Shown piece after piece: positions 1 to 64,000 of a DNA stretch of 64,000 nt. Below the pieces are notes generated by a model that did not search any database, was not told where the DNA came from, and saw only the letters and a list, made by a program, of their open reading frames with translations. The stretch is from the NCBI GenBank assembly GCA_023269675.1, contig JAHFSX010000003.1, positions 255,018 through 319,017 on the forward strand, given 5' to 3'. The stretch comes from Verrucomicrobiota bacterium (GTDB taxonomy: Bacteria; Verrucomicrobiota; Kiritimatiellia; RFP12; UBA1067). The first letter of the stretch is position 1; every line of letters starts with the position of its first letter. The position numbers and the translations under genes are program-made.

Positions 1-1
1 G

Positions 2-220
2 TGGCAGGAGTATGTGGCCGGCTCTGACCCTACGAACAGCGCATCGGTCTTCTTATCGTTGATCACCGTGACCAACGAGTTGCTGTGGGTGACATGGACA
101 CCGGACCTCGGCACGGCGCGTCTCTACACGGTCGCCGGCCGGACGAATTTGCTGGAAGGGGTTTGGGCCCCCACCAATGCGGGCAGCCGTTTCTTCAGGG
201 CCAAGGTCTGGATGCCTTAG
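2..220 (+). CDS. C-terminal fragment (72 codons) of a CDS that starts upstream of the window; unknown function
   Basis: Open frame from window edge (WQEYVAGSDPTNSASVFLSLITVTNELLW...RFFRAKVWMP) to TAG at 218-220; codon third positions GC-rich like neighbouring genes; no family recognised. Confidence 0.3.
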   Translation, partial: WQEYVAGSDPTNSASVFLSLITVTNELLWVTWTPDLGTARLYTVAGRTNLLEGVWAPTNAGSRFFRAKVWMP

Positions 221-224
221 CCGC

Positions 225-1292
225 TCACTCCGGCATCCAGTCGGCGCCTTCGAGCAGGGCCAAGACGGCGAGGGCAGGCCGGTACACATACACGGACTGG
301 GGGTTGAAGGACGCGACCTCTTGGACCATCTTCGCGCGCCAGGCCTGGGTCTCGCGGCCGCCCAGCCGCGAGGCGGCGATAAGCCACCACTCGGCTCCGG
401 GTGCGGCCGCAGGTCCGGTTTCCGGAGAGAATGCCCGGGTGACATTCATCCAGGCGGTTCTGTCCGGTGCGACGAAGGCCATACCGAAAAGCTGCGCCAA
501 CCCGTGCGGATAGGGTTTGTGCAAGCCGCCTTCGAAGGTCCCCTGCCGGTTCAGGGCATGCGCGAAGAGGGCGTCGGCGGGTAGCCAGAAGTCGCGCAGC
601 CGCCTGCCGATCCGCTCGGCCTGGTCGCCCGCCTGCTTGGCTTCCACAGGAGATCCGGCCGCAGCAAAGAATTCGGCTCCTGACCGGAGGCCTGCGCGGA
701 CCTCGATGTTGTCCATGAGATATTTGATTTTATAGTCCGGCTTGGCCCAGGTCAGTCCGTCCCGGTCGGTTACGGTCGCGAGGCACGCGAGCGCCCGCCG
801 GGCCGCCGCGGTGATGTCCGGCGTCGCTTGGCCTCCGGCGCGGTGGTAGCGTCCGGCGACCAGCAGAAACAGGGCGGCCGAGCTGTCCCAGGCGTCGACG
901 GTGCCGTTGTTCGCGTACACGGCGGCTGTGCCCTCGAAGTCGTTCCAATAGCCGTTGACGGATTGGTTTTTCGCACACCAGACGAGCCACCGGCGGACAC
1001 GGGCAAGCTCATCGGGGTTCTTCGTCCGGGCGTGGTCCGCCAGCAGGGCCAGCGCGGCGTAGCTTGCAAAGTAGGGCGCGATCCAGACGGCTGCGGCGGG
1101 CTTGTCGCCGGGTGCCGCTTGCGCGAACGCGCCGTCGGGCAGCTGGCACCCGCGGATGAGGGTCAGGCAGGTGGCTACCGTCTGCTCTTCCGCGCCGGTC
1201 AGCGGTCGCGGCGTGTCAGGCGAACGCGCCTGGCAGAAACCCGCCCACGCCGCAATGGCAACCGCCTCCAAAAGTTTTCGCGCAACACCCAT
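225..1292 (-). CDS. secreted prenyltransferase / squalene-cyclase-like (alpha-alpha toroid) repeat protein
   Basis: 355-aa ORF; hydrophobic N-terminus; QW-type motifs typical of terpene-cyclase/prenyltransferase repeats (RWLVWCAKNQSVNGYW, CQLPDGAF, DRDGLTW). Confidence 0.5.
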   Translation of the reverse strand: MGVARKLLEAVAIAAWAGFCQARSPDTPRPLTGAEEQTVATCLTLIRGCQLPDGAFAQAAPGDKPAAAVWIAPYFASYAALALLADHARTKNPDELARVRRWLVWCAKNQSVNGYWNDFEGTAAVYANNGTVDAWDSSAALFLLVAGRYHRAGGQATPDITAAARRALACLATVTDRDGLTWAKPDYKIKYLMDNIEVRAGLRSGAEFFAAAGSPVEAKQAGDQAERIGRRLRDFWLPADALFAHALNRQGTFEGGLHKPYPHGLAQLFGMAFVAPDRTAWMNVTRAFSPETGPAAAPGAEWWLIAASRLGGRETQAWRAKMVQEVASFNPQSVYVYRPALAVLALLEGADWMPE

Positions 1293-1335
1293 GGGCGACC
1301 TGACTCTCGTTTACTGCCCGGCGGCTCGGCAAAGC

Positions 1336-1373
1336 CTCGCCCTCCAGTACCGGGCTCACGCATGGAGGGCGAG
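1336..1373. repeat. REP-like hairpin, family 2 (CTCGCCCTCCA / TGGAGGGCGAG inverted repeat, 16-nt loop)
   Basis: Perfect 11-bp inverted repeat in the divergent intergenic region upstream of vsr; same arms recur at 26122-26203 and 34749-34830. Confidence 0.6.
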
Positions 1374-1482
1374 CGGCATCGCGAGCCTGACGGGCGGTGA
1401 GGTTAACCCGAACCGTCCGGAGAGTCAAGGGCGCCCGCATCCGGCATTGACAGCAGGGCTTGGGAAGGGCCATCATTCGGGC

Positions 1483-1995
1483 ATGGACCGAATGACGCCA
1501 GAGCAGCGGCACACCTGCATGTCGCACATCCGCGGCAAGGACACGGGGCCGGAATGGGCCGTGCGCCGGATGGTGCATGCCATGGGGTTCCGGTACCGGT
1601 TGCACGTGAAGACCCTGCCCGGCAAGCCCGATCTCGTGTTGCCGCGGCACCGCAAGATCATCTGCGTGCACGGCTGCTTCTGGCATGCGCACGGCTGCCG
1701 TGCGGCACGGCGTCCGCCCGCCACGCACACGCGCTTCTGGCGGGAGAAGTTTGCGAAGAACGTGCAGCGCGACCGGCAGACGCTGACGCAGCTGTGGCAG
1801 GCGGGTTGGCAGGTGCTGGTGGTGTGGGAGTGCGAGACGAAGGACCCTGACCTGCTCCGCGCGAAGCTCGCCGCGTTTCTCGCGCCCACGGGGCGCACGG
1901 CTAACTACGCCCTCGCCGACCAGCACGCGCTATACGGGCTGGCGGCGGAGGCTCCGGAAGAGTATGGGGACGGACCGCAGCACGCGCATCCGTAA
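1483..1995 (+). CDS. vsr: very short patch repair endonuclease (T/G mismatch-specific)
   Basis: Strong match to the Vsr family: MTPEQRHTCMSHIRGKDTGPEWAVRRMVHAMGFRYRLHVKTLPGKPDLVLPRHRKIICVHGCFWHAHGC...WREKFAKNVQRDRQTLTQLWQAGWQVLVVWECE. Track ORF starts at 1102 but the conserved family N-terminus begins at the ATG at 1483; stop TAA 1993-1995. Confidence 0.85.
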   Translation: MDRMTPEQRHTCMSHIRGKDTGPEWAVRRMVHAMGFRYRLHVKTLPGKPDLVLPRHRKIICVHGCFWHAHGCRAARRPPATHTRFWREKFAKNVQRDRQTLTQLWQAGWQVLVVWECETKDPDLLRAKLAAFLAPTGRTANYALADQHALYGLAAEAPEEYGDGPQHAHP

Positions 1996-2000
1996 GGCTG

Positions 2001-5000
2001 TTACTGCACCCGGAGCACGGTGCCGGAATTGTCGCGCAGGACCGTCAGGACGCCGGCACCGGAGAAGTGCGTGTCGTCCTTGTGGGCCGCGTCGCTGCCG
2101 CTCGAACCGTAGGTGCCGACGCGCTGCATCTTGGCGCCGTAGAAGAGCCGGCCGACCGCCTCGTTCACTCCCGTCGCGAGGCTGATCTTGGCCGTGCTTG
2201 TCCCGCTGTCCGGCATCCTGACCGAAGCGGAGTTGGCGATCGTGACCGAGTTCGAGAGCGTCAGGGTGCCCGTGCCGCCCACGACGATGTTGGTGCTGTT
2301 GGCGCCGAATGTGCCCGCGTTGCCCAAGACCAGGGTGCCGTTGGTGACGGTGAAGGCGCCGGTTGTCGAGGTGAACGCGTTGGTCAGCGTCAGCGTGCCC
2401 GCGCCGGCCTTGAGCAGGCTGACGGCCCCGCTGAGCTGGGCGTCGCAGAGCGTGTTCTCGCTCTGGTTGACCGTCAGCAAGGCCGGTGCCGAACTGGTGA
2501 TGACGCGCAGGCCCGCGTTGGTTATGCCCAAATACAACTTACCGACGGTCTGGTTGTTGCCGTTCAGATTCAGCGTGCAGCTGGGAGAATAACCGATGCC
2601 CGTCTGCAGGCTGGTCGCAGTCGGCAGCGCATTCGGCGCCTCACACCGGATCCCTCCGCCCGCGCACAGCGTGTCGCCCCACGTGTTGCCGGAGGACGCC
2701 AAGACCACGACCCCTCCCGAGTCGCCCCAGAAGGTCCGCGTGCCCAGGTTGATCGGCCTCCCGCTGAAGGTGACCGTGGAGCCGGAGTTAACCACGAAGA
2801 GCCCGTTGTTGTCGGCCGTAACGCCGCCGGTGATCACCAGCGGGCCGTTGTACGCCTGGATCCGGACCTGGTTGATACAGGTGATCGGGCCGCTGAGCAC
2901 GTTGCTGCCGCTGCCGACGATCAGCGTGCCGCTGTTGTTCTTCTCACCGTTCAGCACCAAGGGCTCCGTCAGCGTCAGGTCACCATAGAGCATGAGCCGC
3001 GCCCCGTTTCCGCCGTTGATCGTCGTGGCCCCATTGGTGCTGCCCAGCGCTTGGGAGTGATAGATGCTGAGGTCGCCCTCAGTGACGGTGAGCGTCCCGT
3101 CGAAGGCGTTGGCGGCCCTCAACGTCAGCGCGCCGGACTCGGTCTTGGTGATGTTGCAGGGCAGGAGCCCGTCATCGATGGCGCCGGTCACATTGAGCGC
3201 GGTGACGCCCGGCGTGTTGGTGGCCACGCGCCAGGTCTGGTGGTCAGTCAGAACCATGTCCTCAGCCAGAGTATAGGTCCGGGAGGTCGCGTTCGGCGCC
3301 GCGGCCACGATGCCGCCCGCGCCGTTGGAGATCACGCCCGCGCCCGCGGCCAGCGTGAACGCGCCGTCGCGGTTGAAGGTCACGCCGTAGAGGCTCGCCG
3401 CCACGTCGACCGTTGCCGTCATCCCGCCCGTCGCGAAGACCGCGCGCGTCGCACTGCCGAACGGCGGCAGCGCGTCGCCCGCCCAGTTCGCGGCCGTGCT
3501 CACCAGCGTGTCGGTCCCTTCCGCGTCCCACGTGACGTCCACAGGGGTGATCGGCGGGTTGCTGGAAACGTAGAGCATGCCCGCACCGCCGAAATGCGCA
3601 TCGTCGGAATGCTGCGCGCCGCTCGCCGCGGTGCCGTAGTAGCCGCGCGGCTGCTGCACGCCGTTCACGAAAAGCTTGTCCACGGTCTCGGTAATGCCTG
3701 CGGCAATCTGCACCATCGCGCCGTCCGCAAGGCTGAGCGTCGCGGCATCCGCGAGGGTCGCCGCCACTCTCAGGTCCAGCGTGCCGCCCGCCGCAGTGAT
3801 GTTGGTGCTGTTGCCGAGGCTGGCGCCGGCCGCGACAGCCAACGTGCCGTTACTGACCGTGATGCCGCCGGACGTCGCGCTCGGGTAGTTGCTCAGCGTC
3901 AGCGAGCCCGCGCCGGTCTTGACGAGGCTGAGGGCGCCGGCGAGGCGTCCGTTGAAAACGGTGTCGGCGCTCTGTGCGACGGTCAGGGTCGCGGCCGACG
4001 CGCTCGTCAGGACATTCGTGAGCCACGCCTGGGAGATCCGGCCGTCCAACTTGCTGGCCGTTTGGCTGCGCCCGTTCAGGTCGAACGTCGCGTGCGCGGC
4101 CGAATACCACCCCGTGGCGCACGAGAACGAAACGCCCACGAGCGGATCAAGCGAGCCGGCCGCGCCGAGCTTGAGCGTGCCGTTGACCAGCGTGATCTTT
4201 CCTGTGAAGGTGTTTGTGCCTCCCAGCGTCCAGGTGCCCGCGTCCGACTTGGTGACCGCGCTGGCGGCTCCCTCCGAGATGACGCCGCCGATGGTTCCGG
4301 ACCCGCCGCCGCGCAGATGCAAGGTATAGCTGTTCAGGTCGATGGGGCCGTTGAGCGTGACGGCGGCATAGCCGTTTGGCATTTCCGCAAAGATCGGCGA
4401 GTTCTTGAACAGGCTAAACGCGTTCGTATGGGTGGTGGTCCCGTAGAAGCTCAAGCCGCCGGGGCTCGCCCGGTTGGTGGCCAAGGCCCCGCCATACAGG
4501 TTCACAGGGCCGGTGCCCATTGCGTTGCTGGCGTAGACGTTGGCCTTGAACCAGTCGTTGTCCTGAGCCCGGATCGTCAGGCCGCCCGAGAAGGTGTTGG
4601 CGCTGCTGTTCAGCGAGAGTCCGCCGGAATTCTCCTGCTTGTCGATGGCGCCGCCGCCCGTGATCGCTCCAGCTAAGGAGACGCCGTAGGTGCCGATCTC
4701 CGCGTAGAGCGTGGTGCCCGCGGGGATCTCGATCGGGTTGTTGATCGTGCAGGAGGCGTTCCGGTTCAGAGCGATCCGGGGATGCGTCACGCCGTTGGTG
4801 ACGAACTGGAGCTGACCGCCACCCACGGTAAAGGCGGTTGTGTAGGCCGAGCCCCCGAGGAACTCCATCCGGTTGAGCATAAAGGGCGTCGCGATATCTT
4901 GTGTCGGCGTGAGGCGTGTGCCGCCGTTGAACTGCACCAGCGTGTCGCTGGCGCTGACCGGCGTGCTGCCGTCCGGATTCCAGTTCGCGCCGTCGCTCCA

Positions 5001-5105
5001 GTTGTTGGTCGTCCCGCCGCCGTCCCAGACGTTGGTCGCAGCGCAGGCCCCCGTCGCAACCAACCCCACCATCAAGCCCGTCAGCATCTTGTATCGCGTC
5101 GCCAT
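2001..5105 (-). CDS. giant secreted autotransporter-associated beta-strand repeat (PATR) protein, two tandem modules, type-A C-terminal tail
   Basis: 1034 aa from the ATG with a GAGGTG SD (track start 5120); signal peptide MATRYKMLTGLMVGLVATGACAA; WDGGG...NW motifs; repeated G.G.LTL.G.NT..G.T.V..GTL PATR units; tail ...HFSGAGVLTVLRDNSGTVLRVQ. Confidence 0.85.
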   Translation of the reverse strand: MATRYKMLTGLMVGLVATGACAATNVWDGGGTTNNWSDGANWNPDGSTPVSASDTLVQFNGGTRLTPTQDIATPFMLNRMEFLGGSAYTTAFTVGGGQLQFVTNGVTHPRIALNRNASCTINNPIEIPAGTTLYAEIGTYGVSLAGAITGGGAIDKQENSGGLSLNSSANTFSGGLTIRAQDNDWFKANVYASNAMGTGPVNLYGGALATNRASPGGLSFYGTTTHTNAFSLFKNSPIFAEMPNGYAAVTLNGPIDLNSYTLHLRGGGSGTIGGVISEGAASAVTKSDAGTWTLGGTNTFTGKITLVNGTLKLGAAGSLDPLVGVSFSCATGWYSAAHATFDLNGRSQTASKLDGRISQAWLTNVLTSASAATLTVAQSADTVFNGRLAGALSLVKTGAGSLTLSNYPSATSGGITVSNGTLAVAAGASLGNSTNITAAGGTLDLRVAATLADAATLSLADGAMVQIAAGITETVDKLFVNGVQQPRGYYGTAASGAQHSDDAHFGGAGMLYVSSNPPITPVDVTWDAEGTDTLVSTAANWAGDALPPFGSATRAVFATGGMTATVDVAASLYGVTFNRDGAFTLAAGAGVISNGAGGIVAAAPNATSRTYTLAEDMVLTDHQTWRVATNTPGVTALNVTGAIDDGLLPCNITKTESGALTLRAANAFDGTLTVTEGDLSIYHSQALGSTNGATTINGGNGARLMLYGDLTLTEPLVLNGEKNNSGTLIVGSGSNVLSGPITCINQVRIQAYNGPLVITGGVTADNNGLFVVNSGSTVTFSGRPINLGTRTFWGDSGGVVVLASSGNTWGDTLCAGGGIRCEAPNALPTATSLQTGIGYSPSCTLNLNGNNQTVGKLYLGITNAGLRVITSSAPALLTVNQSENTLCDAQLSGAVSLLKAGAGTLTLTNAFTSTTGAFTVTNGTLVLGNAGTFGANSTNIVVGGTGTLTLSNSVTIANSASVRMPDSGTSTAKISLATGVNEAVGRLFYGAKMQRVGTYGSSGSDAAHKDDTHFSGAGVLTVLRDNSGTVLRVQ

Positions 5106-5179
5106 GTTCACCTCGTTCACTGCGTTATTCCGTGGTACGGGCGGCCCGCCCGCGAAAAATCATGTCGGTTCTGTCAAGT

Positions 5180-5207
5180 GGCGTGAGGCACGTCAGCGCC
5201 TCACGCC
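5180..5207 (-). terminator. GC-rich hairpin (GGCGTGAGGC / GCCTCACGCC, 8-nt loop) after the stop of the 5226-8789 gene
   Basis: Perfect 10-bp stem seen directly; no clear U-tract, so could be a rho-dependent or structural element. Confidence 0.4.
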
Positions 5208-5225
5208 AGAACGTATTCTCATCCC

Positions 5226-8200
5226 TTACTGTATGTGCATCACGGTGCCGGACTTGCCGCGCAGCACGGTCAGGATGCCCGTGCCTGCGAAGTGCTCGGT
5301 GTCAATCACCTGCGCACCGCTGCCGCTTGACGCGCTGTAGGTGCCGGCGTGCTTCTCCTTGTCGCCGAAATAGAGGCGCTCCACGGTCTCGTTGACGCCG
5401 GCCGTCAGGCTGAGTTTTGCCGCCCCGCCGTCCGCGATCCGGACCGCGGCGGTGTCGGCGATGGCGACGGAGTTCGAAAGCGTCAGCGTGCCGGCGGCCA
5501 CAACGACGTTCGTGCTGTTGGGGCCGAAGGTGCCGGTCGCGCTCACCACCAGCGTGCCGTTGCTCACGATAAAGCTGCCGGAGGTGACGTTCGTGCCGGT
5601 CAGCGTCAGTGTGCCGTTGCCCGCCTTGACGAGGGAGACCGCGCCCGTGATGGCACCACCTTCCGCACCGAAGGAGTGGTTGGTCTCACTGCTCACGATC
5701 AGCGTGGCCGGAGCGGCGCTGAAGATCCGCTGCCATCCGCCGCCGCCCGCGAAATGATTCTCGACAAGGCCGGTGATCTGTTGCGAGAAGCCGTTGAGGT
5801 CAAAAGTGGCTTTGTTGTTGACGGAGCCATCTTTGCCGATCGTCAAGGTGGTGGTCGCCGGCAGGGCGCCCGAAACCCCCAATTTCAGCGTGCCTTCGGA
5901 GAGGGCGGTGCCGCCCCAGACATTGCTGGCGGTGTTGAGCAGAAGCGTGCCCGCATCATTGCGGAGCAAGGTGTTGCCGGTGCCGATGGTGATCCGGCTG
6001 TTCATGTCGATGTTCCCGACTCCACGGATGGAAAGGCTACACACGCCGGAATTGGTGACACTGTCTGCCTCGGAACTTCCGATGATTAAGGTGCCGCCGG
6101 CTTGATCGCAAGTGATATAGGCCGCACTGAGCGCTACAATGTTGCCGTCCCAAGTCGCTGTCCCGCTGCTCTGGTTGTAATTGAGACTGGCACGGCGGTC
6201 CCCGCTGCCGTTCAACGTGAGCGTCTCGTTGGTGATGGTGACGTTTTTGCCCAGATACAAGCGGCTCAAGGTGGTGCCATTGCCACCTAACACCGTGGTG
6301 CCGCCGGCCGTGGAGCCCAGCGCGCTGTTGTTATTGACCGTCACGTTGATGTTCGGTATCCCGCTGATCCCCACGGTGGTCTCCCCCCCATAGGTGTTGG
6401 TTCCGGCGAGCGTTGAGGTGCCGCGTAAGGTGAGCGTGACCGTCGGGCCGGCAATCACGCCGACCGCGCTCTGCGAGAGCGCGGCGTTCGTCGCCGCCAC
6501 CGTGATGCTGGAACCGTCCATCAAGCCGCCCAAAACGAGCGACCCCGTGTTGACCGTCGTCGCGCCCGTGTAGGTATTGGTGCCTTGAAGCGCGACCGTG
6601 CCCGAGCTTGTCAAGGTCACACCGGTTCCCGAGATGACGCCGGCCACGCCCTGCGTGAGGACCGCCCCGCTGGCGACGGTGACGCTGGAGTTGCTGAGCG
6701 AACCGTTCAGTGTCAGCACGCCGGCGTTGACCGCCGTCGGACCGCTGTAGCTGTTCGCGCCGGTCAGTGTGAGCACGGCGGTGCCGGACTTGGTCAGGCC
6801 GCCCGTGCCGGTGATTCCCTCGCCGCCGATGGTGTAGGCCTTGGTGCTGGTGTTGACCGTCACCGAGTAGGGCGCGACCGCGACGGGCGTGATGTTCACG
6901 GCAGGGGACGCCGAACCGGTGTCATCAAAGACGACGATGCTGCTGTCGGCATAGAGTATGGGTGTCCAGTTGGCGGTGGCCGTGTCCCACGCGTTGGCCG
7001 AGAGTCCTCCCTGCCAAATCAGAGGCGCTGCCGTCGTACCGCCGCCGGTGACGGTCAGTATCACGCTGGTGTCGCCCACCGTGAGGGTGGCGTTGGGATA
7101 GGGACGGTCGAGCGTCAGCGTGCCGCTGCCGCTCCGCGCGGCATAGGTCATCTGGGTGTAGGTGCCGGCCGGAGCCGTGCCCCCTGGGAAAGAAAGCGCG
7201 AGTGTGTTCGCCCCGTTCACGACCAGCGTGCCCGCGATGGCGACCGTGTCGCAGGAGCCGGCGACGGACGAGACTTCAGACGTGATCGTGTTGCCGTTGA
7301 GCGTCAGGGCGGAAGCGCCGCTGTTGGCCAGCATGAGCGTGCCGACGCCGTTGCTGCCGGGCGCGAGCTTGGCACCCGCCGTCAGGCTCACGACGCCGTT
7401 GACCGTGCCCGTGCCGCCGAGGGTGCCCGCCGCTGCTACAGTCACCGCGCTGGCCGCGGCGGTCGAGCCGTTGACCAGCAGGGTGCCCGTCGTCACGGTT
7501 GTCACACCGGTGTACGTGTTCGCCCCCGAGAGCGTCCAAATGCCGGTGCCGTTCATGGTCACCCGCATCGCGCCGTTGAGCACTCCTCTCAGAGCGCCGT
7601 TGCCGACCCCGGTCAATTGCAGCGTAGGAGTCAGGTTCGCAGCAAAGACGCTGACATTGCCGCTCAGCGTCAGCGTCTTTCCCGCCGTCGCGCACTCGAT
7701 GATGCCGCCGTTCGCGTTTCCCGCTTGAGAAACCACAGTCACCGCACGGTTGCAGGATGCGTCGTCCGCGCCGGTATAGCGGAACCGTCCGGTCGTGCCG
7801 TTGTCCTGACCGATCGAAATGGCGGTCCCTGCGCCGATCGGACAGGCAACCCCGGCATCAGCAAGCGTGTCCGCGCTGATCGTGCCGTCTTTGATGGTCA
7901 GGTTGCCCGTGAACGCGTTGGCGGGGTTGCTCAAGACCACCGTGCCGCTGTCCGTACGGGTTACCCCCCCGCTGCCGAGGTTGATCAGCCCGCTGAAGAT
8001 GAACGTCCCGCTGCCGCGGAATGTCGGCGTCCTGCCGGAACCGGTGATGCCGCCGGTTAGCGTCGCTGTGCCGCTCCCCGAGTGTTCGAATTGCATGTCT
8101 CCAAGAAAATTCAACACACGGTCAGAGGTCGTGGCGCCGCCGGTGTAGGTCATGCGCGCGTTGACGTCGATGATGCCGTTCTCCGCCGTGGAGGGTGCGC

Positions 8201-8789
8201 CGAGGGCGCTGGCGACGGCTCCCACGTTACTGATGGAGTTGTAGTAGACGCGTCCGCTGTTGAGCGAGGTCTTGCCCGAGTAAGTGTTGGCGCCGTTCAG
8301 CGTGAGCTCGCCGGAACCTGTCTTGGTGAAGCTCTGTGAACCGCCGGTCTCACCGATCACACCCGAGATCGCGAGGTTGTGGGCCGAATTCACGGTGACT
8401 GTGCGGGCAGCATTCAGCAGCAGGCTGAGCGCGAGGGTATCCGAAAGTGTGCCGGGCGAGGACGCCGTGGTCGTGAGAGTGCTGCCAAGCACCAGCCGAT
8501 TTCCGGCCAGCGTGAACGATGACAGGTTGTTGGTCTTGTTGTTGGCCAAACTGATTCCGGCAAAGACCGTATCAGCGGTATAATTGTTGGTAGTGACGGC
8601 CCGCGTGTTTCCGGAGAAAACCAGGGTCGCCGTGCCGTCGCTGGGGGGCGCGCCGTCGGGATTCCAGTTGGCGTCGGTCAGCCAGAAGCTGTCCGTGCCG
8701 CCGCCGTCCCAGGTGAAGGGGGCCGCGCTGACGGTCGCCGCCGTCATGGCGGCCAAAACCAGACTCGTTATCATGCATTTCATATTCAT
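5226..8789 (-). CDS. giant secreted PATR-repeat protein (1187 aa), type-A C-terminal tail
   Basis: GAGGAGA SD 5 nt upstream; signal peptide MNMKCMITSLVLAAMTAATVSA; WDGGGTDSFW..ANWNPDG; many PATR units; tail HFAGTGILTVLRGKSGTVMHIQ. Confidence 0.85.
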   Translation of the reverse strand: MNMKCMITSLVLAAMTAATVSAAPFTWDGGGTDSFWLTDANWNPDGAPPSDGTATLVFSGNTRAVTTNNYTADTVFAGISLANNKTNNLSSFTLAGNRLVLGSTLTTTASSPGTLSDTLALSLLLNAARTVTVNSAHNLAISGVIGETGGSQSFTKTGSGELTLNGANTYSGKTSLNSGRVYYNSISNVGAVASALGAPSTAENGIIDVNARMTYTGGATTSDRVLNFLGDMQFEHSGSGTATLTGGITGSGRTPTFRGSGTFIFSGLINLGSGGVTRTDSGTVVLSNPANAFTGNLTIKDGTISADTLADAGVACPIGAGTAISIGQDNGTTGRFRYTGADDASCNRAVTVVSQAGNANGGIIECATAGKTLTLSGNVSVFAANLTPTLQLTGVGNGALRGVLNGAMRVTMNGTGIWTLSGANTYTGVTTVTTGTLLVNGSTAAASAVTVAAAGTLGGTGTVNGVVSLTAGAKLAPGSNGVGTLMLANSGASALTLNGNTITSEVSSVAGSCDTVAIAGTLVVNGANTLALSFPGGTAPAGTYTQMTYAARSGSGTLTLDRPYPNATLTVGDTSVILTVTGGGTTAAPLIWQGGLSANAWDTATANWTPILYADSSIVVFDDTGSASPAVNITPVAVAPYSVTVNTSTKAYTIGGEGITGTGGLTKSGTAVLTLTGANSYSGPTAVNAGVLTLNGSLSNSSVTVASGAVLTQGVAGVISGTGVTLTSSGTVALQGTNTYTGATTVNTGSLVLGGLMDGSSITVAATNAALSQSAVGVIAGPTVTLTLRGTSTLAGTNTYGGETTVGISGIPNINVTVNNNSALGSTAGGTTVLGGNGTTLSRLYLGKNVTITNETLTLNGSGDRRASLNYNQSSGTATWDGNIVALSAAYITCDQAGGTLIIGSSEADSVTNSGVCSLSIRGVGNIDMNSRITIGTGNTLLRNDAGTLLLNTASNVWGGTALSEGTLKLGVSGALPATTTLTIGKDGSVNNKATFDLNGFSQQITGLVENHFAGGGGWQRIFSAAPATLIVSSETNHSFGAEGGAITGAVSLVKAGNGTLTLTGTNVTSGSFIVSNGTLVVSATGTFGPNSTNVVVAAGTLTLSNSVAIADTAAVRIADGGAAKLSLTAGVNETVERLYFGDKEKHAGTYSASSGSGAQVIDTEHFAGTGILTVLRGKSGTVMHIQ

Positions 8790-8875
8790 CTTGTCTCCTC
8801 TAGCTTATGGGATGTGGGGCCTCAGCGCCGCGTCCACGGGGTGGAGTGTCGTAACACCACAACGTATTACATTAT

Positions 8876-8938
8876 CCCGCAAAGGCGCAAAGACGCAAAG
8901 TCATTTTAAAACCCTTTGCGCCTTTGCGTCTTGGCGGG
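8876..8938 (-). terminator. long imperfect hairpin built from GCGCAAAG/CTTTGCGC units (about 25-bp stem, 13-nt AT-rich loop) after the stop of the 8998-12108 gene
   Basis: cccgcaaaggcgcaaagacgcaaag-tcattttaaaacc-ctttgcgcctttgcgtcttggcggg; 17/20 complementary plus outer CCCGC/GCGGG. Confidence 0.35.
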
Positions 8939-8997
8939 AAAACAATGAGTTTTTGTTACTGTTCTCTGGCCGTAAGGCACTGAAGGGCCGCAAACTT

Positions 8998-11900
8998 TTA
9001 TTGCACCCGCAGCAGGGTGCCGGACTTGTCGTGCAGGACCGTCAGGATGCCGGTGCCCGCGAAATGCCCGCTGTCGATGAAGTAGGCGCCGCTGCCGGGC
9101 GCGCCGTAGGTGCCGACGCGCTGCTGCTTGTTGCCGAAGAACAGGTACCCGACCGTCTCGTTCACGCCGGCGGCCAGGTTCACCTTGGCCGTGTTGCCGT
9201 TCGCGATCGTGAGCGTCGCGGAGTTGGTGATGCAGGTCGAGGACTGGAGCGACAGCGTCGTCGTGCCCGCGCCCGTGGCGGCGACCGTGACATTGGTGCT
9301 GTTCCCGAGGTTTGTGGCGGCGAATACCACCAGAGTGCCGTTGCTGACCGTGATGTTGCCGACGGTGCTGTTCAAGGCGTTGGAGAGGGTCAGGCTGCCC
9401 GTGCCGGTTTTGACAAGGCTGACGGCCCCCGCGAGCTGCCCGTCGTAGGTCGTGTTGGCGCTCTGGTTCACCGTCAGCGTGGCCGGCAAAACGCTCGTGA
9501 TGACGACCAAGCCGTTTGAGGGTTCGGCCCGTTGCAGTCCGCCGATGGTCTGGTCGAACCCGTTCAGGTTCAGGTTCGCGTTGGGGCCGTACCAGACGCC
9601 GCCGATTTTCAGCGTGGCGTTCGTGGGAAAGGCGTTGGCGACATCCGTCCGCAGGCTTCCGCCCGTGAAAAGCGCGGCGCCCCAGCTGTTTCCCGCCACG
9701 CCCAGAACCGTGAGCCCGCCGGAGTCGGTGTGGAAGGTGCCGGTGCCGAGATTGAGGGGCGCGGCGGTGAACGTGACCGTGCCTTGGGCGTTGACGACGA
9801 AGAAGGGATTCGGCCCCGTGACGCCGCCGGTGATGTTGAGGAGCGTGCCGGCGTTGGCCACGTAGCGCCCGCCCGAGGTGGTGATCGGGCCGCTCACGGT
9901 GTTGGTTCCGGCCGCGTTCACCAGGCACCCCCCGTTGACGGAGCTGCCGATAAAGGTGAGCGGTTCCGCGAGGGTGATGCCGCCGGGCAGGTCGAGATGG
10001 GCGCTGGTCGCCCCCGCCGTGTTGACGACGGTTCCGCCCAGCGTGGAGCCCAGCGCGTTGGAGCTCGCGACGGTGATGCCGCCGCCCCAGAGGGTGGTCA
10101 CGCCGTCGTAGGTGTTGGTGCCTGAAAGGACCAGCGTTCCGTTGCCGGTCTTGGTAAAGCCCAGCGCGTCAGCCCCGTCGCCGATGTTGCCCGAGACGGT
10201 CAGGGTGGTGGCGCCCGAGAGGTTGGTGACGCTCCACGTCTGGTTCTCGATCAGGGTCACATCCTCCGCCACCGTGTACGCGCGGGAGGTGGCCGTCGGC
10301 GCGTACGCCGTGAGGCCGCCCAGCCCGAGGGTCAGCGCGCCGTCGCCGTTGGCGAGCGTGAAGGCCCCGTCGCGGTTGAAGGCGAGGCCATAGAGGCTCG
10401 CGTTCGTGTTGACCGTGGCCGCGCCGCCGCTGCTGGCGAAGAAGACATACGAGGTGCCGGTGAACGCCGGCAGCGCGTCGCCCTCCCAGTTCGCCGCAGT
10501 GGTCAGATTGCTGTCCGCGCCGCCGCCCGCGTCCCACGTGTAGTTGGTCGCAAGGATCGGCGGATTGCTCAGCACGGAGAGCTTCCCGCTGCCGCTGAAA
10601 TGCGCGGTGTCGAGCGTGGTCGCACCGCTGCCGGCTGTGGCTCCGTACGTGCCTCGGCGCTGCTGGACGCCGCCCAGAAACAGCGTGTTCACCGTTTCGG
10701 TGAGATTGGTGCCGATCTTCACCTTCGCGGTGCCGTCCAGGATCGACAGGCTGGCGCTGTCCGCCAGGGCGGTCGCCGTCCGAAGCTCCAGCGTCCCCCC
10801 CGCCACGACTACATTCGTGCTGGCGCTGAACCCTGCCGCGTACTCGACCACGAGCGTCCCGTTGCTCACAGTGATGTCGCCCGTCGTGGGCGAGACCGCA
10901 TTGGTGAAGGTGATGGTGCCTGTTCCGGCCTTCACGAGGCAAACGGCACCGGCGAGCTGCCCGTTGTAGGTGGTGTTCGCGCTCTGATTCAGGGTCAAGG
11001 TCGCCCGCGCCGGGCTGGTCACTGTGCGGGTTCCCGCGTTCGTCGTGTCCGTGATCAGGGCGCCGATCGTCTGATCAGAGCGGTTCAGGTCAACGATCCC
11101 GTTTGGCTGATAGCCGACGCCGACGTACAGGGTCGTTGTCGTCGGCAGCGCGTTGGCGATATCCGTTCTCACGGTGCCGCCGGCGGCCCGGGTGTTATTC
11201 CAAACGTTGCCTGCCACGGCGATCGCCTCCATGCCGGACTGATCCGCCCAGAAGCCGCCGGACCCGAGGTTGACGGGGGCGGTGCTGAAGATGATCGTGC
11301 CGCCGCCCGGATTTAGAATCAGGTCGCCGGACGTGCCGGAGATGCCGCCGGCGATCACCAGCGTGGTGCCGCCCGACGCATTCATCCGCATCCCGTTCAG
11401 CGTGGTGATCAGGCCTCGCACCGTGTTGCTGCCGCCGCTGTTCAGCAGCGAAGCTCCGGAATTGGGACGCTGCTCGTTAAAGGTCAGCGGCTCGTCGACC
11501 ACGATGCCGCCGCTGATCTGGAGCCAGCCGCCCTTCGTCGAGCGGACCATCGTGTTGCCGTTGGTGCTGCCCAGCGCGCTGCCGTGGCTGATCGCGAGCA
11601 AGGTCCCGTTGCTGACGACGGTGACGCCCTCGTAGGTGTTGCTGCCGGTGAGCGTGAGCGTCGAATTCGTGACGTTTGCGAGCAGTCCGCCGGTTCCGCT
11701 CAGCGTCCCGTTCACCGTGACCGCCGCATTGGAGCCGTAGAACATGCGCGTGCCGCTCAGGATCATGGGCAGCTTGAGCGTCTGGGTGCTTGCGGAAAGG
11801 TTCCGCACATCGCCGCCCAGCGTGAGGCTGTTGCCCGAGAGGGTGAACGCGCCGGCGCCGCTGTTGAAGGTGATGCCGCCGAAGGACGTGTCGGCCGCCA

Positions 11901-12108
11901 GATTGTTGGTGTTCGCCAGCCTCGCCGAGCCGCCGAAGTAGAGCGCGTCATCGGCAACAGGCGCGGAGGCGTCCCCGGCCCAGTTGTTCGTGGTGCTCCA
12001 CTGGGCGTCGCTTCCGCCGCCGTCCCACGTCAGGTCCGCCGCAAGCGCAGCGGAGGCCAGCAGCACCGAGCCAAGCGTCATTGTCAGGGGTCTCATGTTC
12101 GTTGCCAT
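8998..12108 (-). CDS. giant secreted PATR-repeat protein (1036 aa), two tandem modules, type-A C-terminal tail
   Basis: Signal peptide MATNMRPLTMTLGSVLLASAALA; N-terminal module about 75% identical to that of the 12235-16581 gene; internal module boundary ...HFSGSGKLSVLSNPPILATNYTWDAGGG; tail HFAGTGILTVLHDKSGTLLRVQ. Confidence 0.85.
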   Translation of the reverse strand: MATNMRPLTMTLGSVLLASAALAADLTWDGGGSDAQWSTTNNWAGDASAPVADDALYFGGSARLANTNNLAADTSFGGITFNSGAGAFTLSGNSLTLGGDVRNLSASTQTLKLPMILSGTRMFYGSNAAVTVNGTLSGTGGLLANVTNSTLTLTGSNTYEGVTVVSNGTLLAISHGSALGSTNGNTMVRSTKGGWLQISGGIVVDEPLTFNEQRPNSGASLLNSGGSNTVRGLITTLNGMRMNASGGTTLVIAGGISGTSGDLILNPGGGTIIFSTAPVNLGSGGFWADQSGMEAIAVAGNVWNNTRAAGGTVRTDIANALPTTTTLYVGVGYQPNGIVDLNRSDQTIGALITDTTNAGTRTVTSPARATLTLNQSANTTYNGQLAGAVCLVKAGTGTITFTNAVSPTTGDITVSNGTLVVEYAAGFSASTNVVVAGGTLELRTATALADSASLSILDGTAKVKIGTNLTETVNTLFLGGVQQRRGTYGATAGSGATTLDTAHFSGSGKLSVLSNPPILATNYTWDAGGGADSNLTTAANWEGDALPAFTGTSYVFFASSGGAATVNTNASLYGLAFNRDGAFTLANGDGALTLGLGGLTAYAPTATSRAYTVAEDVTLIENQTWSVTNLSGATTLTVSGNIGDGADALGFTKTGNGTLVLSGTNTYDGVTTLWGGGITVASSNALGSTLGGTVVNTAGATSAHLDLPGGITLAEPLTFIGSSVNGGCLVNAAGTNTVSGPITTSGGRYVANAGTLLNITGGVTGPNPFFVVNAQGTVTFTAAPLNLGTGTFHTDSGGLTVLGVAGNSWGAALFTGGSLRTDVANAFPTNATLKIGGVWYGPNANLNLNGFDQTIGGLQRAEPSNGLVVITSVLPATLTVNQSANTTYDGQLAGAVSLVKTGTGSLTLSNALNSTVGNITVSNGTLVVFAATNLGNSTNVTVAATGAGTTTLSLQSSTCITNSATLTIANGNTAKVNLAAGVNETVGYLFFGNKQQRVGTYGAPGSGAYFIDSGHFAGTGILTVLHDKSGTLLRVQ

Positions 12109-12234
12109 ATGCCTTACCTACTTTTATGCGCCTGTTGCCAAAAGGTGCCAGGTTTTCCGGGCACGCGATCCGCGACGGGGGTCATCGCGGGCTACCTAAA
12201 CTCATGTGCGAACGCACGCATGAATGATCCTGCT

Positions 12235-15200
12235 TTACCGTACAATCAGCACCGTGCCTAGCGGCAGGAGGACCACCTCGCCGGTCGGAAGCTGTGAAGC
12301 GGCCTGCCCGGTCGGCGACGTGATCTTCTTAAGCTGGTTTTTCGTCAGGCTGGCCGAGGTGCCGACGAAGAGGCGGTCGGCGCCGGCGGTCCAGTTGCGC
12401 AGCATGAGCGCGCCGTCCCAGGTCTGGCTCGCGCTGTCCGCGAGGGTCAGCGTGCAGCTCCCGCTGCCGAAGTCGAGGGCGGCCGCGCCGTCGACGTCCA
12501 GCGCGCCCAGGGTCTCGCTGAAGCCGGCGGTGGCGAACGTGCCGCCCGTCAGGCGCAGCGGGCTCGCGTTGTCGATGCGCTCGGCAGCGGCCAGCCGCAG
12601 CGTTCCGCTGGCCACCGTGGTCGCGCCCGTGTAGGCATTGCTGGCGGCCAGCACGACCGTGCCGGTTCCGGTCTTGGTGAGGCCGCCGGGGCCGCTGATC
12701 ACGCCGGTCACGATCACGGCGTTGGTGCCGGCCGAGGCGGAGGTGAGTTGCACGGTGTTGCTGAGCAGGAAGGCGCCGCTGAAGACCGCGCTGTTGGTCG
12801 CGACCGACCCGACGGAGACGCTGGCGCCGTTCGTGTACGGATACACGCTGATGCCGCGCGCGAAGGTGTAGTTGCCGTCGAAGACGAGCGCCACCGTGTT
12901 CGAGGATGTCGTGCCCGCGTCAGCTACCTGCACCGCCGTGTTGGTATTGCCCAGGGGGCCCGAAATGTTGGGGAACACGCTGGCGCCAACGATCAGCCGC
13001 CCGTTCCGGACCGTCGTCGTGCCATGGAACACGGAAGCGGTGCCGCTCAGCTTGAGCGTGCCCGCTCCGGTTTTGCGGATGTCGCTGACCGCCTGCAGCG
13101 GCTCGGCCCCGCTGTAAATGCCGAAACTCGCGCTCACCAGAAGGTCGATGTCGGCCGCGCCGTCGTTCACGTCGAACGTCTTGGTGTTCGAGCCGCCGGT
13201 GCCCGGCCCCTGGAAGAGCCCCGCCGCAATCGTCGCCGTCGCGTTCGTGCCGATGTAGCGGACGATCTGTTCGCTGTTGGCGGCGCTGGCTTCCAGAGGA
13301 TTCGAGCAGCCGAGGTAGACCCCGTCTCCCAGCGTCAGCGCCGGACCGTTCGCCGCCTGGCGCCACACGTTGAGCTGCGGCGTATCGTTGGCCACGTTCA
13401 GCAAGGAGCCTTCGTTGAGCACGATCGCGTCGACGCTGCCCAAGAAGCCCCACGTCGCTCCACCCGTCCCGTCGTAGCCGAAGGAGAGAGAGCCCGGGCC
13501 ATTTTTCGTGATGACGGTTCCCGAAGGTATGCTGCTGTTCGTGATGCTGGCGAAGGTGAGCGTCGTGCCGGGCTGAGTCACGTCGAAAGTCGCGGTCTTG
13601 CCCGCGCTGACGGTGAATCGGCGGTCCGTGCTCGTGGTCGGCCCCGTGTACCGCAAGGTGCCGCCGTCGAAGACCAGTTTGGAGGCGGCACTGGACGACG
13701 CGCCGATTGAACTGGCGAACAGCCCGTTCGTGAGCGAGCCGGCGCTCAGAACGCCCGAGGTGAGCCACGTCGCGCCGGTGTAAGTGTTGGCCCCGGAGAG
13801 GGTCAGGGTGCCCAGTCCGAGCTTTTGAAACCCGAGCATATTGCCGCCCGGATTGCCGATGACCGAACTGTAGATGAACTCGCCGCCCGGCGCATTGGTG
13901 GTGTCGAGCCCGAGGAGCGAGCCGGTCTTGAAGCCGCCGCCGGCCGACCCCAAGCCTTTGAGCACATCCAAGTCGCCGGGGGCGAACTCGCCGCTGCCGC
14001 CGACGTTGAAGGCCAGCGTCGCGCCGCTGTTCACGATGATGGAGTTGGTGGTCCACTGCGCGGTGTCGCCGTTATACAGGGCCGCGGTCTTGGCGATCTG
14101 CAGGGTGCCCGCGCTGACCGTGGTGGCGCCGGCATAAGTGTTGGTGCCGGAGAGCGTCTGCGTGCCCGTACCGTTCTTGGTCAAGCCGCCGCTGCCGCTG
14201 AGGGCCCCGGCAAAGGAGGCCGGCTGGGTGTTGGCGCCGAGGCTGAGCGTGTTGGCGCCGAGGCTCAGCGCGTTCGCTCCCTGGAGGCCGCTGAGCGTGT
14301 AGGTCACCGGGCCGGCCAGCGTGAGCACGACGCTTTGCGGTCCGGCCGTGCCGGTGTTGAGGATGCTGTTTTTCAGCGCGTCGACCTGTCCGAGCTCGAG
14401 CGTGCCGGCATTCACGGTGACTGTGCCGCTGAAGGTGTTGGCGGCTGTCAGCGCCAGCGTGCCCTCGCCGGTTTTTGTCAGGGTGCTGCTGCCAGCGATG
14501 ACTTTGGCCACGGTCAGCTTAGTCGCCGCGTCAGTCTCGAAGGTGCCTCCCGACGCGCCCACGCTTAATCCGCGGTTGCTGTCGTCGACGGTGAAGGTCG
14601 CCGTGCTTTGCAGGGTGCCTCCGTTGAGCGTGAGCTGGTCGGCCGCGCTGCTGCCGGGGTTTGCGCCCAGGGCCGCCTCGCCGGCCGCGCTCAGCTTGCC
14701 GGCGTTGACGAAGGTTTTTCCGGTGTAGGTGTTCACGCCGGCGAGCGTCAGGGTGCCGCCGCCGGTTTTGGTCAGCGCGCCGCTGCCGGCGATGATGTTG
14801 GCGATGGCCAGCGTGGTGGCGGCGGGCGTTTCAAAGGTGCCTCCGGCCGGGGCCAGGGTCACGCCGCGGTTGCTGTCGTCCAGCGTGAAGCTGGCCGCGC
14901 CGAGCAGGGTGCCGCCGCTGAGCAGCAGCTGGTCGGCGACGCTGCCGCCCGGGTTCGCGCCCAGGAACGCCTCGTCCGCGACACTGAGCTTGCCGTTATA
15001 GAGGGCGGTCTTGCCGCTGTACGTGTTGTTGCCGGAGAGCACCAGCGTGTTGGTTCCCAGCTTGACGATGCCGAGGCTGTTCCCGTCCGGATTGCCGACA
15101 TCCGAGGCGTAGGTGAACGTTCCTCCCGGCGCGAACGAGGTGTCGAGCCCGAAGTAAGACCCGCTCAGGAAGCCGCCTGTGGCGGAGCCGATCCCCTTAA

Positions 15201-16581
15201 GCACGTCGAGATCCGCCGCGGTGAACTCGTTCGATCCGCCGACATTGCAGGCCAGAACCGCGCCGTTGCTCACGATCAGGCTCGAGGCTGTCCAAAGCTC
15301 CGTTGTGCCTCCGAAAAGCGCGCTGCGCTTCGCGGCGAGCACGGTTCCGCCCCCCACGGTCACCGTGCCGGTGGCGGTGTTGTTGCCGGAGAGCGTCAGC
15401 GTGCCTGCGCCGGTCTTAGTCAGGCCCACAGCCCCGGTGAAACGTCCGTCATATGTCGAGGCCGAACTCTGATTGACGGTCAGCGTGGCCGGCATCGCGC
15501 TGGTCACCGTGCGGGTGCCGGCATTCGTGGTGTCGTTGCGCAGCTGGCCGACGGTCTGGTCGAAGCCGTTCAGGTTGAATGTGCTGTTAGGCCCGTAAGA
15601 GATGCCGAGGCGCAAAGCGGTCGAGGCCGGGAGCCCGTTCGTGATCTCCATCCGCAGCGTCCCGTTGGCCACCAGTGTCTCGCCCCACGTGTTGCCCGCG
15701 ACGCCCACGACGGTGAGTCCCCCGGAGTCCGTATAGAAGGCGTCGGAGCCGATGCTGAGCGGCTTCTCATAGAAGGCGATCGTGCTGCTGGAGTTGAGGA
15801 CGCAGAGTCCGCCGCCGCCTGTCATGCCGCCCGTGATGAGAAGAGCGTTCCCGTCCGCTTTGAGACGGGTCTGGCCCTGCCGCGTGATGGCCCCGCTCCA
15901 GATGTTGCTGCCGCTGCTGCTGTACAGAGAAGCGCCGCTGCCCGGCCGCTCGCCGATCAGCGTCAACGGTTCCGCCACCGTGATGCCGCCGCTGATCTGG
16001 AGCGAGCCGCTGGTGACGGAGCGGACCACGGTATTGCCGTTGGTGCTGCCCAGCGCGCTGGCGTGGCTGATCGCGAGCAGGCCGTTGCTGACGGTGGTGA
16101 CGCCCTCGTAGGTGTTGCTGCCGGTGAGCGTCAGCGTCGCATTCGTGAGGTTCACGAACAGGCCGCCGGTGCCGCTGAGGACCCCGTTGGCCGTGATGGA
16201 GCGGCTGACCCCGTAGAACATGCGCGTGCCGCTCAGGTTCATGGGCAGGCTGAGCGTCTGCGTGTTGGCGGAAAGGTTGCGCACATCGCCTCCCAGCGTG
16301 AGGCCGTTGCCCCAGAGGGAGAAAGCGCCCGCGCCGCTGTTGAACGTGATGCCCGCGAACGAGAGGTCGGCGGTCAGGTCGTTGGTGTTTGTCAGCTTGG
16401 AGGTGCCTCCAAAGAAAAGCGCGTCATCCGCCACGGGCGCGGTGAGGTTCGCGTCCCAGTTGGTCGCGGTTGACCAGTTGGCGTCGATTCCGCCGCCGTC
16501 CCACGTGCGGTCCGCCGCACAGACCGTAACCGCCGTCACGGCGGTCAACGCCAGACTCACGAGCATACGCTTCATTTTCAT
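12235..16581 (-). CDS. giant secreted PATR-repeat protein (about 1448 aa), type-B C-terminal module
   Basis: Start chosen at MKMKRML with a GGAG SD (track start 16632); internal tandem roughly 75-aa repeats (LGANPG.S.ADQL.L.GGTL...DDSNRG...GGTFET); the last ~150 aa are near-identical to the 16698-20126 gene, ending GEVVLLPLGTVLIVR. Confidence 0.85.
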   Translation of the reverse strand: MKMKRMLVSLALTAVTAVTVCAADRTWDGGGIDANWSTATNWDANLTAPVADDALFFGGTSKLTNTNDLTADLSFAGITFNSGAGAFSLWGNGLTLGGDVRNLSANTQTLSLPMNLSGTRMFYGVSRSITANGVLSGTGGLFVNLTNATLTLTGSNTYEGVTTVSNGLLAISHASALGSTNGNTVVRSVTSGSLQISGGITVAEPLTLIGERPGSGASLYSSSGSNIWSGAITRQGQTRLKADGNALLITGGMTGGGGLCVLNSSSTIAFYEKPLSIGSDAFYTDSGGLTVVGVAGNTWGETLVANGTLRMEITNGLPASTALRLGISYGPNSTFNLNGFDQTVGQLRNDTTNAGTRTVTSAMPATLTVNQSSASTYDGRFTGAVGLTKTGAGTLTLSGNNTATGTVTVGGGTVLAAKRSALFGGTTELWTASSLIVSNGAVLACNVGGSNEFTAADLDVLKGIGSATGGFLSGSYFGLDTSFAPGGTFTYASDVGNPDGNSLGIVKLGTNTLVLSGNNTYSGKTALYNGKLSVADEAFLGANPGGSVADQLLLSGGTLLGAASFTLDDSNRGVTLAPAGGTFETPAATTLAIANIIAGSGALTKTGGGTLTLAGVNTYTGKTFVNAGKLSAAGEAALGANPGSSAADQLTLNGGTLQSTATFTVDDSNRGLSVGASGGTFETDAATKLTVAKVIAGSSTLTKTGEGTLALTAANTFSGTVTVNAGTLELGQVDALKNSILNTGTAGPQSVVLTLAGPVTYTLSGLQGANALSLGANTLSLGANTQPASFAGALSGSGGLTKNGTGTQTLSGTNTYAGATTVSAGTLQIAKTAALYNGDTAQWTTNSIIVNSGATLAFNVGGSGEFAPGDLDVLKGLGSAGGGFKTGSLLGLDTTNAPGGEFIYSSVIGNPGGNMLGFQKLGLGTLTLSGANTYTGATWLTSGVLSAGSLTNGLFASSIGASSSAASKLVFDGGTLRYTGPTTSTDRRFTVSAGKTATFDVTQPGTTLTFASITNSSIPSGTVITKNGPGSLSFGYDGTGGATWGFLGSVDAIVLNEGSLLNVANDTPQLNVWRQAANGPALTLGDGVYLGCSNPLEASAANSEQIVRYIGTNATATIAAGLFQGPGTGGSNTKTFDVNDGAADIDLLVSASFGIYSGAEPLQAVSDIRKTGAGTLKLSGTASVFHGTTTVRNGRLIVGASVFPNISGPLGNTNTAVQVADAGTTSSNTVALVFDGNYTFARGISVYPYTNGASVSVGSVATNSAVFSGAFLLSNTVQLTSASAGTNAVIVTGVISGPGGLTKTGTGTVVLAASNAYTGATTVASGTLRLAAAERIDNASPLRLTGGTFATAGFSETLGALDVDGAAALDFGSGSCTLTLADSASQTWDGALMLRNWTAGADRLFVGTSASLTKNQLKKITSPTGQAASQLPTGEVVLLPLGTVLIVR

Positions 16582-16697
16582 AGTCTCCGCCGCCTTTTTT
16601 CTGTTCTGCTCTGGGGTGCGGGGCGTGAGCACCGCCAGCTGCGGCGATCTTCATTTCACCGCAGTCAAGCGGCGCCGAAGTGCCGCACTTCAAAGAG

Positions 16698-19600
16698 CTA
16701 CCGTAAAATGAAAACCGTGCCCAGCGGCAGGAGGACCACCTCGCCGGTCGGGAGCTGCGAGGCGGCCTGCCCGGTCGGCGACGTGATCTTCTTAAGCTGG
16801 GCCGTCGTCAGGCTGGCCGCGGTGCCGACGAAGAGGCGGTCGGTGCCGGAGGTCCAGTTGCGCAGCACGAGCGAGCCGTCCCAGGTCTGGCTCGCGCTGT
16901 CCGCCAAGGTCAGCGTGCAGCTCCCGCTGCCGAAGTCGAGGACGGCCGCGCCGTCGACGTCCAGCGCGCCCAGCGTCTCGCTGAAGCCGGCGGTTGCGAA
17001 CGTGCCGCCGGTCAGGCGCAGCGGGCTGGCGTCGGCGATGCGTTCGGCCCCGGCCAAGCGCAGCGTTCCGGCGGTCACCGTCGTCGCGCCGGTGTAGGTG
17101 TTGGCCGCGGCGAAGATCACCGTGCCGGTGCCGGTCTGGGTGACGCCGCCGGGGCCGGAGATGCCGCCGGTGATGAAGAGCGCGTTGGTGCCGGTCGTCA
17201 CGGAGAGCAGCTGCAGCGTGTTGCTGGCCCCGATCGCGCCGCTGAAGGTGACGTTGTTGTTCGAGATGCTGCCCAGGATGGCGGAAGCGCCTGCGGGATA
17301 GACGCTCACGTCGCGCGCAAACGCGAAGCCGCTGTTGTTCGGGCCCTCGAAAACGAACGCGGGCGTGTCCGTCGGCTGAGTGCCCGCATCGCCAAGCTGG
17401 AACGCGTTTGTCGACTGCCCGATAACGCTCTTGCCGCTGGCGGGCACGCTCGCCGTGACGACGAGTCGGCCGCTGCGGACCGTGGTCGCGCCCCGGTAGG
17501 CGTTCAGGCTGTTCTTGAGGCGAAGCGTGCCGGCTCCGGTCTTACGCACGTTGCTGTTGGCGATGCCCGTGTAGATGTTGATTTCGCCCGGGATGTCGAG
17601 GTCGATCTCGTCCGCGCCGTCGTTGATGTCAAAGATGTGCGTATTGTACTCCAAGACCCCCGCCGCATTGGTGGTGGGCCCGGTCATTGTGAACTGTCCG
17701 CTCGTAATGCGTGCGCCGCTCTGCGTGCCCACGTAGCGGACGAGCATCTCGGCTCCGTTGACGTAGTTTTCCAGCGGCGTGTTGTAACCCAACACGGCGC
17801 CATCGCCGAGCAGGACCGCGGGTCCCTGGCTGGCCAGGGCGTGAACGTTCTGCTGGATGGTGGTCGGCGAAGGCTCGGTCAGCAGCGTGCCGCCCAACAC
17901 ATAGACCGCTTTGCACGTGAAATTGTACGTGGGCCCGGTGCCCTTGCCGAAAACCAAGGTTCCGGGGCCTGACTTGATGACCGTCGTGTTGGCCGAATCG
18001 AACACCGCGTTTGAGAGAGCCCCGAAGGTCAGAACGGTATTCGCCTGGGTCACGTCGAACGCATAGGCGTTGGTCACCGCGGCATAGGTGAAACCCCGGT
18101 CGGTCCGCGTGCTCGGGCCCGTGTACTGGAGGGCGCCCCCGTCGAACACCAGATTGCCACGATAGCTGGAGGACTGACCCATCGCGCTCGCCAATCCGCC
18201 CGTGGTGATGCTGTTGATGCTCAGCACGCCCTGGCTGATTTTGGTCGCGCCGGTGTAGCTGTTCATGCCGGTCAGCGCGAGGGTGCCTGCGCCGAGTTTC
18301 TGCAGGTTAAGGCCGTGACCTCCCGCGGGGTTGCCGAGCGTGTCGCTGATCTCGTAGAAGGCCCCCGGCGCGTTGGTCGCGGTCAGGGCCAGCCACGCGC
18401 CCGGCTTGAACCCCGTGGTGGCGGTGCCGAGCGCGGCGATGGTGCCGATGTCGGCGGACAGGAACTCGCCCGCGCCGCCGACGTTGAGCAAGAGCGTCGC
18501 GCCGCTGGCGACGGTGAATTTGTCGGAGGAGAGGGTCGCGCCGTTATACAGGGAGACCTTCTTGCCGACCTGCAAGGTGCCCGCGTTGACCGCGGTGACG
18601 CCCGCATAATCGTTGACGCCCGTGAGCGCGAGCGTGCCCGCGCCCGCCTTGTTGAGCCCGCCCGGACCGGTCATCGGATTCGCGACCGTCATGTCGGCGC
18701 CGGCTGCGGTCTCGAAGGTGCCGTTGCCGGTGCCGAGGGTGATGCCGCGGTTGACATCGCTCAGGACCAGAGGCCCGAGCGCCAGCAGGGTGGCGGCGTT
18801 GCTGATGAGCAGGTGGTCGGGAACATAGGCTTCGGGCGTGACGCCGAGGGCTTTGCCGGAATAGATTCCGAGTTTGCCCCCGCCGACCACGGTCTGCGCG
18901 CTCTGCTGGCAGTTGGTGCCCGTGACTTTGAGCGTGCCGGCCCCGAGTTTGACGAGGCGCAGCTGGCCGGCGAAATTGCTGTTGAACTCGGTCGTGCTGC
19001 TTTGGTTCACCGTCAGCGTGGCGGGACCCGTGCTGCTGGTGATCACGCGGACGCCGTCATTCGTGATGACGCCGGTGAGTGTGCCGACAGACTGGTCATT
19101 CCCCTGCAGGTCGGTGAAGCTGCTCCGCGCATACGAAACGCCGACCTCAAACATCAGGTTGGCCGGCCAGGCATTGGGCACTTCCAACAGCAATGTGCCG
19201 CCGGAGACCTCGATGTCGTTGACCGTGTTACCCGCAACCCCCAGAATGGCGGTACGGGTGCCGTGAAAGAAACATTTTTGGTTGTTTGCCAGAATCGGCT
19301 TCGTGCTGATTTTCATCACCGGTGTGCCGGCCGCGCTGCCGGAATCGAGAATCACGGTCGAGTTGAAGCTCGTGATGCCGCCGGTGATGTGGGCGTACAT
19401 GGACTGGTTCTGCACGCGGGCCTGGCCGCCCGTAATGGTGATGAGTCCGCTGTAGACGTTCGAGCCGGTTTGGAAAATCAGCATAGAGGGGTTTTGGTTC
19501 ACCAGCGTGATCGGTTCGGCGATGGTGAGGCCGTTGTAGACATCCACGCCCGCGCCCGTGTTGACGATCGTCCCTTGGGCAATGCCGCCAAAAGCGTACG

Positions 19601-20126
19601 AGTCTGTAATGGAAACCCGTCCGGTCACAAGGGTCGTCACGCCCTCGTAGCTGTTGTTGCCGCCGAGGGTCAGCACTTTGGTGCCGGTCTTGGTCAATCC
19701 CCCCGGGCCGCTGAGGATCCCGTTGACCGTGACCGCGCCGTTGGAGGCCGAAAAAGTGCGCGTGTCACTGAGCGCCATCGGAAAGTTGAGCGTCTGGGTG
19801 TCGTTGTCGGCGTTCAGGACGTTGCCGGCCAGCGTGATGCCGCTGCCCCAAAGCGTAAACGCGCCCGCGCCGCTGTTGAACGTGATGCCCGCGAACGACG
19901 TGTCGGCTGCCAGATCGTTGGTGTTCGCCAACCCCGCTGACCCGCCGAAGAAAAGCGCGTCACCCGCAGCGAGTGCGTTTCCGCCCCAGTTGCCTTCCGT
20001 GCTCCACAGCAGGTCGCCCGCGCCTCCGTTCCAGGTGCGGTCCGCGGCGTGGGCGGTCCGGATCAGCGCGGCCATTGCCAGCGTGAGCGTGATCTTGATG
20101 GACATGGCGAAGGCTATTCTTGTCAC
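16698..20126 (-). CDS. giant secreted PATR-repeat protein (1142 aa), type-B C-terminal module
   Basis: AGGGGA SD upstream; signal peptide MTRIAFAMSIKITLTLAMAALIRTAHA; architecture paralogous to the 12235-16581 gene; tail GEVVLLPLGTVFILR. Confidence 0.85.
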   Translation of the reverse strand: MTRIAFAMSIKITLTLAMAALIRTAHAADRTWNGGAGDLLWSTEGNWGGNALAAGDALFFGGSAGLANTNDLAADTSFAGITFNSGAGAFTLWGSGITLAGNVLNADNDTQTLNFPMALSDTRTFSASNGAVTVNGILSGPGGLTKTGTKVLTLGGNNSYEGVTTLVTGRVSITDSYAFGGIAQGTIVNTGAGVDVYNGLTIAEPITLVNQNPSMLIFQTGSNVYSGLITITGGQARVQNQSMYAHITGGITSFNSTVILDSGSAAGTPVMKISTKPILANNQKCFFHGTRTAILGVAGNTVNDIEVSGGTLLLEVPNAWPANLMFEVGVSYARSSFTDLQGNDQSVGTLTGVITNDGVRVITSSTGPATLTVNQSSTTEFNSNFAGQLRLVKLGAGTLKVTGTNCQQSAQTVVGGGKLGIYSGKALGVTPEAYVPDHLLISNAATLLALGPLVLSDVNRGITLGTGNGTFETAAGADMTVANPMTGPGGLNKAGAGTLALTGVNDYAGVTAVNAGTLQVGKKVSLYNGATLSSDKFTVASGATLLLNVGGAGEFLSADIGTIAALGTATTGFKPGAWLALTATNAPGAFYEISDTLGNPAGGHGLNLQKLGAGTLALTGMNSYTGATKISQGVLSINSITTGGLASAMGQSSSYRGNLVFDGGALQYTGPSTRTDRGFTYAAVTNAYAFDVTQANTVLTFGALSNAVFDSANTTVIKSGPGTLVFGKGTGPTYNFTCKAVYVLGGTLLTEPSPTTIQQNVHALASQGPAVLLGDGAVLGYNTPLENYVNGAEMLVRYVGTQSGARITSGQFTMTGPTTNAAGVLEYNTHIFDINDGADEIDLDIPGEINIYTGIANSNVRKTGAGTLRLKNSLNAYRGATTVRSGRLVVTASVPASGKSVIGQSTNAFQLGDAGTQPTDTPAFVFEGPNNSGFAFARDVSVYPAGASAILGSISNNNVTFSGAIGASNTLQLLSVTTGTNALFITGGISGPGGVTQTGTGTVIFAAANTYTGATTVTAGTLRLAGAERIADASPLRLTGGTFATAGFSETLGALDVDGAAVLDFGSGSCTLTLADSASQTWDGSLVLRNWTSGTDRLFVGTAASLTTAQLKKITSPTGQAASQLPTGEVVLLPLGTVFILR

Positions 20127-20243
20127 GTGTATGCATCCCCTAACTTAAGCGTGGCGGCGGTTTGTCCTGACACCGGCTCGACGACAAAAGGCGAACCCAG
20201 TAATCAACATCACCTTACCATAGGAGAAAAGCCTAGGGAATGG

Positions 20244-20275
20244 CATTTCTTGACCTCGGCCTGTCATTTCTTGAC
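20244..20275. promoter_or_regulatory. two direct copies of CATTTCTTGAC spaced 21 bp apart, between the last PATR gene and yjbQ
   Basis: gcATTTCTTGACctcggcctgtcATTTCTTGACt; two helical turns apart; each contains a TTGAC -35-like core. Confidence 0.35.
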
Positions 20276-20327
20276 TTTCTTTCAGGTCGCCGCTTACGTC
20301 TGCCGGGCGCTCTGCCGAAAACGGGGC

Positions 20328-20356
20328 TTGCGGCAAAAAGGAGGCAGGCGTATCAT
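20328..20356 (+). promoter_or_regulatory. candidate sigma70-type promoter for yjbQ (TTGCGG-N17-TATCAT)
   Basis: Hexamers and spacing read directly from the sequence; about 45 nt upstream of the yjbQ ATG. Confidence 0.35.
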
Positions 20357-20400
20357 ATTAATGAAGATTGGTTAAAAGCACCCACGAAAGGAATCAGTTT

Positions 20401-20787
20401 ATGAAAACCTTTGATGTGCAGACTCACACGCATGACCAGTTCGTGAACATCACCGATCAGGTGCAAAAGACGGTCACGGAGTTGGGGATCACGGACGGTG
20501 TGATCACCGTCTATACGCCACACACCACCTGTGCGGTGACCATCAACGAGAACGAGGACCCCAACGTGGTCGCCGACATGATCCAGCAGTTCGACGCCAT
20601 GGTCCCGTGGCAGCAGCCTTTTTATGCGCATGAGGGCGGCAATACCGCTGCGCATATCAAGACCACGCTGGTGGGCTCTTCCGTGCAGCTGATCGTGGCC
20701 TTCGGCAACGTGCAGCTCGGCATGTGGCAGGGCATCTTCCTCTGCGAGTTCGACGGGCCGCGCATCCGTCACGTCTGGGTTCAGTGA
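20401..20787 (+). CDS. yjbQ: YjbQ/UPF0047 family protein (secondary thiamine-phosphate synthase-like)
   Basis: Family-typical motifs ...HTTCAVTINENEDPNV...HIKTTLVGSS...GMWQGIFLCEFDG; AAAGGAA SD 8 nt before the ATG at 20401 (track ORF starts 20368). Confidence 0.8.
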   Translation: MKTFDVQTHTHDQFVNITDQVQKTVTELGITDGVITVYTPHTTCAVTINENEDPNVVADMIQQFDAMVPWQQPFYAHEGGNTAAHIKTTLVGSSVQLIVAFGNVQLGMWQGIFLCEFDGPRIRHVWVQ

Positions 20788-20892
20788 GCCGCGCGCGCCC
20801 GCCCGAGGCCGGGGAGCAGCGCCGCAGGCAGCGGCGGCGGGCTGACCTCCGGGCGAAGGGGTCTGCCGAGGCCTGACGGGGCGTCAGGGCCG

Positions 20893-21756
20893 TCAGGGCG
20901 CGTGGGCATAGGCGCGGGCGAGCGCTTGCCACTGCGTCTGGGTGAGCTGCTCGGCGCGGGCGACGGTGTCGACGCCGGCGGCGGCGAAGAGCGCGGCCAG
21001 GGTGGCGTCTTCGCGACCGAGCGGCGCCGGAGCCTTGCGAAAGGACGCCCCGAGCTGCTTGCGGCGGTGCATGAAGGCGTAACGGGTGAGGTCGAAAAAC
21101 CATGTGCGCTCGTCAGGCGTGAGGCCGCACGGGTGACGGTCGAGGCGGACGATCGTGGAGCCGACCTCCGGACGGGGCCAGAAGCAGGAGGCTTTGACGG
21201 CGCGGACGATCGACACGTCATGGTCGAGCTGCAGCCAGACCCCTGCCTGTCCGCGCGCTTCGCAGCCGGGCGCCGCGGCCAGGCGTTCGGCCACCTCGGT
21301 CTGCACCAGGACGGTGATGGACCTGGGCGTGAGCGGGTGGAGGGCGATGTCGATGAGGATGCGCGTGCCGACCGAGTAAGGCAGGTTGGAGACGCAGGCG
21401 TCGAAAGGCTCCGCCAGCAGCGTGTCAAGGTCGAGCTCCAGGGCGTCGGCCTCGATCACGCGCAGCTCCGGCGGGTTGCCGAGCGCGGCCGCCAGGCGGG
21501 AGGCGAGGCGCGCGTCCTTCTCGACCGCGACGACGCGCGCGCCGCGCGCGAGCAGGGCTTCGGTCAGCACGCCGAGCCCGGGGCCGATCTCCAGCACCGC
21601 CTGGCCGGGCTGCACGCCTGCGGCATCGACGATCACATCGAGGATGTTACGGTCGATCAGGAAGTTCTGGCCCAACGTCCGGTTCGGATGAAACCCGTTC
21701 TCGATGCACCAGGCCTTGACATGTGAGGGCGACGTGAGGTTCACGTTGACGCTCAC
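20893..21756 (-). CDS. rsmA: 16S rRNA (adenine1518/1519-N6)-dimethyltransferase
   Basis: GQNFLIDRNILDVIV...LEIGPGLGVLTEAL SAM-binding motifs. Probable GTG start at 21756 overlapping the surA stop (GTGA); the track ATG at 21816 would overlap surA by 64 nt. Confidence 0.8.
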   Translation of the reverse strand: MSVNVNLTSPSHVKAWCIENGFHPNRTLGQNFLIDRNILDVIVDAAGVQPGQAVLEIGPGLGVLTEALLARGARVVAVEKDARLASRLAAALGNPPELRVIEADALELDLDTLLAEPFDACVSNLPYSVGTRILIDIALHPLTPRSITVLVQTEVAERLAAAPGCEARGQAGVWLQLDHDVSIVRAVKASCFWPRPEVGSTIVRLDRHPCGLTPDERTWFFDLTRYAFMHRRKQLGASFRKAPAPLGREDATLAALFAAAGVDTVARAEQLTQTQWQALARAYAHAP

Positions 21757-22745
21757 TTCGGGGTGGGCAGTTCGAAAATCTTGATGTACGCCTCGCTGCG
21801 CAGGCGGTCGGTCCACTCCTTGTAGAGCTTTTCGGCCTGACGCATGCGCAGGTGGCTCTCGACATAGGGGGCGGCTTCCTCGAACGTCAGCGCGCGCGCG
21901 TCCTGCTGCTCATCTTTGCGGACGATATAGCCGTAGCCGTCGAGGACCACCAGGGGCGCGGTTTCGCCGGGCTGCAGTTTGGCGAGCGCCGCCACGATTT
22001 CCTTGCGGAAGACGTCGTCGGGGTTGACCTTGCCCCAGGAGCCGCCGGCGGACGCCTTGGCGTCTTTGGAATAGGTGCGGGCCAGCGAGGCGAAGGCCGT
22101 GCCGGCCTTGAGTGCTTCGAAGATCTTGGCGCTGCGGGCTTCGATGGTTTCGTCACCCGGCTTGTCGGGCGGGTCGAGGATGATCATGCTCACGGCGGTG
22201 GCGTTTTCGGTCCGATAGCGGCCCTTGTTGGTCTCGTATTCGGCGCGCACCTCGCTCGGCGTCGGCTGGACGCGCTTTTCCACCTGCTGATAGCGCATGG
22301 CCGTGACGTTAAGGTCCTCTTCGATGTTCTTTTTCCACTCCTCGTAGGTGATCTTGCGTTCGGCGAGAAGGTTGTGGAGCTTGGTCTGGTCACCGTCGAA
22401 GTTGTTGGCGACGATCTCGCGGATGCGGTTGTCGACGGCCCACGACTGGAGCTGCAGCTTCGACTTCTGCGCGGCGGCGAGGATCAGCTTGCGGTCGATC
22501 AGGGCGTTGAGCGTCGCGGAGTAGAGCTCGCGCAGCCGCTTCTCGCGCAGCTCCGGCGAGGTGTCGGTCCAAGGGCTGCGGCGGACCTCGCTCATGACGT
22601 CGGCGATGGTGATCATCTCGGTGTTGACGTAGGCGGCGACGCCGTCGATCAGCATGGCCGGCGTCTTCTTCTCCGTCGTCAGTTCGGCTTGGCTCGCGGA
22701 GACGGCGAGCAGCAGGACGGCAGAAATCCACGGGGTTATGTGCAT
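21753..22745 (-). CDS. surA: periplasmic chaperone / peptidyl-prolyl isomerase, SurA family
   Basis: Signal peptide MHITPWISAVLLLAVSASQA; SurA N-domain-like region and C-terminal PPIC-type PPIase segment; classic surA-rsmA linkage. Confidence 0.7.
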   Translation of the reverse strand: MHITPWISAVLLLAVSASQAELTTEKKTPAMLIDGVAAYVNTEMITIADVMSEVRRSPWTDTSPELREKRLRELYSATLNALIDRKLILAAAQKSKLQLQSWAVDNRIREIVANNFDGDQTKLHNLLAERKITYEEWKKNIEEDLNVTAMRYQQVEKRVQPTPSEVRAEYETNKGRYRTENATAVSMIILDPPDKPGDETIEARSAKIFEALKAGTAFASLARTYSKDAKASAGGSWGKVNPDDVFRKEIVAALAKLQPGETAPLVVLDGYGYIVRKDEQQDARALTFEEAAPYVESHLRMRQAEKLYKEWTDRLRSEAYIKIFELPTPK

Positions 22746-22880
22746 CGGTTTCTTCCTTTCAACGGGTCAGCGAAGCCTCGTCTTCGATTAAAGAAGAGAC
22801 AGTTTATCGCACACACGGCCGGATTACCACGGAAATTAGGAAGCGGGGGCCGGGAATTCCTCGCGCACGGGCCCTACTGG

Positions 22881-23157
22881 GTGCGATTCAGTTTCGTTGA
22901 AACTGAATCGCGCCAAGGAGAATTTAGGATTTAGGATTCGGAAGCGCAAACGGTCCTGAAACAGGGCGTTCGACAAGGAGGAACCCTTGCTCGAAGCATC
23001 GTTTCTAGGAGCAATACGTGTGACTTCATTTTGAAGACACGAATACCGACTCTCCCACGTCGCGCGAACACGTTCACTTTCATGGCATTGCAACTCCTAA
23101 CTCCTAAATCCTTACTGCTCCTTCGGGTGTGGATTCAACAAAGTTGAATCACACCCG
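22881..23157. mobile_element. MITE-like non-autonomous element (about 277 bp) with about 55-bp terminal inverted repeats and an 8-bp target-site duplication
   Basis: Left end gcgattcagtttcGTTgaaactgaatcgc...aaggagaatttaggatttaggatt; right end is its reverse complement (aactcctaactcctaaatcc...gggtgtggattcaacAAAgttgaatcacaccc); flanked by CCCTACTG (22873-22880) and CCCTACTT (23159-23166); lies in the surA/trmH divergent intergenic region. Confidence 0.55.
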
Positions 23158-23210
23158 CCCCTACTTCCCGCTGTTGTCACATGCGGCCTTTTTGGTACTG
23201 TATGGGGGTT

Positions 23211-24077
23211 ATGACCGAACTTCACATCACCTCGCTCGCGAACCCGAAGATCAAACACGCGGTCAAGCTGCGCCAGCGGTCCCACCGCGACGAATCGGGG
23301 CAGATGCTGGTGGAGGGCTACCGCGAGTGTAAGCGCGCGCTGGACAACGGGTATCCGCCCCAGATGCTCTTCTATTGCGAGGCGCTGTACCTCAAGAACC
23401 TCAACGAGCCGGAGATCGTGCGGCGCTGCCGCGAGCTGGGCGCGGAGATGTATCCCTGTTCCGCGCCGGTCTTTGAGAAGCTCGCCTACCGCGAGCGGCC
23501 CGAGGGCCTGCTGATCGTCGGCCCGCACCTGTCGCGCAAGCTGGCCGACCTGCACCTGCCCGCGCACGCGCTGGTGGTGGTGGCCGAGGCGATCGAGAAG
23601 CCGGGCAACCTCGGCACCATTCTGCGTTCGGCCGACGCGGCGGGCGTGCACGCGGTGATCGTGTGCGACCGCTGCACCGACATCCACAATCCCAACGTGG
23701 TGCGCGCCTCGACGGGCACGCTTTTTTCCGTTCCCGTGGTGGAGGCGGAGAGTGACGAGGCCATCGCTTTTCTGCGGGCGCGGGGCTTTTGCATCCTGGC
23801 CACCACGCCGCACGCCGAAAGCCTGCACTGCGACGTGCCGCTCACGGGGAATGTGGCGATCGCGGTGGGCACCGAGCAGTACGGTCTGACGGAGAAGTGG
23901 ATGAACGCGGCCGAGCGGCGCGTGCGCATCCCGATGTTGGGCCTGGCGGACTCGCTCAACGTGGCCTCGGCCACGACCATCCTGCTCTTCGAGGCCGTGC
24001 GGCAGCGCATCGCGGCGGGCCAGGTCACCGTGCCCCCGCCGGAGGCGTGGCACGGCGAAGAGGCGTTTGACGCGTGA
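23211..24077 (+). CDS. TrmH/SpoU-family RNA 2'-O-methyltransferase
   Basis: SpoU motifs LVVVAEAIEKPGNLGTILRSADAAGVHAVIV and IPMLGLADSLNVASATTILLFE; start at MTELHITSL (track ORF begins 23181). Confidence 0.75.
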   Translation: MTELHITSLANPKIKHAVKLRQRSHRDESGQMLVEGYRECKRALDNGYPPQMLFYCEALYLKNLNEPEIVRRCRELGAEMYPCSAPVFEKLAYRERPEGLLIVGPHLSRKLADLHLPAHALVVVAEAIEKPGNLGTILRSADAAGVHAVIVCDRCTDIHNPNVVRASTGTLFSVPVVEAESDEAIAFLRARGFCILATTPHAESLHCDVPLTGNVAIAVGTEQYGLTEKWMNAAERRVRIPMLGLADSLNVASATTILLFEAVRQRIAAGQVTVPPPEAWHGEEAFDA

Positions 24078-24134
24078 GGGAAACAAGACGGCAGAAGGCG
24101 GAGCGGCCTGTACACAGGCAGAAAAGGAGCAACC

Positions 24135-25025
24135 ATGAACACGACGCGTAAGGGCACCGGGCTGGTTCTGATGGCGGGGCTGTTGTTGACGACCTCCTTG
24201 TTCGCGCAGGGCGCGAGGAGGCCGAGCAGCGGACAGCAGTACTGGCTCAAGTTCGAGAAGGAGCTGGGACTGCAGGCCCGGTATTCCGTGGACATGGAGA
24301 TGCAGACGATGGGCATGAACATGACGGGCAGAATCTACCGCGTGGAAGGTAAGACGCGCTCCGAGATGACGATGCCCTTCATGAATATGCGGATGGTGGC
24401 GCTGCAGATCCCCGTGAACGGCAAGACCGTCAACTACTCGCTTTTCCCCGACAAGAAGAAGTACTGCATCAACCCCGAGTCCGCGGCCGACGACGCGGCC
24501 GACGCGGCGAAGCCGCAGTACAAGCTGGAAGAGCTCGGCACCGAGGTGTACGAGGGTGCGGCCTGCAAGAAACGCCGCCTGACCGTGACCCTGGCGGACG
24601 GCACCGTCAGCCAGATGACCATGCTCTTCTCTCCCGCGCAGAAGGATATGCCCGTGAAGATCGACTCGCAGACCCAGGTGGTGGCGGAGCCGGGCGCCAA
24701 GCCGATGGCGGTGGCCTCTGTGATGCTGTTCAAGAACTACCGGTTCGTGGCGCCTGAAGCCGTCCTGTTCACGATTCCGAAGGACTACACCCAGGCGGCG
24801 AACATGTCCGAGGTCCTGATGAGCGGCGGCGGACTGGGCGCGTTCGCCCCGCCCCAGTCTCCGGGGGACGCACAGCCCGCCGCCCTGCAGGAGGCGTTGC
24901 GCCGCGCTCAGCAGGAACAGCCGGCCGAGACGGAGGCCGCCAGAAAGGCGGCCGCCAAGGAGGCGGCGGGCCGGGGCGTCAGAGAGGGTGTCGGACGCGG
25001 CTTGCGCAGCCTGTTCGGGCAGTAA
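24135..25025 (+). CDS. secreted hypothetical protein, methionine-rich N-terminal half (possibly DUF4412-like)
   Basis: Signal peptide MNTTRKGTGLVLMAGLLLTTSLFAQG; MEMQTMGMNMTG...MTMPFMNMRMV; Ala/Glu-rich C-terminal tail. Confidence 0.5.
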   Translation: MNTTRKGTGLVLMAGLLLTTSLFAQGARRPSSGQQYWLKFEKELGLQARYSVDMEMQTMGMNMTGRIYRVEGKTRSEMTMPFMNMRMVALQIPVNGKTVNYSLFPDKKKYCINPESAADDAADAAKPQYKLEELGTEVYEGAACKKRRLTVTLADGTVSQMTMLFSPAQKDMPVKIDSQTQVVAEPGAKPMAVASVMLFKNYRFVAPEAVLFTIPKDYTQAANMSEVLMSGGGLGAFAPPQSPGDAQPAALQEALRRAQQEQPAETEAARKAAAKEAAGRGVREGVGRGLRSLFGQ

Positions 25026-25032
25026 GGCCCGC

Positions 25033-26052
25033 ATGTATTCGGCTGTCTTAACATCGATCCTGCCGGTCTGCCTGCTGGTGGTTCTGGGCGCGGCGCTCTG
25101 CCGGTCGAGGTTTTTGCCTGACGCCTTCTTCACGGGGCTGAACCGGCTGGGCTTCTGGCTGCTGCTGCCGGCTCTCCTGTTCAGCACCATCGCGAAAGCG
25201 CCGGCCGCGGCCGGCGCCAGCGGTTTGCGCGTGGGCCTGCTGCTCTGCGCCTGTTCGGTGGCGGTCACGCTGGCCGGCTGGCTGGTGTCGCGCGCCCTGC
25301 GGCTCCCGGAGGGGTCGGCCCGCGCCCTGATGCAGGCCGCGATGCGCGGCAACTTGGCCTATACCGGCCTGCCGGTGCTCATCTACACCTTCGGCGAGCA
25401 CAGCGCGTCGGCGGCCGTCGCCGTGTTCGCGCTGGCGCCGACCATCCCCTTTTACAACCTGTGGGCCGTGCTGATCCTCACGCGCGCCGGTCAGGCCCGC
25501 GGGCCTTCGGCCTTGCCCGGTTCAGGGGACGCCTGCCCCGCAGGCGCCGGGGCCTCCGCCTGCGCCAGGGGCGAGCCGCTGTCGGGCCTCCTGCCGCGCA
25601 CGCTGGCCGCGGTTTTGCGCAATCCGCTGATTATCGGTTGCGGCCTGGGCCTGCTGCTCCTGAAAAGCGGGCTGCATCTGCCCGACGGGCTCTTCAACGC
25701 GGTCGAGGCCCTGGGCCGCGCGGCGTTGCCGTGCGCGTTGCTGGCGCTGGGCGCGGGATTGACGCCTGACAAGCTGCGCGCCAGCTTCAGCCCGGCGCTG
25801 GCCGCGACGGCGCTGAAGCTGGTGGCCATGCCCGCGCTCGGCTATGCCGGGGCGCGCTGGCTGGGATTCAGCGGCGATACGCTGCTGACCGCCTTGCTGT
25901 ACCTGGCGAGCCCGTGCGCGGTGACCTCGTACGTCATGGCCGATCAGATGGGGGCCGACAAAGAGCTGGCGGGCTCCGCCATCGTGCTCAGCACCCTGCT
26001 GTGCCTGCCGGTCATGGCGCTTATTCTGCTGCTGTGCCGCGCACAGGGATAG
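25033..26052 (+). CDS. AEC (auxin efflux carrier / malate permease-like) family transporter
   Basis: About 10 predicted TM helices with two homologous halves; start at MYSAVLTSILPV (track ORF starts 24988). Confidence 0.65.
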   Translation: MYSAVLTSILPVCLLVVLGAALCRSRFLPDAFFTGLNRLGFWLLLPALLFSTIAKAPAAAGASGLRVGLLLCACSVAVTLAGWLVSRALRLPEGSARALMQAAMRGNLAYTGLPVLIYTFGEHSASAAVAVFALAPTIPFYNLWAVLILTRAGQARGPSALPGSGDACPAGAGASACARGEPLSGLLPRTLAAVLRNPLIIGCGLGLLLLKSGLHLPDGLFNAVEALGRAALPCALLALGAGLTPDKLRASFSPALAATALKLVAMPALGYAGARWLGFSGDTLLTALLYLASPCAVTSYVMADQMGADKELAGSAIVLSTLLCLPVMALILLLCRAQG

Positions 26053-26121
26053 CGCCAGGCGCTAGAGCAAGTAAATTATTAATGTGGCCACGCTAGAGGC
26101 TCGTACAAAACCTCTGTCGAG

Positions 26122-26270
26122 AACAGGCGGCGGGGACGCCGCCCCTCCATGGACTATGAAAGCCGCCGTTTATCGCACTGGAGGGACGGCGTCCTCGCCG
26201 TTCGCAGGGGTTCTGCAGGCACCTCTGTTGCTTTAGTTGGTAGGGACGCCTCCCCGAGGCGTCCCTGCCA
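26122..26270. repeat. composite REP-like element: family-2 palindrome (26122-26203, CCCTCCATGGACTATGAAA core) plus family-1 hairpin (26242-26266, AGGGACGCCT/AGGCGTCCCT)
   Basis: Inverted repeats read directly; family-2 copies also at 1336-1373 and 34749-34830; family-1 copies also at 30001-30055 and 53655-53699. Confidence 0.6.
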
Positions 26271-26290
26271 GGAGAAGAGGCACAAAAAAA

Positions 26291-26318
26291 CCCGGGGCCG
26301 GTTTGACCCGGCCCCGGG
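26291..26318 (-). terminator. rho-independent terminator of degP (perfect 11-bp GC stem, loop TTTGA, then T7 on the minus strand)
   Basis: cccggggccgg-tttga-ccggccccggg preceded on the plus strand by A7 (= U-tract on the minus strand), 45 nt after the degP stop. Confidence 0.8.
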
Positions 26319-26362
26319 CGCTGCATGACAGGAGTGGTCTTATATATACTTTGGTTGTGTGG

Positions 26363-27814
<1,452 letters not shown>

Positions 27815-27848
27815 AACAAACCCCCTTCGTGGATTCGGGCACACGATA

Positions 27849-27870
27849 CAGGGGTCCGGCTGGACCCCTG
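27849..27870 (-). promoter_or_regulatory. 9-bp perfect hairpin (CAGGGGTCC-ggct-GGACCCCTG) in the degP 5' leader
   Basis: Sits 35 nt upstream of the degP start inside a 500-bp lower-GC intergenic region. Confidence 0.35.
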
Positions 27871-28318
27871 CCCTAAATAAAAAAACTAGGCCATAACCTC
27901 ATCCAGCAGGCGACAACCATTTTGAACCCAACCGGCCAACCGAGTGAATGAAGTTATGGCCTTTTACGGACCTGTTTTTGAACTTCGCTTGCCGCCTCTC
28001 GCATTGGCAATATTACTTAAGCTTGACGCGTGCCAAGGGCTGGCTCGCGCGTCGATAGCGGATTATTTGCCGCTCTGAGGCCTGAAACGGCCAATTATTA
28101 GCTAAAGGTAACTTTGCGGGACTTCCGCCAGTGTAACGATTGCGACAGGATGTCCGTTAAATGCGACAATTTGACACTAAGACGGCAGGGAAGGGTCCCG
28201 CAAGCGGGGCCCGAGGCCAAAAAGGAGCCTTCAGTGTGCTGAAATGGGGGAGATGGCCCGCGGGGAGACTTGCCGTCCCTGTCCAGCTCCGGCGCGGTTT
28301 GGAGGGCGAGTGCCGGTT

Positions 28319-29368
28319 CTAGGGCTGTTGGCCGAGCGCGTTGAGCCGCGCCTCGAGCGCCGCCACGCGCTGCTTGAGCTTCTCGACTTGGCGCGGCACG
28401 AGGAGGGTTGCGGCGAACTCGCGCTTGGGGTAGGCCGGCAGACCGAGGTAGTACTCGCCTTCGGGGACGTCTTTGGAGAGCCCGCTCTTGGGGCCAACCT
28501 GTGCGCGGTCGCCGATCGTGAGGTGGCCGGAGAGCCCGGCCTGCGCCCAGATGATGCAGCCCGAGCCGATCCGCGTGCTGCCCGCCACCCCGGCCTGGGC
28601 GATGATGCCGCTGTAGTCGCCGACCTGCACGTTATGGCCGATCTGCACGAGGTTATCGATTTTGGTGCTGTTGCCGATGCGCGTGCGCCCGAAGCGCGCG
28701 CGGTCGATGGTGGCGTTGCAGCCGACCTCCACATCGTCGCCCAGTTCTACAATGCCGAGCTGAGGGATCTTTTCGATCGAGATTGTGCCGTCCGGGCGGA
28801 ACACCGGGTTGTAACCGTAGCCGTCCCCGCCGATCCGCACACCGGAGTGCAGGATCACGCGCCGTCCGAGCTTGCAGCCCTCGCGGACGGTCACCTGCGG
28901 ATAGATGTGGCAGCCCTCGCCCAGCTCGACGCGCGCGCCGACGAACACCTGGGCCTCGATCACCGCGCGGTCGCCGATGACGGCGCCGTCCTCGATCACG
29001 GTCCACGGCCCGACGTGGACATCCTGCCCTAAGCGCGCACTCGGGGCGATCACGGCGGTCGGGTGGATCCCCGGCGCGCGCGCCACCGGCGGAGGCGCGA
29101 ACCACACCGCGGCCTGGGAGAACGCGCGGTTCGGGTCTTGGACGCGGATGACGGCCGGCGCAGGGCACGTTCCCTGCCACGCCTGCGGCACCAGCACCGC
29201 GCTTGCGCGCGTAGCGCTCAGGTGCCTCGCGTATTTCGCGTCTTTAAAGAACGAGACGTCCCCGGCGCGGGCCTCCGTCAGGCTCGCGAGGGCGACGATC
29301 TCGAGAGACCCGTCGCCCGTGAGATCCCCGCCCAGGCGCTCCGCCAGTTCATGGACCGTCATGGACAT
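28319..29368 (-). CDS. lpxD: UDP-3-O-(3-hydroxyacyl)glucosamine N-acyltransferase
   Basis: N-terminal LpxD domain followed by left-handed beta-helix hexapeptide repeats; TAATG overlap with the skp stop. Confidence 0.85.
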   Translation of the reverse strand: MSMTVHELAERLGGDLTGDGSLEIVALASLTEARAGDVSFFKDAKYARHLSATRASAVLVPQAWQGTCPAPAVIRVQDPNRAFSQAAVWFAPPPVARAPGIHPTAVIAPSARLGQDVHVGPWTVIEDGAVIGDRAVIEAQVFVGARVELGEGCHIYPQVTVREGCKLGRRVILHSGVRIGGDGYGYNPVFRPDGTISIEKIPQLGIVELGDDVEVGCNATIDRARFGRTRIGNSTKIDNLVQIGHNVQVGDYSGIIAQAGVAGSTRIGSGCIIWAQAGLSGHLTIGDRAQVGPKSGLSKDVPEGEYYLGLPAYPKREFAATLLVPRQVEKLKQRVAALEARLNALGQQP

Positions 29369-29976
29369 TACTTCTTCCCGGCGGTCGCGGCGGCTTTATC
29401 AGCCTTGTCCTTCTCGGCCTTGTCCTTGGCTTCTTTGCGGACTTTGGGGTCCACGCCCATGCGCTTCAGGACGTCATCGGTCACTTCCAGCTTAGGGTCG
29501 AAATAGGCCATGGTGGTGCCGTCGAGGATGATGGTGAACTTGCTCTCCTGCGCGTATTTCGAGAGCACGTCGCGGATGTCGCCGGTGACCTGGCGCAGCA
29601 GGCGCGTGTCAAGTTCGCTGAGCTCACGCTGAAGCTTCTGCATTTCCTGGCGCAGGTCGCGGTCCGCCTCGGCCAGCACATCGCGGTGCTTCATGGCCTT
29701 GTCCTCGGCCTCGGATTTCGCCTTGTCGTTCAGCGCCGGATTACGGGCATCCTTCACGGCCTTCTCGTAATCGTCGCGGAGCTGTTCGAAGCGGTCGCGC
29801 TGCTTGTCGAGCTTGGTCTGAAACTCCTTCTCCGTGTCCTGCATCAGCTTGCGGTCGCGCTCACGGCTCGGATGAAAACGGACGAGGTCCACCATGTTGA
29901 CCACGGCGGTCTTCTCCTGGGCCGTCACGAGCGTCGCGGCCATGCAGGCCGCCAAAATCAAACTTGCACATTTCAT
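29368..29976 (-). CDS. skp: periplasmic chaperone Skp (OmpH)
   Basis: Signal peptide MKCASLILAACMAATLVTAQE; long K/E/D/R-rich coiled-coil body; AAGGAGA SD; position between bamA and lpxD. Confidence 0.8.
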   Translation of the reverse strand: MKCASLILAACMAATLVTAQEKTAVVNMVDLVRFHPSRERDRKLMQDTEKEFQTKLDKQRDRFEQLRDDYEKAVKDARNPALNDKAKSEAEDKAMKHRDVLAEADRDLRQEMQKLQRELSELDTRLLRQVTGDIRDVLSKYAQESKFTIILDGTTMAYFDPKLEVTDDVLKRMGVDPKVRKEAKDKAEKDKADKAAATAGKK

Positions 29977-30000
29977 GAGTATTCTCCTTTTTTTAAACCG

Positions 30001-30055
30001 GGCAGGGACGCCTCTCTGCGGCGTCCGCGGCGCGTTCGGCGAACGCGCCCTGCCC
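30001..30055. repeat. REP-like element family 1: two adjacent hairpins (GGACGCC-tctctgc-GGCGTCC and GGCGCGTTC-ggc-GAACGCGCC) enclosed by outer GGCAGGG/CCCTGCC arms
   Basis: Between the bamA stop (30084) and the skp start (29976); homologous to 26242-26266 and 53655-53699. Confidence 0.6.
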
Positions 30056-30083
30056 AACAGCCTGCCAACCTAAAGACCTGACC

Positions 30084-32453
30084 TTATTCAAAACCGATCG
30101 CGAACGAGAAGAACTCCTCGTTGGTGGCATCGTCATCCGTAACCACCGGCTTCGCAACGTCGAAGCGGATCGGGAATCCCGGGATATCGATGCGGAGGCC
30201 GACGCCGACCGCCATGCACACGTCGGAAAGCTGGGGGTCAAACGCGTCCTGTCCCAACGAGCCAACGTCCGAGAAGGTGGCGAAGCGCACCGCCTTGAAG
30301 ATCGGGATCGAATACTCGGCCGTGGCGAGCGCGAGGGTCTTTCCGCCAATCGGCGCGTGGCTGTCGCTGCTGCTCGGTTCGCGGTACAGCTTCGGTCCGA
30401 CATCGCGGTATTCGACGCCGCGGATCGTCCGCGGGCCGCCCAGGAAGAGGCTCTCGTAGATCGGCAGCTCGCCGCTGTAGGCGTCCACCGTCTCCATGCG
30501 TCCGCGCAGGCTCAGCACGTGCTTGTACCACGGCATGCGGTACCAGTGACGGTAGTTCGCGCCCATCTTGTAGAACTCGTTGTCGCCGAAAGCGCCCTCG
30601 GAACCCTCCGCGAACACCGTGGTCTGGTAGCCCTTGGTCGGGACGAACGGCTGATCTCGTGTGTCATGCGCCCAGTAGAGCCGCATCACGCTGTTGATCG
30701 CGTCGCCGTAGGTGTCGTCCTGGTACTGGAAGTACTGGTTCGCGTCGCCGTTATACGATTCCGGCGTGGATTCCGACCCATCTTTATTGAACCACTCGCT
30801 CTGGTTCACGTCGTCCATCTGCACCAGCTCCAGGGTGTAGCGCGCGCCGATGCGGCCGACCTTGACCGGGTAGGAGAGCCCCGCCGAAGCGCCGGTGCGG
30901 ATCTCGTCGTACTGGTCAAACCAGCGCATGCGCCGGTAGGCTTCAACCGTCAGAGCCAGGGGGCGGTCCATGAACCAGGGCTCGGTGAGGGAGACCTCCG
31001 CCGTCTGACGCCGCGAACCGGCTTCGAGGCCCAACCGCGCCCGCTGCCCGCCGCCCGTGAAGTTCGGCCAGTTCAGGATGTCGAAGTTGCTCTGGGTCAG
31101 CTCCATGAAGCCCACCAGGCTGTCCACGCTGGAGTAGCCGGCGCCGACCATGAAGTTGCCGGTGCGCTGCTCTTCCACGTCGTACACCAGATCACGCGTG
31201 CCCGGCTGGTTCGCCCCCTCGGTGTAGTGGCGGACATTGGAGAAATAGCCGAGGTTCTTGAGACGGTTCTCGCTGGTCTCGATGCGCACCTCGTTCATGA
31301 TCTCGCCGGGGCTGACCAGGACCTCGCGGCGGATGACCTTGTCTTTGGTCTTGTTGTTGCCGCGGATCACAATGTTGCGGATGTAGACCAGCTCGCCCTC
31401 GCGCACGTCGAACGTGATCGCCATGCGGCCCGGCTTGCCCGGAACCGTCTCTTTAATGGGCTTCACCAGCGTGTCCACGTACCCGCGCGAGCCGTAATAG
31501 TCGCGGATGTCCTTGGCGGCGGCATCGATGCGCTGGCGCCCGGCCACGTCGTTGACCTTCAGACGCGACGCCGACGACGCCTTCACCTCTTGCTCAGGGA
31601 AGAGCTTGACCCCGCGGATCGCCGTGGATTCCACGCTGTACACGTCGCCCTCGGTGACCGCGAAAACCACATCCACCTTGTCTTTGCCGACCTTCTCCAT
31701 GACCGGCGTGGCGACTACGGCGTCCTGAAAACCACGGTCTTTATACACATCCTCGGCCTGCTGGCGGGCATCTTCCAGATCCTGAGCCGAGACCGGCGTG
31801 TCGGTGAACCAGCCGCGCGGGTCATACCACGGGCGCTGCCCGAAGGTGGCGCGCAGGTCTTCGGCCAAGATCGAGGGATTGCCGGTAAAGGTGTAGTTGC
31901 GGATCTTGGCGCGGTCACCCTCGGTCACCGTGAAGATCACGTTCGCGGAACCCGCGCTGCCCTCGATCGGCTGGATCTCCGCACCGATCTTGACGTTCGG
32001 GAAGAATTTCTTCACATACTCGTCGCGGATCTTGCCGGCCTTGGACGACAGGATCGGCTCGTCGATGAAATCGCCGTTCTTGAGTTCGGAGAGTTTGCGG
32101 ATCTTGCTCTCGCTCAGGTAGTCGGCGCCCTTGATGGCCAGCGGCCCCTGAAAACGGTAGCGGCGTTTCACCACAAAAACCACGCGCAGGCCGTCGTCCA
32201 GCTTTTCGATCTCCACGCCCGCATAGCCGAAGCGGCCGGTGTCGAGCAGCGCGCGCACGTCCTTCGAAAGCGCCTCCTGCGAGAGTTCCGTGCCGGCGGT
32301 CACGCTGCAGTACGACAACACGTCTGTGGCGTCGGTGCCGAACTGGTCCAGCACGCGGACCTTCACGTCCTTCACTGTATTGCCCGCGCCCATGACCCAC
32401 CCGGCCGCAAACATCACGACCACCGCTAACGCACGTATCGATCTACGCATCAT
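30084..32453 (-). CDS. bamA: outer membrane protein assembly factor BamA (POTRA repeats + Omp85 barrel)
   Basis: 789 aa; signal peptide; POTRA-like N-terminal repeats; C-terminal beta-barrel ending ...FSFAIGFEF-like aromatic terminus (FAIGFE). Confidence 0.85.
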   Translation of the reverse strand: MMRRSIRALAVVVMFAAGWVMGAGNTVKDVKVRVLDQFGTDATDVLSYCSVTAGTELSQEALSKDVRALLDTGRFGYAGVEIEKLDDGLRVVFVVKRRYRFQGPLAIKGADYLSESKIRKLSELKNGDFIDEPILSSKAGKIRDEYVKKFFPNVKIGAEIQPIEGSAGSANVIFTVTEGDRAKIRNYTFTGNPSILAEDLRATFGQRPWYDPRGWFTDTPVSAQDLEDARQQAEDVYKDRGFQDAVVATPVMEKVGKDKVDVVFAVTEGDVYSVESTAIRGVKLFPEQEVKASSASRLKVNDVAGRQRIDAAAKDIRDYYGSRGYVDTLVKPIKETVPGKPGRMAITFDVREGELVYIRNIVIRGNNKTKDKVIRREVLVSPGEIMNEVRIETSENRLKNLGYFSNVRHYTEGANQPGTRDLVYDVEEQRTGNFMVGAGYSSVDSLVGFMELTQSNFDILNWPNFTGGGQRARLGLEAGSRRQTAEVSLTEPWFMDRPLALTVEAYRRMRWFDQYDEIRTGASAGLSYPVKVGRIGARYTLELVQMDDVNQSEWFNKDGSESTPESYNGDANQYFQYQDDTYGDAINSVMRLYWAHDTRDQPFVPTKGYQTTVFAEGSEGAFGDNEFYKMGANYRHWYRMPWYKHVLSLRGRMETVDAYSGELPIYESLFLGGPRTIRGVEYRDVGPKLYREPSSSDSHAPIGGKTLALATAEYSIPIFKAVRFATFSDVGSLGQDAFDPQLSDVCMAVGVGLRIDIPGFPIRFDVAKPVVTDDDATNEEFFSFAIGFE

Positions 32454-32634
32454 TCCACTCCTCGCTTGTTATGCACGCGAACCAAAACAGCCGACCGCGC
32501 TGCGGAATCACTCCGCGGCGCGTCCGGCATCCGAATAAAAACGCTCCTTAAAATAAGGATTTAAAATTAAACCCTATCCTGTGCCGAAACACAAGCCCGT
32601 ATGTGGACTGAATTGGACGGCAGACGCTGAGATT

Positions 32635-33471
32635 TCAACGCTGATAGGCGCCCGGGTCGAGCGGCGCGATGTCGAAGTCGGGTTTCCAGTTCGGGGAAGC
32701 GCTGTAGAAGCGCATCGCCGTGTTGAAGACCAGATCGGCGATCACGGACTCGCTGTGGCCGTCCTTGCGCATGAAATCGACCACCTTGACGAGCGAAAGC
32801 GGGTCGGAGACGCCCCAGTCCGCCGAGCCGTTGACGATCACCCTCTCCTGGCCGTACTGCTTGACCATCGCCGAGACCCGCTCCGGATTGAGCTTGGAGT
32901 AGGGGTAGACCGTCATGCCCGCGTAGCACCCCGAATCCAGCGTGTGCCGGATGGTCTCCTCGGTGTTGTGGTCCACATCGATGCGCTCGACCGTCAGCCC
33001 CTCGGCCTTGATGATTTCGAAGATCCGCAGCGCGCCCCGCAGCTTGTCGACGTGCGGCAGATGCAGGATCACCGGCATCCGGCGCTCTTCTGCGAGCCGC
33101 AGTTGGCGGATCAGGGCGTGCTCCTCGTTGGGGGTGTTCAGATTGAGCCCGATTTCGCCCATGGCCACGCAGCGGGGATGGTCCAGATACGGCGCCAGCC
33201 CGTCGATCACCTCGTCCGCCAGCACGCGGTCGTCCGCCTCTTTGGGGTTCATCGCGATCGCGCAGAAGTGGTCGATGCCGAAGCGCGCCGCGCGCACGGT
33301 CTCGAACTCCAGGATCAGCCGGAAATAGTCGAAGAACGACCCCGCATAGCGGCGGTTGGCGCCGAGCCAGAACGAGGGTTCCACGCAGGCCCGGATGCCG
33401 GCCCGGTACAGGGCCTGGTACTCGTCCGTCGTGCGCGACAGCATGTGGATGTGCGGTTCAATGATCGTCAT
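32635..33471 (-). CDS. TatD-family metal-dependent hydrolase
   Basis: MTIIEPHIHM N-terminal His motif, internal HLPHVD and C-terminal Asp typical of the TatD/amidohydrolase TIM-barrel. Confidence 0.7.
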   Translation of the reverse strand: MTIIEPHIHMLSRTTDEYQALYRAGIRACVEPSFWLGANRRYAGSFFDYFRLILEFETVRAARFGIDHFCAIAMNPKEADDRVLADEVIDGLAPYLDHPRCVAMGEIGLNLNTPNEEHALIRQLRLAEERRMPVILHLPHVDKLRGALRIFEIIKAEGLTVERIDVDHNTEETIRHTLDSGCYAGMTVYPYSKLNPERVSAMVKQYGQERVIVNGSADWGVSDPLSLVKVVDFMRKDGHSESVIADLVFNTAMRFYSASPNWKPDFDIAPLDPGAYQR

Positions 33472-33655
33472 AATCGCCTCTCAAACGGAACGCTCGCGGT
33501 CCCATCCCGTTAAACGCCCCCAGTTAACCACGGGTTCACGCCCGCGTCAACCGTTTCCCCCTGCCGTGCAGGTTTACGCGTTGCGCCATAATGAATGACC
33601 CCTTGATGGGAGCGGGCTCGGGGTTGGGGAGGCCTCGGGTGAAAAGGCGGAGGGG

Positions 33656-33684
33656 TTGCAATTGAGGAACGCATTCAGTACAAT
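33656..33684 (+). promoter_or_regulatory. strong sigma70-like promoter (TTGCAA-N17-TACAAT) upstream of ykgJ-like gene
   Basis: Near-consensus hexamers with a 17-nt spacer, read directly from the sequence. Confidence 0.5.
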
Positions 33685-33735
33685 TTCAACGTGTCGTTGA
33701 GTGCGCCGCGAATGCTTTAGATCGGATGGGGTGCC

Positions 33736-34377
33736 ATGACCTTGCGCGAACAACATGTGAACCTTGCCCGGGAGACTCCGTACGCCTTTGCGTGTCAGAG
33801 GTGCCTGGGCTGTTGCCGGGCGAAGCGGATTCAGGTGAATCCGTACGAGGTCGGCCGGTTGGCCCGCCCGTTAGGGATCTCGACCACGACGCTCATCCGC
33901 CGGCACACCATGAACGGATCATACCTTAAGTTTAACGCGGAGAACGTCTGCCCGTTCCTCACGGCCGACGGGTGCGGTGTCCACCGTGACCGACCGCTGG
34001 TTTGCCGCCTGTATCCGCTGGGCCGGCATGTCGCCGAGACCGGCGAGGAGTGGTTCACGGAGTTTGAGTCCGAGCCGGGGTGCGCCGGCCTGCGCGGGGC
34101 TGATCAAACCATTCAGTCCTATCTCGAGGAGCAGGGGGCCTTGCCCTTCATGCGGGCCGCGGATCTCTATCTGGCGCTGTACTGGAAGCTGGCGGTGCTG
34201 GTCGAAACGCCGGACGGCGGACACGCGCCGGCGCGCGTGTCCCGCACCTCGTGGGCCGACCTGGATGCGGCCGTCGGCGCCTATTGTCGCGAGACGCACC
34301 GTCCCGTGCCCGCCGCGGACGATGAAAAGATGTTGCTCCATATTCATGCCATCGAAACATGGGCGGAGTCGCCCTGA
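33736..34377 (+). CDS. YkgJ-family cysteine-cluster protein (putative Zn/Fe-chelating domain, UPF0153)
   Basis: CQRCLGCC ... CPFL ... GCGVHRDRPLVCRLYP cysteine pattern. Confidence 0.65.
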   Translation: MTLREQHVNLARETPYAFACQRCLGCCRAKRIQVNPYEVGRLARPLGISTTTLIRRHTMNGSYLKFNAENVCPFLTADGCGVHRDRPLVCRLYPLGRHVAETGEEWFTEFESEPGCAGLRGADQTIQSYLEEQGALPFMRAADLYLALYWKLAVLVETPDGGHAPARVSRTSWADLDAAVGAYCRETHRPVPAADDEKMLLHIHAIETWAESP

Positions 34378-34390
34378 AAGGAAAGAAGCC

Positions 34391-34723
34391 ATGAAATGCA
34401 GGAAAAACCGGGCCATCACACTGGCCACAGCCGCCTCGTTGGGACTTTCGCTCGGCATCGGAGCGGGGAATGCCCTCGCGGCTCAAGCGGATAATCAGAC
34501 GGGAACCTCCGGCACCAACAAGATGTCGCGGCAGATCAAAATGTCGACGCAGGAAAAGATGTCGACGCAGGAAAAGATGTCGACCCAGCGGAATGTCTCT
34601 GACCAGCACAAGGTGTCTGACCAGCACAAGGTGTCCACCCAGCAAAAGGTCTCGGACCAGATCAAGTGGTCAAACCAGCAGAAGCTCTCCAACCAGATTA
34701 AGATGGACATGCCGGACAAGTGA
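34391..34723 (+). CDS. small secreted protein consisting of 11 tandem hexapeptide repeats (x-K-[MVWL]-S-x-Q)
   Basis: AAGGAAAG SD; signal peptide MKCRKNRAITLATAASLGLSLGIGAGNALAAQA; then NKMSRQ IKMSTQ EKMSTQ EKMSTQ RNVSDQ HKVSDQ HKVSTQ QKVSDQ IKWSNQ QKLSNQ IKMDMP; underlying 18-bp DNA tandem repeats. Confidence 0.6.
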   Translation: MKCRKNRAITLATAASLGLSLGIGAGNALAAQADNQTGTSGTNKMSRQIKMSTQEKMSTQEKMSTQRNVSDQHKVSDQHKVSTQQKVSDQIKWSNQQKLSNQIKMDMPDK

Positions 34724-34748
34724 GGGCGTCGTTCTCTGGATGAGGTGT

Positions 34749-34830
34749 GGAGGGCGAGCGTCCTCGCGATCCGCGTGGCGGCTGGCCTGCGGCGCGGCCG
34801 GGCCTCGCCCTCCATGGGCTATGAAAAGTG
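34749..34830. repeat. REP-like element family 2 (GTGGAGGGCGAGCGTCCTCGCG ... GCCTCGCCCTCCATGGGCTATGAAAAG)
   Basis: TGGAGGGCGAG/CTCGCCCTCCA inverted arms with 19/21 identity to the 26143-26164 core; immediately downstream of the repeat-protein gene. Confidence 0.55.
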
Positions 34831-34903
34831 GTGTGCCCCAGGGTTATGGAGCTGCAGGTGGCGTGCGGTTTGTTTAGGGCGGAATTTTTTTTCAAAGGGC
34901 CTC

Positions 34904-34932
34904 TTGACGCTGTTTGGGTAATCTGGTAATTT
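34904..34932 (+). promoter_or_regulatory. candidate promoter of the rrf2-fdx-hcp unit (TTGACG-N17-TAATTT), with AT-rich dyad-like sequence across the -10
   Basis: Hexamers and spacing read directly; GGGTAAT...TTAATACCC partial dyad overlapping the -10 (possible autoregulatory operator). Confidence 0.4.
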
Positions 34933-34967
34933 AATACCCAATTAAGCGAAAGGTAGGGGTTCACCCA

Positions 34968-35396
34968 ATGCTAGGACTGTTGAATATCTCGGAGGCGATG
35001 TCGATCGCGCTGCACACCTGTGCGTGGCTTGCGGACGACCCGGAGCACTTCAGCTCCGCCCGTACGATTTCCGAGAAGCTGGGCTTTTCGCCCCACCACT
35101 TCGCCAAGGTGGTGCAGCAGCTCACGCGGGCCGGCATTCTCGAGACCGAGCGCGGCCCCGCCGGCGGCGCGCGGCTGGCGCGGCCGCCCGCCGAGATCAC
35201 CCTTCTGGAGATCTACGTCGCCGCGGGCGGCACCCCCACCTACAAGGGATGCCTGCTGAAGCACAACGTCTGCAAAGGTGACGGCTGCGGGCTGGGCAAA
35301 CTGATGGCTAAAGAGAATAAACGTCTGGTCAGCCTGTTGGGGAACGTCACGCTCGACAGCGTCGTCCGCTCGCTGAAGAAGAACCGGGCCGGCTAA
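34968..35396 (+). CDS. Rrf2-family transcriptional regulator with three-Cys Fe-S ligand motif (NsrR/IscR-like)
   Basis: N-terminal wHTH (ISEAMSIALHTCAWLA...); C-x6-C-x4-C (CLLKHNVCKGDGC) as in cluster-binding Rrf2 regulators. Confidence 0.7.
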   Translation: MLGLLNISEAMSIALHTCAWLADDPEHFSSARTISEKLGFSPHHFAKVVQQLTRAGILETERGPAGGARLARPPAEITLLEIYVAAGGTPTYKGCLLKHNVCKGDGCGLGKLMAKENKRLVSLLGNVTLDSVVRSLKKNRAG

Positions 35397-35418
35397 CCTG
35401 TTAGGAGAAGCGCACCAT

Positions 35419-36183
35419 ATGAAACGTAACATCATCACCATCGATCCGAACCTCTGCAACGGCTGCGGCCTCTGCATCAGCGCCTGTCACGAAGGGGCGC
35501 TGAAGCTTGTGGACGGCAAGGCCAAACTGGTCGCCGACAGCTATTGCGACGGCCTCGGCGCCTGCCTGCCCGAATGCCCGACCCACGCGATCAGGATCGT
35601 CGAGCGCGAGGCCGATCCGTTCGACGAGGCCGCCGTGGCCGCCAAACAGGCCTCCGAAAAGACGGCCCACGCCGCCCCGGCCCCGGTCGCCGCTCCGGCC
35701 GCCGCCGCGCCGCAACCGCTGGCCTGCGGCTGCCCCGGCAAGATGGCCAAGACCATCGTCCGTCCCCCGGTCACCGCCGAAGCGGGTGCGGAGCCCGCGG
35801 CCGGCACGGCGGTCGCCTCGCGCCTGGTCAACTGGCCTGTGCAGATCAAGCTCGTGCCGGTCAGCGCGCCCTACCTCAAGAACGCCGCGCTGCTGATCGC
35901 GGCCGACTGCACCGCCTTCGCGTATCCCGACATCCACCGCCGCTTCATGACCAACAAGGTCACGCTGATCGGCTGCCCCAAGCTGGACGAGGGCGATTAC
36001 GCGGAGAAGCTCACGGCCATCCTGCAGGCGAACGACATCCGCAGCGTCACGGTGCTCCGCATGGAGGTGCCCTGCTGCGCCGGCATCGCCAACGCCGCCA
36101 AACAGGCCGTGCTCAACTGCGGCAAGATGATCCCGTGGCACGTGGTCACGATCTCAACCGACGGCGCGATCCTGGAAGAGTGA
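35419..36183 (+). CDS. 2x[4Fe-4S] ferredoxin-domain protein with Cys-rich C-terminal domain
   Basis: CNGCGLCISAC and CDGLGACLPECP motifs; Ala/Pro-rich linker; C-terminal CGCPG...IGCPKLDEG...VPCCAGI. Confidence 0.7.
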   Translation: MKRNIITIDPNLCNGCGLCISACHEGALKLVDGKAKLVADSYCDGLGACLPECPTHAIRIVEREADPFDEAAVAAKQASEKTAHAAPAPVAAPAAAAPQPLACGCPGKMAKTIVRPPVTAEAGAEPAAGTAVASRLVNWPVQIKLVPVSAPYLKNAALLIAADCTAFAYPDIHRRFMTNKVTLIGCPKLDEGDYAEKLTAILQANDIRSVTVLRMEVPCCAGIANAAKQAVLNCGKMIPWHVVTISTDGAILEE

Positions 36184-36195
36184 TTTAAGAGGGGA

Positions 36196-36274
36196 TTAGA
36201 CTGTTAGGCTGTTCGGTCGAACGGTCGCGCGACACGTCAGATTAAGAAACGCGGCCTCCAGCCTAACAGTCTAA
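36196..36274 (+). promoter_or_regulatory. perfect 16-bp inverted repeat (TTAGACTGTTAGGCTG ... CAGCCTAACAGTCTAA) with 47-nt spacer containing GTTCGgtCGAAC and GTCGCGCGAC palindromes, between fdx and hcp
   Basis: Read directly; followed by a C/A-rich CTAACA-repeat leader and AAGGAG SD for hcp. Confidence 0.5.
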
Positions 36275-36337
36275 CAACCTAACACCCTAAAACCTTTCAC
36301 ACCCATCACACAACCCAACCCAACAAGGAGTAGTATC

Positions 36338-37894
36338 ATGAGCGAGATGTTCTGTTTCCAATGCGAACAAACGGCGGGCGGCAAAGGCTGCACGCACAGC
36401 GGCGTCTGCGGCAAGAAGCCGGCCTCGGCCCGGCTGCAGGATGAGATCACCGCCAACATGGTCACGCTGGCCCGCGCCCTCGACGGCAAACCCGCCTGCC
36501 CGGGCTGCGAGTCGCTCTTCATGGACGCGCTGTTCATGACCGTCACCAACGTCAACTTCGACGACGCGGACCTTGCCGCCATGCGCGACCGCGTCCAGAG
36601 CGCGGTCGTCAAGGCCGGCGGCGCCCCCGCGTACAACCCGGATGACCTCTTCCACGGCAATCAGGACATCGTCTCGCTGCGCTCCACCCTGCTCTTCGGC
36701 CTGCGCGGCATGGCGGCCTACGCTCACCATGCCCGCGTGCTGGGCAAGACCGATCCCGAAGTCTCGGGCTGGCTGGTCAAAGGCATGAAGGCCGTGGGCG
36801 ACGACCACAGCGTCGAAGCGTGGATCGGCCTGATCATGGAGTTCGGCATGATCAACCTGAAGTGCATGGGGCTGCTCGACGCCGCCAACACCGAGACCTA
36901 CGGCCACCCGGTGCCGACCACGGTCTCGACCAACCGCTACAAAGGCCCCTTCGTCGTCATCACCGGCCACGACCTGCACGACCTTAAGATGCTGCTGGAG
37001 CAGACCGAGGGCAAGGGCGTCGACGTCTACACCCACGGCGAGATGCTGCCCGCGTGCGCCTATCCGGAGCTCAAGAAGTACACCCAGCTCAAGGGCAACT
37101 TCGGCACCGCGTGGCAGAACCAGCAGAAGGAGTTCGACGGCCTGCCCGGCGTCGTGCTCTTCACCACGAACTGCATCATGCCGCCCAAGCCCTCCTACAC
37201 CGCCAACCTCTACACCACGGCGGAAGTCGGCTGGCCCGGCGTCACGCATATCGCCGCGGATGCTGCCGGCAAGAAGGACTTCTCCGCCCTGATCGCCCAC
37301 GCGATCAAGCTCGGCGGCTGGCAGGCCGAGACCCAGGGCGGCGCCCCGCTGATGACCGGCTTCGCCCGCAACGCGGTCATGTCCGTGGCCGACACGGTGG
37401 TCGGCGCGGTCAAGTCCGGCGCGATCAAGCACATCTTCCTGGTGGGCGGCTGCGACGGCGCCAAGCTCGGACGCGACTATTACACGGAGTTCGTGGAGAA
37501 GGCCCCGAAAGACACGGTCATCCTGACGCTGGCCTGCGGCAAGTTCCGCTTCAACCACCTGCAGTCCAAGCTGGGCGACATCGGCGGCATCCCGCGCCTG
37601 CTCGACATGGGCCAGTGCAACGACGCCTACTCGGCCATCCAGGTGGCGGTCACGCTCGCCAAGGTGTTCAACTGCGGCGTCAATGAACTGCCCCTCACGC
37701 TCATCCTCTCCTGGTATGAGCAGAAGGCGGTCTGCATCCTGCTGACGCTGCTGGCGCTCGGGATCAAGAACATCCGCATCGGGCCCAGCCTGCCCGCGTT
37801 CCTCTCGCCCACCGTGCTGAACGTGCTGGTCGAGAAGTTCGGCCTCACGCCCATCACGACGGCGGAAGCGGACCTCAAGACGATTCTCGGGTAG
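36338..37894 (+). CDS. hcp: hybrid-cluster protein (hydroxylamine reductase / NO-detoxifying)
   Basis: Hallmark N-terminus MFCFQCEQT..GC; 518 aa; conserved hybrid-cluster Cys/His/Glu ligand regions. Confidence 0.9.
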   Translation: MSEMFCFQCEQTAGGKGCTHSGVCGKKPASARLQDEITANMVTLARALDGKPACPGCESLFMDALFMTVTNVNFDDADLAAMRDRVQSAVVKAGGAPAYNPDDLFHGNQDIVSLRSTLLFGLRGMAAYAHHARVLGKTDPEVSGWLVKGMKAVGDDHSVEAWIGLIMEFGMINLKCMGLLDAANTETYGHPVPTTVSTNRYKGPFVVITGHDLHDLKMLLEQTEGKGVDVYTHGEMLPACAYPELKKYTQLKGNFGTAWQNQQKEFDGLPGVVLFTTNCIMPPKPSYTANLYTTAEVGWPGVTHIAADAAGKKDFSALIAHAIKLGGWQAETQGGAPLMTGFARNAVMSVADTVVGAVKSGAIKHIFLVGGCDGAKLGRDYYTEFVEKAPKDTVILTLACGKFRFNHLQSKLGDIGGIPRLLDMGQCNDAYSAIQVAVTLAKVFNCGVNELPLTLILSWYEQKAVCILLTLLALGIKNIRIGPSLPAFLSPTVLNVLVEKFGLTPITTAEADLKTILG

Positions 37895-37899
37895 CTGGC

Positions 37900-37960
37900 A
37901 AAACCGACCGCGCCCGGGGGGCGCGGGCTCTCCGGGCACGCTCCCCGCGGCCGGTTTTTT
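37900..37960 (+). terminator. rho-independent terminator of hcp (AAACCGACCGCG...CGCGGCCGGTTT stem enclosing GC hairpins, then T6)
   Basis: 12-bp outer stem with 1 mismatch followed by TTTTTT at 37955-37960. Confidence 0.7.
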
Positions 37961-38529
37961 GCAAGAGTCTCAAAATAAAATATACGTCTCATCCTTTACG
38001 GCGCGCTCCTCACCGGGCGCGCCGGTTTCGTTTTCTGAACCATCCTGCCGCGCCCGGAGGACGCGGGCCGCCTGGTTGGCGCGGGCTCGCCGAGCACGCC
38101 TAAAGGAGTCGCTGGGTGATTAAGCGCACGGCCGCATGGACGATGTTGAGTGCGCGGACCTGGCCGCGCTTTCCGGGCGGGTGCCTGAACCCGCCCGCGT
38201 CGCCCGCGTCGCACGCGGCGGGCAGCGCCGGAGAAAAAGCGCCCGGAGCCGGGCGCACTCAAAGCCGCGCCGTCAACCTGTGCGCGTCCCTGTTCTCTTC
38301 CGGGTTTCCCACACAGGGTTGAAATCGAACGCAAGATGCGGAGAGCGTTGTGTGTCTGGCCAGTGTCCCAAGGAACAAGCCGTGGTATTCACACGGCCGG
38401 GATGATGTCCCAAATGGAAAACGCTGGACGTTCCAGCGGGCGGGGGTATAGGCTCTCTCTTCAAAGTCATGGGCGGGGCGTTTCGCGCGGAAAGCGGGCG
38501 CGGCGGCCTGCCAGGGGAGGGAATACGGC

Positions 38530-39846
38530 GTGAGAAAAGAGTTTGGAATTGTGTTGGGCCTGGCGCTGGCTCTGACGGCTGCGGCACAGGAAGGGGGGCT
38601 TCCCGATGTCGCGCCGCAAGCGGGCTGGGATACGTTGCCGCCGGTGACCGCGGCCCCGGGGGATTGGCCGTGGTGGCGCGGGCCGAATTTCGACAATGTC
38701 GCGCCCGCGGGACAGAAACCGCCGGTGGCGTGGGGCGCGGACTCGAATATCGTGTGGCGCGTGCGGCTACCGGGCGTGGGACACTCCTCGCCGTGCGTGG
38801 TCGGCGACCGGATCTACATCACGTCCGGAGAGAAGACGCAAGCGCAATCAGCCGTGTGGCTCTTTTGCCTGGAGCGGGCCACCGGCAAGACGGTGTGGCA
38901 GACCGAACTCTACAAGGGCGCCACACCGAGAATGCACCCTGACAATGCGCTCGCCTCGGCCACCCCCGCCTGCGACGGCGAGCGCGTGTTTGTGCCGGTT
39001 CAGAGCAACACGTCGGTCATTACGGTGGCGGTGGGTTTGGACGGCAAGGTGCTGTGGAATCAGACGGTCGCGCCGTACAACACGATCCAGGGATACTCGG
39101 CCTCGCTGACCTTTTACAAGTCGGCGGTGATCGTGCCGGTCGAGGGGCCGAAGGGCTGCTATCTGACGGCGCTGCACCGGGGATCCGGCGCAGTGGTGTG
39201 GCGCAAGGCTCTCCGTTCGGTCGTCGAGAGCTACGCTCCCGCGCTGGTCAGGCATGTGGCGGGGCGCGATCAGCTGCTGCTGATCGGCGGCACGAGCACG
39301 CGCGCCTACGATCCCGAAAACGGCGCGCTGCTGTGGGAGTGCGAGGGACCTGCGAGGACCTGCGTGGCGACGCCGGTTGCCGACCGCGACACGGTCTATG
39401 CGACCGGCGGGTATCCGGGGCGGAATTTCATCGCCATCCGCGCCGACGGCGCGGGCAATGTGACGAAAAGCCATCTGACGTGGTCAGGAGACGCCAAGGC
39501 GGGCTATGTGCCGTCGCCGGTGTTTGACGAGGGATTGTTGTATGCGGTCGCCGACCAGGGGCTGATGCGCTGTTACGAGGCGGCCGACGGCCGCGTGCTT
39601 TGGGAGCGGGACTTCAAGGCCCCGTTCTATTCGTCGCCGACCTTGGCGGGAAACGCCCTTTATGTGTTCGACCGCAAAGGCAAAGGATACGTCGTGCCGA
39701 CCGGTCGCGCGGCCGGTACGATACTGACGAACGAACTGCCTTCCGGCGTGTTCGCCACACCGGTGATTCTGGAAGGGCGCATCTATCTGCGGACACTGGG
39801 CGATTTCTTGTGCATCGGCGAGAAGCCGCTCAGCCAGACAAGGTGA
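38530..39846 (+). CDS. secreted PQQ-like beta-propeller repeat protein (BamB/YVTN-type)
   Basis: GTG start after GGGAGGG SD; signal peptide; repeated ...G.VLW / A.tGk.vW blade motifs. Confidence 0.6.
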   Translation: MRKEFGIVLGLALALTAAAQEGGLPDVAPQAGWDTLPPVTAAPGDWPWWRGPNFDNVAPAGQKPPVAWGADSNIVWRVRLPGVGHSSPCVVGDRIYITSGEKTQAQSAVWLFCLERATGKTVWQTELYKGATPRMHPDNALASATPACDGERVFVPVQSNTSVITVAVGLDGKVLWNQTVAPYNTIQGYSASLTFYKSAVIVPVEGPKGCYLTALHRGSGAVVWRKALRSVVESYAPALVRHVAGRDQLLLIGGTSTRAYDPENGALLWECEGPARTCVATPVADRDTVYATGGYPGRNFIAIRADGAGNVTKSHLTWSGDAKAGYVPSPVFDEGLLYAVADQGLMRCYEAADGRVLWERDFKAPFYSSPTLAGNALYVFDRKGKGYVVPTGRAAGTILTNELPSGVFATPVILEGRIYLRTLGDFLCIGEKPLSQTR

Positions 39847-39976
39847 ATATCGTCAACTGCAGAGCCAGCAGATTAAAAAACGTTTCTCATGCGCACCCTG
39901 TTTGATTTCTGACTCATCATCGGGGCCCCCTTTTTGACAGGTCACCTGTGGCGAAGCCGACGCTCTTCTCCGGAAG

Positions 39977-42841
39977 CTACGGAAGCTCTAGCGGAGCGTC
40001 TTCCGTCAGTTCGATCGTCTTGCTGTTGCCGCACAGGTCCAGCACGCTGAGTTTGAGCGTTTTTTCCTGACCGGGGGCGGGGTCGCCGAAAAGGTCCGCA
40101 TACTTGCCCAGGTCTGTCCTGAACTTGCCTTTGAAAGCGGCCTGCACCGTTTGGGTAACATCCTTGCCGGCCGGTTCGACGCGCGTGTCGGTCGCGTAAA
40201 CGCGGAGGCGCAGCGCCGTGGCGTCGCAGACGTAACTCCCGTTGTTGCCGATCGCTAGGTCGACGTTTCTTCCCAGATCGCCGGGGTTGATCCGAACGAC
40301 GAACTCCGAGTTGCGGGTATGGCTTGTCGTTCCTTCCGATCCCCGCGTGAGGACGTTGAGAACCACCGGGGTCTGGTCATCTTTCCAGTTAACGGCTTTC
40401 AATGAAACGCCATTGCCGCCGCGATTGGTCAGCTTCTTTCCAGAGATCACGATGCCTTTGCCGGAAAGCTGCGGGCCTGGCGACCAGCGAATCACGTTAT
40501 AGCTGGCGAGATCGGCGATCGGATGTGTCAGCAGATACTGCTTCCGCTCGTTCGCCGGGATAACCCGGTCGAACAATTCCTTTGTGTAGTGCTGCCCCCA
40601 GTTTTTCTCCATGTTCTCCGCAGGCAGGTAGTCGGCGAAAAAGCCCAGCGCGTTGCCGCCTTGCAGACCGTAAGCGTATCCCAGCGGACAGCCGTCAACT
40701 TTGAAGCTGGAATTCAGCTGCGTCTTGTCTGTCTCTTTGGCGGTGGACAACAGACCGTCGTTCCGGCAGTTGAAGAGCGACCACGAGCCCGATTTCGACG
40801 TGTCCGGGAACGCAGCCGGCACATCCGGCTTGGCCTGAGGATTCCGGTAATCGGCCGCCAGATCGGCAACCGGCTCACCCTCGGCAGCGAACAGTTCCTT
40901 CCAGCTGCGATCACTTTTGGGGCCGTACCACGCGAACGTGATCTCGCCATTGGCCGACTTGCGGGGCTCTGAAAGCAATTCGTCGTCCATGATGCGTAGC
41001 GGCCGCGTATCAGCGAGGTCCGGGACCTTGAAATAGACGTCGATGCCGTCGGGATCGACGAATTCCGTCAGAACGACATCGACCGGCTCACCTGTGCGTT
41101 CGGGGTTCGTCCATGCCTTGACGATGACCTTCTGCCCGTCGGGGCGGATTCTGTCGTCAGGAACCGGGTTCCCGATGCTGGCCGGATCGAGAACCAGCTC
41201 ACGCGGGCTCGGGCACTTTGTGAGCACAGCCGCGTTCAGTTTGTCGCTGAACGTGAACAGGACCGGTCCGCGCAAAAGGGCGACCCGGCCGTCCTGAATC
41301 ATCCGGCCTCGGACGAAACGCCAGGTCATCGGCATGGACAAGGACAGCGCATCGCCGGATTTCCAAACCCGTTTGACGGTGGCGTAGCCGAGTTCGGATG
41401 TGTTCAGCGGGAAAGGCACATTGCACACGGAACTCGTCATGTTTTCCGCCCAGCGCGGGGTGCGGAACATGAACGCGAACTCGACCGGCTCTGAGCACGT
41501 GAACGACAGTTTGACCTCGCCGGAATTCGGGTATGAGGTTTCCTGTTTGATCGTAACGGTCTTGCCGTTGACATCGAAGGTCTTGTCAGATCGTGTGAAC
41601 AGGTTCAGCGCGATGCCGTTGTCCGGGGTACGGTAGTACACCTTCTGCGGCAGTTCGGCTACCGCGCGTCGGAAGTTCCCGTTGCAGCAAAAGGTATCGA
41701 TCGTCTGAAAATGCCGCTTCCCCGTAAACGGCGTGAAGTAGCAGATGCGGCGGCCGTCCGGTGCCTGTGCCGCGAACAGGGCGTTGTAGATCGTCCGCTC
41801 CATGATGTCCCCGTACCGCAGGTCGCCTTCCAGCCGCATGAGGCTGTCAACCCAGCGGAGCAGGTAGGCCGAGACGCAGGATTCTTCGACAGCCCCCGAA
41901 CCATCCTGATTGTACGTGAAGTGCTCCCCCTGGGAGGTTGAGCCGGTAACCAGCAGCCCGCCGTGTCCCCGCTCGAACAACTCCTGCTTCATCCACAGAC
42001 TTTTCTTGAGGTAGTCCTCGCCGCCGAGCAACCGATACAGCTCCGTGTCGGGGTACATGTGCGACAGCATCACGTAGACATGGTAGCGGGACTGCGCGAT
42101 GTTCTTCTCCCAGGCGTCATACGGTTTCAGGTAGTACCAGTGCGGCTCATATTGCAGCTGCCTGGCGAACTCGAGATATCTCCGCTCTCCAGTCACGCGA
42201 TACAGCTCGACGAACCCTTCCGTGATTCCCGCAATGGAGGTTCCGGCGGGAATGATATGTTCTCCATCCCTATTGGCGGGGAACATCCGCATGATGTAGT
42301 CCGCCATGATCTTCGCGTCCGCCAGGGCCTGGGTGTTCCCCGTCACCCGGTAGTTCCGCACCAGCGCCAGGTTGAGGTACTCCTGCTCGTGGAGGATCCA
42401 ATTGACAACGTTCTGGTGGTTGTTCGATTCGACGTTCCAGAAACCTTGGTATCCGTCCGGATCGCGCGCGCTCCGCAGCTGATCCATGATGTGCTGGGCG
42501 CGTTCGGCCACTTTCGGCTCGCCGGTGTATTGCGCAAACAGGCTGCCCGCGTCCAGAACCTTGCCGATGCCGTAGTACACGTTGCATTTGTCCCCGCGCG
42601 CGGTCCGGTTCCGAAACTTGTCCAGCCAGTCCCGGTCCAGGTCGAGAACCATGTAGTTCTTGTCGATCAAGTCCATGATGCGCCGGTCGAGTTCACCCCC
42701 CGTCATTTCCCGGTGAGTGAGCCTTGCCGCAATCAGCTTGTCGCCCATGATCGGCTTGACGACATCCCGTTCGCCCAGAGCCAGTGCGCCTGTCGCGGAA
42801 ACGAGCATTACGAGGGTGAAGAACCGTCGGAGGTGTTGCAT
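39977..42841 (-). CDS. glycoside hydrolase family 127-like (beta-L-arabinofuranosidase, DUF1680) protein
   Basis: AVEESC (Glu-x-Cys) and FCCNGN (adjacent Cys pair) match the Zn/catalytic Cys pattern of HypBA1-type GH127; signal peptide MQHLRRFFTLVMLVSATGALA (track ORF starts 42934). Confidence 0.65.
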   Translation of the reverse strand: MQHLRRFFTLVMLVSATGALALGERDVVKPIMGDKLIAARLTHREMTGGELDRRIMDLIDKNYMVLDLDRDWLDKFRNRTARGDKCNVYYGIGKVLDAGSLFAQYTGEPKVAERAQHIMDQLRSARDPDGYQGFWNVESNNHQNVVNWILHEQEYLNLALVRNYRVTGNTQALADAKIMADYIMRMFPANRDGEHIIPAGTSIAGITEGFVELYRVTGERRYLEFARQLQYEPHWYYLKPYDAWEKNIAQSRYHVYVMLSHMYPDTELYRLLGGEDYLKKSLWMKQELFERGHGGLLVTGSTSQGEHFTYNQDGSGAVEESCVSAYLLRWVDSLMRLEGDLRYGDIMERTIYNALFAAQAPDGRRICYFTPFTGKRHFQTIDTFCCNGNFRRAVAELPQKVYYRTPDNGIALNLFTRSDKTFDVNGKTVTIKQETSYPNSGEVKLSFTCSEPVEFAFMFRTPRWAENMTSSVCNVPFPLNTSELGYATVKRVWKSGDALSLSMPMTWRFVRGRMIQDGRVALLRGPVLFTFSDKLNAAVLTKCPSPRELVLDPASIGNPVPDDRIRPDGQKVIVKAWTNPERTGEPVDVVLTEFVDPDGIDVYFKVPDLADTRPLRIMDDELLSEPRKSANGEITFAWYGPKSDRSWKELFAAEGEPVADLAADYRNPQAKPDVPAAFPDTSKSGSWSLFNCRNDGLLSTAKETDKTQLNSSFKVDGCPLGYAYGLQGGNALGFFADYLPAENMEKNWGQHYTKELFDRVIPANERKQYLLTHPIADLASYNVIRWSPGPQLSGKGIVISGKKLTNRGGNGVSLKAVNWKDDQTPVVLNVLTRGSEGTTSHTRNSEFVVRINPGDLGRNVDLAIGNNGSYVCDATALRLRVYATDTRVEPAGKDVTQTVQAAFKGKFRTDLGKYADLFGDPAPGQEKTLKLSVLDLCGNSKTIELTEDAPLELP

Positions 42842-42851
42842 AGGGCCCTTT

Positions 42852-45800
42852 CTATTTGTATCCCAGAACGTCGAGCTGTCGGTCAAAACCGGGAGGCAGC
42901 GGCGCGGGCGGTTTCTCTGTGTCGCGTGCCGCATAGCGCAGAAGGTTGAGTAAGAGGCGTCCGGCGGCGGGATGGCTCGCCAGGTTCTCGCGGATGCGCA
43001 GGGTGTTCAGAACGAAGCTGCCCGCGCCGAGGTTGTAGACCGAAACCATCAGCCCCGAATCGTAATCTTGCGAGGCTTTAACCGCGCCTGCAACGGCTTC
43101 GGACGGGGGCTCCTGGCCAGAGAACACCAGATCGGGGATCAGCTCGCGGTAGCAGGTATAGTCCATCAGCCCGCCCGACGGGAGCCCCTCGAAGATCGGA
43201 TGAGCCTTCGACCACTCATCCTTGAGGTAGAGCCAGCCGCGGATCGGTTTCGCCGTGCCTTTGTTCGCCAGCGGCAGCCAGGCGGTCGGCTGGTCGCCCT
43301 GCGCGAACACTTCGGGTGAAAGAAAGACGACGGTGGCGCCTGAAGCGATCCGCTTAGCGAGCTCGCGGAAGGCCGCGGCGCCGCCGGGTGCGGGCGGTTT
43401 CGGCGCGGCGAGAATCACCTCGCGCTTCGCCGGGGCAACGGACGCGAACGGTCGCGTGCGGACGCCGCGATCACTGAGCCATTTTGCCGTCGCGGCGTCG
43501 TCGCCCCACAGGACCACTTCGGACGTCACGGACGGCAGGTCGGCCGGATCGCTCACGTGGAATGTCGCAGATCCGCCCGCCGCGGCCGCGCCGCGCTCGA
43601 AGGTGGCCAGGAAGCGGTATTCGCCTGCAGGGCCGTCGATGGCAACGTCTTCAGAGAACCAGAGTTTTGCGAAGGGCGGTTCGTTCGTTCCGCTGTTGCG
43701 CGGGGGAATCGTCACCGTGAGCGTGCGCTCCATCGCGCGGGTCATGCGGGGGCCGATCACCTGCAGCCGCACGGGATAGTCGCCGGGTGCGAGGACATCC
43801 TCGTTCGCAAGCACCGCTTCCAGATGGACTTTTCCGCCCTTGGCGATGTGGGCGGGTTCGGCGAACAGGCACCAGCGCAGCGGATACCAGCCGTCGAAGA
43901 TCGCGTCGATCGTGCCGGGCTTCAGCTCACGGAACAGCGTGGTGAGGCCTTCGCCGCACAGCACATGGTCGGTCGCGCCGGTCAGGTTGTGGGCGACAAT
44001 GTTCGGATTCGAGCGGATCGCGTTGAGGCACAGGGTTCGCTGTCCGGCCATTTTTTTGAGGCTCTCCATAAAGAAATCCTCGGGGCGGGCGAACGTCTCA
44101 TCCAGGCGCCACGCCTTCCAGTCGGACAGGAAGCGGTCGAGCTTGTCGCGCAGATACTGGGCATCCTCGGAGCCCTCGGCCTTCTCCTGTTCGAAGTGTC
44201 GCGCCGCGCGCCACAGGTCGACCGCGCTGCCGATGCCGTATTCGGAAAAGAAAAGCGGCTGGCCGTTGGTGCCGGTGCGCGTGCGCACGTTGTTGATCCC
44301 GCCGGCCGTGCAGGGCACACGCGGGTAGTCGTGCTGGTCGCTCAGCGTGTGCTCCCAGACAGGCGAGCCGGGGTTCGACAGCGTGCCGACCGGAAGATCG
44401 AGGGGATTCTGCTTCCCATAGGCGACAAACGTCGGGGCGACGAGCGTCGCCAGCTTTCCGTATGTCCAGACGCCGTTCGGATTCTTTGCGTCCGAAAAGT
44501 CTGCGGCGGCATCGTAGGTCGTGCCGGCCATGTTGACGAAGAGGTTGAGACCGGTCGTGTCGCCGCCATAGTTTCCGTTGCCCGTGCCGACGGCGAAGTC
44601 GAGCGTATCTCCCTTCGAGATGTTGATCTTCTGCGCAAATACTGCCGCGTTCGGACGGCTCTCCAGATTCAAAAGCGACGTGAAGATCGAACGGCCGTTG
44701 TGAAGGATGTGAATGTCCGTCGTGGCACGTGAGGCGAGACCGGTGAACGCGCCGTCGAGCTCGGCCGTGCCGGATCGGGGGGCTGTCCAGCGGACCGTGC
44801 TGAGTTCGTTGGCGGGACCGGGATGGAGGGCCAGGTGGCCGGATGGCCATGTGATGCCCACCGTGCAGATCGTCGACGTCGTGGCATTGAGAGCCACCCA
44901 CGGTTCTCCGGAGCCGTCCTGAGGCCAAATGCGGAAACCCGTGGCCTGTCCGATCTTGTTTTGGACCGGATGGAGATCCCAGCGCCCGCTGTTCAATATG
45001 ACCATCCGGTCCGGATCGAGTTTACGTATCATCGGCAACATGACGGCAGCATGCCTGAAGGTCGGCCCGTCTTTCGTTTCGTTCAGGAGGCCCCAGGTGA
45101 CCACGCTCGGATGGTTGCGGTCGCGCACAATCAGCTCGCTGACGGCGGCGTCAAAGCGCTCGGCCATCTTGGGCGAGGCCGCGATGGGCCATGCGGCATA
45201 GGACTCCTCGTAAACCATCAGTCCGATCTCGTCGCAAAGGGCCAACTGCATCGGCGTGGCCGCGCCCCAGATGAAGCGCACCATGTTGAAGCCCATGACC
45301 TTCAGGTTCAGCAGGTCGCGCCGCAGCATATCCGGGTCACGCGCGAACTGGAGCCCGACGGGGAAGTGGTTGCAGGTGTGGGTGCTTTTCAGATAGAGCC
45401 GGTGCCCGTTGAGCCGGAAGTAGCCGTCGGCGAAGCGGAAATCGCGGAATCCGCAACGCACGGATCGCTCGGCGAATTCACCGGAGCCGGCGACGGCGAT
45501 GCGGGCGGTGACGCGGTACAGATAGGGGTCGTTCAGGTTCCAGAGGCGCGGGTTGCTGATCGGCAGGTCGGCTTCGACCTGCGAAGACCCGGCGGGCAAG
45601 TCGCGGTCGAGGGTGACCGTCGCCGTGGTTTCGCCGCTGCGGGCCGAGGAGACCGTAAGGGCGACCGTTGCCTTTTGAAGGGCGGTGGTCGCATTGCGCA
45701 CGCCGAGCTGGACACGGATCCTGCCCGCGTCCACGCTGGACGTGGCAGCCGCGAAGAGATCCTCCAGATAGACGGGAGGAACGCAGAGCAGCTCTACGCT

Positions 45801-46385
45801 TTCCGTGATGCCGCCGTGATTGTAGCTGCCGCCGGCAACGTAGTTCGCCCCGCCCTCTTTGCAGCGCCTGGCCGTTTCGCTGAGGCGGATGCCGTCGATG
45901 GGCGCTTCGGTCGGGTTGAGTACGCGCACGGTCAGGCGGTTGACTTGGCCCGGCTTGACGGCCGCTGTGACATCGAGCGAGAAGGGCGTCTCGCCGCCCT
46001 CGTGTCCGCCCACCGGAGCGCCGTTGAGCCAGACCTCGGCCAGATAGTCCACCTGCCAGAAGCGGAGCAGCGTGCGTCCGGCTGCATACGGAGTGGCCGG
46101 CGCCGTGAAGTCGCGCGAATACCAAGCCACGCCATGATAGGCCGGGAATGTCTCCTGAATGATCCACGGCACCTTGGCCGGTTTCGCGCCTTCGCCCGGC
46201 AGTTTCTCGAACCACTTCTGTTCGCGCCCGACGTTCCCCGGGTCGGTGGCCAGCGACCAGACCCCGTCGAGCGGCAGAACAGTGGCGGCGGCCTGTCCGG
46301 CTTGGGCAAACCCCGTCGAAACCGAAGCCGACATGAAAACGCAAAGGCCCCCGAACGATAACCGGAACAGGTGTTTTATCATCAC
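42852..46385 (-). CDS. glycoside hydrolase family 2 protein (beta-galactosidase/mannosidase/glucuronidase-like) with long C-terminal extension
   Basis: GH2 sugar-binding motif WYSRDF...NGAPVGGHEGGETPF; catalytic-region NHPSVVTWGLLNE; signal peptide. Confidence 0.75.
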   Translation of the reverse strand: MMIKHLFRLSFGGLCVFMSASVSTGFAQAGQAAATVLPLDGVWSLATDPGNVGREQKWFEKLPGEGAKPAKVPWIIQETFPAYHGVAWYSRDFTAPATPYAAGRTLLRFWQVDYLAEVWLNGAPVGGHEGGETPFSLDVTAAVKPGQVNRLTVRVLNPTEAPIDGIRLSETARRCKEGGANYVAGGSYNHGGITESVELLCVPPVYLEDLFAAATSSVDAGRIRVQLGVRNATTALQKATVALTVSSARSGETTATVTLDRDLPAGSSQVEADLPISNPRLWNLNDPYLYRVTARIAVAGSGEFAERSVRCGFRDFRFADGYFRLNGHRLYLKSTHTCNHFPVGLQFARDPDMLRRDLLNLKVMGFNMVRFIWGAATPMQLALCDEIGLMVYEESYAAWPIAASPKMAERFDAAVSELIVRDRNHPSVVTWGLLNETKDGPTFRHAAVMLPMIRKLDPDRMVILNSGRWDLHPVQNKIGQATGFRIWPQDGSGEPWVALNATTSTICTVGITWPSGHLALHPGPANELSTVRWTAPRSGTAELDGAFTGLASRATTDIHILHNGRSIFTSLLNLESRPNAAVFAQKINISKGDTLDFAVGTGNGNYGGDTTGLNLFVNMAGTTYDAAADFSDAKNPNGVWTYGKLATLVAPTFVAYGKQNPLDLPVGTLSNPGSPVWEHTLSDQHDYPRVPCTAGGINNVRTRTGTNGQPLFFSEYGIGSAVDLWRAARHFEQEKAEGSEDAQYLRDKLDRFLSDWKAWRLDETFARPEDFFMESLKKMAGQRTLCLNAIRSNPNIVAHNLTGATDHVLCGEGLTTLFRELKPGTIDAIFDGWYPLRWCLFAEPAHIAKGGKVHLEAVLANEDVLAPGDYPVRLQVIGPRMTRAMERTLTVTIPPRNSGTNEPPFAKLWFSEDVAIDGPAGEYRFLATFERGAAAAGGSATFHVSDPADLPSVTSEVVLWGDDAATAKWLSDRGVRTRPFASVAPAKREVILAAPKPPAPGGAAAFRELAKRIASGATVVFLSPEVFAQGDQPTAWLPLANKGTAKPIRGWLYLKDEWSKAHPIFEGLPSGGLMDYTCYRELIPDLVFSGQEPPSEAVAGAVKASQDYDSGLMVSVYNLGAGSFVLNTLRIRENLASHPAAGRLLLNLLRYAARDTEKPPAPLPPGFDRQLDVLGYK

Positions 46386-46419
46386 AATCCCCTCTTCGCA
46401 GACAAACGAAAAGAAACGC

Positions 46420-46437
46420 CACTTAAGTGAAACACTT
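46420..46437. promoter_or_regulatory. overlapping palindromes CACTTAAGTG and AAGTGaaaCACTT in the GH2 / AraC-regulator divergent region (candidate operator)
   Basis: Perfect 10-bp palindrome plus 5+5 inverted repeat; additional TTGCGCAA palindrome and CGCAAA(A)T direct repeat at 46478-46518. Confidence 0.4.
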
Positions 46438-46561
46438 ATAAATCATTAACACTATACGCCCCATTCTATATCCGGGTAAGTCAAATTTGCGCAAAATAAA
46501 TATCAGAATAACGCAAATACCGATTCATGCCGCTGTGCTCTTTATGGTATAAAAACGCGTT

Positions 46562-47767
46562 ATGACTCAGGTTCGAACACAAATGCCGCAGGTGGCTTTG
46601 CTGTTGCCGACATCGATCAAGACCTGCCGGGAGCTGCTCCGCGGCATCCTTCAGTTCGTCCATTTACACGGGCCGTGGGCGGTCCATATCATCGAGGGGC
46701 GCGAGGGCGAGCAGAAGCTGTTGCGCCCCGCCGCGAGGGGATATACGGGGATCATCGGGACTCTGAACGATCAGCGTTATGCCGCGCGTCTGCTGGCCGC
46801 CAATATCCCGACGATGATCGCCAACCCTTCGGATGAGGTTCTTGACCCGGCGAACCCGCTCTCACGCTTGAGCCGCATCGTGTGCGACAACCGTCCGATC
46901 GGGAAATGCGCCGCCGAGTATTTTCTCGCGCGGAAGTTCCGCGACTTCGCCTTCATTGGCGAGGTCAACAACGCATCGTGGTCGGAAGAGCGACGGGTCT
47001 CATTCTGCGAGCGCCTCATGCAGGACGGGTTTTCCTGCGTGGCTTATCCTCTGCTTTCCGCATCTGCCCGGAAGGACTTCGGCGTGGAGCAGGGGGCGCT
47101 TTGCGACTGGCTCAAGGCGCTGCCGAAACCCATCGCGGTTTTCGCCGCCAACGACGTGCGTGGGCGGCAGGTGCTCGACTCCTGCCTGAAGGCCGGTGTG
47201 GCCGTGCCGCAGAATGTGGCGGTGCTGGGCGTCGACAACGACGAGCTGCTCTGCGAGACCACCAACCCGCAGATGTCGAGCATTCAGATGAGCACCGAGC
47301 AGGCGGGGTTCGAGGCCGCCCGTGTGCTCGACGGCATGATGCGCGGCACACGGCGAGGTGTGCCCAAACAGACCGTCATCACCTACGGCTTTTCGCATCT
47401 GGTGACGCGGCATTCGACGGAAACCGTCCAGATCGCCGACGCTCTGGTGGCGCGCGCGCTGGAGTTCATCCGCATCAACGCGGGCATCATGGTGAAGGTG
47501 GACGACCTGGTGCGGCATCTGCACGCCTCGCGGCGCTCGCTGGAGACGCGCTTCAAGGCGGTGATGGGGCGCACGGTCTACGCCGAGATCATGCGTGTGC
47601 GGCTGGAGCGCGTCCAGACGCTGCTGCGCGAGACGCCCATGACGATCGAGGCGATTGCGGATACCTGCGGGTTCGCCAGCGCCAGCCACCTCGGCACGCT
47701 CTTTAAACTACACTTCGACACGACCCCCGCGGCCTACCGCCGTCAGACCCGCAAAGATTCGTCCTGA
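46562..47767 (+). CDS. XylR-type regulator: periplasmic-binding-protein-like sugar-sensing domain + AraC-family HTH
   Basis: LacI/PBP-like N-terminal two-thirds (AVFAANDVRGRQVLDSCLKAGVAVPQNVAVLGVDN); C-terminal AraC HTH (TIEAIADTCGFASASHLGTLFKLHFDTTPAAYRR). Confidence 0.75.
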   Translation: MTQVRTQMPQVALLLPTSIKTCRELLRGILQFVHLHGPWAVHIIEGREGEQKLLRPAARGYTGIIGTLNDQRYAARLLAANIPTMIANPSDEVLDPANPLSRLSRIVCDNRPIGKCAAEYFLARKFRDFAFIGEVNNASWSEERRVSFCERLMQDGFSCVAYPLLSASARKDFGVEQGALCDWLKALPKPIAVFAANDVRGRQVLDSCLKAGVAVPQNVAVLGVDNDELLCETTNPQMSSIQMSTEQAGFEAARVLDGMMRGTRRGVPKQTVITYGFSHLVTRHSTETVQIADALVARALEFIRINAGIMVKVDDLVRHLHASRRSLETRFKAVMGRTVYAEIMRVRLERVQTLLRETPMTIEAIADTCGFASASHLGTLFKLHFDTTPAAYRRQTRKDSS

Positions 47768-47779
47768 AGCGTCTCACAC

Positions 47780-48541
47780 CTATTTCTTCGACGCGTCCAG
47801 CTTGCCGTCGGGACCGGTTGCGGTGGCCGCGGCTTTGAGGGCGGCCGCGGCTTCGGCCGCCGACGCCGGGCCCGCGCCCAGCGCCTTTCGGACACAGTCG
47901 GCGATGGCCTTGGCCTGCATCTTCTTGGCCTCGCCTTTGAAATGGAAGGTGTCGCTCCAGTTGGCGTCGCGGTCCAAGGGGTCCATCAGCGCGAACAGGT
48001 CGTCGGTGGGGATGCCCTCTTCGGCCATCACCCGCGCCGCGATGGCGTTCAGCTCCTTGGCCTTCGCCGTCAGAGCGGGATCCTTGAGCGGAGTCGAGCT
48101 CGCCCAAAAGATTTTCGCGCCCTTGCCCTTGGCCTTGATCAGCTTGACGGATGCGCGCAGACAGGTCTCCCAGTCCTGCCGGTCGCTCGACAGGCTGTGG
48201 AGCCCGTTGTTGAAGTGCACCACCGCATAGTCGGCCTCATCGAGAAAGAAAGCCAGGGAGCGGAGGTAGCTCTTGTCGCAGACGCATTTCGAGGTCGCGA
48301 AGAAGGTGACGGAGGCTGTGCCGGCCAACTCGTTGCAGACTTCCTTGTTGTACCCGTTGCAGATCGAGTCGCCGATGAGCAATACGCGCGGTAGCTTGGT
48401 GTCGTTGGCATTGTAGGCGTATGAGGTGATCCACTCCGTGTTTTCGCGGGGATGCTCGACTTTTGTTTTGGGCTGTTCCTGCGCCCAAAGCATCGTCCCG
48501 GTTAAACACAGACCCATGACCCATGTGAAGTTCTGATACAT
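47780..48541 (-). CDS. secreted SGNH/GDSL hydrolase (putative carbohydrate esterase)
   Basis: RVLLIGDSICNGY block I with catalytic Ser; signal peptide; C-terminal D..H-containing block. Confidence 0.65.
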   Translation of the reverse strand: MYQNFTWVMGLCLTGTMLWAQEQPKTKVEHPRENTEWITSYAYNANDTKLPRVLLIGDSICNGYNKEVCNELAGTASVTFFATSKCVCDKSYLRSLAFFLDEADYAVVHFNNGLHSLSSDRQDWETCLRASVKLIKAKGKGAKIFWASSTPLKDPALTAKAKELNAIAARVMAEEGIPTDDLFALMDPLDRDANWSDTFHFKGEAKKMQAKAIADCVRKALGAGPASAAEAAAALKAAATATGPDGKLDASKK

Positions 48542-48590
48542 TTGCGCCTATCCTTTTTTAACGGCTACCTCTGGCACTCGCTAGGGGGTA

Positions 48591-49988
48591 TTAATAAATC
48601 CGTATGCACGTGCCTTTATAAGGCGGGGGCGCCTGATAAGGGACAAGCGTCAGAAACGGGTCCCCGATATATCCATGATCGCAGACATTGCCATCATTGG
48701 CATCGGTGATCGCTATCGTCAGATACCGACCCTTAGACACTTGCTTGACCGTCACGACATCCTCGCTGTCGTGGACGGCGAGCCGGTTTGTGACGAGGAC
48801 GCCGTCAACGAAGACGAAGTAGCTGATCGAGCCCAGCACCTTGGGGCGCGAGTCGCCGATGGTCGCCGTGAAGCGCTCGATGCTGAGCCCCGTATACGTC
48901 CTAACCGCGTCCAAGTTAAAGGTGATGCCCTTGCTGGCATGCGCGGAGATCAGAGAGTGGTTGGTGGGGTCTCCGTTGAAGTTCGCAAGGATGTTGGTGG
49001 ACGGATCCAGGTCCATGTTGAGCCCGTTACGCCAAGGGAGGTTGATGCTGGAGCTGTTTTGAGCATCGAAGTCGTAGGTGTGTCCCGCCCCGTCGATGAC
49101 AGTTGCGGTAGCGTTCGTATTCGGCACAAAAGTCCCGTCGACGTACGGATTGGAGGGAGAAGCCGTGTACGCACCCATGGTCGCTGACAAATCTCCGAAT
49201 CCCCCAAAACCGGGCAGGCGCCCGTCGCCGCCGCCTAAAGCATCGGCCAGATCAAAGGTGCCGGTCGGATAACGGGGTGCAGTCAACGGGGTCAAGGTTC
49301 CGTTCGCCAACCCCGCAATCGAGTTGGTGGGCAAGGCGTCCGTCCAGATCGCGACGTCGTCGATGCGGCCCTGCCACCATTCGGCAAACTTGTCGCCGCC
49401 CATGTAAAAGGGACGGCCGGTGATCGCAGTGTTGATAACGATGTTTGTCTTGAAAACGGCGACTCCGTTGCGGTAATAGGTGAACGACCTGTCGCTGCCA
49501 CATTTCACGACGGCATGATGGATCCACTGGCCCGAAGGGATGTCCGCGTAATCCACAACCAACTGAGGCGACGTTGTGAACTCAAACTTGGAGGTCGTGA
49601 ACTTGATCCACTGACCGCCGGTATTGGCATTCGCGTCAAAACGGTTGCCCAAGATGACGTTGTTGTTGGCACCCTGCTGGCTGTAGGCCCAGAAACTCCA
49701 CGTGAAGTTGGTCGCGTCGCCGATGGTCGGTAGTATCCCTGCATCGACATAGTTCGTGGCGGTGGCGCCTGTCCCGAAGTTCAGGACCTGCCCCCGCTGG
49801 GCGTCGTTCACCCAGGTCACGCCGCTGCCGTTCAACACGCCGTTCGTGCCTCCGGCAACCAGGTTCGTAGCTATTGTTCCCGAGGACGCATCCAAAGGCC
49901 AATACCCGATCAACTTGCCTTCCGCCGCGGGGCAGAAAGTCAGCAGCAGTCCTGCAAGGCAACACAAAATAAATCCAGTCTTCACCAT
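48591..49988 (-). CDS. secreted LamG / concanavalin-A-like lectin-fold protein
   Basis: Signal peptide MVKTGFILCCLAGLLLTF; LamG-like region (NFTWSFWAY...GQWIHHAVV...GRIDDVAIW); start moved to an internal Met with SD (track start 50045). Confidence 0.55.
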   Translation of the reverse strand: MVKTGFILCCLAGLLLTFCPAAEGKLIGYWPLDASSGTIATNLVAGGTNGVLNGSGVTWVNDAQRGQVLNFGTGATATNYVDAGILPTIGDATNFTWSFWAYSQQGANNNVILGNRFDANANTGGQWIKFTTSKFEFTTSPQLVVDYADIPSGQWIHHAVVKCGSDRSFTYYRNGVAVFKTNIVINTAITGRPFYMGGDKFAEWWQGRIDDVAIWTDALPTNSIAGLANGTLTPLTAPRYPTGTFDLADALGGGDGRLPGFGGFGDLSATMGAYTASPSNPYVDGTFVPNTNATATVIDGAGHTYDFDAQNSSSINLPWRNGLNMDLDPSTNILANFNGDPTNHSLISAHASKGITFNLDAVRTYTGLSIERFTATIGDSRPKVLGSISYFVFVDGVLVTNRLAVHDSEDVVTVKQVSKGRYLTIAITDANDGNVCDHGYIGDPFLTLVPYQAPPPYKGTCIRIY

Positions 49989-50228
49989 GTTTGTGGACAC
50001 TCCTCTATCGGGGTGATAAGCAACGAATAACGACACCCCTATCATTCGAAGCGCCTAGTATTTCCCAAAAGCCAACCCTTTGACAAGCAAGATCAGGGTG
50101 AATCGTGAAGTCAGGCGCAACCCGCGATTCGATTGCTGATGCGCTGCCGCGCACATGGCGAACAGGTGGAAACGCTTTTATCAAGCGTCTTTTCGGCGGC
50201 ATCGGCGGAAGGGTCCTCTGGGCCGGCT

Positions 50229-50274
50229 AAAGCCGGTACAACATACGGACACTCAGGCATGTTGTACCGGCTTT
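50229..50274. promoter_or_regulatory. perfect 16-bp inverted repeat AAAGCCGGTACAACAT-(14 nt)-ATGTTGTACCGGCTTT
   Basis: Read directly; in the LamG / HAD divergent intergenic region. Confidence 0.45.
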
Positions 50275-50379
50275 ATCCGTCTCCGGTCCTGGCGCGACCG
50301 GGTTCAACCCTGTGGGAGGGGCCCGAATAGCAGGTACACCCGGCTTTGCGGCCGGCCGGTTATTTGATATCTTACATTC

Positions 50380-50988
50380 ATGCGGATCTATATAGACTTC
50401 GACGACGTGCTGTGCGAGACCGCCCGCCACCTCTCGGTTTTGGCGCGTGAGCTGTTCGCCTGCGACGTCCCGTACGAGGCGATCTCGGTGTTTGACCTGC
50501 AGCAGGCCTTCGCGCTATCCGCGGCCGAGATTGACGATCTCATGGAGCGCGCGCACCGCACGGAGTTTCTGACCCTCCTCGATCCCGCGCCCGGCGGTCT
50601 GGAAGCCGTACGGGTTTTGGAGGCGCTCGGGCATGACCTTGCGATCGTCACCGGACGCCCCGCCTCCAGCCACGACGGCTCCCGCGGCTGGCTCCGCAAG
50701 CACGGCCTCGCGCATTTGGACATCGTCTACGTCGACAAATACGGCCGAGCGCCCGCCCATCCGCCGACCGGCTTTCCTCAAACGCTGAACCTCGCCGAGT
50801 TCGCGACGCTTCATTTCGATGTCGCCATTGACGATTCGCCGATCGCGCTCGACCTGCTCGCCCACCGCCAGAACTGCACGGTCATCGTCTATGACCGTCC
50901 GTGGAACCGGCTCTACGCGCATGCCGCCAACATGCGCCGCAGCGATTCGTGGGCCGATATCGTCAGCCTGATCGGGACGCTCGCATAA
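50380..50988 (+). CDS. HAD-superfamily 5'(3')-deoxyribonucleotidase-like protein
   Basis: N-terminal MRIYIDFDDVLCET (HAD motif I DxDx[VT]); size and later motifs match the NT5C-type family. Confidence 0.55.
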   Translation: MRIYIDFDDVLCETARHLSVLARELFACDVPYEAISVFDLQQAFALSAAEIDDLMERAHRTEFLTLLDPAPGGLEAVRVLEALGHDLAIVTGRPASSHDGSRGWLRKHGLAHLDIVYVDKYGRAPAHPPTGFPQTLNLAEFATLHFDVAIDDSPIALDLLAHRQNCTVIVYDRPWNRLYAHAANMRRSDSWADIVSLIGTLA

Positions 50989-51075
50989 CCCCGGAGCTTT
51001 CACCGCCAAGACACCACGCGCGCCAAGGTCACCAAGTTGCATCTCGTCTAAATTTCAATAACTGAGGGAAAGATC

Positions 51076-51543
51076 ATGGACTGGACTCAAGCCTTCAATC
51101 ACGTGCTGCCTTTGCTCGGACACCGCAACTGGATCCTCGTCGTGGACCAAGCGTATCCTTACCAAAGCGCGCCGGGCATCACGACCATCGACACCCAAGA
51201 GCCCTTGCCGGCCGTGCTCGAGAAAGTCGTGGCCGCCGTCAAGGCCTCCACGCACGTGAAGCCGATTTTCTATACGGACAAAGAACTCGGCTACATTTCC
51301 GAAGACATGGCGCCCGGCGTGGCGGCATTCCGCACGGAACTCGCCCGCATTCTGGCAGGGGCGCAGACGCAGACGCTGCTGCACGACTCGGTCTTCGCGA
51401 AGCTGGACGAGGCCGCCAAGCTCTTCAACGTGGTGATCCTCAAGACCCAGGGAACGATCGCCTACTCTTCGGTTTTCATCGAGCTGGATTGCGCCTACTG
51501 GAGCGCCGCCAAGGAGCAGGCCCTGCGCGACAAGATGCGCTAG
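51076..51543 (+). CDS. RbsD/FucU-family sugar mutarotase (D-ribose pyranase / L-fucose mutarotase)
   Basis: ILVVDQAYPYQSAPGITTID and NVVILKTQGTIAYSSVFIELD align with FucU/RbsD conserved blocks. Confidence 0.6.
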   Translation: MDWTQAFNHVLPLLGHRNWILVVDQAYPYQSAPGITTIDTQEPLPAVLEKVVAAVKASTHVKPIFYTDKELGYISEDMAPGVAAFRTELARILAGAQTQTLLHDSVFAKLDEAAKLFNVVILKTQGTIAYSSVFIELDCAYWSAAKEQALRDKMR

Positions 51544-51616
51544 CACGCCCAAGGATGGGCGTGCCACATTCCCGGACTGTGCCATGCGCATCCTTGCGCA
51601 TGGGCGGCGTGTGACC

Positions 51617-52936
51617 CTACCGCACCAGGCCGGAGAGCCAGCCGACCATCGCGTGCGGAAAAAGGGTGAGCAGAAGGTAAACCGCGATGTACGCGGGCAG
51701 GAAGCGCATGGCGCCGCGGAACACCTGCGCGGAGTTGGCGTCGGGGCTCATGCCCGCCACCACGAAGCACGAGACCCCGACCGGCGGCGTGATCGCGCCC
51801 AGCGTCGTCACCAGGCATATGACCTGCCCGAACCAGACCAGATCGTAGCCCATCCGCGCCACCAGCGGCTCGAAGAGCGGCAGCGAGATCAGCAGGAACG
51901 CCAGCGCGTCCATGATGCACCCGCCGATGAGGTAGCAGCCCATCATGAAGAGGAGGATCATGGCCGGGGCCAGGTCCATCCGCGTCACCCACTCGGTCAG
52001 CATGAACGGCAGGCGCGTCAGCACCAGGAAGCGGCCGAACACCGTCGCGCCCGCCAGGATCAGGAAGACCATGGAGGTGATGCGCAGCGTCGCGGTCAGC
52101 GCCTTCACGAACGCCGGCCGCGGCAGCTTGCCGCGCACCACGCAGCCGACGATCCCGAGCAGCGCGCCGAGGCCCGCCGCCTCGGTCGGCGTCACGATGC
52201 CCGAGAACATCGAGGTCATGATGATCGCGAACAGCACCGCCACGTCGAGCACCTGCGGCAGCATCGCGAGCCGGCGCTTGCGCGAGCCGCGCACGCCGGG
52301 CTGCGCCCAGTCGGGGTGCCGCCAGATGATGACCTTGACGGTCAGCACGAAGAGAAGCGTTAGCGTCAGGCCCGGAATGATGCTGCCCGCGAAGAGCTTG
52401 CCGATGCTCTGCCCCGTATAGAGGCCGTAGACCACCAGCACGATGCTCGGCGGGATCATCGCGCCCAGCGTGGAACCCGCCGCGATGCTGCCGCACTTGA
52501 GTTCGGGGTGATACTTGTTGCGCGACATGGGCTTGAGCGCCACGGAGCTCATGGTCGCGGCCGTGGCGGTGTTCGACCCGCAGATCGACGAGAAGCCCGC
52601 GCACGCCAGAATCGTGGTCACCGCCAGCCCGCCGCGCTTATGGCCGAACCACGCCTGTGCCGCGCGGAAGAGCCGGTCGCTGTAGCCCGCGTGAAAAATC
52701 ACTTCGCCCAGCAGCACGAAGAGCGGGATCACGGTGAAGCCGTAATTCGAGAAGACGGTCCACACCTCCGAACCGACAGAGCCGTTCAGCAGCGCCGAGA
52801 AACTCTGCGGCGGATGCAGCGCCAGCAGCCCGCCGAAGCCGGTCAGCAGCATCGCCAGCCCGGGGGACATGCCCGTGAAGAGAATCAGCACCAGCATCAC
52901 GCCGATGCCCAGAAAACCGATGGTTGTGGGATCCAT
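51617..52936 (-). CDS. dctM: TRAP transporter large permease subunit
   Basis: 439 aa, about 12 TM helices, DctM-family sequence character. Confidence 0.8.
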   Translation of the reverse strand: MDPTTIGFLGIGVMLVLILFTGMSPGLAMLLTGFGGLLALHPPQSFSALLNGSVGSEVWTVFSNYGFTVIPLFVLLGEVIFHAGYSDRLFRAAQAWFGHKRGGLAVTTILACAGFSSICGSNTATAATMSSVALKPMSRNKYHPELKCGSIAAGSTLGAMIPPSIVLVVYGLYTGQSIGKLFAGSIIPGLTLTLLFVLTVKVIIWRHPDWAQPGVRGSRKRRLAMLPQVLDVAVLFAIIMTSMFSGIVTPTEAAGLGALLGIVGCVVRGKLPRPAFVKALTATLRITSMVFLILAGATVFGRFLVLTRLPFMLTEWVTRMDLAPAMILLFMMGCYLIGGCIMDALAFLLISLPLFEPLVARMGYDLVWFGQVICLVTTLGAITPPVGVSCFVVAGMSPDANSAQVFRGAMRFLPAYIAVYLLLTLFPHAMVGWLSGLVR

Positions 52937-53044
52937 AAGAGAAACATCTGTTACAGGTTGATGGTTGCCGGTTGATGGTTACAGGTTGTCCCGGTTCTCA
53001 TAACGAGTAACCAGTAACGGGTAACGAGTAACCTGCAACCGTTC

Positions 53045-53617
53045 TTAACTCTCGCCATTCCCGACGGCATCCGGTTCCAGATCGCCGCGGATGCTGTTGA
53101 CCATGTGGGCGCGCTGCTGCGCGTAGGCGCTTTTATCTGTATGGCCCAGCACCAGCAGCACGAAATCGGTCAGGAACGAGGCGGCCAGCAGGAAGAGCCC
53201 GAACACCGCGCCGTACATGAGCCACGGATAGGGGAGCTTAAGCGTCTCCGAAACCTCGCCCGCGCGCAGCAGGACGCCGGCGCGGTTCGCGAGCTGGCAG
53301 CCGAGCAGCAGCACCAGCACCGCGCCCGCGAAGACGTTGAACGCGCCGACCCAGCGCCGCGCGCCCGCCGAATAGGAGCGGGTGAAGAGGTCCAGCTCGA
53401 CGTGCCCGCGCTTGCGCTGCGTGTCGGCCAGGGCCAGCGAGGCGATGAGCGCGCCGAAAAGCCCGGAGAGCTCGTAGCTCGCGCTGACCGGATGGCCCGC
53501 CAGGCGGAACGCGACGTTGCAGCCGGAGAGCAACACCAGCGTGACGAGCAAGGTGCCGGACACCGCCATCCCCGCGAAGCACAGGCCCTTTTCGATTTTG
53601 ATGAGTTTGATGAGCAT
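53045..53617 (-). CDS. dctQ: TRAP transporter small permease subunit
   Basis: 190 aa, 4 TM helices; between dctP and dctM. Confidence 0.75.
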   Translation of the reverse strand: MLIKLIKIEKGLCFAGMAVSGTLLVTLVLLSGCNVAFRLAGHPVSASYELSGLFGALIASLALADTQRKRGHVELDLFTRSYSAGARRWVGAFNVFAGAVLVLLLGCQLANRAGVLLRAGEVSETLKLPYPWLMYGAVFGLFLLAASFLTDFVLLVLGHTDKSAYAQQRAHMVNSIRGDLEPDAVGNGES

Positions 53618-53654
53618 AGTGAACGCAGAATCTTTGAATCAAGCCTTGTGGTAG

Positions 53655-53699
53655 GGACGGTTCCCCGAACCGTCCGCGGACGCCTCGGGGAGGCGTTCC
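53655..53699 (-). promoter_or_regulatory. two tandem GC hairpins (GGACGGTTC-ccc-GAACCGTCC; GGACGCCTC-gggg-GAGGCGTtCC) between dctP and dctQ; REP family 1
   Basis: Classic position of the inter-cistronic attenuator hairpin of TRAP operons; sequence homologous to 30001-30055. Confidence 0.6.
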
Positions 53700-53721
53700 T
53701 ACCTGATGAGGATCGGTGCCG

Positions 53722-54738
53722 CTATTTCGCGATCTTGCCGCGGATGAACGCGATGACCGCCTGGCCGTCCACGCCTTTGGCCGTCACGCGGGCGATGTAC
53801 TCCTCGATGAGCGGCTGGGCGGTTGCGCGCAGTACGGCCCGGTCCTCGGCCGAGGGCTCGTTGACCGTCAGGTGATGGTTCTCTTTCGACCAGGCGAGCG
53901 CTTCCAGCACATGCTGGTCCACATATGCGCCGGTCCACTCGGCCTGCTCGCGGTACAGCGCGTCGAACACCTGCTTCACATCGGCGGGCAGCGCGTCGTA
54001 CTTGGCCTTGTTCATGACCACCGCGAAGCTGGTGACACAAAGGTCGGTCTTGAAGACGAACGGGCAGTAGGAGGCGTAGTTCATGTCCTTCAGCACCTCG
54101 CCCGAGGAGACGTTGCCCTTGACCACGCCCTTCTGCAGCGCGTCAGGCACGTCCGACTGGGGCATGGCCACGGGCGAGGCGCCGAGTCGCTTCATCACCT
54201 CCGCGCCTGTGCCGGAGGAGCGCAGCGGCAGGTTCTTGAGGTCGGCCAGCGTCTTGACCTCTTTCGTGCTCATCACCAGGGCGGGCGGGCAGGTGAAGAC
54301 GGTCAGCACCTTGACCTGCGCGAACTCGGCGGGCTTGAAGGTCTCGATCAGCTCCGCGAGGATGCGGCTGGAGGTCTTGGCGTCCGCGAAGAAGTGCGGC
54401 AGGTCCAGGGCTTCGGCGACGGGGAAGCGGCCCGGCTGGTAGCTCATCGCGAAGTTGCCGATGTCGGCCGTGCCCGCGATCACGCCGTCGAAGATGTCTT
54501 TGGCCCCGAGCAGCGTGCCGCCCGGATAGGTGTTGACCTTGACCTTGCCGGCCGTGCGTTTTTCGACCTCGGTTTTCCAGTGCTCCATCTGGATGCAGGG
54601 AAAGGTCGAGGCGGGCGGGAAGTTGGCGTAGTTCAGCGTGATCGTCCCGGCGCCGGCCTTGGCCGTCGGATCCTTGGGGCCGCATCCGGACAACACGGCG
54701 ACGACGCTTGCGAGCAATACGGGCATCAACATTTTCAT
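53722..54738 (-). CDS. dctP: TRAP transporter substrate-binding protein (DctP family), probable lipoprotein
   Basis: Signal peptide with lipobox MKMLMPVLLASVVAVLSGC; DctP-type SBP body; track ORF extends to 54807. Confidence 0.75.
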   Translation of the reverse strand: MKMLMPVLLASVVAVLSGCGPKDPTAKAGAGTITLNYANFPPASTFPCIQMEHWKTEVEKRTAGKVKVNTYPGGTLLGAKDIFDGVIAGTADIGNFAMSYQPGRFPVAEALDLPHFFADAKTSSRILAELIETFKPAEFAQVKVLTVFTCPPALVMSTKEVKTLADLKNLPLRSSGTGAEVMKRLGASPVAMPQSDVPDALQKGVVKGNVSSGEVLKDMNYASYCPFVFKTDLCVTSFAVVMNKAKYDALPADVKQVFDALYREQAEWTGAYVDQHVLEALAWSKENHHLTVNEPSAEDRAVLRATAQPLIEEYIARVTAKGVDGQAVIAFIRGKIAK

Positions 54739-54820
54739 CGAGACAGGTCCCTTCATCCGTTTCTTTTGATAGTAACGGATGATAGCGGGTCTGCCCGTTT
54801 GCCGCAACCGAATTTTGCGG

Positions 54821-55437
54821 TTAGCGCAGCGCCTTTTTGAGGTAGGGCATATATTGGCGGGTATAGACGATGATCGACCAGACGTTGATGATGATGAGCA
54901 GGGCTTCGATCACGAAGATCAGCGCCTGCGGCAGGAAAAAAAGGTGCAGCGAGGCATAGACATAGATCACGCAGGCCGCGGGAAAGCTGGCCGCCGTGCG
55001 GAACTTGCCCATCCAGTTGGCGCGGCAGTCGGCGTCGTACAGCGAGCCCACCGAGCGCAGGAAGGTCACCCACTGGTCGCGCAGGATGTAGAGCACCGTG
55101 AAGACCAGCATCACCAAGGCATGGACCGACTCGTCCGGCTGCCGTCCGAGCAGCCAGAGCAGCGTCGGAAAAACCACCAGGTAAAAGACCTTGTCCATCA
55201 GCGGGTCGGCCATGGCGCCGAATTTGCTGACCACGTTCCATTTGCGCGCCAGCTGGCCGTCGAAGAGATCGGTCAGCGCCGCGACCGCCAGCGACACCGT
55301 GGCCGCCACCGCCAGCCACCACGCCTCGGGAGAGTGGGTGTAGGCGTGAATAATCGCCAAAATCATAAAGAGTACGACGAACGGCACACGTCCGAACGTG
55401 AGGGCGTTGACGAATAACCGTTTCGCTTTATCATCCA
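54821..55437 (-). CDS. pgsA: CDP-diacylglycerol--glycerol-3-phosphate 3-phosphatidyltransferase (CDP-alcohol phosphatidyltransferase family)
   Basis: DLFDGQLAR...GAMADPLMD (D-G-x2-A-R ... G-x3-D-x3-D) motif; about 205 aa multi-TM. The track's 981-aa ORF is a read-through artefact upstream of MDDKAKRLF; start coordinate +/- 2 nt. Confidence 0.7.
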
Positions 55438-55567
55438 TGGACCTTATGAAACCAAAAACGGTTCGGTTTGGAAATACAAAAGTCGTTTTCGTGCCAGGCG
55501 CTTTTTGGCTTTGTGCCGGTTCGGCGTTGTGCTTCAATGGATGAACCAAAATTGCTGGGGGTTTTTT

Positions 55568-58500
55568 ATGTTTCACCTGTTCCGTTGCATGGCCGTCCTG
55601 TCGGCGCTCTTGTGTGCGTCCGCGGTCCGCGCGTTCGATGGGCCGAGCGATATGCAAGGGAACGTCAGCTTGAGCATCGAAGGCGTGTCGGAAAAAGCCG
55701 GCACCGACAAACCGCTCGCTTTCACGCTGCGCCTTAAGAACGGCAGTAGCCAGACGGTGCAAGGCACCGTCGATGCCTGGATGAATGAAGACTGGCAGGT
55801 GGCCGGGCCCCACGCCTTCGAGGTTTGCGTCGGCCCCGGAAAAACCTGGCAGGCCGCCTGCTCCGCCACCGCGCGCGACCGCGTGCTGTCGGCACTCTAT
55901 CCCGTCCACGCGCGCTTGGCCTTCGCGCGCGATGCGGCGCGTGTCGGCCCGCACCCGATCGCGATCTTCTCCGCCGTCCGTCCCGATTCGCCGGCCGCGG
56001 CCCTTCCCTGCCAGGATGCGCCCCTGAAGCCGGGCGTCTGGCGGTTGGCCGGGCTCACGCCGTGCGCGACGGCCTGGGCGCGCGGCGGGCGCACGTTTCC
56101 GCTGCCCCCCGGCTTCAACGGCTCGGACCCCGAGAGCGGCGCCACCCTGTTCCGCGAGGACGTCGCGCGCGGCGGCGTCCCGCGCCGCAGCATCGGCATC
56201 CACCCGCCGTGGAAAGGCGGCCACGGCACGCTCTGGACGGAGTTCCGTCTGACGCTGCCCGCCGCGGCGCCGATTCTTCTCCGGTTCCATACCGCGGTCC
56301 GCGACGTGCGCCCGGACGAGCGCGCCAGCGACGGCGTGGAGTTCAAGGTGCTCGTGCAAGCCGCGGACCGCGCCGCAAAGGAGCTGTTCACCCGTTTCAG
56401 CGCCGCCACGACGTGGCAGCCCGGTGAAGCGGACCTCTCCGCCTACGCGGGCCAGACCGTGACCCTGCGCCTCTGGAACGGCCCCGGTCCCAAGAACGAC
56501 ACCACCTGCGACAATGGCTTCTGGGGCGACCCGGAACTGAGGATCGGCGTGGTGAAGCCGCCGGTGAGCGAGACCGTCTGGGCCGCCCGCACAGAGGCGG
56601 CCTTGGGGCTGGCCCGCGACGCCGCGATCCGCCAGCCCGACACGCCGGACGCCTTCCGGCTGACGGGCAACCGGGAAACCTATGGCGCGGCCGTTGTGTC
56701 CGGCGAGGAGGGGCTGACCGACGGCGTCATCGCCTTCTCCGACGGACTGCGCGACGTGGCCTTCCGCGGTTTCGCGGTGGAGGTCGACGGCCAGCCGGTC
56801 GGCGGCGCTGGCGACGGACAGCCCGTGCTGAGCGTCGGGACGGCGACCGAGGGCGGCGCGCGGGTGGTCACGCACCAAGTGGGAAGGGCGGACAACGGGC
56901 AAAAGATAGGGTTGCGTGCGAAAATACGCGTCGACCGCGGCGTTCTGTGCATCGCATGGGACATGCCGGAGGTGACGCGTGACGCGCGCGGCACGCCGCG
57001 CTTCACCCGGCTGGCCCTCGGGCCCGCGACCCGCCAGCCGGCTCGCATCTATCTGGGGTTCGGCGCGGTATTTGAAGGGCCCGGCGCGTTCACGCTGCCT
57101 TTCGGCGGCGTCCAGCTCGGCACGCGCCACGTCGGCGCGGACTATGCGGACGGCCTCAGCCTGGTGCAGGCGACCGACCTGCTCCCCGACCGGGTGGTCT
57201 GCGCGCCGGAACGCGGGCTCTTCTCGCTGGAGACGCCCCATGACGCCGGCTTCATGTTCGCCCCCTCCGCGCACGGCGCTTACGCGGCGGCGCGCGCTTA
57301 CCGCGCGGTGTGCGGCTTCAGGCGCTCGCCCGGCGTGGACGGACTGCTGGGCCGCGTCTGCCTTGACCAGTGGGGCGGGGACTACCGCGCCGCGGCGAAA
57401 GACCTCGACCGCGCCGCGAAGTACGGCGTCAATCACGCGGTCTTCGTCAAACACGACTGGCAGCGGTGGGGCTATGACTACCGCCTGCCTGAGATCTATC
57501 CGCCGGCGGGCGGGCTCGAACCGTTCCGCGAGATGCGGGCGGCGGCACAGCGGGCGGGCATGCTTTTCGCCCCGCACGACAACTACATCGACTTCTATCC
57601 CGATGCCGAGGGCTTCAGCTACGACACGGTCGCGTTTAACGCCGACGGCACGCCCCATAAGGCTTGGTATCATCCGGGCCGCGACGCGCAGAGCTACCGC
57701 TGGCGGCCCGACGCCTTCACGCCGTGGCTCACCGCCAACATGCGGCAGATGCGTGCCGGGTTTCATCCCGACAGCCTCTTCATCGACGTCTTCGCCTCAG
57801 TTGCCCCCTTCGATTACTACGACCGCGGCGGTCAGTTCCACACCCGCGCGGAGACCGTCAAGGGTTGGCGTGCCGCGTTCGATACCAGCCGTCGCCTGCT
57901 CGGTCATGACGCGGCCATGCTCAGCGAGTCCGGCCACGATGCGCTGATCGGCTCGGTCGACGGCGTGCAGGCCGACCACTGGCGGCCCGAGCTCTGGCTG
58001 AGGGACTATAAGGACGCCGACCGCACGCCGTGGCACGACATGGTGACCCATGGCAAGATGGTGCTCTTCGCGGGCGGGCTGGGCAACCGCTATGATGCGG
58101 ACCCGAAACACGGCTACGGCAGCGACGACTATCTTTCCAATACCGTGCTGGGCGGGCGCGGCCCGATGTGCGACGGCCCCTTCTCGCGCCGCGCGGTGAT
58201 GACCTACTGGCTGCTCCACGATGTCTGTGACGCGCTGGCGCATGCCGAGATGGAGACGCATGCGTTCGGCGCGACGGTGCGCCAGCAGCACACGACCTTC
58301 GGCAAGGGCGGGCAGGTGTGGGCCAACCGCGGCTCCAATCTGTGGTCCGTGGCGGACAGGGAGTTGCCCGCCTATGGATTCTACGTCAAGACCCGTGACG
58401 CCGAGGCGGGCGTGGGTCTGCTCAGCGGCCACCGCGCGGGCTTCGCGAAAACAGAGGGCGCGTTCTTCGCGGACGCGCGGCCGCGGCCTGACCCGGAGAC

Positions 58501-59215
58501 CGACTGCCGCGTCGAGACGCGCGTCGTTTCCGCCGCGCGTCTTGGGCCGCGCGCCTTCCGCTTGACCGTCGAGTGGAACGTGCTCGCGCCGCTGGGGCCG
58601 GGCTATGTGCCGTTCGTCCATATCGGGAGGCCTTCCCAAGATGCGAACGAGTGCATCGAGGCGCAGGCCGGGATGGATTTCGACCTTGCGCGGCTGGCCC
58701 GGCCCGGCACGTTCCGGGCGACAGCGGATGTGCGCCTCCCGCCGGAGTTCGCCCCCGGCGATTATCACGTGCGTTACGGCCTGTTCCGCCAAAAGGGCGG
58801 CGACCGCGCGCCGCTGCGCGGGCGCGAAGAGCAGCGCCGGCGCATCTGTGCGGGGCTCCTGCGGATCACAGCGACCGGCGACGAGTATCTCACCGAAGAG
58901 CCGCTCGCGGACAATCCGGACCTCAACGTGGCGGGCGCGATGCTCGACTTCGGCCCGCTGGTCACCGATGGCGCGTTCCGTCTGCAGCACGACAGCCGCA
59001 AGGCGTGGCAGCTCGTCCCCCTGCCCGCGAGCCGTCCGTTCCGCGCCGAGATCCGGCTCGCGTCGTTCTGCAAGGGGAGAGCGAAGGTCAAGGCCGTCGA
59101 GAAGCTTGACCCGCTCAACGCCGCCGCGAAAGAGCCGGAGTGGACGCAGGACGGCGAGGTGTTGCGCCTCGGGTGCGACGGCCAGTCCTTCGGCTACCGC
59201 ATCGTTTTTGAATAG
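55568..59215 (+). CDS. large secreted multidomain protein (1216 aa): Ig-like N-domain, NPCBM-like carbohydrate-binding domain, unassigned putative glycoside-hydrolase-like region; paralog A
   Basis: Signal peptide MFHLFRCMAVLSALLCASAVRA; NPCBM-like block SDGVEFKVLV...YAGQTVTLRLWNGPGPKNDTTCDNGFWGDP; conserved acidic/His motifs (DSLFIDVF, PHDNYIDFYPD, WHDMVTHGKM); about 55% identical to the next gene. Confidence 0.6.
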   Translation: MFHLFRCMAVLSALLCASAVRAFDGPSDMQGNVSLSIEGVSEKAGTDKPLAFTLRLKNGSSQTVQGTVDAWMNEDWQVAGPHAFEVCVGPGKTWQAACSATARDRVLSALYPVHARLAFARDAARVGPHPIAIFSAVRPDSPAAALPCQDAPLKPGVWRLAGLTPCATAWARGGRTFPLPPGFNGSDPESGATLFREDVARGGVPRRSIGIHPPWKGGHGTLWTEFRLTLPAAAPILLRFHTAVRDVRPDERASDGVEFKVLVQAADRAAKELFTRFSAATTWQPGEADLSAYAGQTVTLRLWNGPGPKNDTTCDNGFWGDPELRIGVVKPPVSETVWAARTEAALGLARDAAIRQPDTPDAFRLTGNRETYGAAVVSGEEGLTDGVIAFSDGLRDVAFRGFAVEVDGQPVGGAGDGQPVLSVGTATEGGARVVTHQVGRADNGQKIGLRAKIRVDRGVLCIAWDMPEVTRDARGTPRFTRLALGPATRQPARIYLGFGAVFEGPGAFTLPFGGVQLGTRHVGADYADGLSLVQATDLLPDRVVCAPERGLFSLETPHDAGFMFAPSAHGAYAAARAYRAVCGFRRSPGVDGLLGRVCLDQWGGDYRAAAKDLDRAAKYGVNHAVFVKHDWQRWGYDYRLPEIYPPAGGLEPFREMRAAAQRAGMLFAPHDNYIDFYPDAEGFSYDTVAFNADGTPHKAWYHPGRDAQSYRWRPDAFTPWLTANMRQMRAGFHPDSLFIDVFASVAPFDYYDRGGQFHTRAETVKGWRAAFDTSRRLLGHDAAMLSESGHDALIGSVDGVQADHWRPELWLRDYKDADRTPWHDMVTHGKMVLFAGGLGNRYDADPKHGYGSDDYLSNTVLGGRGPMCDGPFSRRAVMTYWLLHDVCDALAHAEMETHAFGATVRQQHTTFGKGGQVWANRGSNLWSVADRELPAYGFYVKTRDAEAGVGLLSGHRAGFAKTEGAFFADARPRPDPETDCRVETRVVSAARLGPRAFRLTVEWNVLAPLGPGYVPFVHIGRPSQDANECIEAQAGMDFDLARLARPGTFRATADVRLPPEFAPGDYHVRYGLFRQKGGDRAPLRGREEQRRRICAGLLRITATGDEYLTEEPLADNPDLNVAGAMLDFGPLVTDGAFRLQHDSRKAWQLVPLPASRPFRAEIRLASFCKGRAKVKAVEKLDPLNAAAKEPEWTQDGEVLRLGCDGQSFGYRIVFE

Positions 59216-59324
59216 GCAGGCTCAACCATTAACGTGTAACCACCAACGTCTTCTCTCTTTCTCCTTGGTGTCTTCGTGCCTTTGTGTTTCAATGAAAACC
59301 CATTGTAATTAAAGGGGAGTCTCT

Positions 59325-62300
59325 ATGCAGCAATGTCTCAGGAAGGTCGTGATGTTCGCCGCGCTGTCATGCGCCGGCGTCGGTTTCGGATTCAATCCGC
59401 CGACGGATAAGCAGGAGGGTGTTACGCTGAGCATCGAGAGCTTCCCGGAAGAGGCCGGGATGGACCGCTCGGCCGTCCGGAAAGTCGCGGCCGACCAACC
59501 GCTCGCCTTTACGGTGACGCTCAAGAATGAGAGCGCGAAGCCCGTCGCGGGCACGGTCAGCCTGTGGCTCAACGACGACTGGCAGATGGTCAGCACCAAC
59601 GCGGTCGCTCTCGCGGCCGAGCCCGGCAAGAGCGTCACGGTCACCTGCTCCGCCCGGGCGCGTGACTCGGTGCTGAGCGCGCTCTATCCTGTGCACGCCA
59701 AGCTCGCGCTCGTGGTGGACGGCAAGCCGCTTGAACTCCGCCCCGTGGCGATCTTCGAGGCTGTGAAGCCCGCGGCCGCGAAAGCCGCTGCCGCGGTGAC
59801 GGAGACCGTGCTCGCCGACGGCGTGGTGCGCCTCGATAGCGGCGCCGTCCGACAGGTGTTCGTCCTACAGAAGGAGAAGGTCACGGAACTGGGCGTGAAT
59901 TTCTCCGGCGCGGACGCGGCGAGCGGCACGCACATGAGCCGCGACACGAACACGCGCGGCGGTCTGTCGCGCGCGGGGTTCACGATCCATCCGGCTTACC
60001 GCGGCGGGCCGGGCGTCACTTGGAACGAATTTAAGCTGGCATTGCCCGCCGGGAAGCCCGCCGCGCTGAAGTTCTTTACCGCGCTGCGCGACAGCAGCGC
60101 CACCGAGCCCGCGAGCGACGGCACCGAGTTCAAAGTCATTGTCATCGGGGCGGACAAGGCGGAGAAGGAAGTGTTCACGCGCTTCAGCGACAGCAAGGCG
60201 TGGGAGCCCGCCGCCGTGGACCTCGGCGCGTACGCGGGGCAGCACATCACCTTGCGCCTGTGGACCGGACCGGGACCCAAGAACAACACGACCTGTGACC
60301 AGTGCTTCTGGGGCGACCCCGTGATCACCGTCGGCACGCTGCCCGCGCTCCCGACCGAGGCGCAGTGGCTGGCGCGCGAGCAGGACGCGGTCGCCCGCGC
60401 CAAGCTGGCGATGACGAAAAAGCCCAAACGCGGCACCGGCGTCTTCCGCTTGGACGTCGGCGGCCAGCGCTTCGGCGCGGCGGTGGTGCTGGGCGCGCAG
60501 GGGCTCACCGACGGCGTGATCGCCTTCACCGACGGCGCGCGCGTGCTGACCTACCGCGGCTTCGCCTGCGACATCGACAAGGCTGCGGTCGGCGGCGTCG
60601 AGAACGGCCAGCCCGTGCTCAGCGTCGCGACCGCGGCCGAGGGCGGCGCGTGGATTGTGACGCATCTCGTGTCGCGGCCGGAGGGCACCGTGCCGGTGCG
60701 GGCGAGCATCCGCGCCGACGGCGGCGCGCTGCGCATCGCGTGGGACATGCCGGGCGTCACGCGCGACGCGCGCGGCACCCCCCGCTACACGCGGCTGGGG
60801 ATCGGCGCCGGGAGCGAGCCGGTCTGGCGCGCCTACGCGGGCTTCGGCAACGTCATCGAGAAGCCGGGCGCGTTCGACCTGCACGGCGGGGGATTCATCC
60901 TCAGCACGCGGCACATCGGCGCGGACTATACCAACGGGCTCAGCCTGGTGCAGGCCTGCGACATCTTTCCCGACCGCCTGACGCACGCGCCCGCGACGCA
61001 GCGCTTTGCGCTTGAAACTTCGCACGACGCGGGCTTCCTGTTCATTCCCTCCGCCCAGGGCGCGTTCGCGGCCGCGCGGGCGTACCGCGACCTGAGCGGC
61101 TTCAAGAAAGGCCCCGGCGTGGCCGCGCTGCAGGGCCGCATGTGCCTCGACCAGTGGTCGGGCGACTATCTCGCCGCGGCGGCCGACCTGAAAGAGGCGG
61201 CCAAGTACGGCGTGACCGACGCGATCTTCGTGAAGCACGTCTGGCAGCGCTGGGGTTACGACTACCGACTGCCGGACATCTACCCGCCGGCGGGCGGGCT
61301 CGAGCCGTTCCTCGCCATGCGCGCGGCGGCGGAGCAGGCGGGCATGCTTTTCTGCCCGCACGACAACTACATCGACTTCTATCCCGACGCCGAGGGGTAC
61401 AGCTACGACCGGATCGTCTTCACCGAGGACGGGCGTCCCATGAAGGCCTGGTTCAACAAGGGCCGCGCCGCGCTGAGCTACCGCTGGCTGCCGCACGGGT
61501 TCCGTCCCTCGCTCGAGAGCAACATGCGGCAGATGCACGACGGCTTCGGGCCCGACAGCCTCTTCATCGACGTCTTCACCGCGATCTCGCCCTTCGATTA
61601 CTATGACCGCGCCGGGACCTACTATCCCCGTATGCGGACGGCCCAGGAGTGGCGCGGCGCATTCGACACCTGCCGCAAGATGCTCAAGAAGGGCGCGCCC
61701 ATGCTCAGCGAGGCCGGCACCGACGCCCTGATCGGCTCGCTCGACGGCGGCGAGGCGGACCACTTTCCGGCTGCGCGCTGGCTGAAGGAGTTCGGCGACG
61801 CCGAACGCACGCCGTGGCACGACATGGCCACGCACGGCAAGATGGTGCTGCTCGCGGGCGGTTTGGGGCCGCGCTACAGCGCCTTCGACTGGGATGACAA
61901 TGCGGGCAAGCCGCTGCACGGCTATGCCAGCGACGACTATCTCTCCAACACCGTGATGGGCGGACGCAACCCCATGTGCGACGGCCCCTTCTCGCGCCGC
62001 GCGGTGATGACCTACTGGCTGCTGCACGACGCGTGCGCCGTACTGGCCCGCGAGGAGTTCGAGACGCACAGGTTCGGCGCGAGCGTGAAGCAGCAGCACA
62101 CGACCTTCAGCGGCGGCGGCCAGGTCTGGGTGAACCGCGGCTCCAACGCGGTCTGGACGGTGGCGGGCAACAGGCTGCTGCCGGAGTACGGGTTTTATGT
62201 CGCGACGCCCGCGGCGCAGGCCGGCGTGGTGCTGATCGCAGGGCAGCGCGCGGGCTTCGCGAAGTCCGAGGAGAGCTACTTCGCGGACGCGCGGCCTGTG

Positions 62301-63056
62301 CACAACCCGCTGAGCAAATTGCGGGTCGAGTCCTCCACCGCGGACGGGAAGTATCTCGGCGGCGGCGCGTTCGAGGTCACCTTTAACTGGAACGTGCTGG
62401 ACCCCGCCTTCGACGGGTATGTGCCTTTTATCCACGTCTGCGCCGACAAGGGCACCAAGGACAAAGGTGAACACATCGCGTTTCAGACGGACATGCGGGT
62501 CGACCGCACGCTGTTCAAGCGGCCGGGCCGCTTCACCGCGACCGCGCGCATTACGGTGCCGCCGCATCTGCCCGCCGGCGAGTACAAGATCCGGTACGGG
62601 CTTTACAACTCGGCCAAGGGCGACCGGATGTCGATCCGCGGGCTGACCGACGGCGGCCAGCGCATTCTGGGCGGCGTCATGAAGGTCGACAAGAGCGGCG
62701 ACGCCTTCACCGGGGGCTCCTTCGCGCGGGAGACGTCACCCACCGACGAGAAGGCGCTGGGCTTGAACGTCGAGAACAAGATGCTCGATTTCGGCCCGCT
62801 CGTCACGGACGGCGCGTTCCGCCTGCTCCACGCCGACCGCAAGGCGTGGCAGCTGGTCCCGCTGCCCGGCAGCAACGCGTTCCGCGCGGAGATCAAGCTG
62901 GCGGAGTTCGGCGCCAAGCGCGCGAAGATCAAGGCGGTCGAGAGGGTCGACCCGCTCAACGCCGCTGCGAAAGATGCGGAGTGGACGCAGGACGGGACCA
63001 CGCTGCGCCTCGCCTGCGACGGACAGTCCTTCGCCTACCGGCTGCTGTTCGATTAA
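59325..63056 (+). CDS. large secreted multidomain protein (1243 aa), paralog B of the preceding gene
   Basis: AAAGGGGAG SD; signal peptide; same domain order and motifs (DGTEFKVIVIG...YAGQHITLRLWTGPGPKNNTTCDQCFWGDP; DSLFIDVF; WHDMATHGKM). Confidence 0.6.
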   Translation: MQQCLRKVVMFAALSCAGVGFGFNPPTDKQEGVTLSIESFPEEAGMDRSAVRKVAADQPLAFTVTLKNESAKPVAGTVSLWLNDDWQMVSTNAVALAAEPGKSVTVTCSARARDSVLSALYPVHAKLALVVDGKPLELRPVAIFEAVKPAAAKAAAAVTETVLADGVVRLDSGAVRQVFVLQKEKVTELGVNFSGADAASGTHMSRDTNTRGGLSRAGFTIHPAYRGGPGVTWNEFKLALPAGKPAALKFFTALRDSSATEPASDGTEFKVIVIGADKAEKEVFTRFSDSKAWEPAAVDLGAYAGQHITLRLWTGPGPKNNTTCDQCFWGDPVITVGTLPALPTEAQWLAREQDAVARAKLAMTKKPKRGTGVFRLDVGGQRFGAAVVLGAQGLTDGVIAFTDGARVLTYRGFACDIDKAAVGGVENGQPVLSVATAAEGGAWIVTHLVSRPEGTVPVRASIRADGGALRIAWDMPGVTRDARGTPRYTRLGIGAGSEPVWRAYAGFGNVIEKPGAFDLHGGGFILSTRHIGADYTNGLSLVQACDIFPDRLTHAPATQRFALETSHDAGFLFIPSAQGAFAAARAYRDLSGFKKGPGVAALQGRMCLDQWSGDYLAAAADLKEAAKYGVTDAIFVKHVWQRWGYDYRLPDIYPPAGGLEPFLAMRAAAEQAGMLFCPHDNYIDFYPDAEGYSYDRIVFTEDGRPMKAWFNKGRAALSYRWLPHGFRPSLESNMRQMHDGFGPDSLFIDVFTAISPFDYYDRAGTYYPRMRTAQEWRGAFDTCRKMLKKGAPMLSEAGTDALIGSLDGGEADHFPAARWLKEFGDAERTPWHDMATHGKMVLLAGGLGPRYSAFDWDDNAGKPLHGYASDDYLSNTVMGGRNPMCDGPFSRRAVMTYWLLHDACAVLAREEFETHRFGASVKQQHTTFSGGGQVWVNRGSNAVWTVAGNRLLPEYGFYVATPAAQAGVVLIAGQRAGFAKSEESYFADARPVHNPLSKLRVESSTADGKYLGGGAFEVTFNWNVLDPAFDGYVPFIHVCADKGTKDKGEHIAFQTDMRVDRTLFKRPGRFTATARITVPPHLPAGEYKIRYGLYNSAKGDRMSIRGLTDGGQRILGGVMKVDKSGDAFTGGSFARETSPTDEKALGLNVENKMLDFGPLVTDGAFRLLHADRKAWQLVPLPGSNAFRAEIKLAEFGAKRAKIKAVERVDPLNAAAKDAEWTQDGTTLRLACDGQSFAYRLLFD

Positions 63057-63074
63057 ATCGAGAGCGCCTCATGC

Positions 63075-63118
63075 TTACCGATCAGGGCCATACGCCGGGC
63101 AGTTTGCTCGCATATGGC
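63075..63118 (+). terminator. rho-independent terminator (GGGCCATA-20 nt loop-TATGGCCC then TTTTCTGTT)
   Basis: 8-bp perfect stem 19 nt after the stop of paralog B, followed by a T-rich run. Confidence 0.6.
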
Positions 63119-63226
63119 CCTTTTCTGTTCCCGCCTATCCCTTAATTCAGTTGCACGGATATGCGTACGGTGCTATCGTTTCCCGATAGTAAAGTTTGTA
63201 TTCCTTGCATGGATAGGAGATGAAGT

Positions 63227-64000
63227 ATGAGGCTGTCGACCGTCGTTACCGTGGTGCGCATACCTTTATTAGCGGCCTTTTTGACCGTTCTGTCAACCGC
63301 CGCGTTTGGCGATTCGCCGGTTCTCCGCTGGAATGGCCCCGCCGCAGGTACGAACCTCTGGGACGCCGCTGCTGTCACCTGGCTCGACGCGGGCGACGCC
63401 GCCGTGGCGTGGCAGCCCGGCGCCGAGGCGCGCTTCGAAGGCGCGGGCGGCATCGTGAACGTGGCCGCCGACGTCGCCGTTTCGAACATCACCTTCACCG
63501 GCAACGGCTACGCGCTGCTCGGCGCTGGCCGTCTCGCCGTCGAAGGCGCGGTCTCCGCCGCCGCAGGCACCACCAACAGCATCGCAGCCGAAATCATCAC
63601 GAGCGTCGGCATCAGCAAGACCGGCGCGGGCGCGCTGGCCGTCAGCCGCTGCACCGGGCCGCTGACCGCAGCGGAAGGCACGCTGCTGGTCTCGGGCTCG
63701 TTGTTTACGGATGCCGATCTCGCAGTGGCCAGCGGCGCGTCGGTGGTCACCTTCGGCGACCCCGCTGCCGCGTCCAACCTGATCCTCAACCCGGGTTTCG
63801 AACTGCCCGCGATGACGAGCGGCTCGTTCAACTACGTCGGCGGCGGAAACGTCATCTCCAACTGGACGGCCATCGCCCTGGCCAACAACGTCGGCCGCCA
63901 GAACACGGCCACCGCCAGCCAGTGGAACTCGGCGGGGGCCTCGCCGGACGGCACGCACATGCTGATCCTGCAGTACAGCGGCACGCTCGCCCAGACGGTC
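63227..64000 (+). CDS. 5' part of another secreted PATR-type (autotransporter-associated beta-strand repeat) protein, continues past window end
   Basis: AGGAGA SD; MRLSTVVTVVRIPLLAAFLTVLSTAAFG signal peptide; LRWNGPAAGTNLWDAAAVTW...FTGNGYALLGAGRLAVEG PATR-like units; no stop before 64000; not in the ORF track for that reason. Confidence 0.6.
   Translation, partial: MRLSTVVTVVRIPLLAAFLTVLSTAAFGDSPVLRWNGPAAGTNLWDAAAVTWLDAGDAAVAWQPGAEARFEGAGGIVNVAADVAVSNITFTGNGYALLGAGRLAVEGAVSAAAGTTNSIAAEIITSVGISKTGAGALAVSRCTGPLTAAEGTLLVSGSLFTDADLAVASGASVVTFGDPAAASNLILNPGFELPAMTSGSFNYVGGGNVISNWTAIALANNVGRQNTATASQWNSAGASPDGTHMLILQYSGTLAQTV

Follow-up and report, generated by a model that had tools for sequence, protein, structure and literature searches.

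The last ~355 nucleotides of g4, down to its stop codon, were very probably replaced (we place the probability at roughly 0.85) by homogenizing gene conversion from the neighboring paralog g5 or from an unseen paralog. Conversion is supported by low synonymous divergence limited to this segment, incongruent trees, indels common to both copies, a breakpoint that is sharply defined, and the independent recurrence of such tracts in related genomes. Both genes belong to a cluster of five tandem co-oriented genes (g1 to g5, minus strand, 2.0–20.1 kb) in the window, i.e., the whole 64-kb stretch of DNA that was analysed. All five are full-length open reading frames with start codons and signal-peptide-like N-termini, and their products, which are predicted to be secreted, are PATR beta-helix proteins that lack a translocator barrel.

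The PATR repeats of g4 and g5 match PF12951 (199 bits over nine stretches in g4, 103 bits over five stretches in g5, cut-off 27) and also the NCBIfam model TIGR02601. Searches of the five proteins, g4 included, against Pfam and NCBIfam (E ≤ 0.01) returned PATR only and no C-terminal beta-barrel translocator. A beta-helix is predicted by AlphaFold for the C-terminal 330 aa (pLDDT 88.8), and a PDB fold search with this confident model gave only weak generic beta-helix matches (best E 6e-3, TM ~0.2), the best being the IcsA passenger fragment 5ke1 for the predicted right-handed beta-helix; the module thus has no specific structural analogue in the PDB. The Rfam scan of the window returned no family, so that no known RNA element accounts for the nucleotide conservation, and the scan of the cluster for promoters and terminators left the intergenic spacers empty, with counts at or below the shuffle expectation. 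Nothing about these proteins was found in the literature on PATR, Kiritimatiellia, and autotransporters.

The 3′ tract shared by g4 and g5

The tract of g4 consists of the C-terminal module past the last PATR repeat, followed by a short tail (Table 1). It differs from the matching tract of g5 at 29 of 356 ungapped positions (92% identity), whereas the two genes are ~55–60% identical elsewhere, which bears out the near-identity of the two 3′ ends reported by an earlier, sequence-only reading of this DNA. The block of truly elevated identity measures ~355 nt rather than the ~450 nt described there, positions 12594–12700 being the last PATR repeat. Repeat finding pairs 12236–12535 with 16699–16998 at 93%, and BLASTN gives 85.6% across the last 568 nt of the two genes. 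The per-window comparison of identity and dS proposed as a check places identity in the tract well above the gene-wide average: in a codon-aware alignment, nucleotide identity is 0.91–0.93 in the last ~120 codons vs. 0.46–0.66 across most of the gene, and third-position identity is 0.88–0.92 vs. ~0.5. Sites that encode identical amino acids use identical codons 88% of the time within the tract and 57% of the time elsewhere (Fisher p = 1e-9). The g4–g5 dS is 0.16–0.18 in the tract against 0.82–0.87 in the body (NG86 for the upper figures), and 0.03–0.13 in 40-codon windows of the tract (NG86).

The string given as an example of the similarity was found in the sequence, and the longest exact run shared within the tract is 39 nt, at 12299. 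Identity collapses right past the stop codons, where the downstream intergenic DNA of the two genes is unrelated. The 29 differences look evenly spaced as judged by eye (largest gap 40 nt) and give no sign of nested events within the tract, and one event at ~0.16 dS is enough for the tract, so the conversion need not be “ongoing,” as had been suggested.

Table 1. Coordinates of the genes, tracts, repeats, and tails in the window.
Feature	Position	Strand	Remarks
g3	8998–12108		Gene sharing an N-terminal tract with g4
Counterpart in g3 of the g4 N-terminal tract	11580–11890	-	
g4	12235–16632	-	1465-aa PATR beta-helix protein; mosaic gene
C-terminal tail of g4, GTVLIVR	12238–12258	-	7 residues; motif G-T-h-h-x-h-[R/K/Q]-COOH
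Tract of g4 (recipient) read as converted	12238–12593	-	Last 118 codons; stop codon 12235–12237
Last PATR repeat of g4 (GLTKTGTGTVVLAASNAYTGATTVASGTLRL)	12594–12684	-	5′ boundary zone of the tract; PF12951/TIGR02601
N-terminal exchange tract of g4 with g3, the second and older of its two tracts	16060–16370	-	Repeat families D4, D10, D17
g5	16698–20126	-	1142-aa PATR beta-helix protein
C-terminal tail of g5, GTVFILR	16701–16721	-	7 residues
Matching tract of g5 (probable donor, or co-recipient from an unseen paralog)	16701–17056	-	Stop codon 16698–16700
Last PATR repeat of g5	17057–17147	-	Counterpart of the g4 boundary zone

Orthologs, breakpoint, and rival explanations

Orthologs from other genomes serve as controls. 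The ortholog of g4 lies in the metagenome locus L012 (78% nt identity over 4323 nt, and 87% aa identity in the body), while the body of g5 has orthologs in L013:6610 (71% aa), L002_3/L003_3 (68%), and L005_B/L006_B (56–60%); the two bodies are 51% identical to each other at the amino acid level. This order is reversed in the C-terminal segment, where the paralogs of one genome are closer than the orthologs: over the last 120 aa, g4 and g5 are 89% identical, vs. 64% for g4 and L012 and 66% for g5 and L013. The trees disagree accordingly, with g4 + L012 (bootstrap 100) and g5 + L013 (bootstrap 96) in the body tree, and g4 + g5 (bootstrap 99) in the C-terminal tree, in which L012 remains with L004/L011 (bootstrap 100). 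Between g4 and L012, dS rises from 0.56 in the body to 0.91 in the tract. Since the g4–g5 dS of 0.16 in the tract lies far below the g4–L012 body value, the tract is younger than the split between g4 and L012.

A maximum chi-square analysis found a single sharp breakpoint at ~12593 (12592–12594; chi2 224, 0/1000 permutations), where the last PATR repeat of g4 ends. Upstream of it, 541 informative sites join g4 to L012 and 120 join g4 to g5, vs. 10 and 90, respectively, downstream. At the same point the identity between g4 and L012 falls from 0.80–0.94 to 0.67–0.77, and the two identity curves cross. The last PATR repeat itself is ~80% identical to g5 and to L012 alike, and its informative sites still mainly join g4 to L012. 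Two indels set the g4 orthogroup apart from the C-termini of g4 and g5, namely a Gly/Ser loop of five residues that follows NW[ST] and an additional residue before LT; the C-terminus of g5 has neither of these features typical of the g4 orthogroup. Together, the drop in dS, the tree incongruence, the single breakpoint, and the shared indels strongly support the earlier proposal of a conversion confined to the C-terminal module.

The donor is less certain than the conversion. A third B-type paralog (B1-type, similar to L001_B) or DNA from a related organism might have converted g4, and possibly g5 too, which we regard as a lesser yet appreciable possibility. The C-terminus of the L001 B gene is 86–91% identical at the nucleotide level to both g4 and g5 at positions 12420–12600, and the tract dS to this B1-type gene is 0.46–0.47 for g4 and g5, vs. 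0.79 between g5 and its ortholog in L013; because both genes are thus closer to L001 at the C-terminus than g5 is to L013, the two may have been converted by a third paralog that lies outside the window, and the genome is in view over 64 kb. However, g5 is the closest known sequence across the whole tract (92% vs. 80–82% for L001, whose identity drops to ~70% over the last ~100 nt), and it is in direct orientation, 4.46 kb off. That the assembly itself created the pattern, by a repeat-induced chimeric join or by a collapsed or duplicated repeat, is very unlikely: the genome seems to be of uncultured type and paralog-rich clusters are difficult to assemble, but the two copies differ at 29 positions and share no exact run longer than 39 nt, so that they are not one and the same sequence, both frames are intact through the conserved tails, and comparable tracts occur in independent assemblies, one of them backed by two contigs that overlap at 100% over 6.6 kb.

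Explanations that dispense with conversion, or that make it part of a program, are less credible still. We consider it highly improbable that strong purifying selection and codon bias alone produced the similarity without any recombination. The module is conserved in its family (28 invariant columns across 149 query residues in the family alignment), and GC3 is 0.84–0.90, in a genome with 89% GC3, but the synonymous divergence itself is down fivefold in the tract, codons are disproportionately shared at identical amino acids, and the g4 ortholog in L012 has diverged at its C-terminus to 64% aa with two indels while its body stands at 87%. A recent tandem duplication of the whole gene, with all but the 3′ end then diverging very fast, is barely conceivable; the genes are adjacent, co-oriented, and alike in architecture, yet each body has its own ortholog in other genomes, from which it follows that the duplication predates these species splits, and the recent duplication also entertained by the sequence-only reading falls for the same reason, g4 and g5 being members of different orthologous groups. 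A programmed shuffling of cassettes that varies a surface antigen, as in pilE/pilS, vlsE, or msp2, could explain why the cluster is mosaic, with an N-terminal tract of g4 common with g3 and a C-terminal tract common with g5, and why gene order varies among relatives; it nevertheless carries very little probability, as the five genes are complete rather than silent truncated donor cassettes, the detected tracts homogenize conserved parts instead of diversifying variable ones, the age of the tract indicates rare events, and neither recombination-site repeats nor dedicated enzymes were found near the cluster.

Proposed course of the exchange and other tracts

Under conversion, the preferred reading, the last 118 codons of g4 would have been overwritten by non-reciprocal homologous recombination after the lineage of the window split from that of L012, its closest available relative, while the body of g4 would have retained its own ancestry. 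The donor segment would be the matching part of a paralog, most simply g5, which lies 4.46 kb upstream. The high similarity of the paralog groups in the C-terminal third (65–81% vs. 45–65% nt identity elsewhere) would explain why the exchange started there, and the stop codon, the limit of homology, would be where it ended; in the comparison of g5 with L012, the baseline identity of the paralog groups peaks in the last PATR repeat and the C-terminal module. The RecA-type conversion route, the identity of the donor, and any selective benefit are inferred; such a benefit may be that a common C-terminal module and tail continue to fit a single partner for export or anchoring. With L012 as a proxy for g4 before conversion, no exact match to g5 within the last 600 nt exceeds 16 nt, which is short for efficient RecA-dependent exchange and counts against this route, though L012 has itself diverged.

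A single crossover, by Campbell-type integration or unequal sister exchange, was considered and, by reasoning, rejected: g5 should then have a 3′ part of L012 type, or else both intergenic and body sequence should be duplicated, and these are absent. Indeed, g5 without the indels of the g4 orthogroup and the unexchanged flanks of the tract argue against it. Gene order differs between the loci, L012 having a g3-like gene followed by g4 and the window g4 followed by g3, so that larger rearrangements also took place and the event may have been more complex.

The N-terminal tract of g4 is closer in nucleotide identity to g3 (0.79–0.90) than to L012 (0.60–0.73). Elsewhere, L013 6271–6735 and L009 9728–10192, which belong to one genome, are 95.9% identical over 465 nt between flanks at 60–70%, and L007 contains both a pair at 93% (1–153 vs. 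6289–6441) and an A-type pair at 86% over 565 nt. These independent tracts in L009/L013 and L007, together with the N-termini of g4 and g3, point to a general habit of such gene clusters.

The C-terminal tail, known systems, and significance

The tail quoted by the earlier reading, LPTGEVVLLPLGTVLIVR, is the true C-terminus of g4. Its description as beta-strand-like is not borne out by the AlphaFold model, in which the last 10 residues lack regular structure (pLDDT 72), and it is better described as occupying a PEP-CTERM position. The copied module is widespread, and a canonical PEP-CTERM (…TGE[IV]VPVPEP, a hydrophobic helix, and RERRR) directly follows it in 83 among the best 150 library representatives; GEVVLLPLGT, from the tail region of g4, aligns to GELVPIPEPT of a PEP-CTERM protein. 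From these alignments, the tail of g4 and g5 sits where relatives carry PEP-CTERM, at the extreme C-terminus of proteins with signal-peptide-like N-termini. The same form of tail also ends the unrelated A-type C-termini of g1 to g3, and it is present at the same fixed length in all 30 database relatives found for the A-type module; tail statistics were drawn from 41 B-type and 43 A-type distinct tails.

The PEP-CTERM/exosortase sorting signal has a near-invariant Pro-Glu-Pro (Haft et al., 2006, PMC1569441; PF07589, TIGR02595). On the one hand, the g4/g5 tail resembles it in its position at the extreme C-terminus, its alignment to the start of the signal, and the signal-peptide-like sequence at the other end of the protein. 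On the other hand, it has P-L-G in place of Pro-Glu-Pro, 4–5 hydrophobic residues in place of a ~14-residue hydrophobic helix, and one terminal R/K/Q in place of a basic cluster, while some relatives retain PIPEG or PVPEA at this position. The isolated tail of g4/g5 has no match to PF07589 in Pfam, a model that the relative P0018 passes at 20.8 bits (cut-off 20.7); the NCBIfam search of tails and relatives, P0018 included, returned no model of PEP-CTERM type, and no exosortase gene was seen among the scanned ORFs of the 64-kb window. A speculative and rather doubtful reading of these sequences would make G-T-h-h-x-h-[R/K/Q]-COOH a minimal signal of a new kind for C-terminal sorting or anchoring, which replaced PEP-CTERM in a Kiritimatiellia/Lentisphaerae-like lineage; C-terminal conversion would then be favored, as it would allow many paralogous beta-helix proteins to be recognized by the same partner.

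Like the passengers of type Va autotransporters (IcsA/VirG, ShdA, fusolisin), g4 and g5 carry PF12951/TIGR02601 repeats; unlike in them, no barrel of the 12-stranded translocator type was detected in g1 to g5 at E ≤ 0.01, and the proteins end in a 118-aa module and a short tail. The closest parallel to the exchange comes from Helicobacter pylori, in which, as one study describes, the outer-membrane-protein paralog pairs babA/babB and homA/homB have 3′ segments kept near-identical in concerted evolution by intragenomic conversion while the rest diverges, and these segments cluster by genome in trees, which is explained by intragenomic recombination and C-terminal structural constraint (PMC2795765). 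Similarly, g4 and g5 are surface-protein paralogs of one genome that share a near-identical 3′ segment; unlike bab/hom, they are barrel-less PATR beta-helices from an uncultured bacterium that probably belongs to the PVC group, their genes are directly adjacent, and the case is known from one genome with one demonstrated recipient, g4. The H. pylori paper cites Pride and Blaser (2002) and Santoyo and Romero (2005). The phenomenon itself is well known, and the conversion is of an ordinary kind, here in a poorly known bacterial group.

With orthologs as controls, the analysis shows mosaic evolution in the giant PATR beta-helix gene clusters of this uncultured group, through tracts of ~350–470 nt copied among neighbors. 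Trees of single genes and calls of orthology must therefore be made segment by segment if they are not to mislead. The tract of g4 offers a clean dated case, being younger than a speciation event. Finally, the module that precedes PEP-CTERM in relatives, ending here in a conserved 7-residue tail that is common to a second, unrelated C-terminal module, provides a testable handle on the export or anchoring of barrel-less PATR proteins.

Replacement of the 3′ end of g4

The 3′ ends of g4 and g5, the two genes with B-type C-termini among five tandem PATR beta-helix genes (g1-g5), had been described from the sequence alone as near-identical and far more similar than the rest of the genes, and a repeat comparison within the window bears this out with 93% identity between 12236-12535 and 16699-16998. 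A codon-aware alignment shows 91-93% identity over the last ~120 codons vs. 46-66% over the remainder, a few repeat-rich windows excepted, with third-position identity rising from ~0.5 elsewhere to ~0.9. Sites encoding the same amino acid use an identical codon in 88% of cases within the tract vs. 57% outside (Fisher p = 1e-9), and the NG86 dS between both genes drops from 0.82 in the gene body to 0.16 in the tract. The tract (12238-12593 in g4, 16701-17056 in g5) spans 356 ungapped nt with 29 differences and a longest exact common run of 39 nt. The likeness goes no further than the stop codons; the intergenic DNA that follows one gene is unrelated to that following the other. The extent to 12700 given by the sequence-only reading stands for 12238-12593 but not for 12594-12700, which is the last PATR repeat, where g4 is ~80% identical to g5 and equally close to its own ortholog.

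The module alignment, used to scan collections of genomes and metagenomes, yielded 20 loci (6 from genomes and 14 metagenome contigs), nearly all of which contain clusters of B-type and A-type genes; the six genome loci belong to MAGs labelled Lentisphaeraceae, Kiritimatiellia, Verrucomicrobia, and Akkermansia. Orthologs were assigned from BLASTP searches and from trees built on the ~535-aa body that precedes the module. On this basis g4 pairs with the gene of locus L012 (87% aa in the body, bootstrap 100), the two genes being 78% identical in nt along 4323 nt, and g5 pairs with L013:6610 (71%, bootstrap 96) and L002_3/L003_3 (68%). Since the bodies of g4 and g5 pair with separate orthologs and share only 51% identity, the genes duplicated long ago, and the recent duplication proposed as one origin of the shared ends is wrong. 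A tree built on the final 120 aa conflicts with this orthology: it pairs g4 with g5 as sisters (bootstrap 99; 89% aa), whereas L012 stays in a clade with L004/L011 (bootstrap 100). This grouping is backed by two indels. In the g4 orthogroup (L012, L004, L011, P0003, P0005), NW[ST] is followed by a 5-residue Gly/Ser loop and LT is preceded by an additional residue; g4, like g5, has neither.

The sliding identity curves cross at ~12600-12640, where g4-L012 falls from 0.80-0.94 to 0.67-0.77 and g4-g5 rises from ~0.55 to 0.88-0.97. A max-chi-square test on the informative sites of the triplet g4/g5/L012 places the breakpoint between 12594 and 12592, with the observed value reached in 0 of 1000 permutations; upstream of it 541 sites join g4 to L012 and 120 join g4 to g5, vs. 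10 and 90 downstream. The breakpoint is the exact end of the last PATR repeat of g4 (between GTLRL and AAAERID). Between g4 and L012, the body has a dS of 0.56 and the tract one of 0.91, and the tract dS of 0.16 between g4 and g5 thus indicates that the replacement postdates the split from the L012 lineage and that g4 was the recipient. Tract dS, conflict with the orthologs, indels and breakpoint together show that the gene-conversion reading is right.

Donor and further exchange tracts

The closest sequence to g4 across the entire tract is g5, located 4.46 kb away in direct orientation. A caveat is that, with L012 as a stand-in for the old end of g4, exact matches to g5 reach at most 16 nt, a short length for efficient RecA-dependent exchange. 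Alternatively, the donor to both genes could have been a third paralog lying outside the window. The B1-type gene of locus L001 is nearer to both C-termini (tract dS 0.46-0.47) than the g5 ortholog is to g5 (0.79), and is 86-91% identical in nt to g4 and g5 over 12420-12600; g5 nevertheless remains nearest to g4 over the full tract, close by and in direct orientation, and such a donor is unlikely. A single crossover was rejected: such a model predicts that g5 has a 3′ part of L012 type, or that intergenic and body sequence is duplicated, neither of which was found. A cassette-type variation system was likewise rejected, as each of the five genes is complete and the parts homogenised by the tracts are conserved ones.

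Comparable tracts occur elsewhere. L009 and L013 share an overlap of 6611 nt at 100% and therefore represent one genome, in which an A gene lies between a B1 gene and the g5 ortholog; these two share 465 ungapped nt at 95.9% (L013 6271-6735 vs. L009 9728-10192) between flanks at 60-70%, in a tract that stops 231 nt short of the stop codon and excludes the tail. In L007, two B-type ends are 93% identical over the 153 nt available before the contig end cuts the pair (1-153 vs. 6289-6441), and an A-type pair reaches 86% over 565 nt (2712-3269 vs. 9087-9647). Near the N-termini of g4 and g3, ~16060-16370 and 11580-11890 (minus strand) are 0.79-0.90 identical in nt, vs. 0.60-0.73 there for g4-L012; this is a second, older exchange, making g4 a mosaic with both neighbours. 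Exchange is thus a habit of such clusters and no special property of the B-type module. The baseline identity between paralog groups, measured between g5 and L012, peaks in the last PATR repeat and the C-terminal module (0.65-0.81 vs. 0.45-0.65), and homology-limited initiation fits the data better than invoking selection.

Conversion that homogenises 3′ segments among paralogous surface-protein genes is a textbook phenomenon, of which g4/g5 is a new example. In Helicobacter pylori babA/babB and homA/homB, 3′-segment homogenisation was ascribed to intragenomic recombination and structural constraint on the segment (PMC2795765); g4 and g5 belong to a different protein family and a different bacterial group.

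Gene cluster and chromosomal setting

The co-oriented genes g1-g5 occupy the left third of the window. PATR repeats (PF12951, TIGR02601) were detected in all five proteins, and Pfam and NCBIfam scans (E<=0.01) returned no other domain, autotransporter barrel included; the N-termini look like Sec signal peptides. The B-type end reads …TWDG…NW…LFVG…LT..QL.KI.SP.GQ…GEVVLLPLGTVLIVR and the A-type end …GTYG…HF.G.G.LTV….SGT….Q. Both g1 and g3 are built of two internal ~505-aa units (32 and 43% aa identity between halves, respectively), each closed by an A-type module, with internal copies at ~3534-3719 and 10561-10758. Gene order is not that of the closest relative: locus L012 (1-7521, compared with window 1479-16541) carries a g3-like gene, then the g4 ortholog and then a flank matching window 1479-1968, whereas the window runs g5, g4, g3, g2, g1 before that flank. 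Either rearrangement or expansion has taken place in the cluster.

Features of the PATR cluster and the adjoining outer-membrane biogenesis set
Feature	Position	Strand	Description
g1	2001-5120	minus	PATR gene, A-type end
g1 tail	2004-2024	minus	G-T-h-h-x-h-[R/K/Q]
g2	5226-8789	minus	PATR gene, A-type end
g2 tail	5229-5249	minus	G-T-h-h-x-h-[R/K/Q]
g3	8998-12108	minus	PATR gene, A-type end
g3 tail	9001-9021	minus	G-T-h-h-x-h-[R/K/Q]
g4	12235-16632	minus	PATR gene, B-type end
g4 tail	12238-12258	minus	G-T-h-h-x-h-[R/K/Q]
g5	16698-20126	minus	PATR gene, B-type end
g5 tail	16701-16721	minus	G-T-h-h-x-h-[R/K/Q]
SurA-like PPIase	21753-22745		Outer-membrane biogenesis set
DegP	26363-27844		Outer-membrane biogenesis set
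LpxD	28319-29368		Outer-membrane biogenesis set
Skp	29368-30057		Outer-membrane biogenesis set
BamA	30084-32468		Outer-membrane biogenesis set

The surrounding DNA is an ordinary diderm-bacterium chromosome encoding KsgA, a SurA-like protein, a SpoU methylase, DegP, LpxD, Skp, BamA, and TatD, followed by GH127, GH2, AraC, and TRAP-transporter genes. The outer-membrane biogenesis set, from KsgA to TatD (20893-33480), adjoins the PATR cluster, which may be a chance neighbourhood. Two plus-strand tandem paralogs (55418-59215 and 59313-63056, ~1250 aa each, 55% aa identical overall), with almost no Pfam annotation beyond a weak DUF6259 match in one, mildly echo the 3′-end pattern (last ~260 nt at 80% vs. 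73% elsewhere).

C-terminal module and tail

For the last 330 aa of g4, AlphaFold, supplied with 20 aligned sequences, confidently predicts an all-beta fold (pLDDT 88.8, pTM 0.87) with one short helix at LTKNQ and no structure in the final 10 residues (pLDDT 72); a PDB search with this model returned weak beta-helix matches only, headed by an IcsA passenger fragment. An exhaustive HMMER search with a 118-position module profile matched 3878 cluster representatives at E<=1e-3, 1764 of them also at E<=1e-10. Among the 150 best representatives, a motif heuristic (…TGE[IV]VPVPEP, ~16 hydrophobic residues, RERRR) finds a PEP-CTERM-like tail directly after the module in 83, while 20 have a short ending (…TGEVV..P.GT, 4-5 hydrophobic residues, R/K/Q, stop), 38 carry the module internally and nine have other C-terminal extensions.

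As published (PMC1569441), PEP-CTERM combines a PEP motif with a helix of 14 residues and a basic cluster, a definition that excludes the g4/g5 tail. The P0018 tail passes PF07589, whose Pfam threshold was not reached by the tails of g4, g3, and P0013. The g4/g5 tail nonetheless holds the position of its relatives' PEP-CTERM: GEVVLLPLGT aligns with GELVPIPEPT of P0018, and some short-tail forms, e.g., GEVVPVPEATLMMLK and GEVVPIPEGTIIMVQ, partly keep the motif. The tail most likely derives from a PEP-CTERM. A-type and B-type modules are unrelated upstream of it, yet their last seven positions are alike in the window genes, the loci and 30 of 30 database matches, and 84 distinct tails (41 B-type, 43 A-type) follow G(-7) T(-6) h h x h [R/K/Q](-1). 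A tail motif of fixed length on two unrelated modules suggests a function, and these seven residues may be a minimal C-terminal signal. Of the leads in this analysis, the short tail that takes the place of PEP-CTERM is the one with the greatest novelty.

What the first reader, a model, noticed from the sequence alone, without database searches (positions are those of the whole stretch)
55520..63056. Tandem paralogous ~1,240-aa secreted NPCBM-domain proteins with an unassigned catalytic-like region
Two adjacent genes (about 55% identical) each encode signal peptide + Ig-like domain + NPCBM-like carbohydrate-binding domain (DG.EFKV.V...YAGQ..TLRLW.GPGPKN.TTCD..FWGDP) + about 800 aa rich in conserved acidic and aromatic motifs (KH.WQRWGYDYRLP.IYPPAGGLEPF, PHDNYIDFYPDAEG.SYD, DSLFIDVF, PFDYYDR, WHDM.THGKMVL.AGGLG, DDYLSNTV.GGR.PMCDGPFSRRAVMTYWLLHD). 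I could not place this region in any glycoside hydrolase family from memory. They follow a glycan-utilisation cluster and precede another PATR surface protein. This is a good candidate for an undescribed CAZyme family or surface glycan-processing system.
Basis: partly seen in the sequence, partly recalled or inferred. Interest (0 to 1): 0.65.

Follow-up and report, generated by a model that had tools for sequence, protein, structure and literature searches.

The report
Tandem secreted GH129-like glycosidases, uncharacterised family
Two neighbouring genes encode large secreted enzymes whose core is a sugar-cleaving barrel distantly related to known alpha-N-acetylgalactosaminidases (families GH129 and GH101); they belong to a widespread bacterial family that nobody has characterised, so the fold and likely chemistry are familiar but the sugar they cut is unknown.

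Summary
The two genes are real: A is 55568-59215 and B is 59325-63056, and they are 55% identical over their full length. They look like a two-gene operon. The "unassigned" central region can be placed. An AlphaFold2 model (pLDDT 91.8) shows a beta-sandwich, a (beta/alpha)8 barrel and a second beta-sandwich. Its best PDB matches are the two characterised GH129 enzymes (E about 1e-25, TM 0.64-0.71, about 14% identity), followed by GH101. The family profile finds GH129 NagBb by sequence (E 2.3e-7; hhalign 97%). NagBb's nucleophile, acid/base and stacking Trp align with residues conserved in about 250 relatives (B D749, E796, W709). The proteins are therefore most likely retaining alpha-glycosidases. 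They pass no Pfam threshold: DUF6259 and DUF5696 score below cut-off, and GH129/GH101 models do not hit. No relative has been characterised or has a solved structure. The family occurs at 578 sites in species-representative genomes of Kiritimatiellia, Lentisphaeria, Verrucomicrobiota, Planctomycetota and Armatimonadota, with no conserved neighbours. The "NPCBM" label for the N-terminal module is not supported; it is an Ig-like domain plus a generic jelly-roll. Verdict: a divergent, uncharacterised branch of a known glycosidase superfamily, of moderate interest, with unknown substrate.

The parts
55407..55434 (+). Sigma-70-like promoter match (TTGACG-16 nt-TATCAT, 10 of 12) upstream of gene A
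   Evidence: It is the only such match in 55300-63400 (0.5 expected by chance). This is a consensus match only; function was not shown.
55568..59215 (+). Gene A, the A-type paralogue: 1215 aa from ATG 55568. The ORF is open from TTG 55505, giving 1236 aa; residue numbers below use the TTG numbering.
   Evidence: (P0065 is this protein with the ATG start). A GGGGG Shine-Dalgarno-like run lies 7-11 nt before the ATG.
55568..55633 (+). Signal peptide of A (MFHLFRCMAVLSALLCASAVRA, then FDGPS)
   Evidence: Read from the sequence. The family consensus has AxA followed by F at this point. No signal-peptide predictor was available.
57785..57787 (+). A Asp761 (LFIDVF motif), the predicted catalytic nucleophile
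   Evidence: Paralogous to B D749. The column is Asp in 251 of 251 relatives.
57926..57928 (+). A Glu808 (LSESG motif), the predicted general acid/base
   Evidence: A pairwise alignment places it opposite NagBb E478. The column is Glu in 250 of 252 relatives.
59216..59324 (+). A-B spacer of 109 nt with no terminator; a GGGGAG Shine-Dalgarno-like run precedes the B start codon
   Evidence: No terminator-like site. The RNA fold is no better than shuffled sequence, z = -0.48. Sequence.
59325..63056 (+). Gene B, the B-type paralogue, 1243 aa
   Evidence: P0001 is an exact match, on a 338-kb contig.
59325..59390 (+). Signal peptide of B (MQQCLRKVVMFAALSCAGVGFG, then FNPPTD)
   Evidence: Read from the sequence; aligned with the family's AxA-then-F site.
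59403..59765 (+). B residues ~27-147: Ig-like beta-sandwich
   Evidence: AF2 model m133e40902329, pLDDT 93. Weak pAdhesive_8, Big_3_5 and NPCBM_assoc hints.
59820..60332 (+).
   Evidence: Model. Foldseek's best matches are Ig+CBM tandems (GH115 C-terminal region, sialidase Ig+CBM32, CBM22), with CBM51 only at rank 41. Pfam NPCBM is negative. hhalign against a genuine NPCBM domain gives 3.8%.
60441..61052 (+). B residues ~373-576: N-terminal beta-sandwich of the GH129-like catalytic module
   Evidence: AF2 model md5eb5fc1e1e6. Aligned with the GH129 N-terminal domain in the full-length Foldseek matches. Same architecture as ZgGH129.
61119..62051 (+). B residues ~599-909: (beta/alpha)8-type barrel, the catalytic domain
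   Evidence: About 25 polar or aromatic residues at the C-terminal ends of the barrel strands are at least 89% conserved, most at least 95%.
61359..61364 (+). B His679-Asp680 (PHDNYIDFYPD motif), aligned with NagBb H366-D367 at the end of barrel strand 3
   Evidence: 252 of 252 and 246 of 252 conserved.
61449..61451 (+). B Trp709 (KAW motif), aligned with NagBb Trp398, the sugar-stacking platform
   Evidence: Alignment. The role of W398 is from PMC8106489. Trp in 246 of 251 relatives, the rest Tyr or Phe.
61569..61571 (+). B Asp749 (LFIDVF motif), the predicted catalytic nucleophile, at the C-terminal end of barrel strand 4
   Evidence: Aligned with NagBb D435. D435 is equivalent to ZgGH129 D486 and is a NagBb catalytic residue (PMC5698469). 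Asp in 251 of 251 relatives.
61710..61712 (+). B Glu796 (LSEAG motif), the predicted general acid/base, just after barrel strand 5
   Evidence: Three pairwise local alignments place it opposite the position I infer to be NagBb E478, with an Asp at +4 in both. Glu in 250 of 252 relatives. Strand position.
62058..62291 (+). B residues ~912-989: C-terminal beta-sandwich of the GH129-like module
   Evidence: Weak profile hits to the same domain of ZgGH129.
62292..63053 (+). B residues ~990-1243: conserved C-terminal region of unknown fold
   Evidence: No Pfam or PDB sequence match. The paralogue gives only a weak NPCBM_assoc hint. Not modelled.
63084..63130 (+). Intrinsic-terminator-like hairpin (GGGCCAUA...UAUGGCCC) followed by UUUUCUGUU, 28 nt after the B stop codon
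   Evidence: region z = -5.0, and 0 of 200 shuffles fold as well. Sequence.

Best explanation
A and B are co-transcribed, Sec-exported, multi-domain glycoside hydrolases.

Each has this domain order: signal peptide; Ig-like domain; jelly-roll (CBM-like) domain; a three-domain GH129/GH101-type catalytic module (beta-sandwich, (beta/alpha)8 barrel, beta-sandwich); and a ~250-aa C-terminal region of unknown fold.

Inferred mechanism: Koshland double-displacement, which retains the anomeric configuration, as in GH129 and GH101. The Asp at the end of barrel strand 4 (B D749, A D761) attacks the anomeric carbon. The Glu after strand 5 (B E796, A E808) acts as general acid/base. The sugar in the -1 subsite stacks on Trp709 and is held by His679/Asp680 and the WQRWGYDYR loop.

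By analogy with every characterised relative (alpha-GalNAc, alpha-3,6-anhydro-D-Gal and endo-alpha-GalNAc enzymes), the bond cleaved is most likely an alpha-linkage of a D-galacto-configured residue. The actual substrate is unknown.

The two paralogues have 70% identical barrels and all active-site residues intact, and they differ mainly in the accessory domains. They therefore probably perform the same chemistry on differently presented substrates.

Shown here: the genes, the paralogy, the fold, remote homology to GH129, and conservation of the residues. Inferred: catalytic activity, retaining mechanism, alpha-specificity, export and co-transcription.
For: - Fold. The AF2 model has pLDDT 91.8 and pTM 0.92. 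Foldseek's top hits are GH129 NagBb (E 9.8e-26, TM 0.64/0.71, 644 aligned columns) and ZgGH129 (2e-24), then GH101 (about 1e-17), then GH31, GH97 and GH36.
- Sequence. The family profile finds NagBb at E 2.3e-7. hhalign against a NagBb-type profile gives 97.3% probability, E 2.3e-11.
- Residues. NagBb D435, W398 and H366/D367 align with D749, W709 and H679/D680. The position I infer to be NagBb E478 aligns with E796 in three independent pairwise alignments. These columns are conserved 251/251, 246/251, 252/252 and 250/252 across the family, and they sit at the C-terminal ends of barrel strands.
- Carbohydrate context. Relatives are fused to a complete GH78 rhamnosidase, to a GH123 catalytic domain and to CBM9.
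- Export. Signal peptides are present, with a conserved AxA-then-F site.
- Operon. There is a promoter-like site upstream of A, no terminator in the spacer, and a strong terminator-like hairpin after B. The A-then-B tandem recurs in L007, L009 and L010.
- Paralogue divergence. The barrels are 70% identical, with only 18 lineage-specific positions in the core.
Against: - No biochemical data exist for any family member, and no papers mention the nearest Pfam families.
- Identity to GH129 structures is only 13-14%, and the significant sequence match covers only barrel strands 2-4, about 120 residues.
- In ZgGH129 the NagBb acid/base is not conserved (PMC5698469), so catalytic machinery does vary within this superfamily.
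- Homologues mostly sit among housekeeping genes with no conserved partner. This gives no support from context for a particular substrate, or even for a catabolic role.
Confidence: 0.7

Rival explanations
1. They are ordinary members of CAZy family GH129: exo-alpha-N-acetylgalactosaminidases like NagBb that release GalNAc from Tn-antigen-type or mucin-type glycans. They simply carry extra binding domains.
For: - Both NagBb catalytic residues and the GalNAc-stacking Trp have conserved counterparts.
- GH129 enzymes are the best structural matches.
- Distant relatives pass the Pfam DUF5696 threshold, as NagBb-type fragments do, which gives sequence continuity.
- One relative is fused to a GH123-type (beta-GalNAc-ase family) domain.
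- Many members come from rumen and gut MAGs.
Against: - The Pfam GH129 model (PF11308) and the GH101 model do not hit A or B at all, whereas NagBb-type fragments hit both.
- Identity is 13-14%.
- NagBb is cytosolic and about 640 aa long (PMC7232152), whereas these proteins are secreted and about 1240 aa long.
- The family is also common in groundwater, lake and wastewater bacteria, where mucin is not an obvious substrate.
- GH129 already contains a non-GalNAc activity, 3,6-anhydro-D-galactosidase, so fold and dyad do not fix the specificity.
Confidence: 0.15
2. The enzymes use the same glycosidase chemistry but act on the cell's own glycans. They would trim or remodel an envelope or exopolysaccharide component shared by PVC-group bacteria, and would not harvest external polysaccharide.
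For: - Homologues are mostly single genes among housekeeping genes, not in polysaccharide-utilisation clusters.
- Cross-phylum conservation of the core is unusually high, at 50-56%.
- In this window and in L010 the pair sits next to a CDP-alcohol phosphatidyltransferase gene, and in L001 the homologue sits next to an LPG_synthase_TM gene.
- The window is rich in outer-membrane biogenesis and PATR surface-protein genes.
Against: - Fusions to catabolic exo-glycosidase modules (GH78, GH123) and to CBM9 point to nutrient glycans.
- In L084 the GH78 fusion is in an apparent operon with a BNR/sialidase-like protein and a LamG protein.
- The lipid-gene adjacency is seen only in a few loci and on the opposite strand.
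- PVC bacteria commonly scatter their catabolic CAZyme genes (general knowledge).
Confidence: 0.2
3. They are non-catalytic glycan-binding or adhesin-like surface proteins that have kept a glycosidase fold.
For: The proteins are large and multi-domain, with Ig-like and CBM-like modules and weak 'putative adhesive domain' hits. They lie in a genome region rich in PATR surface proteins.
Against: The candidate nucleophile and acid/base are retained in 251/251 and 250/252 relatives, as are about 20 other polar or aromatic residues on the catalytic face. That pattern is expected for active enzymes, not for pseudo-enzymes. Both paralogues keep all of these residues.
Confidence: 0.05

Closest known systems
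GH129 alpha-N-acetylgalactosaminidase NagBb, Bifidobacterium bifidum (PDB 5WZN, 5WZP, 5WZR)
   Same: Best structural match across all three domains of the catalytic module (E 9.8e-26, TM 0.64/0.71). It is the only PDB protein found by sequence profile (E 2.3e-7; hhalign 97.3%). The nucleophile Asp, the acid/base Glu with an Asp at +4, the stacking Trp and the His-Asp pair at strand 3 all have conserved counterparts.
   Different: Identity is 13-14%, and the significant sequence match covers only about 120 residues. The Pfam GH129 and GH101 models hit NagBb-type sequences but not A or B. NagBb is cytosolic, about 640 aa long and has no extra modules. A and B are secreted, about 1240 aa long, and carry N-terminal Ig and jelly-roll domains and a 250-aa C-terminal extension. 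Their substrate is unknown.
ZgGH129 / DagB, alpha-1,3-(3,6-anhydro)-D-galactosidase of Zobellia galactanivorans (PDB 5OPQ, 8RZG-8RZK)
   Same: Same architecture of beta-sandwich, TIM barrel and Ig-like domain. Second-best structural match (E 2e-24, TM 0.61). The nucleophile Asp (Zg D486) is equivalent. Weak profile hits to its C-terminal domain. In Zobellia it works alongside GH127 and GH2 enzymes under an AraC-family regulator; this window also encodes GH127, GH2 and AraC genes 9-15 kb upstream.
   Different: No significant sequence similarity in the barrel. ZgGH129 lacks the NagBb-type acid/base (PMC5698469), which A and B keep. Its source is marine and carrageenan-specific, whereas this family is mostly in non-marine anaerobes. 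The GH127/GH2 proximity is conserved only in close relatives.
GH101 endo-alpha-N-acetylgalactosaminidases (EngBF 2ZXQ; SpGH101 3ECQ, 5A55-5A59)
   Same: Same superfamily. Foldseek E about 1e-17 to 1e-18. A retaining Asp/Glu pair lies on adjacent barrel strands (D764/E796 in SpGH101, per the PDB entry titles). These are large, secreted, multi-domain enzymes.
   Different: Lower structural similarity (TM 0.45-0.50). The Pfam GH101 model does not hit A or B. The accessory domains differ.
Pfam DUF6259 (PF19773) and DUF5696 (PF18952), both uncharacterised
   Same: These are the only Pfam models that hit the barrel of A and B, over the same strand 2-4 region. Distant relatives of this family pass the DUF5696 threshold (31-33 bits against 25.6). 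NagBb-type fragments hit both models as well.
   Different: A and B score below both gathering thresholds (DUF6259 17.5-24.5 against 28.7; DUF5696 11-20 against 25.6). Neither DUF has a known function or any mention in the searchable literature.

Membership tests
CAZy GH129 | Three-domain catalytic module: N-terminal beta-sandwich, (beta/alpha)8 barrel, C-terminal beta-sandwich | tested here: met
   AF2 model. Full-length Foldseek alignments to NagBb and ZgGH129 (644-750 columns, TM 0.61-0.71). Architecture of ZgGH129 from PMC5698469.
CAZy GH129 | Significant sequence similarity to family members across the catalytic domain (how CAZy families are defined) | tested here: inconclusive
   The profile finds NagBb at E 2.3e-7 and hhalign gives 97.3%, but only over about 120 residues covering strands 2-4. 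Identity is 13-14%. There is no significant match to the ZgGH129 barrel. However, the accepted GH129 members NagBb and ZgGH129 are themselves only 16% identical.
CAZy GH129 | Match to the Pfam Glyco_hydro_129 model (PF11308, GHL1-3) | tested here: not met
   No hit at E<=1 on the full proteins or at E<=10 on the isolated barrels. A NagBb-type fragment scores 33.4 bits against a cut-off of 25.6.
CAZy GH129 | Catalytic nucleophile Asp (NagBb D435, ZgGH129 D486) | tested here: met
   Aligned with B D749 and A D761. Asp in 251 of 251 relatives.
CAZy GH129 | NagBb-type general acid/base Glu (E478) | tested here: met
   Three pairwise local alignments place NagBb 'SSEEVSD' opposite 'LSEAGTD' (B E796) or 'LSESGHD' (A E808). 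Glu in 250 of 252 relatives. The residue lies just after barrel strand 5. Caveats: these are low-similarity alignments, no 3D superposition was possible, and the E478 position was obtained by counting on from D435.
CAZy GH129 | Demonstrated alpha-GalNAc-ase or alpha-3,6-anhydro-D-galactosidase activity, and listing by CAZy or dbCAN | not testable with these tools
CAZy GH101 | Match to the Pfam Glyco_hydro_101 catalytic model (PF12905) and close structural similarity | tested here: not met
   No PF12905 hit on A or B. The Foldseek similarity is real but weaker than to GH129 (E about 1e-17, TM 0.45-0.50).
Pfam DUF6259 / DUF5696 | Score at or above the Pfam gathering threshold | tested here: not met
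   For A and B, DUF6259 scores 17.5-24.5 bits against 28.7, and DUF5696 scores 11.3-20 bits against 25.6. Some relatives 35-37% identical to B do pass DUF5696 (P0260, P0263, P0246).
NPCBM / CBM51 (N-terminal module) | Match to Pfam NPCBM (PF08305) | tested here: not met
   No hit at E<=1 on the full proteins or at E<=10 on the isolated N-terminal regions. As a positive control, the neighbouring gene 48591-50045 scores 29.9 bits against a cut-off of 23.9.
NPCBM / CBM51 (N-terminal module) | CBM51-type jelly-roll fold with its C-terminal 'D..W.D' strand motif | tested here: inconclusive
   The second N-terminal domain is a jelly-roll. CBM51 tandem 2YGL is found only at rank 41 (E about 1e-4, TM 0.30), behind GH115, CBM32 and CBM22 matches. 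hhalign against the neighbour's NPCBM aligns the motif (37 columns, 27% identity) at 3.8% probability.

The most novel reading that the evidence does not exclude
The family is a new glycoside hydrolase family, a sister to GH129 and GH101, with a substrate specificity not yet described for that superfamily. It would be conserved across Kiritimatiellia, Lentisphaeria, Verrucomicrobiota, Planctomycetota and Armatimonadota because it targets one abundant, still unassigned alpha-linked glycan, either environmental or part of the cell envelope. The A/B tandem would then be two accessory-domain variants of that enzyme.
Probability: 0.35. Interest if true: 0.6.

Novelty: new variant of a known kind. 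Interest (0 to 1): 0.42.

Why it matters
Relatives are encoded at 578 sites in species-representative genomes, and the family forms about 190-430 distinct 50%-identity clusters in metagenomes. It is found in rumen, gut, groundwater, lake and wastewater PVC-group bacteria, which are major but poorly understood polysaccharide degraders.

Every copy seen is annotated 'hypothetical protein' (one Lentisphaeria cluster is labelled 'sugar-binding protein'), and standard family models miss it. Placing it next to GH129 and GH101, with a defined candidate catalytic pair (D749 and E796), turns an unannotated 1240-aa protein into a directly testable enzyme.

It also gives CAZyme annotation pipelines a target they currently overlook. 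If the specificity turns out to be new, it would add a family or subfamily to the alpha-galactosidase-type superfamily and could yield a new tool enzyme for alpha-linked GalNAc- or Gal-type glycans.

If it is simply an alpha-GalNAc-ase, the result is routine.

Tried and rejected
- NPCBM assignment: rejected as unsupported. Pfam is negative while a positive control in the same window passes, hhalign gives 3.8%, and CBM51 is only rank 41 structurally.
- Conserved operon or 'system': rejected. None of 12 window neighbours recurs beside homologues in 82 loci, with a maximum of 5 loci. De novo clustering of neighbours gives at most 9 of 82 loci. Three metagenomic contexts are housekeeping genes. 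Synteny holds only in close relatives L010 and L030.
- GFO/IDH/MocA neighbour as a GH109-like alpha-GalNAc-ase partner: rejected. It is a generic sugar oxidoreductase, with GH109 2IXA only around rank 56 at E 1.5e-6. The neighbours lie 1-6 kb away, mostly on the opposite strand.
- Carrageenan-type role, by analogy with the Zobellia GH127 + GH129 + GH2 + AraC cluster: considered but not adopted. The GH127/GH2/AraC genes are 9-15 kb away, the NagBb-type acid/base is retained here unlike in ZgGH129, and the habitats are mostly non-marine.
- Obtaining full-length NagBb-type sequences: the search returned only fragments of up to 196 aa. These sufficed for hhalign and for locating E478, but not for a full-domain profile comparison.
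- Literature searches for DUF6259, DUF5696, PF18952 and PF19773 found nothing. Searches for a new GH129/GH101-related family or for Kiritimatiellota GH129 found nothing relevant. The OsAPSE paper turned out to concern GH27.
- The original NagBb structure paper (doi 10.1074/jbc.M117.777391) is not held.
- tblastn against the plasmid collection found no homologue.
- NCBIfam: no hits.

Full report
OBSERVATION

The window is high-GC (about 62-71% here).
- It contains two long same-strand ORFs: A at 55505-59215 (1236 aa from a TTG) and B at 59325-63056 (1243 aa).
- The public gene call for A (P0065, 1215 aa) starts at ATG 55568. That start places a signal peptide, MFHLFRCMAVLSALLCASAVRA, at the N-terminus.
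- A sigma-70-like promoter match lies upstream of A at 55407-55434.
- The 109-nt spacer has no terminator, and its RNA fold is no better than shuffled sequence (z = -0.48).
- A strong hairpin followed by a U-run lies 28 nt after the B stop codon, at 63084-63130 (z = -5.0). The pair therefore looks like a two-gene operon. This is an inference.
- The genes immediately upstream are on the opposite strand: a CDP-alcohol phosphatidyltransferase, TRAP transporter genes DctP, DctQ and DctM, and then (on the + strand) an RbsD/FucU-like gene and a nucleotidase (DctQ identified from the translation, not scanned against Pfam).
- The 'glycan cluster' (GH127, GH2, an AraC regulator, a GDSL esterase and a LamG+NPCBM protein) spans 39977-50045.
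- The partial ORF downstream (63227 onward) gives no PATR hit in its visible 258 aa. The five large ORFs at 2001-20126 are genuine PATR proteins.

WHAT THE CENTRAL REGION IS

Curated sequence models do not capture these proteins.
- Pfam gives only sub-threshold hits to two domains of unknown function, DUF6259 and DUF5696, over residues ~620-800.
- NCBIfam gives nothing.

The homologue search returned 132 proteins. Almost all are labelled 'hypothetical protein' and come from Kiritimatiellia, Lentisphaeria, Armatimonadota and Verrucomicrobiota.

I built a 53-sequence alignment (A1) and modelled B residues 340-1010.
- The model is confident (pLDDT 91.8, pTM 0.92).
- It shows a beta-sandwich, an eight-stranded beta/alpha barrel with some helices missing, and a second beta-sandwich.
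- Foldseek against the PDB puts the two characterised GH129 enzymes first. NagBb, an alpha-N-acetylgalactosaminidase, has E 9.8e-26, TM 0.64/0.71 and 644 aligned columns. ZgGH129, a 3,6-anhydro-D-galactosidase, has E 2e-24.
- GH101 endo-alpha-N-acetylgalactosaminidases follow at about 1e-17, then GH31, GH97 and GH36.
- Identity to the GH129 structures is 13-14%.
- ZgGH129 has the same three-domain architecture (PMC5698469).

The relationship is also detectable from sequence alone.
- The family profile finds NagBb at E 2.3e-7.
- hhalign against a small profile of NagBb-type fragments gives 97.3% probability, E 2.3e-11.
- In both cases the match covers about 120 residues, barrel strands 2-4.

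CATALYTIC RESIDUES

In these alignments:
- NagBb D435 falls on the invariant Asp of 'LFIDVF' (B D749, A D761). D435 is a NagBb catalytic residue and the only one shared with ZgGH129 (PMC5698469).
- NagBb W398, the GalNAc stacking platform (PMC8106489), falls on the 'KAW' Trp (B W709).
- NagBb H366/D367 fall on 'PHDNY' (B H679/D680).
- Counting on from D435 in two NagBb-type fragments places E478 in 'SSSEEVSD'. Three independent pairwise local alignments put this opposite 'LSEAGTD' in B and 'LSESGHD' in A, giving B E796 and A E808, with an Asp at +4 in both families.

In the model, D749 ends barrel strand 4 and E796 follows strand 5. This is the arrangement seen in GH101-type and GH13-type retaining enzymes (established knowledge; the SpGH101 mutant entries D764N and E796Q appear).

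Across about 250 family proteins, down to about 34% identity, these columns are conserved as follows:

| Residue (B numbering) | Conservation |
|---|---|
| D749 | 251/251 |
| E796 | 250/252 |
| H679 | 252/252 |
| W709 | 246/251, the rest Tyr or Phe |
| H638 | 249/249 |
| D646 | 249/249 |

FAMILY PLACEMENT

- Genuine NagBb-type fragments hit four Pfam models on the same segment: GH101 (41-47 bits), DUF5696 (about 35), GH129/PF11308 (33) and DUF6259 (20-29).
- The isolated barrels of A and B hit only DUF6259 (20.5-24.5 against a cut-off of 28.7) and DUF5696 (11-20 against 25.6).
- Relatives 35-37% identical to B's core do pass the DUF5696 threshold (31-33 bits), and one shows a weak GH101 hit.

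The family is therefore a divergent branch of the GH101/GH129/DUF5696/DUF6259 superfamily, linked to GH129 through intermediate sequences but not captured by any curated model. Naumoff's GHL1 became GH129, and the other GHL families remain uncharacterised (PMC5765458). Whether CAZy would call this GH129 or a new family cannot be decided here. The accepted members NagBb and ZgGH129 are themselves only 16% identical, and the ZgGH129 authors argued that it deserved its own family. The searchable literature contains no mention of the nearest DUFs and no description of a related new family. The PDB copy, current to April 2026, holds no closer structure.

ACCESSORY DOMAINS

A second model, B residues 23-350 (pLDDT 93), shows an Ig-like beta-sandwich followed by a jelly-roll.
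- Its best PDB matches are Ig+CBM tandems: the GH115 C-terminal region, the Micromonospora sialidase Ig+CBM32 pair, and tandem CBM22.
- CBM51, which is the NPCBM family, appears only at rank 41. TM-scores are low throughout.
- Pfam NPCBM does not hit even the isolated module at E<=10, although it passes its threshold on the neighbouring LamG protein.
- hhalign against that genuine NPCBM domain gives 3.8% probability.
- The last ~250 residues match nothing by sequence and were not modelled.

DISTRIBUTION AND CONTEXT

- A scan of one genome per species found 578 stretches encoding relatives, in Kiritimatiellia, Lentisphaeria/Victivallales, Verrucomicrobiota, Pirellulaceae and Abditibacteriaceae. 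Sources include rumen, chicken and human gut, groundwater, lakes and wastewater. Core identity is 50-88%.
- Among 1.84 billion representatives, 192 match at E<=1e-30, 427 at E<=1e-10 and 676 at E<=1e-3.
- Across 82 loci no window neighbour recurs; the maximum is 5 loci, and synteny is seen only in close relatives L010 and L030.
- No neighbour family found de novo exceeds 9 of 82 loci.
- Three long metagenomic contigs show housekeeping neighbours.
- The A-then-B tandem recurs in L007, L009 and L010, and several MAGs carry two copies on separate contigs.
- Both lineages are conserved: 11 A-type and 62 B-type clusters. Their barrels are 70% identical, with only 18 lineage-specific core positions, mostly conservative changes. 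The paralogues differ mainly in their accessory domains.
- Informative fusions exist: a complete GH78 alpha-L-rhamnosidase (P0094), a GH123-type catalytic domain (P0095) and CBM9 (P0082-P0093). P0094 lies in an apparent operon with a BNR/sialidase-like protein and a LamG protein.
- The recurring GFO/IDH/MocA neighbour was tested as a possible GH109-like partner and rejected.

MECHANISM AND RIVALS

Best explanation (confidence about 0.7): A and B are Sec-exported, retaining alpha-glycosidases of the GH129/GH101 type, with D749 (A D761) as nucleophile and E796 (A E808) as acid/base. The N-terminal Ig and jelly-roll module, and perhaps the C-terminal region, would target or position the substrate. 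By analogy with all characterised relatives, the scissile bond is most likely an alpha-linkage of a galacto-configured sugar, but the substrate is unknown.

Rivals:
- They are simply GH129 alpha-GalNAc-ases (about 0.15).
- They process the cell's own envelope or EPS glycans rather than nutrients (about 0.2). This is compatible with the same chemistry and is suggested by the housekeeping context and the strong cross-phylum conservation.
- They are non-catalytic binders (about 0.05). The invariant catalytic face contradicts this.

VERDICT

It is a divergent, uncharacterised branch of a known glycosidase superfamily, and I rate it a new variant of a known kind. Interest is moderate (0.42). It is a good, concrete target for enzyme discovery and for fixing a gap in CAZyme annotation, but it is not surprising in fold or in likely chemistry.

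Noticed in passing
window 48591-50045 (-): A 484-aa secreted protein with a LamG (Laminin_G_3) domain and a genuine NPCBM/CBM51 domain (29.9 bits against a cut-off of 23.9). It served as a positive control for the NPCBM model. A LamG protein also sits directly upstream of the GH78-fused family member in L084.
   Followed up: partly
window 2001-20126 (-): Five consecutive large ORFs (1036-1465 aa), each with 4-9 PATR (passenger-associated-transport) repeats. This is an array of paralogous surface or autotransporter-like proteins.
   Followed up: partly
window 63227-64000 (+), runs off the end: A partial ORF after the pair with a signal-peptide-like start (MRLSTVVTVVRIPLLAAFLTVLSTAAFG). The visible 258 aa give no PATR hit, only a sub-threshold HpiC1-like (CBM-like) match.
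   Followed up: partly
window 48591-54807 compared with L010:1356-3418: In the syntenic relative L010, the GDSL, NT5C and CDP-alcohol phosphatidyltransferase genes directly precede the A/B tandem. The LamG/NPCBM, RbsD/FucU-like and TRAP DctPQM genes present in this window gave no match in L010, which suggests insertions in this genome (or loss in the relative).
   Followed up: partly
window 54821-57766 (-): A 981-aa antisense ORF overlapping gene A is a high-GC artefact. Only its last ~199 codons (54821-55420) encode a real protein, a CDP-alcohol phosphatidyltransferase.
   Followed up: yes
window 39977-47767: GH127 (985 aa, -), GH2 (1177 aa, -) and a divergent AraC-type regulator with a periplasmic-binding-protein-like sensor domain. 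The same enzyme families and regulator type occur with ZgGH129 in the Zobellia carrageenan locus. The GH127 and GH2 ORFs overlap by 83 nt as listed. GH127-GH2-GDSL also lies upstream of a family member in L030, a close relative.
   Followed up: partly
P0094 (L084:8001-13820) and P0095 (L083:1658-7354): Family members fused at the C-terminus to a complete GH78 alpha-L-rhamnosidase (P0094) and to a GH123-type catalytic domain (P0095). P0094 lies in an apparent operon with a BNR_2 (sialidase-like) protein and a 776-aa LamG protein.
   Followed up: partly
window 21753-39846: A block of outer-membrane biogenesis and envelope genes (SurA-like PPIase, DegP-type protease, LpxD, BamA/Omp85, BamB-like) plus a hybrid-cluster protein (Prismane). 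This fits a diderm anaerobe.
   Followed up: no
L005-L082 (family-wide): The catalytic core is 50-56% identical between members from different phyla (Kiritimatiellia against Pirellulaceae, Abditibacteriaceae and Verrucomicrobiia). That is unusually high for a secreted CAZyme and could reflect strong constraint or horizontal transfer. No phylogeny was made.
   Followed up: no
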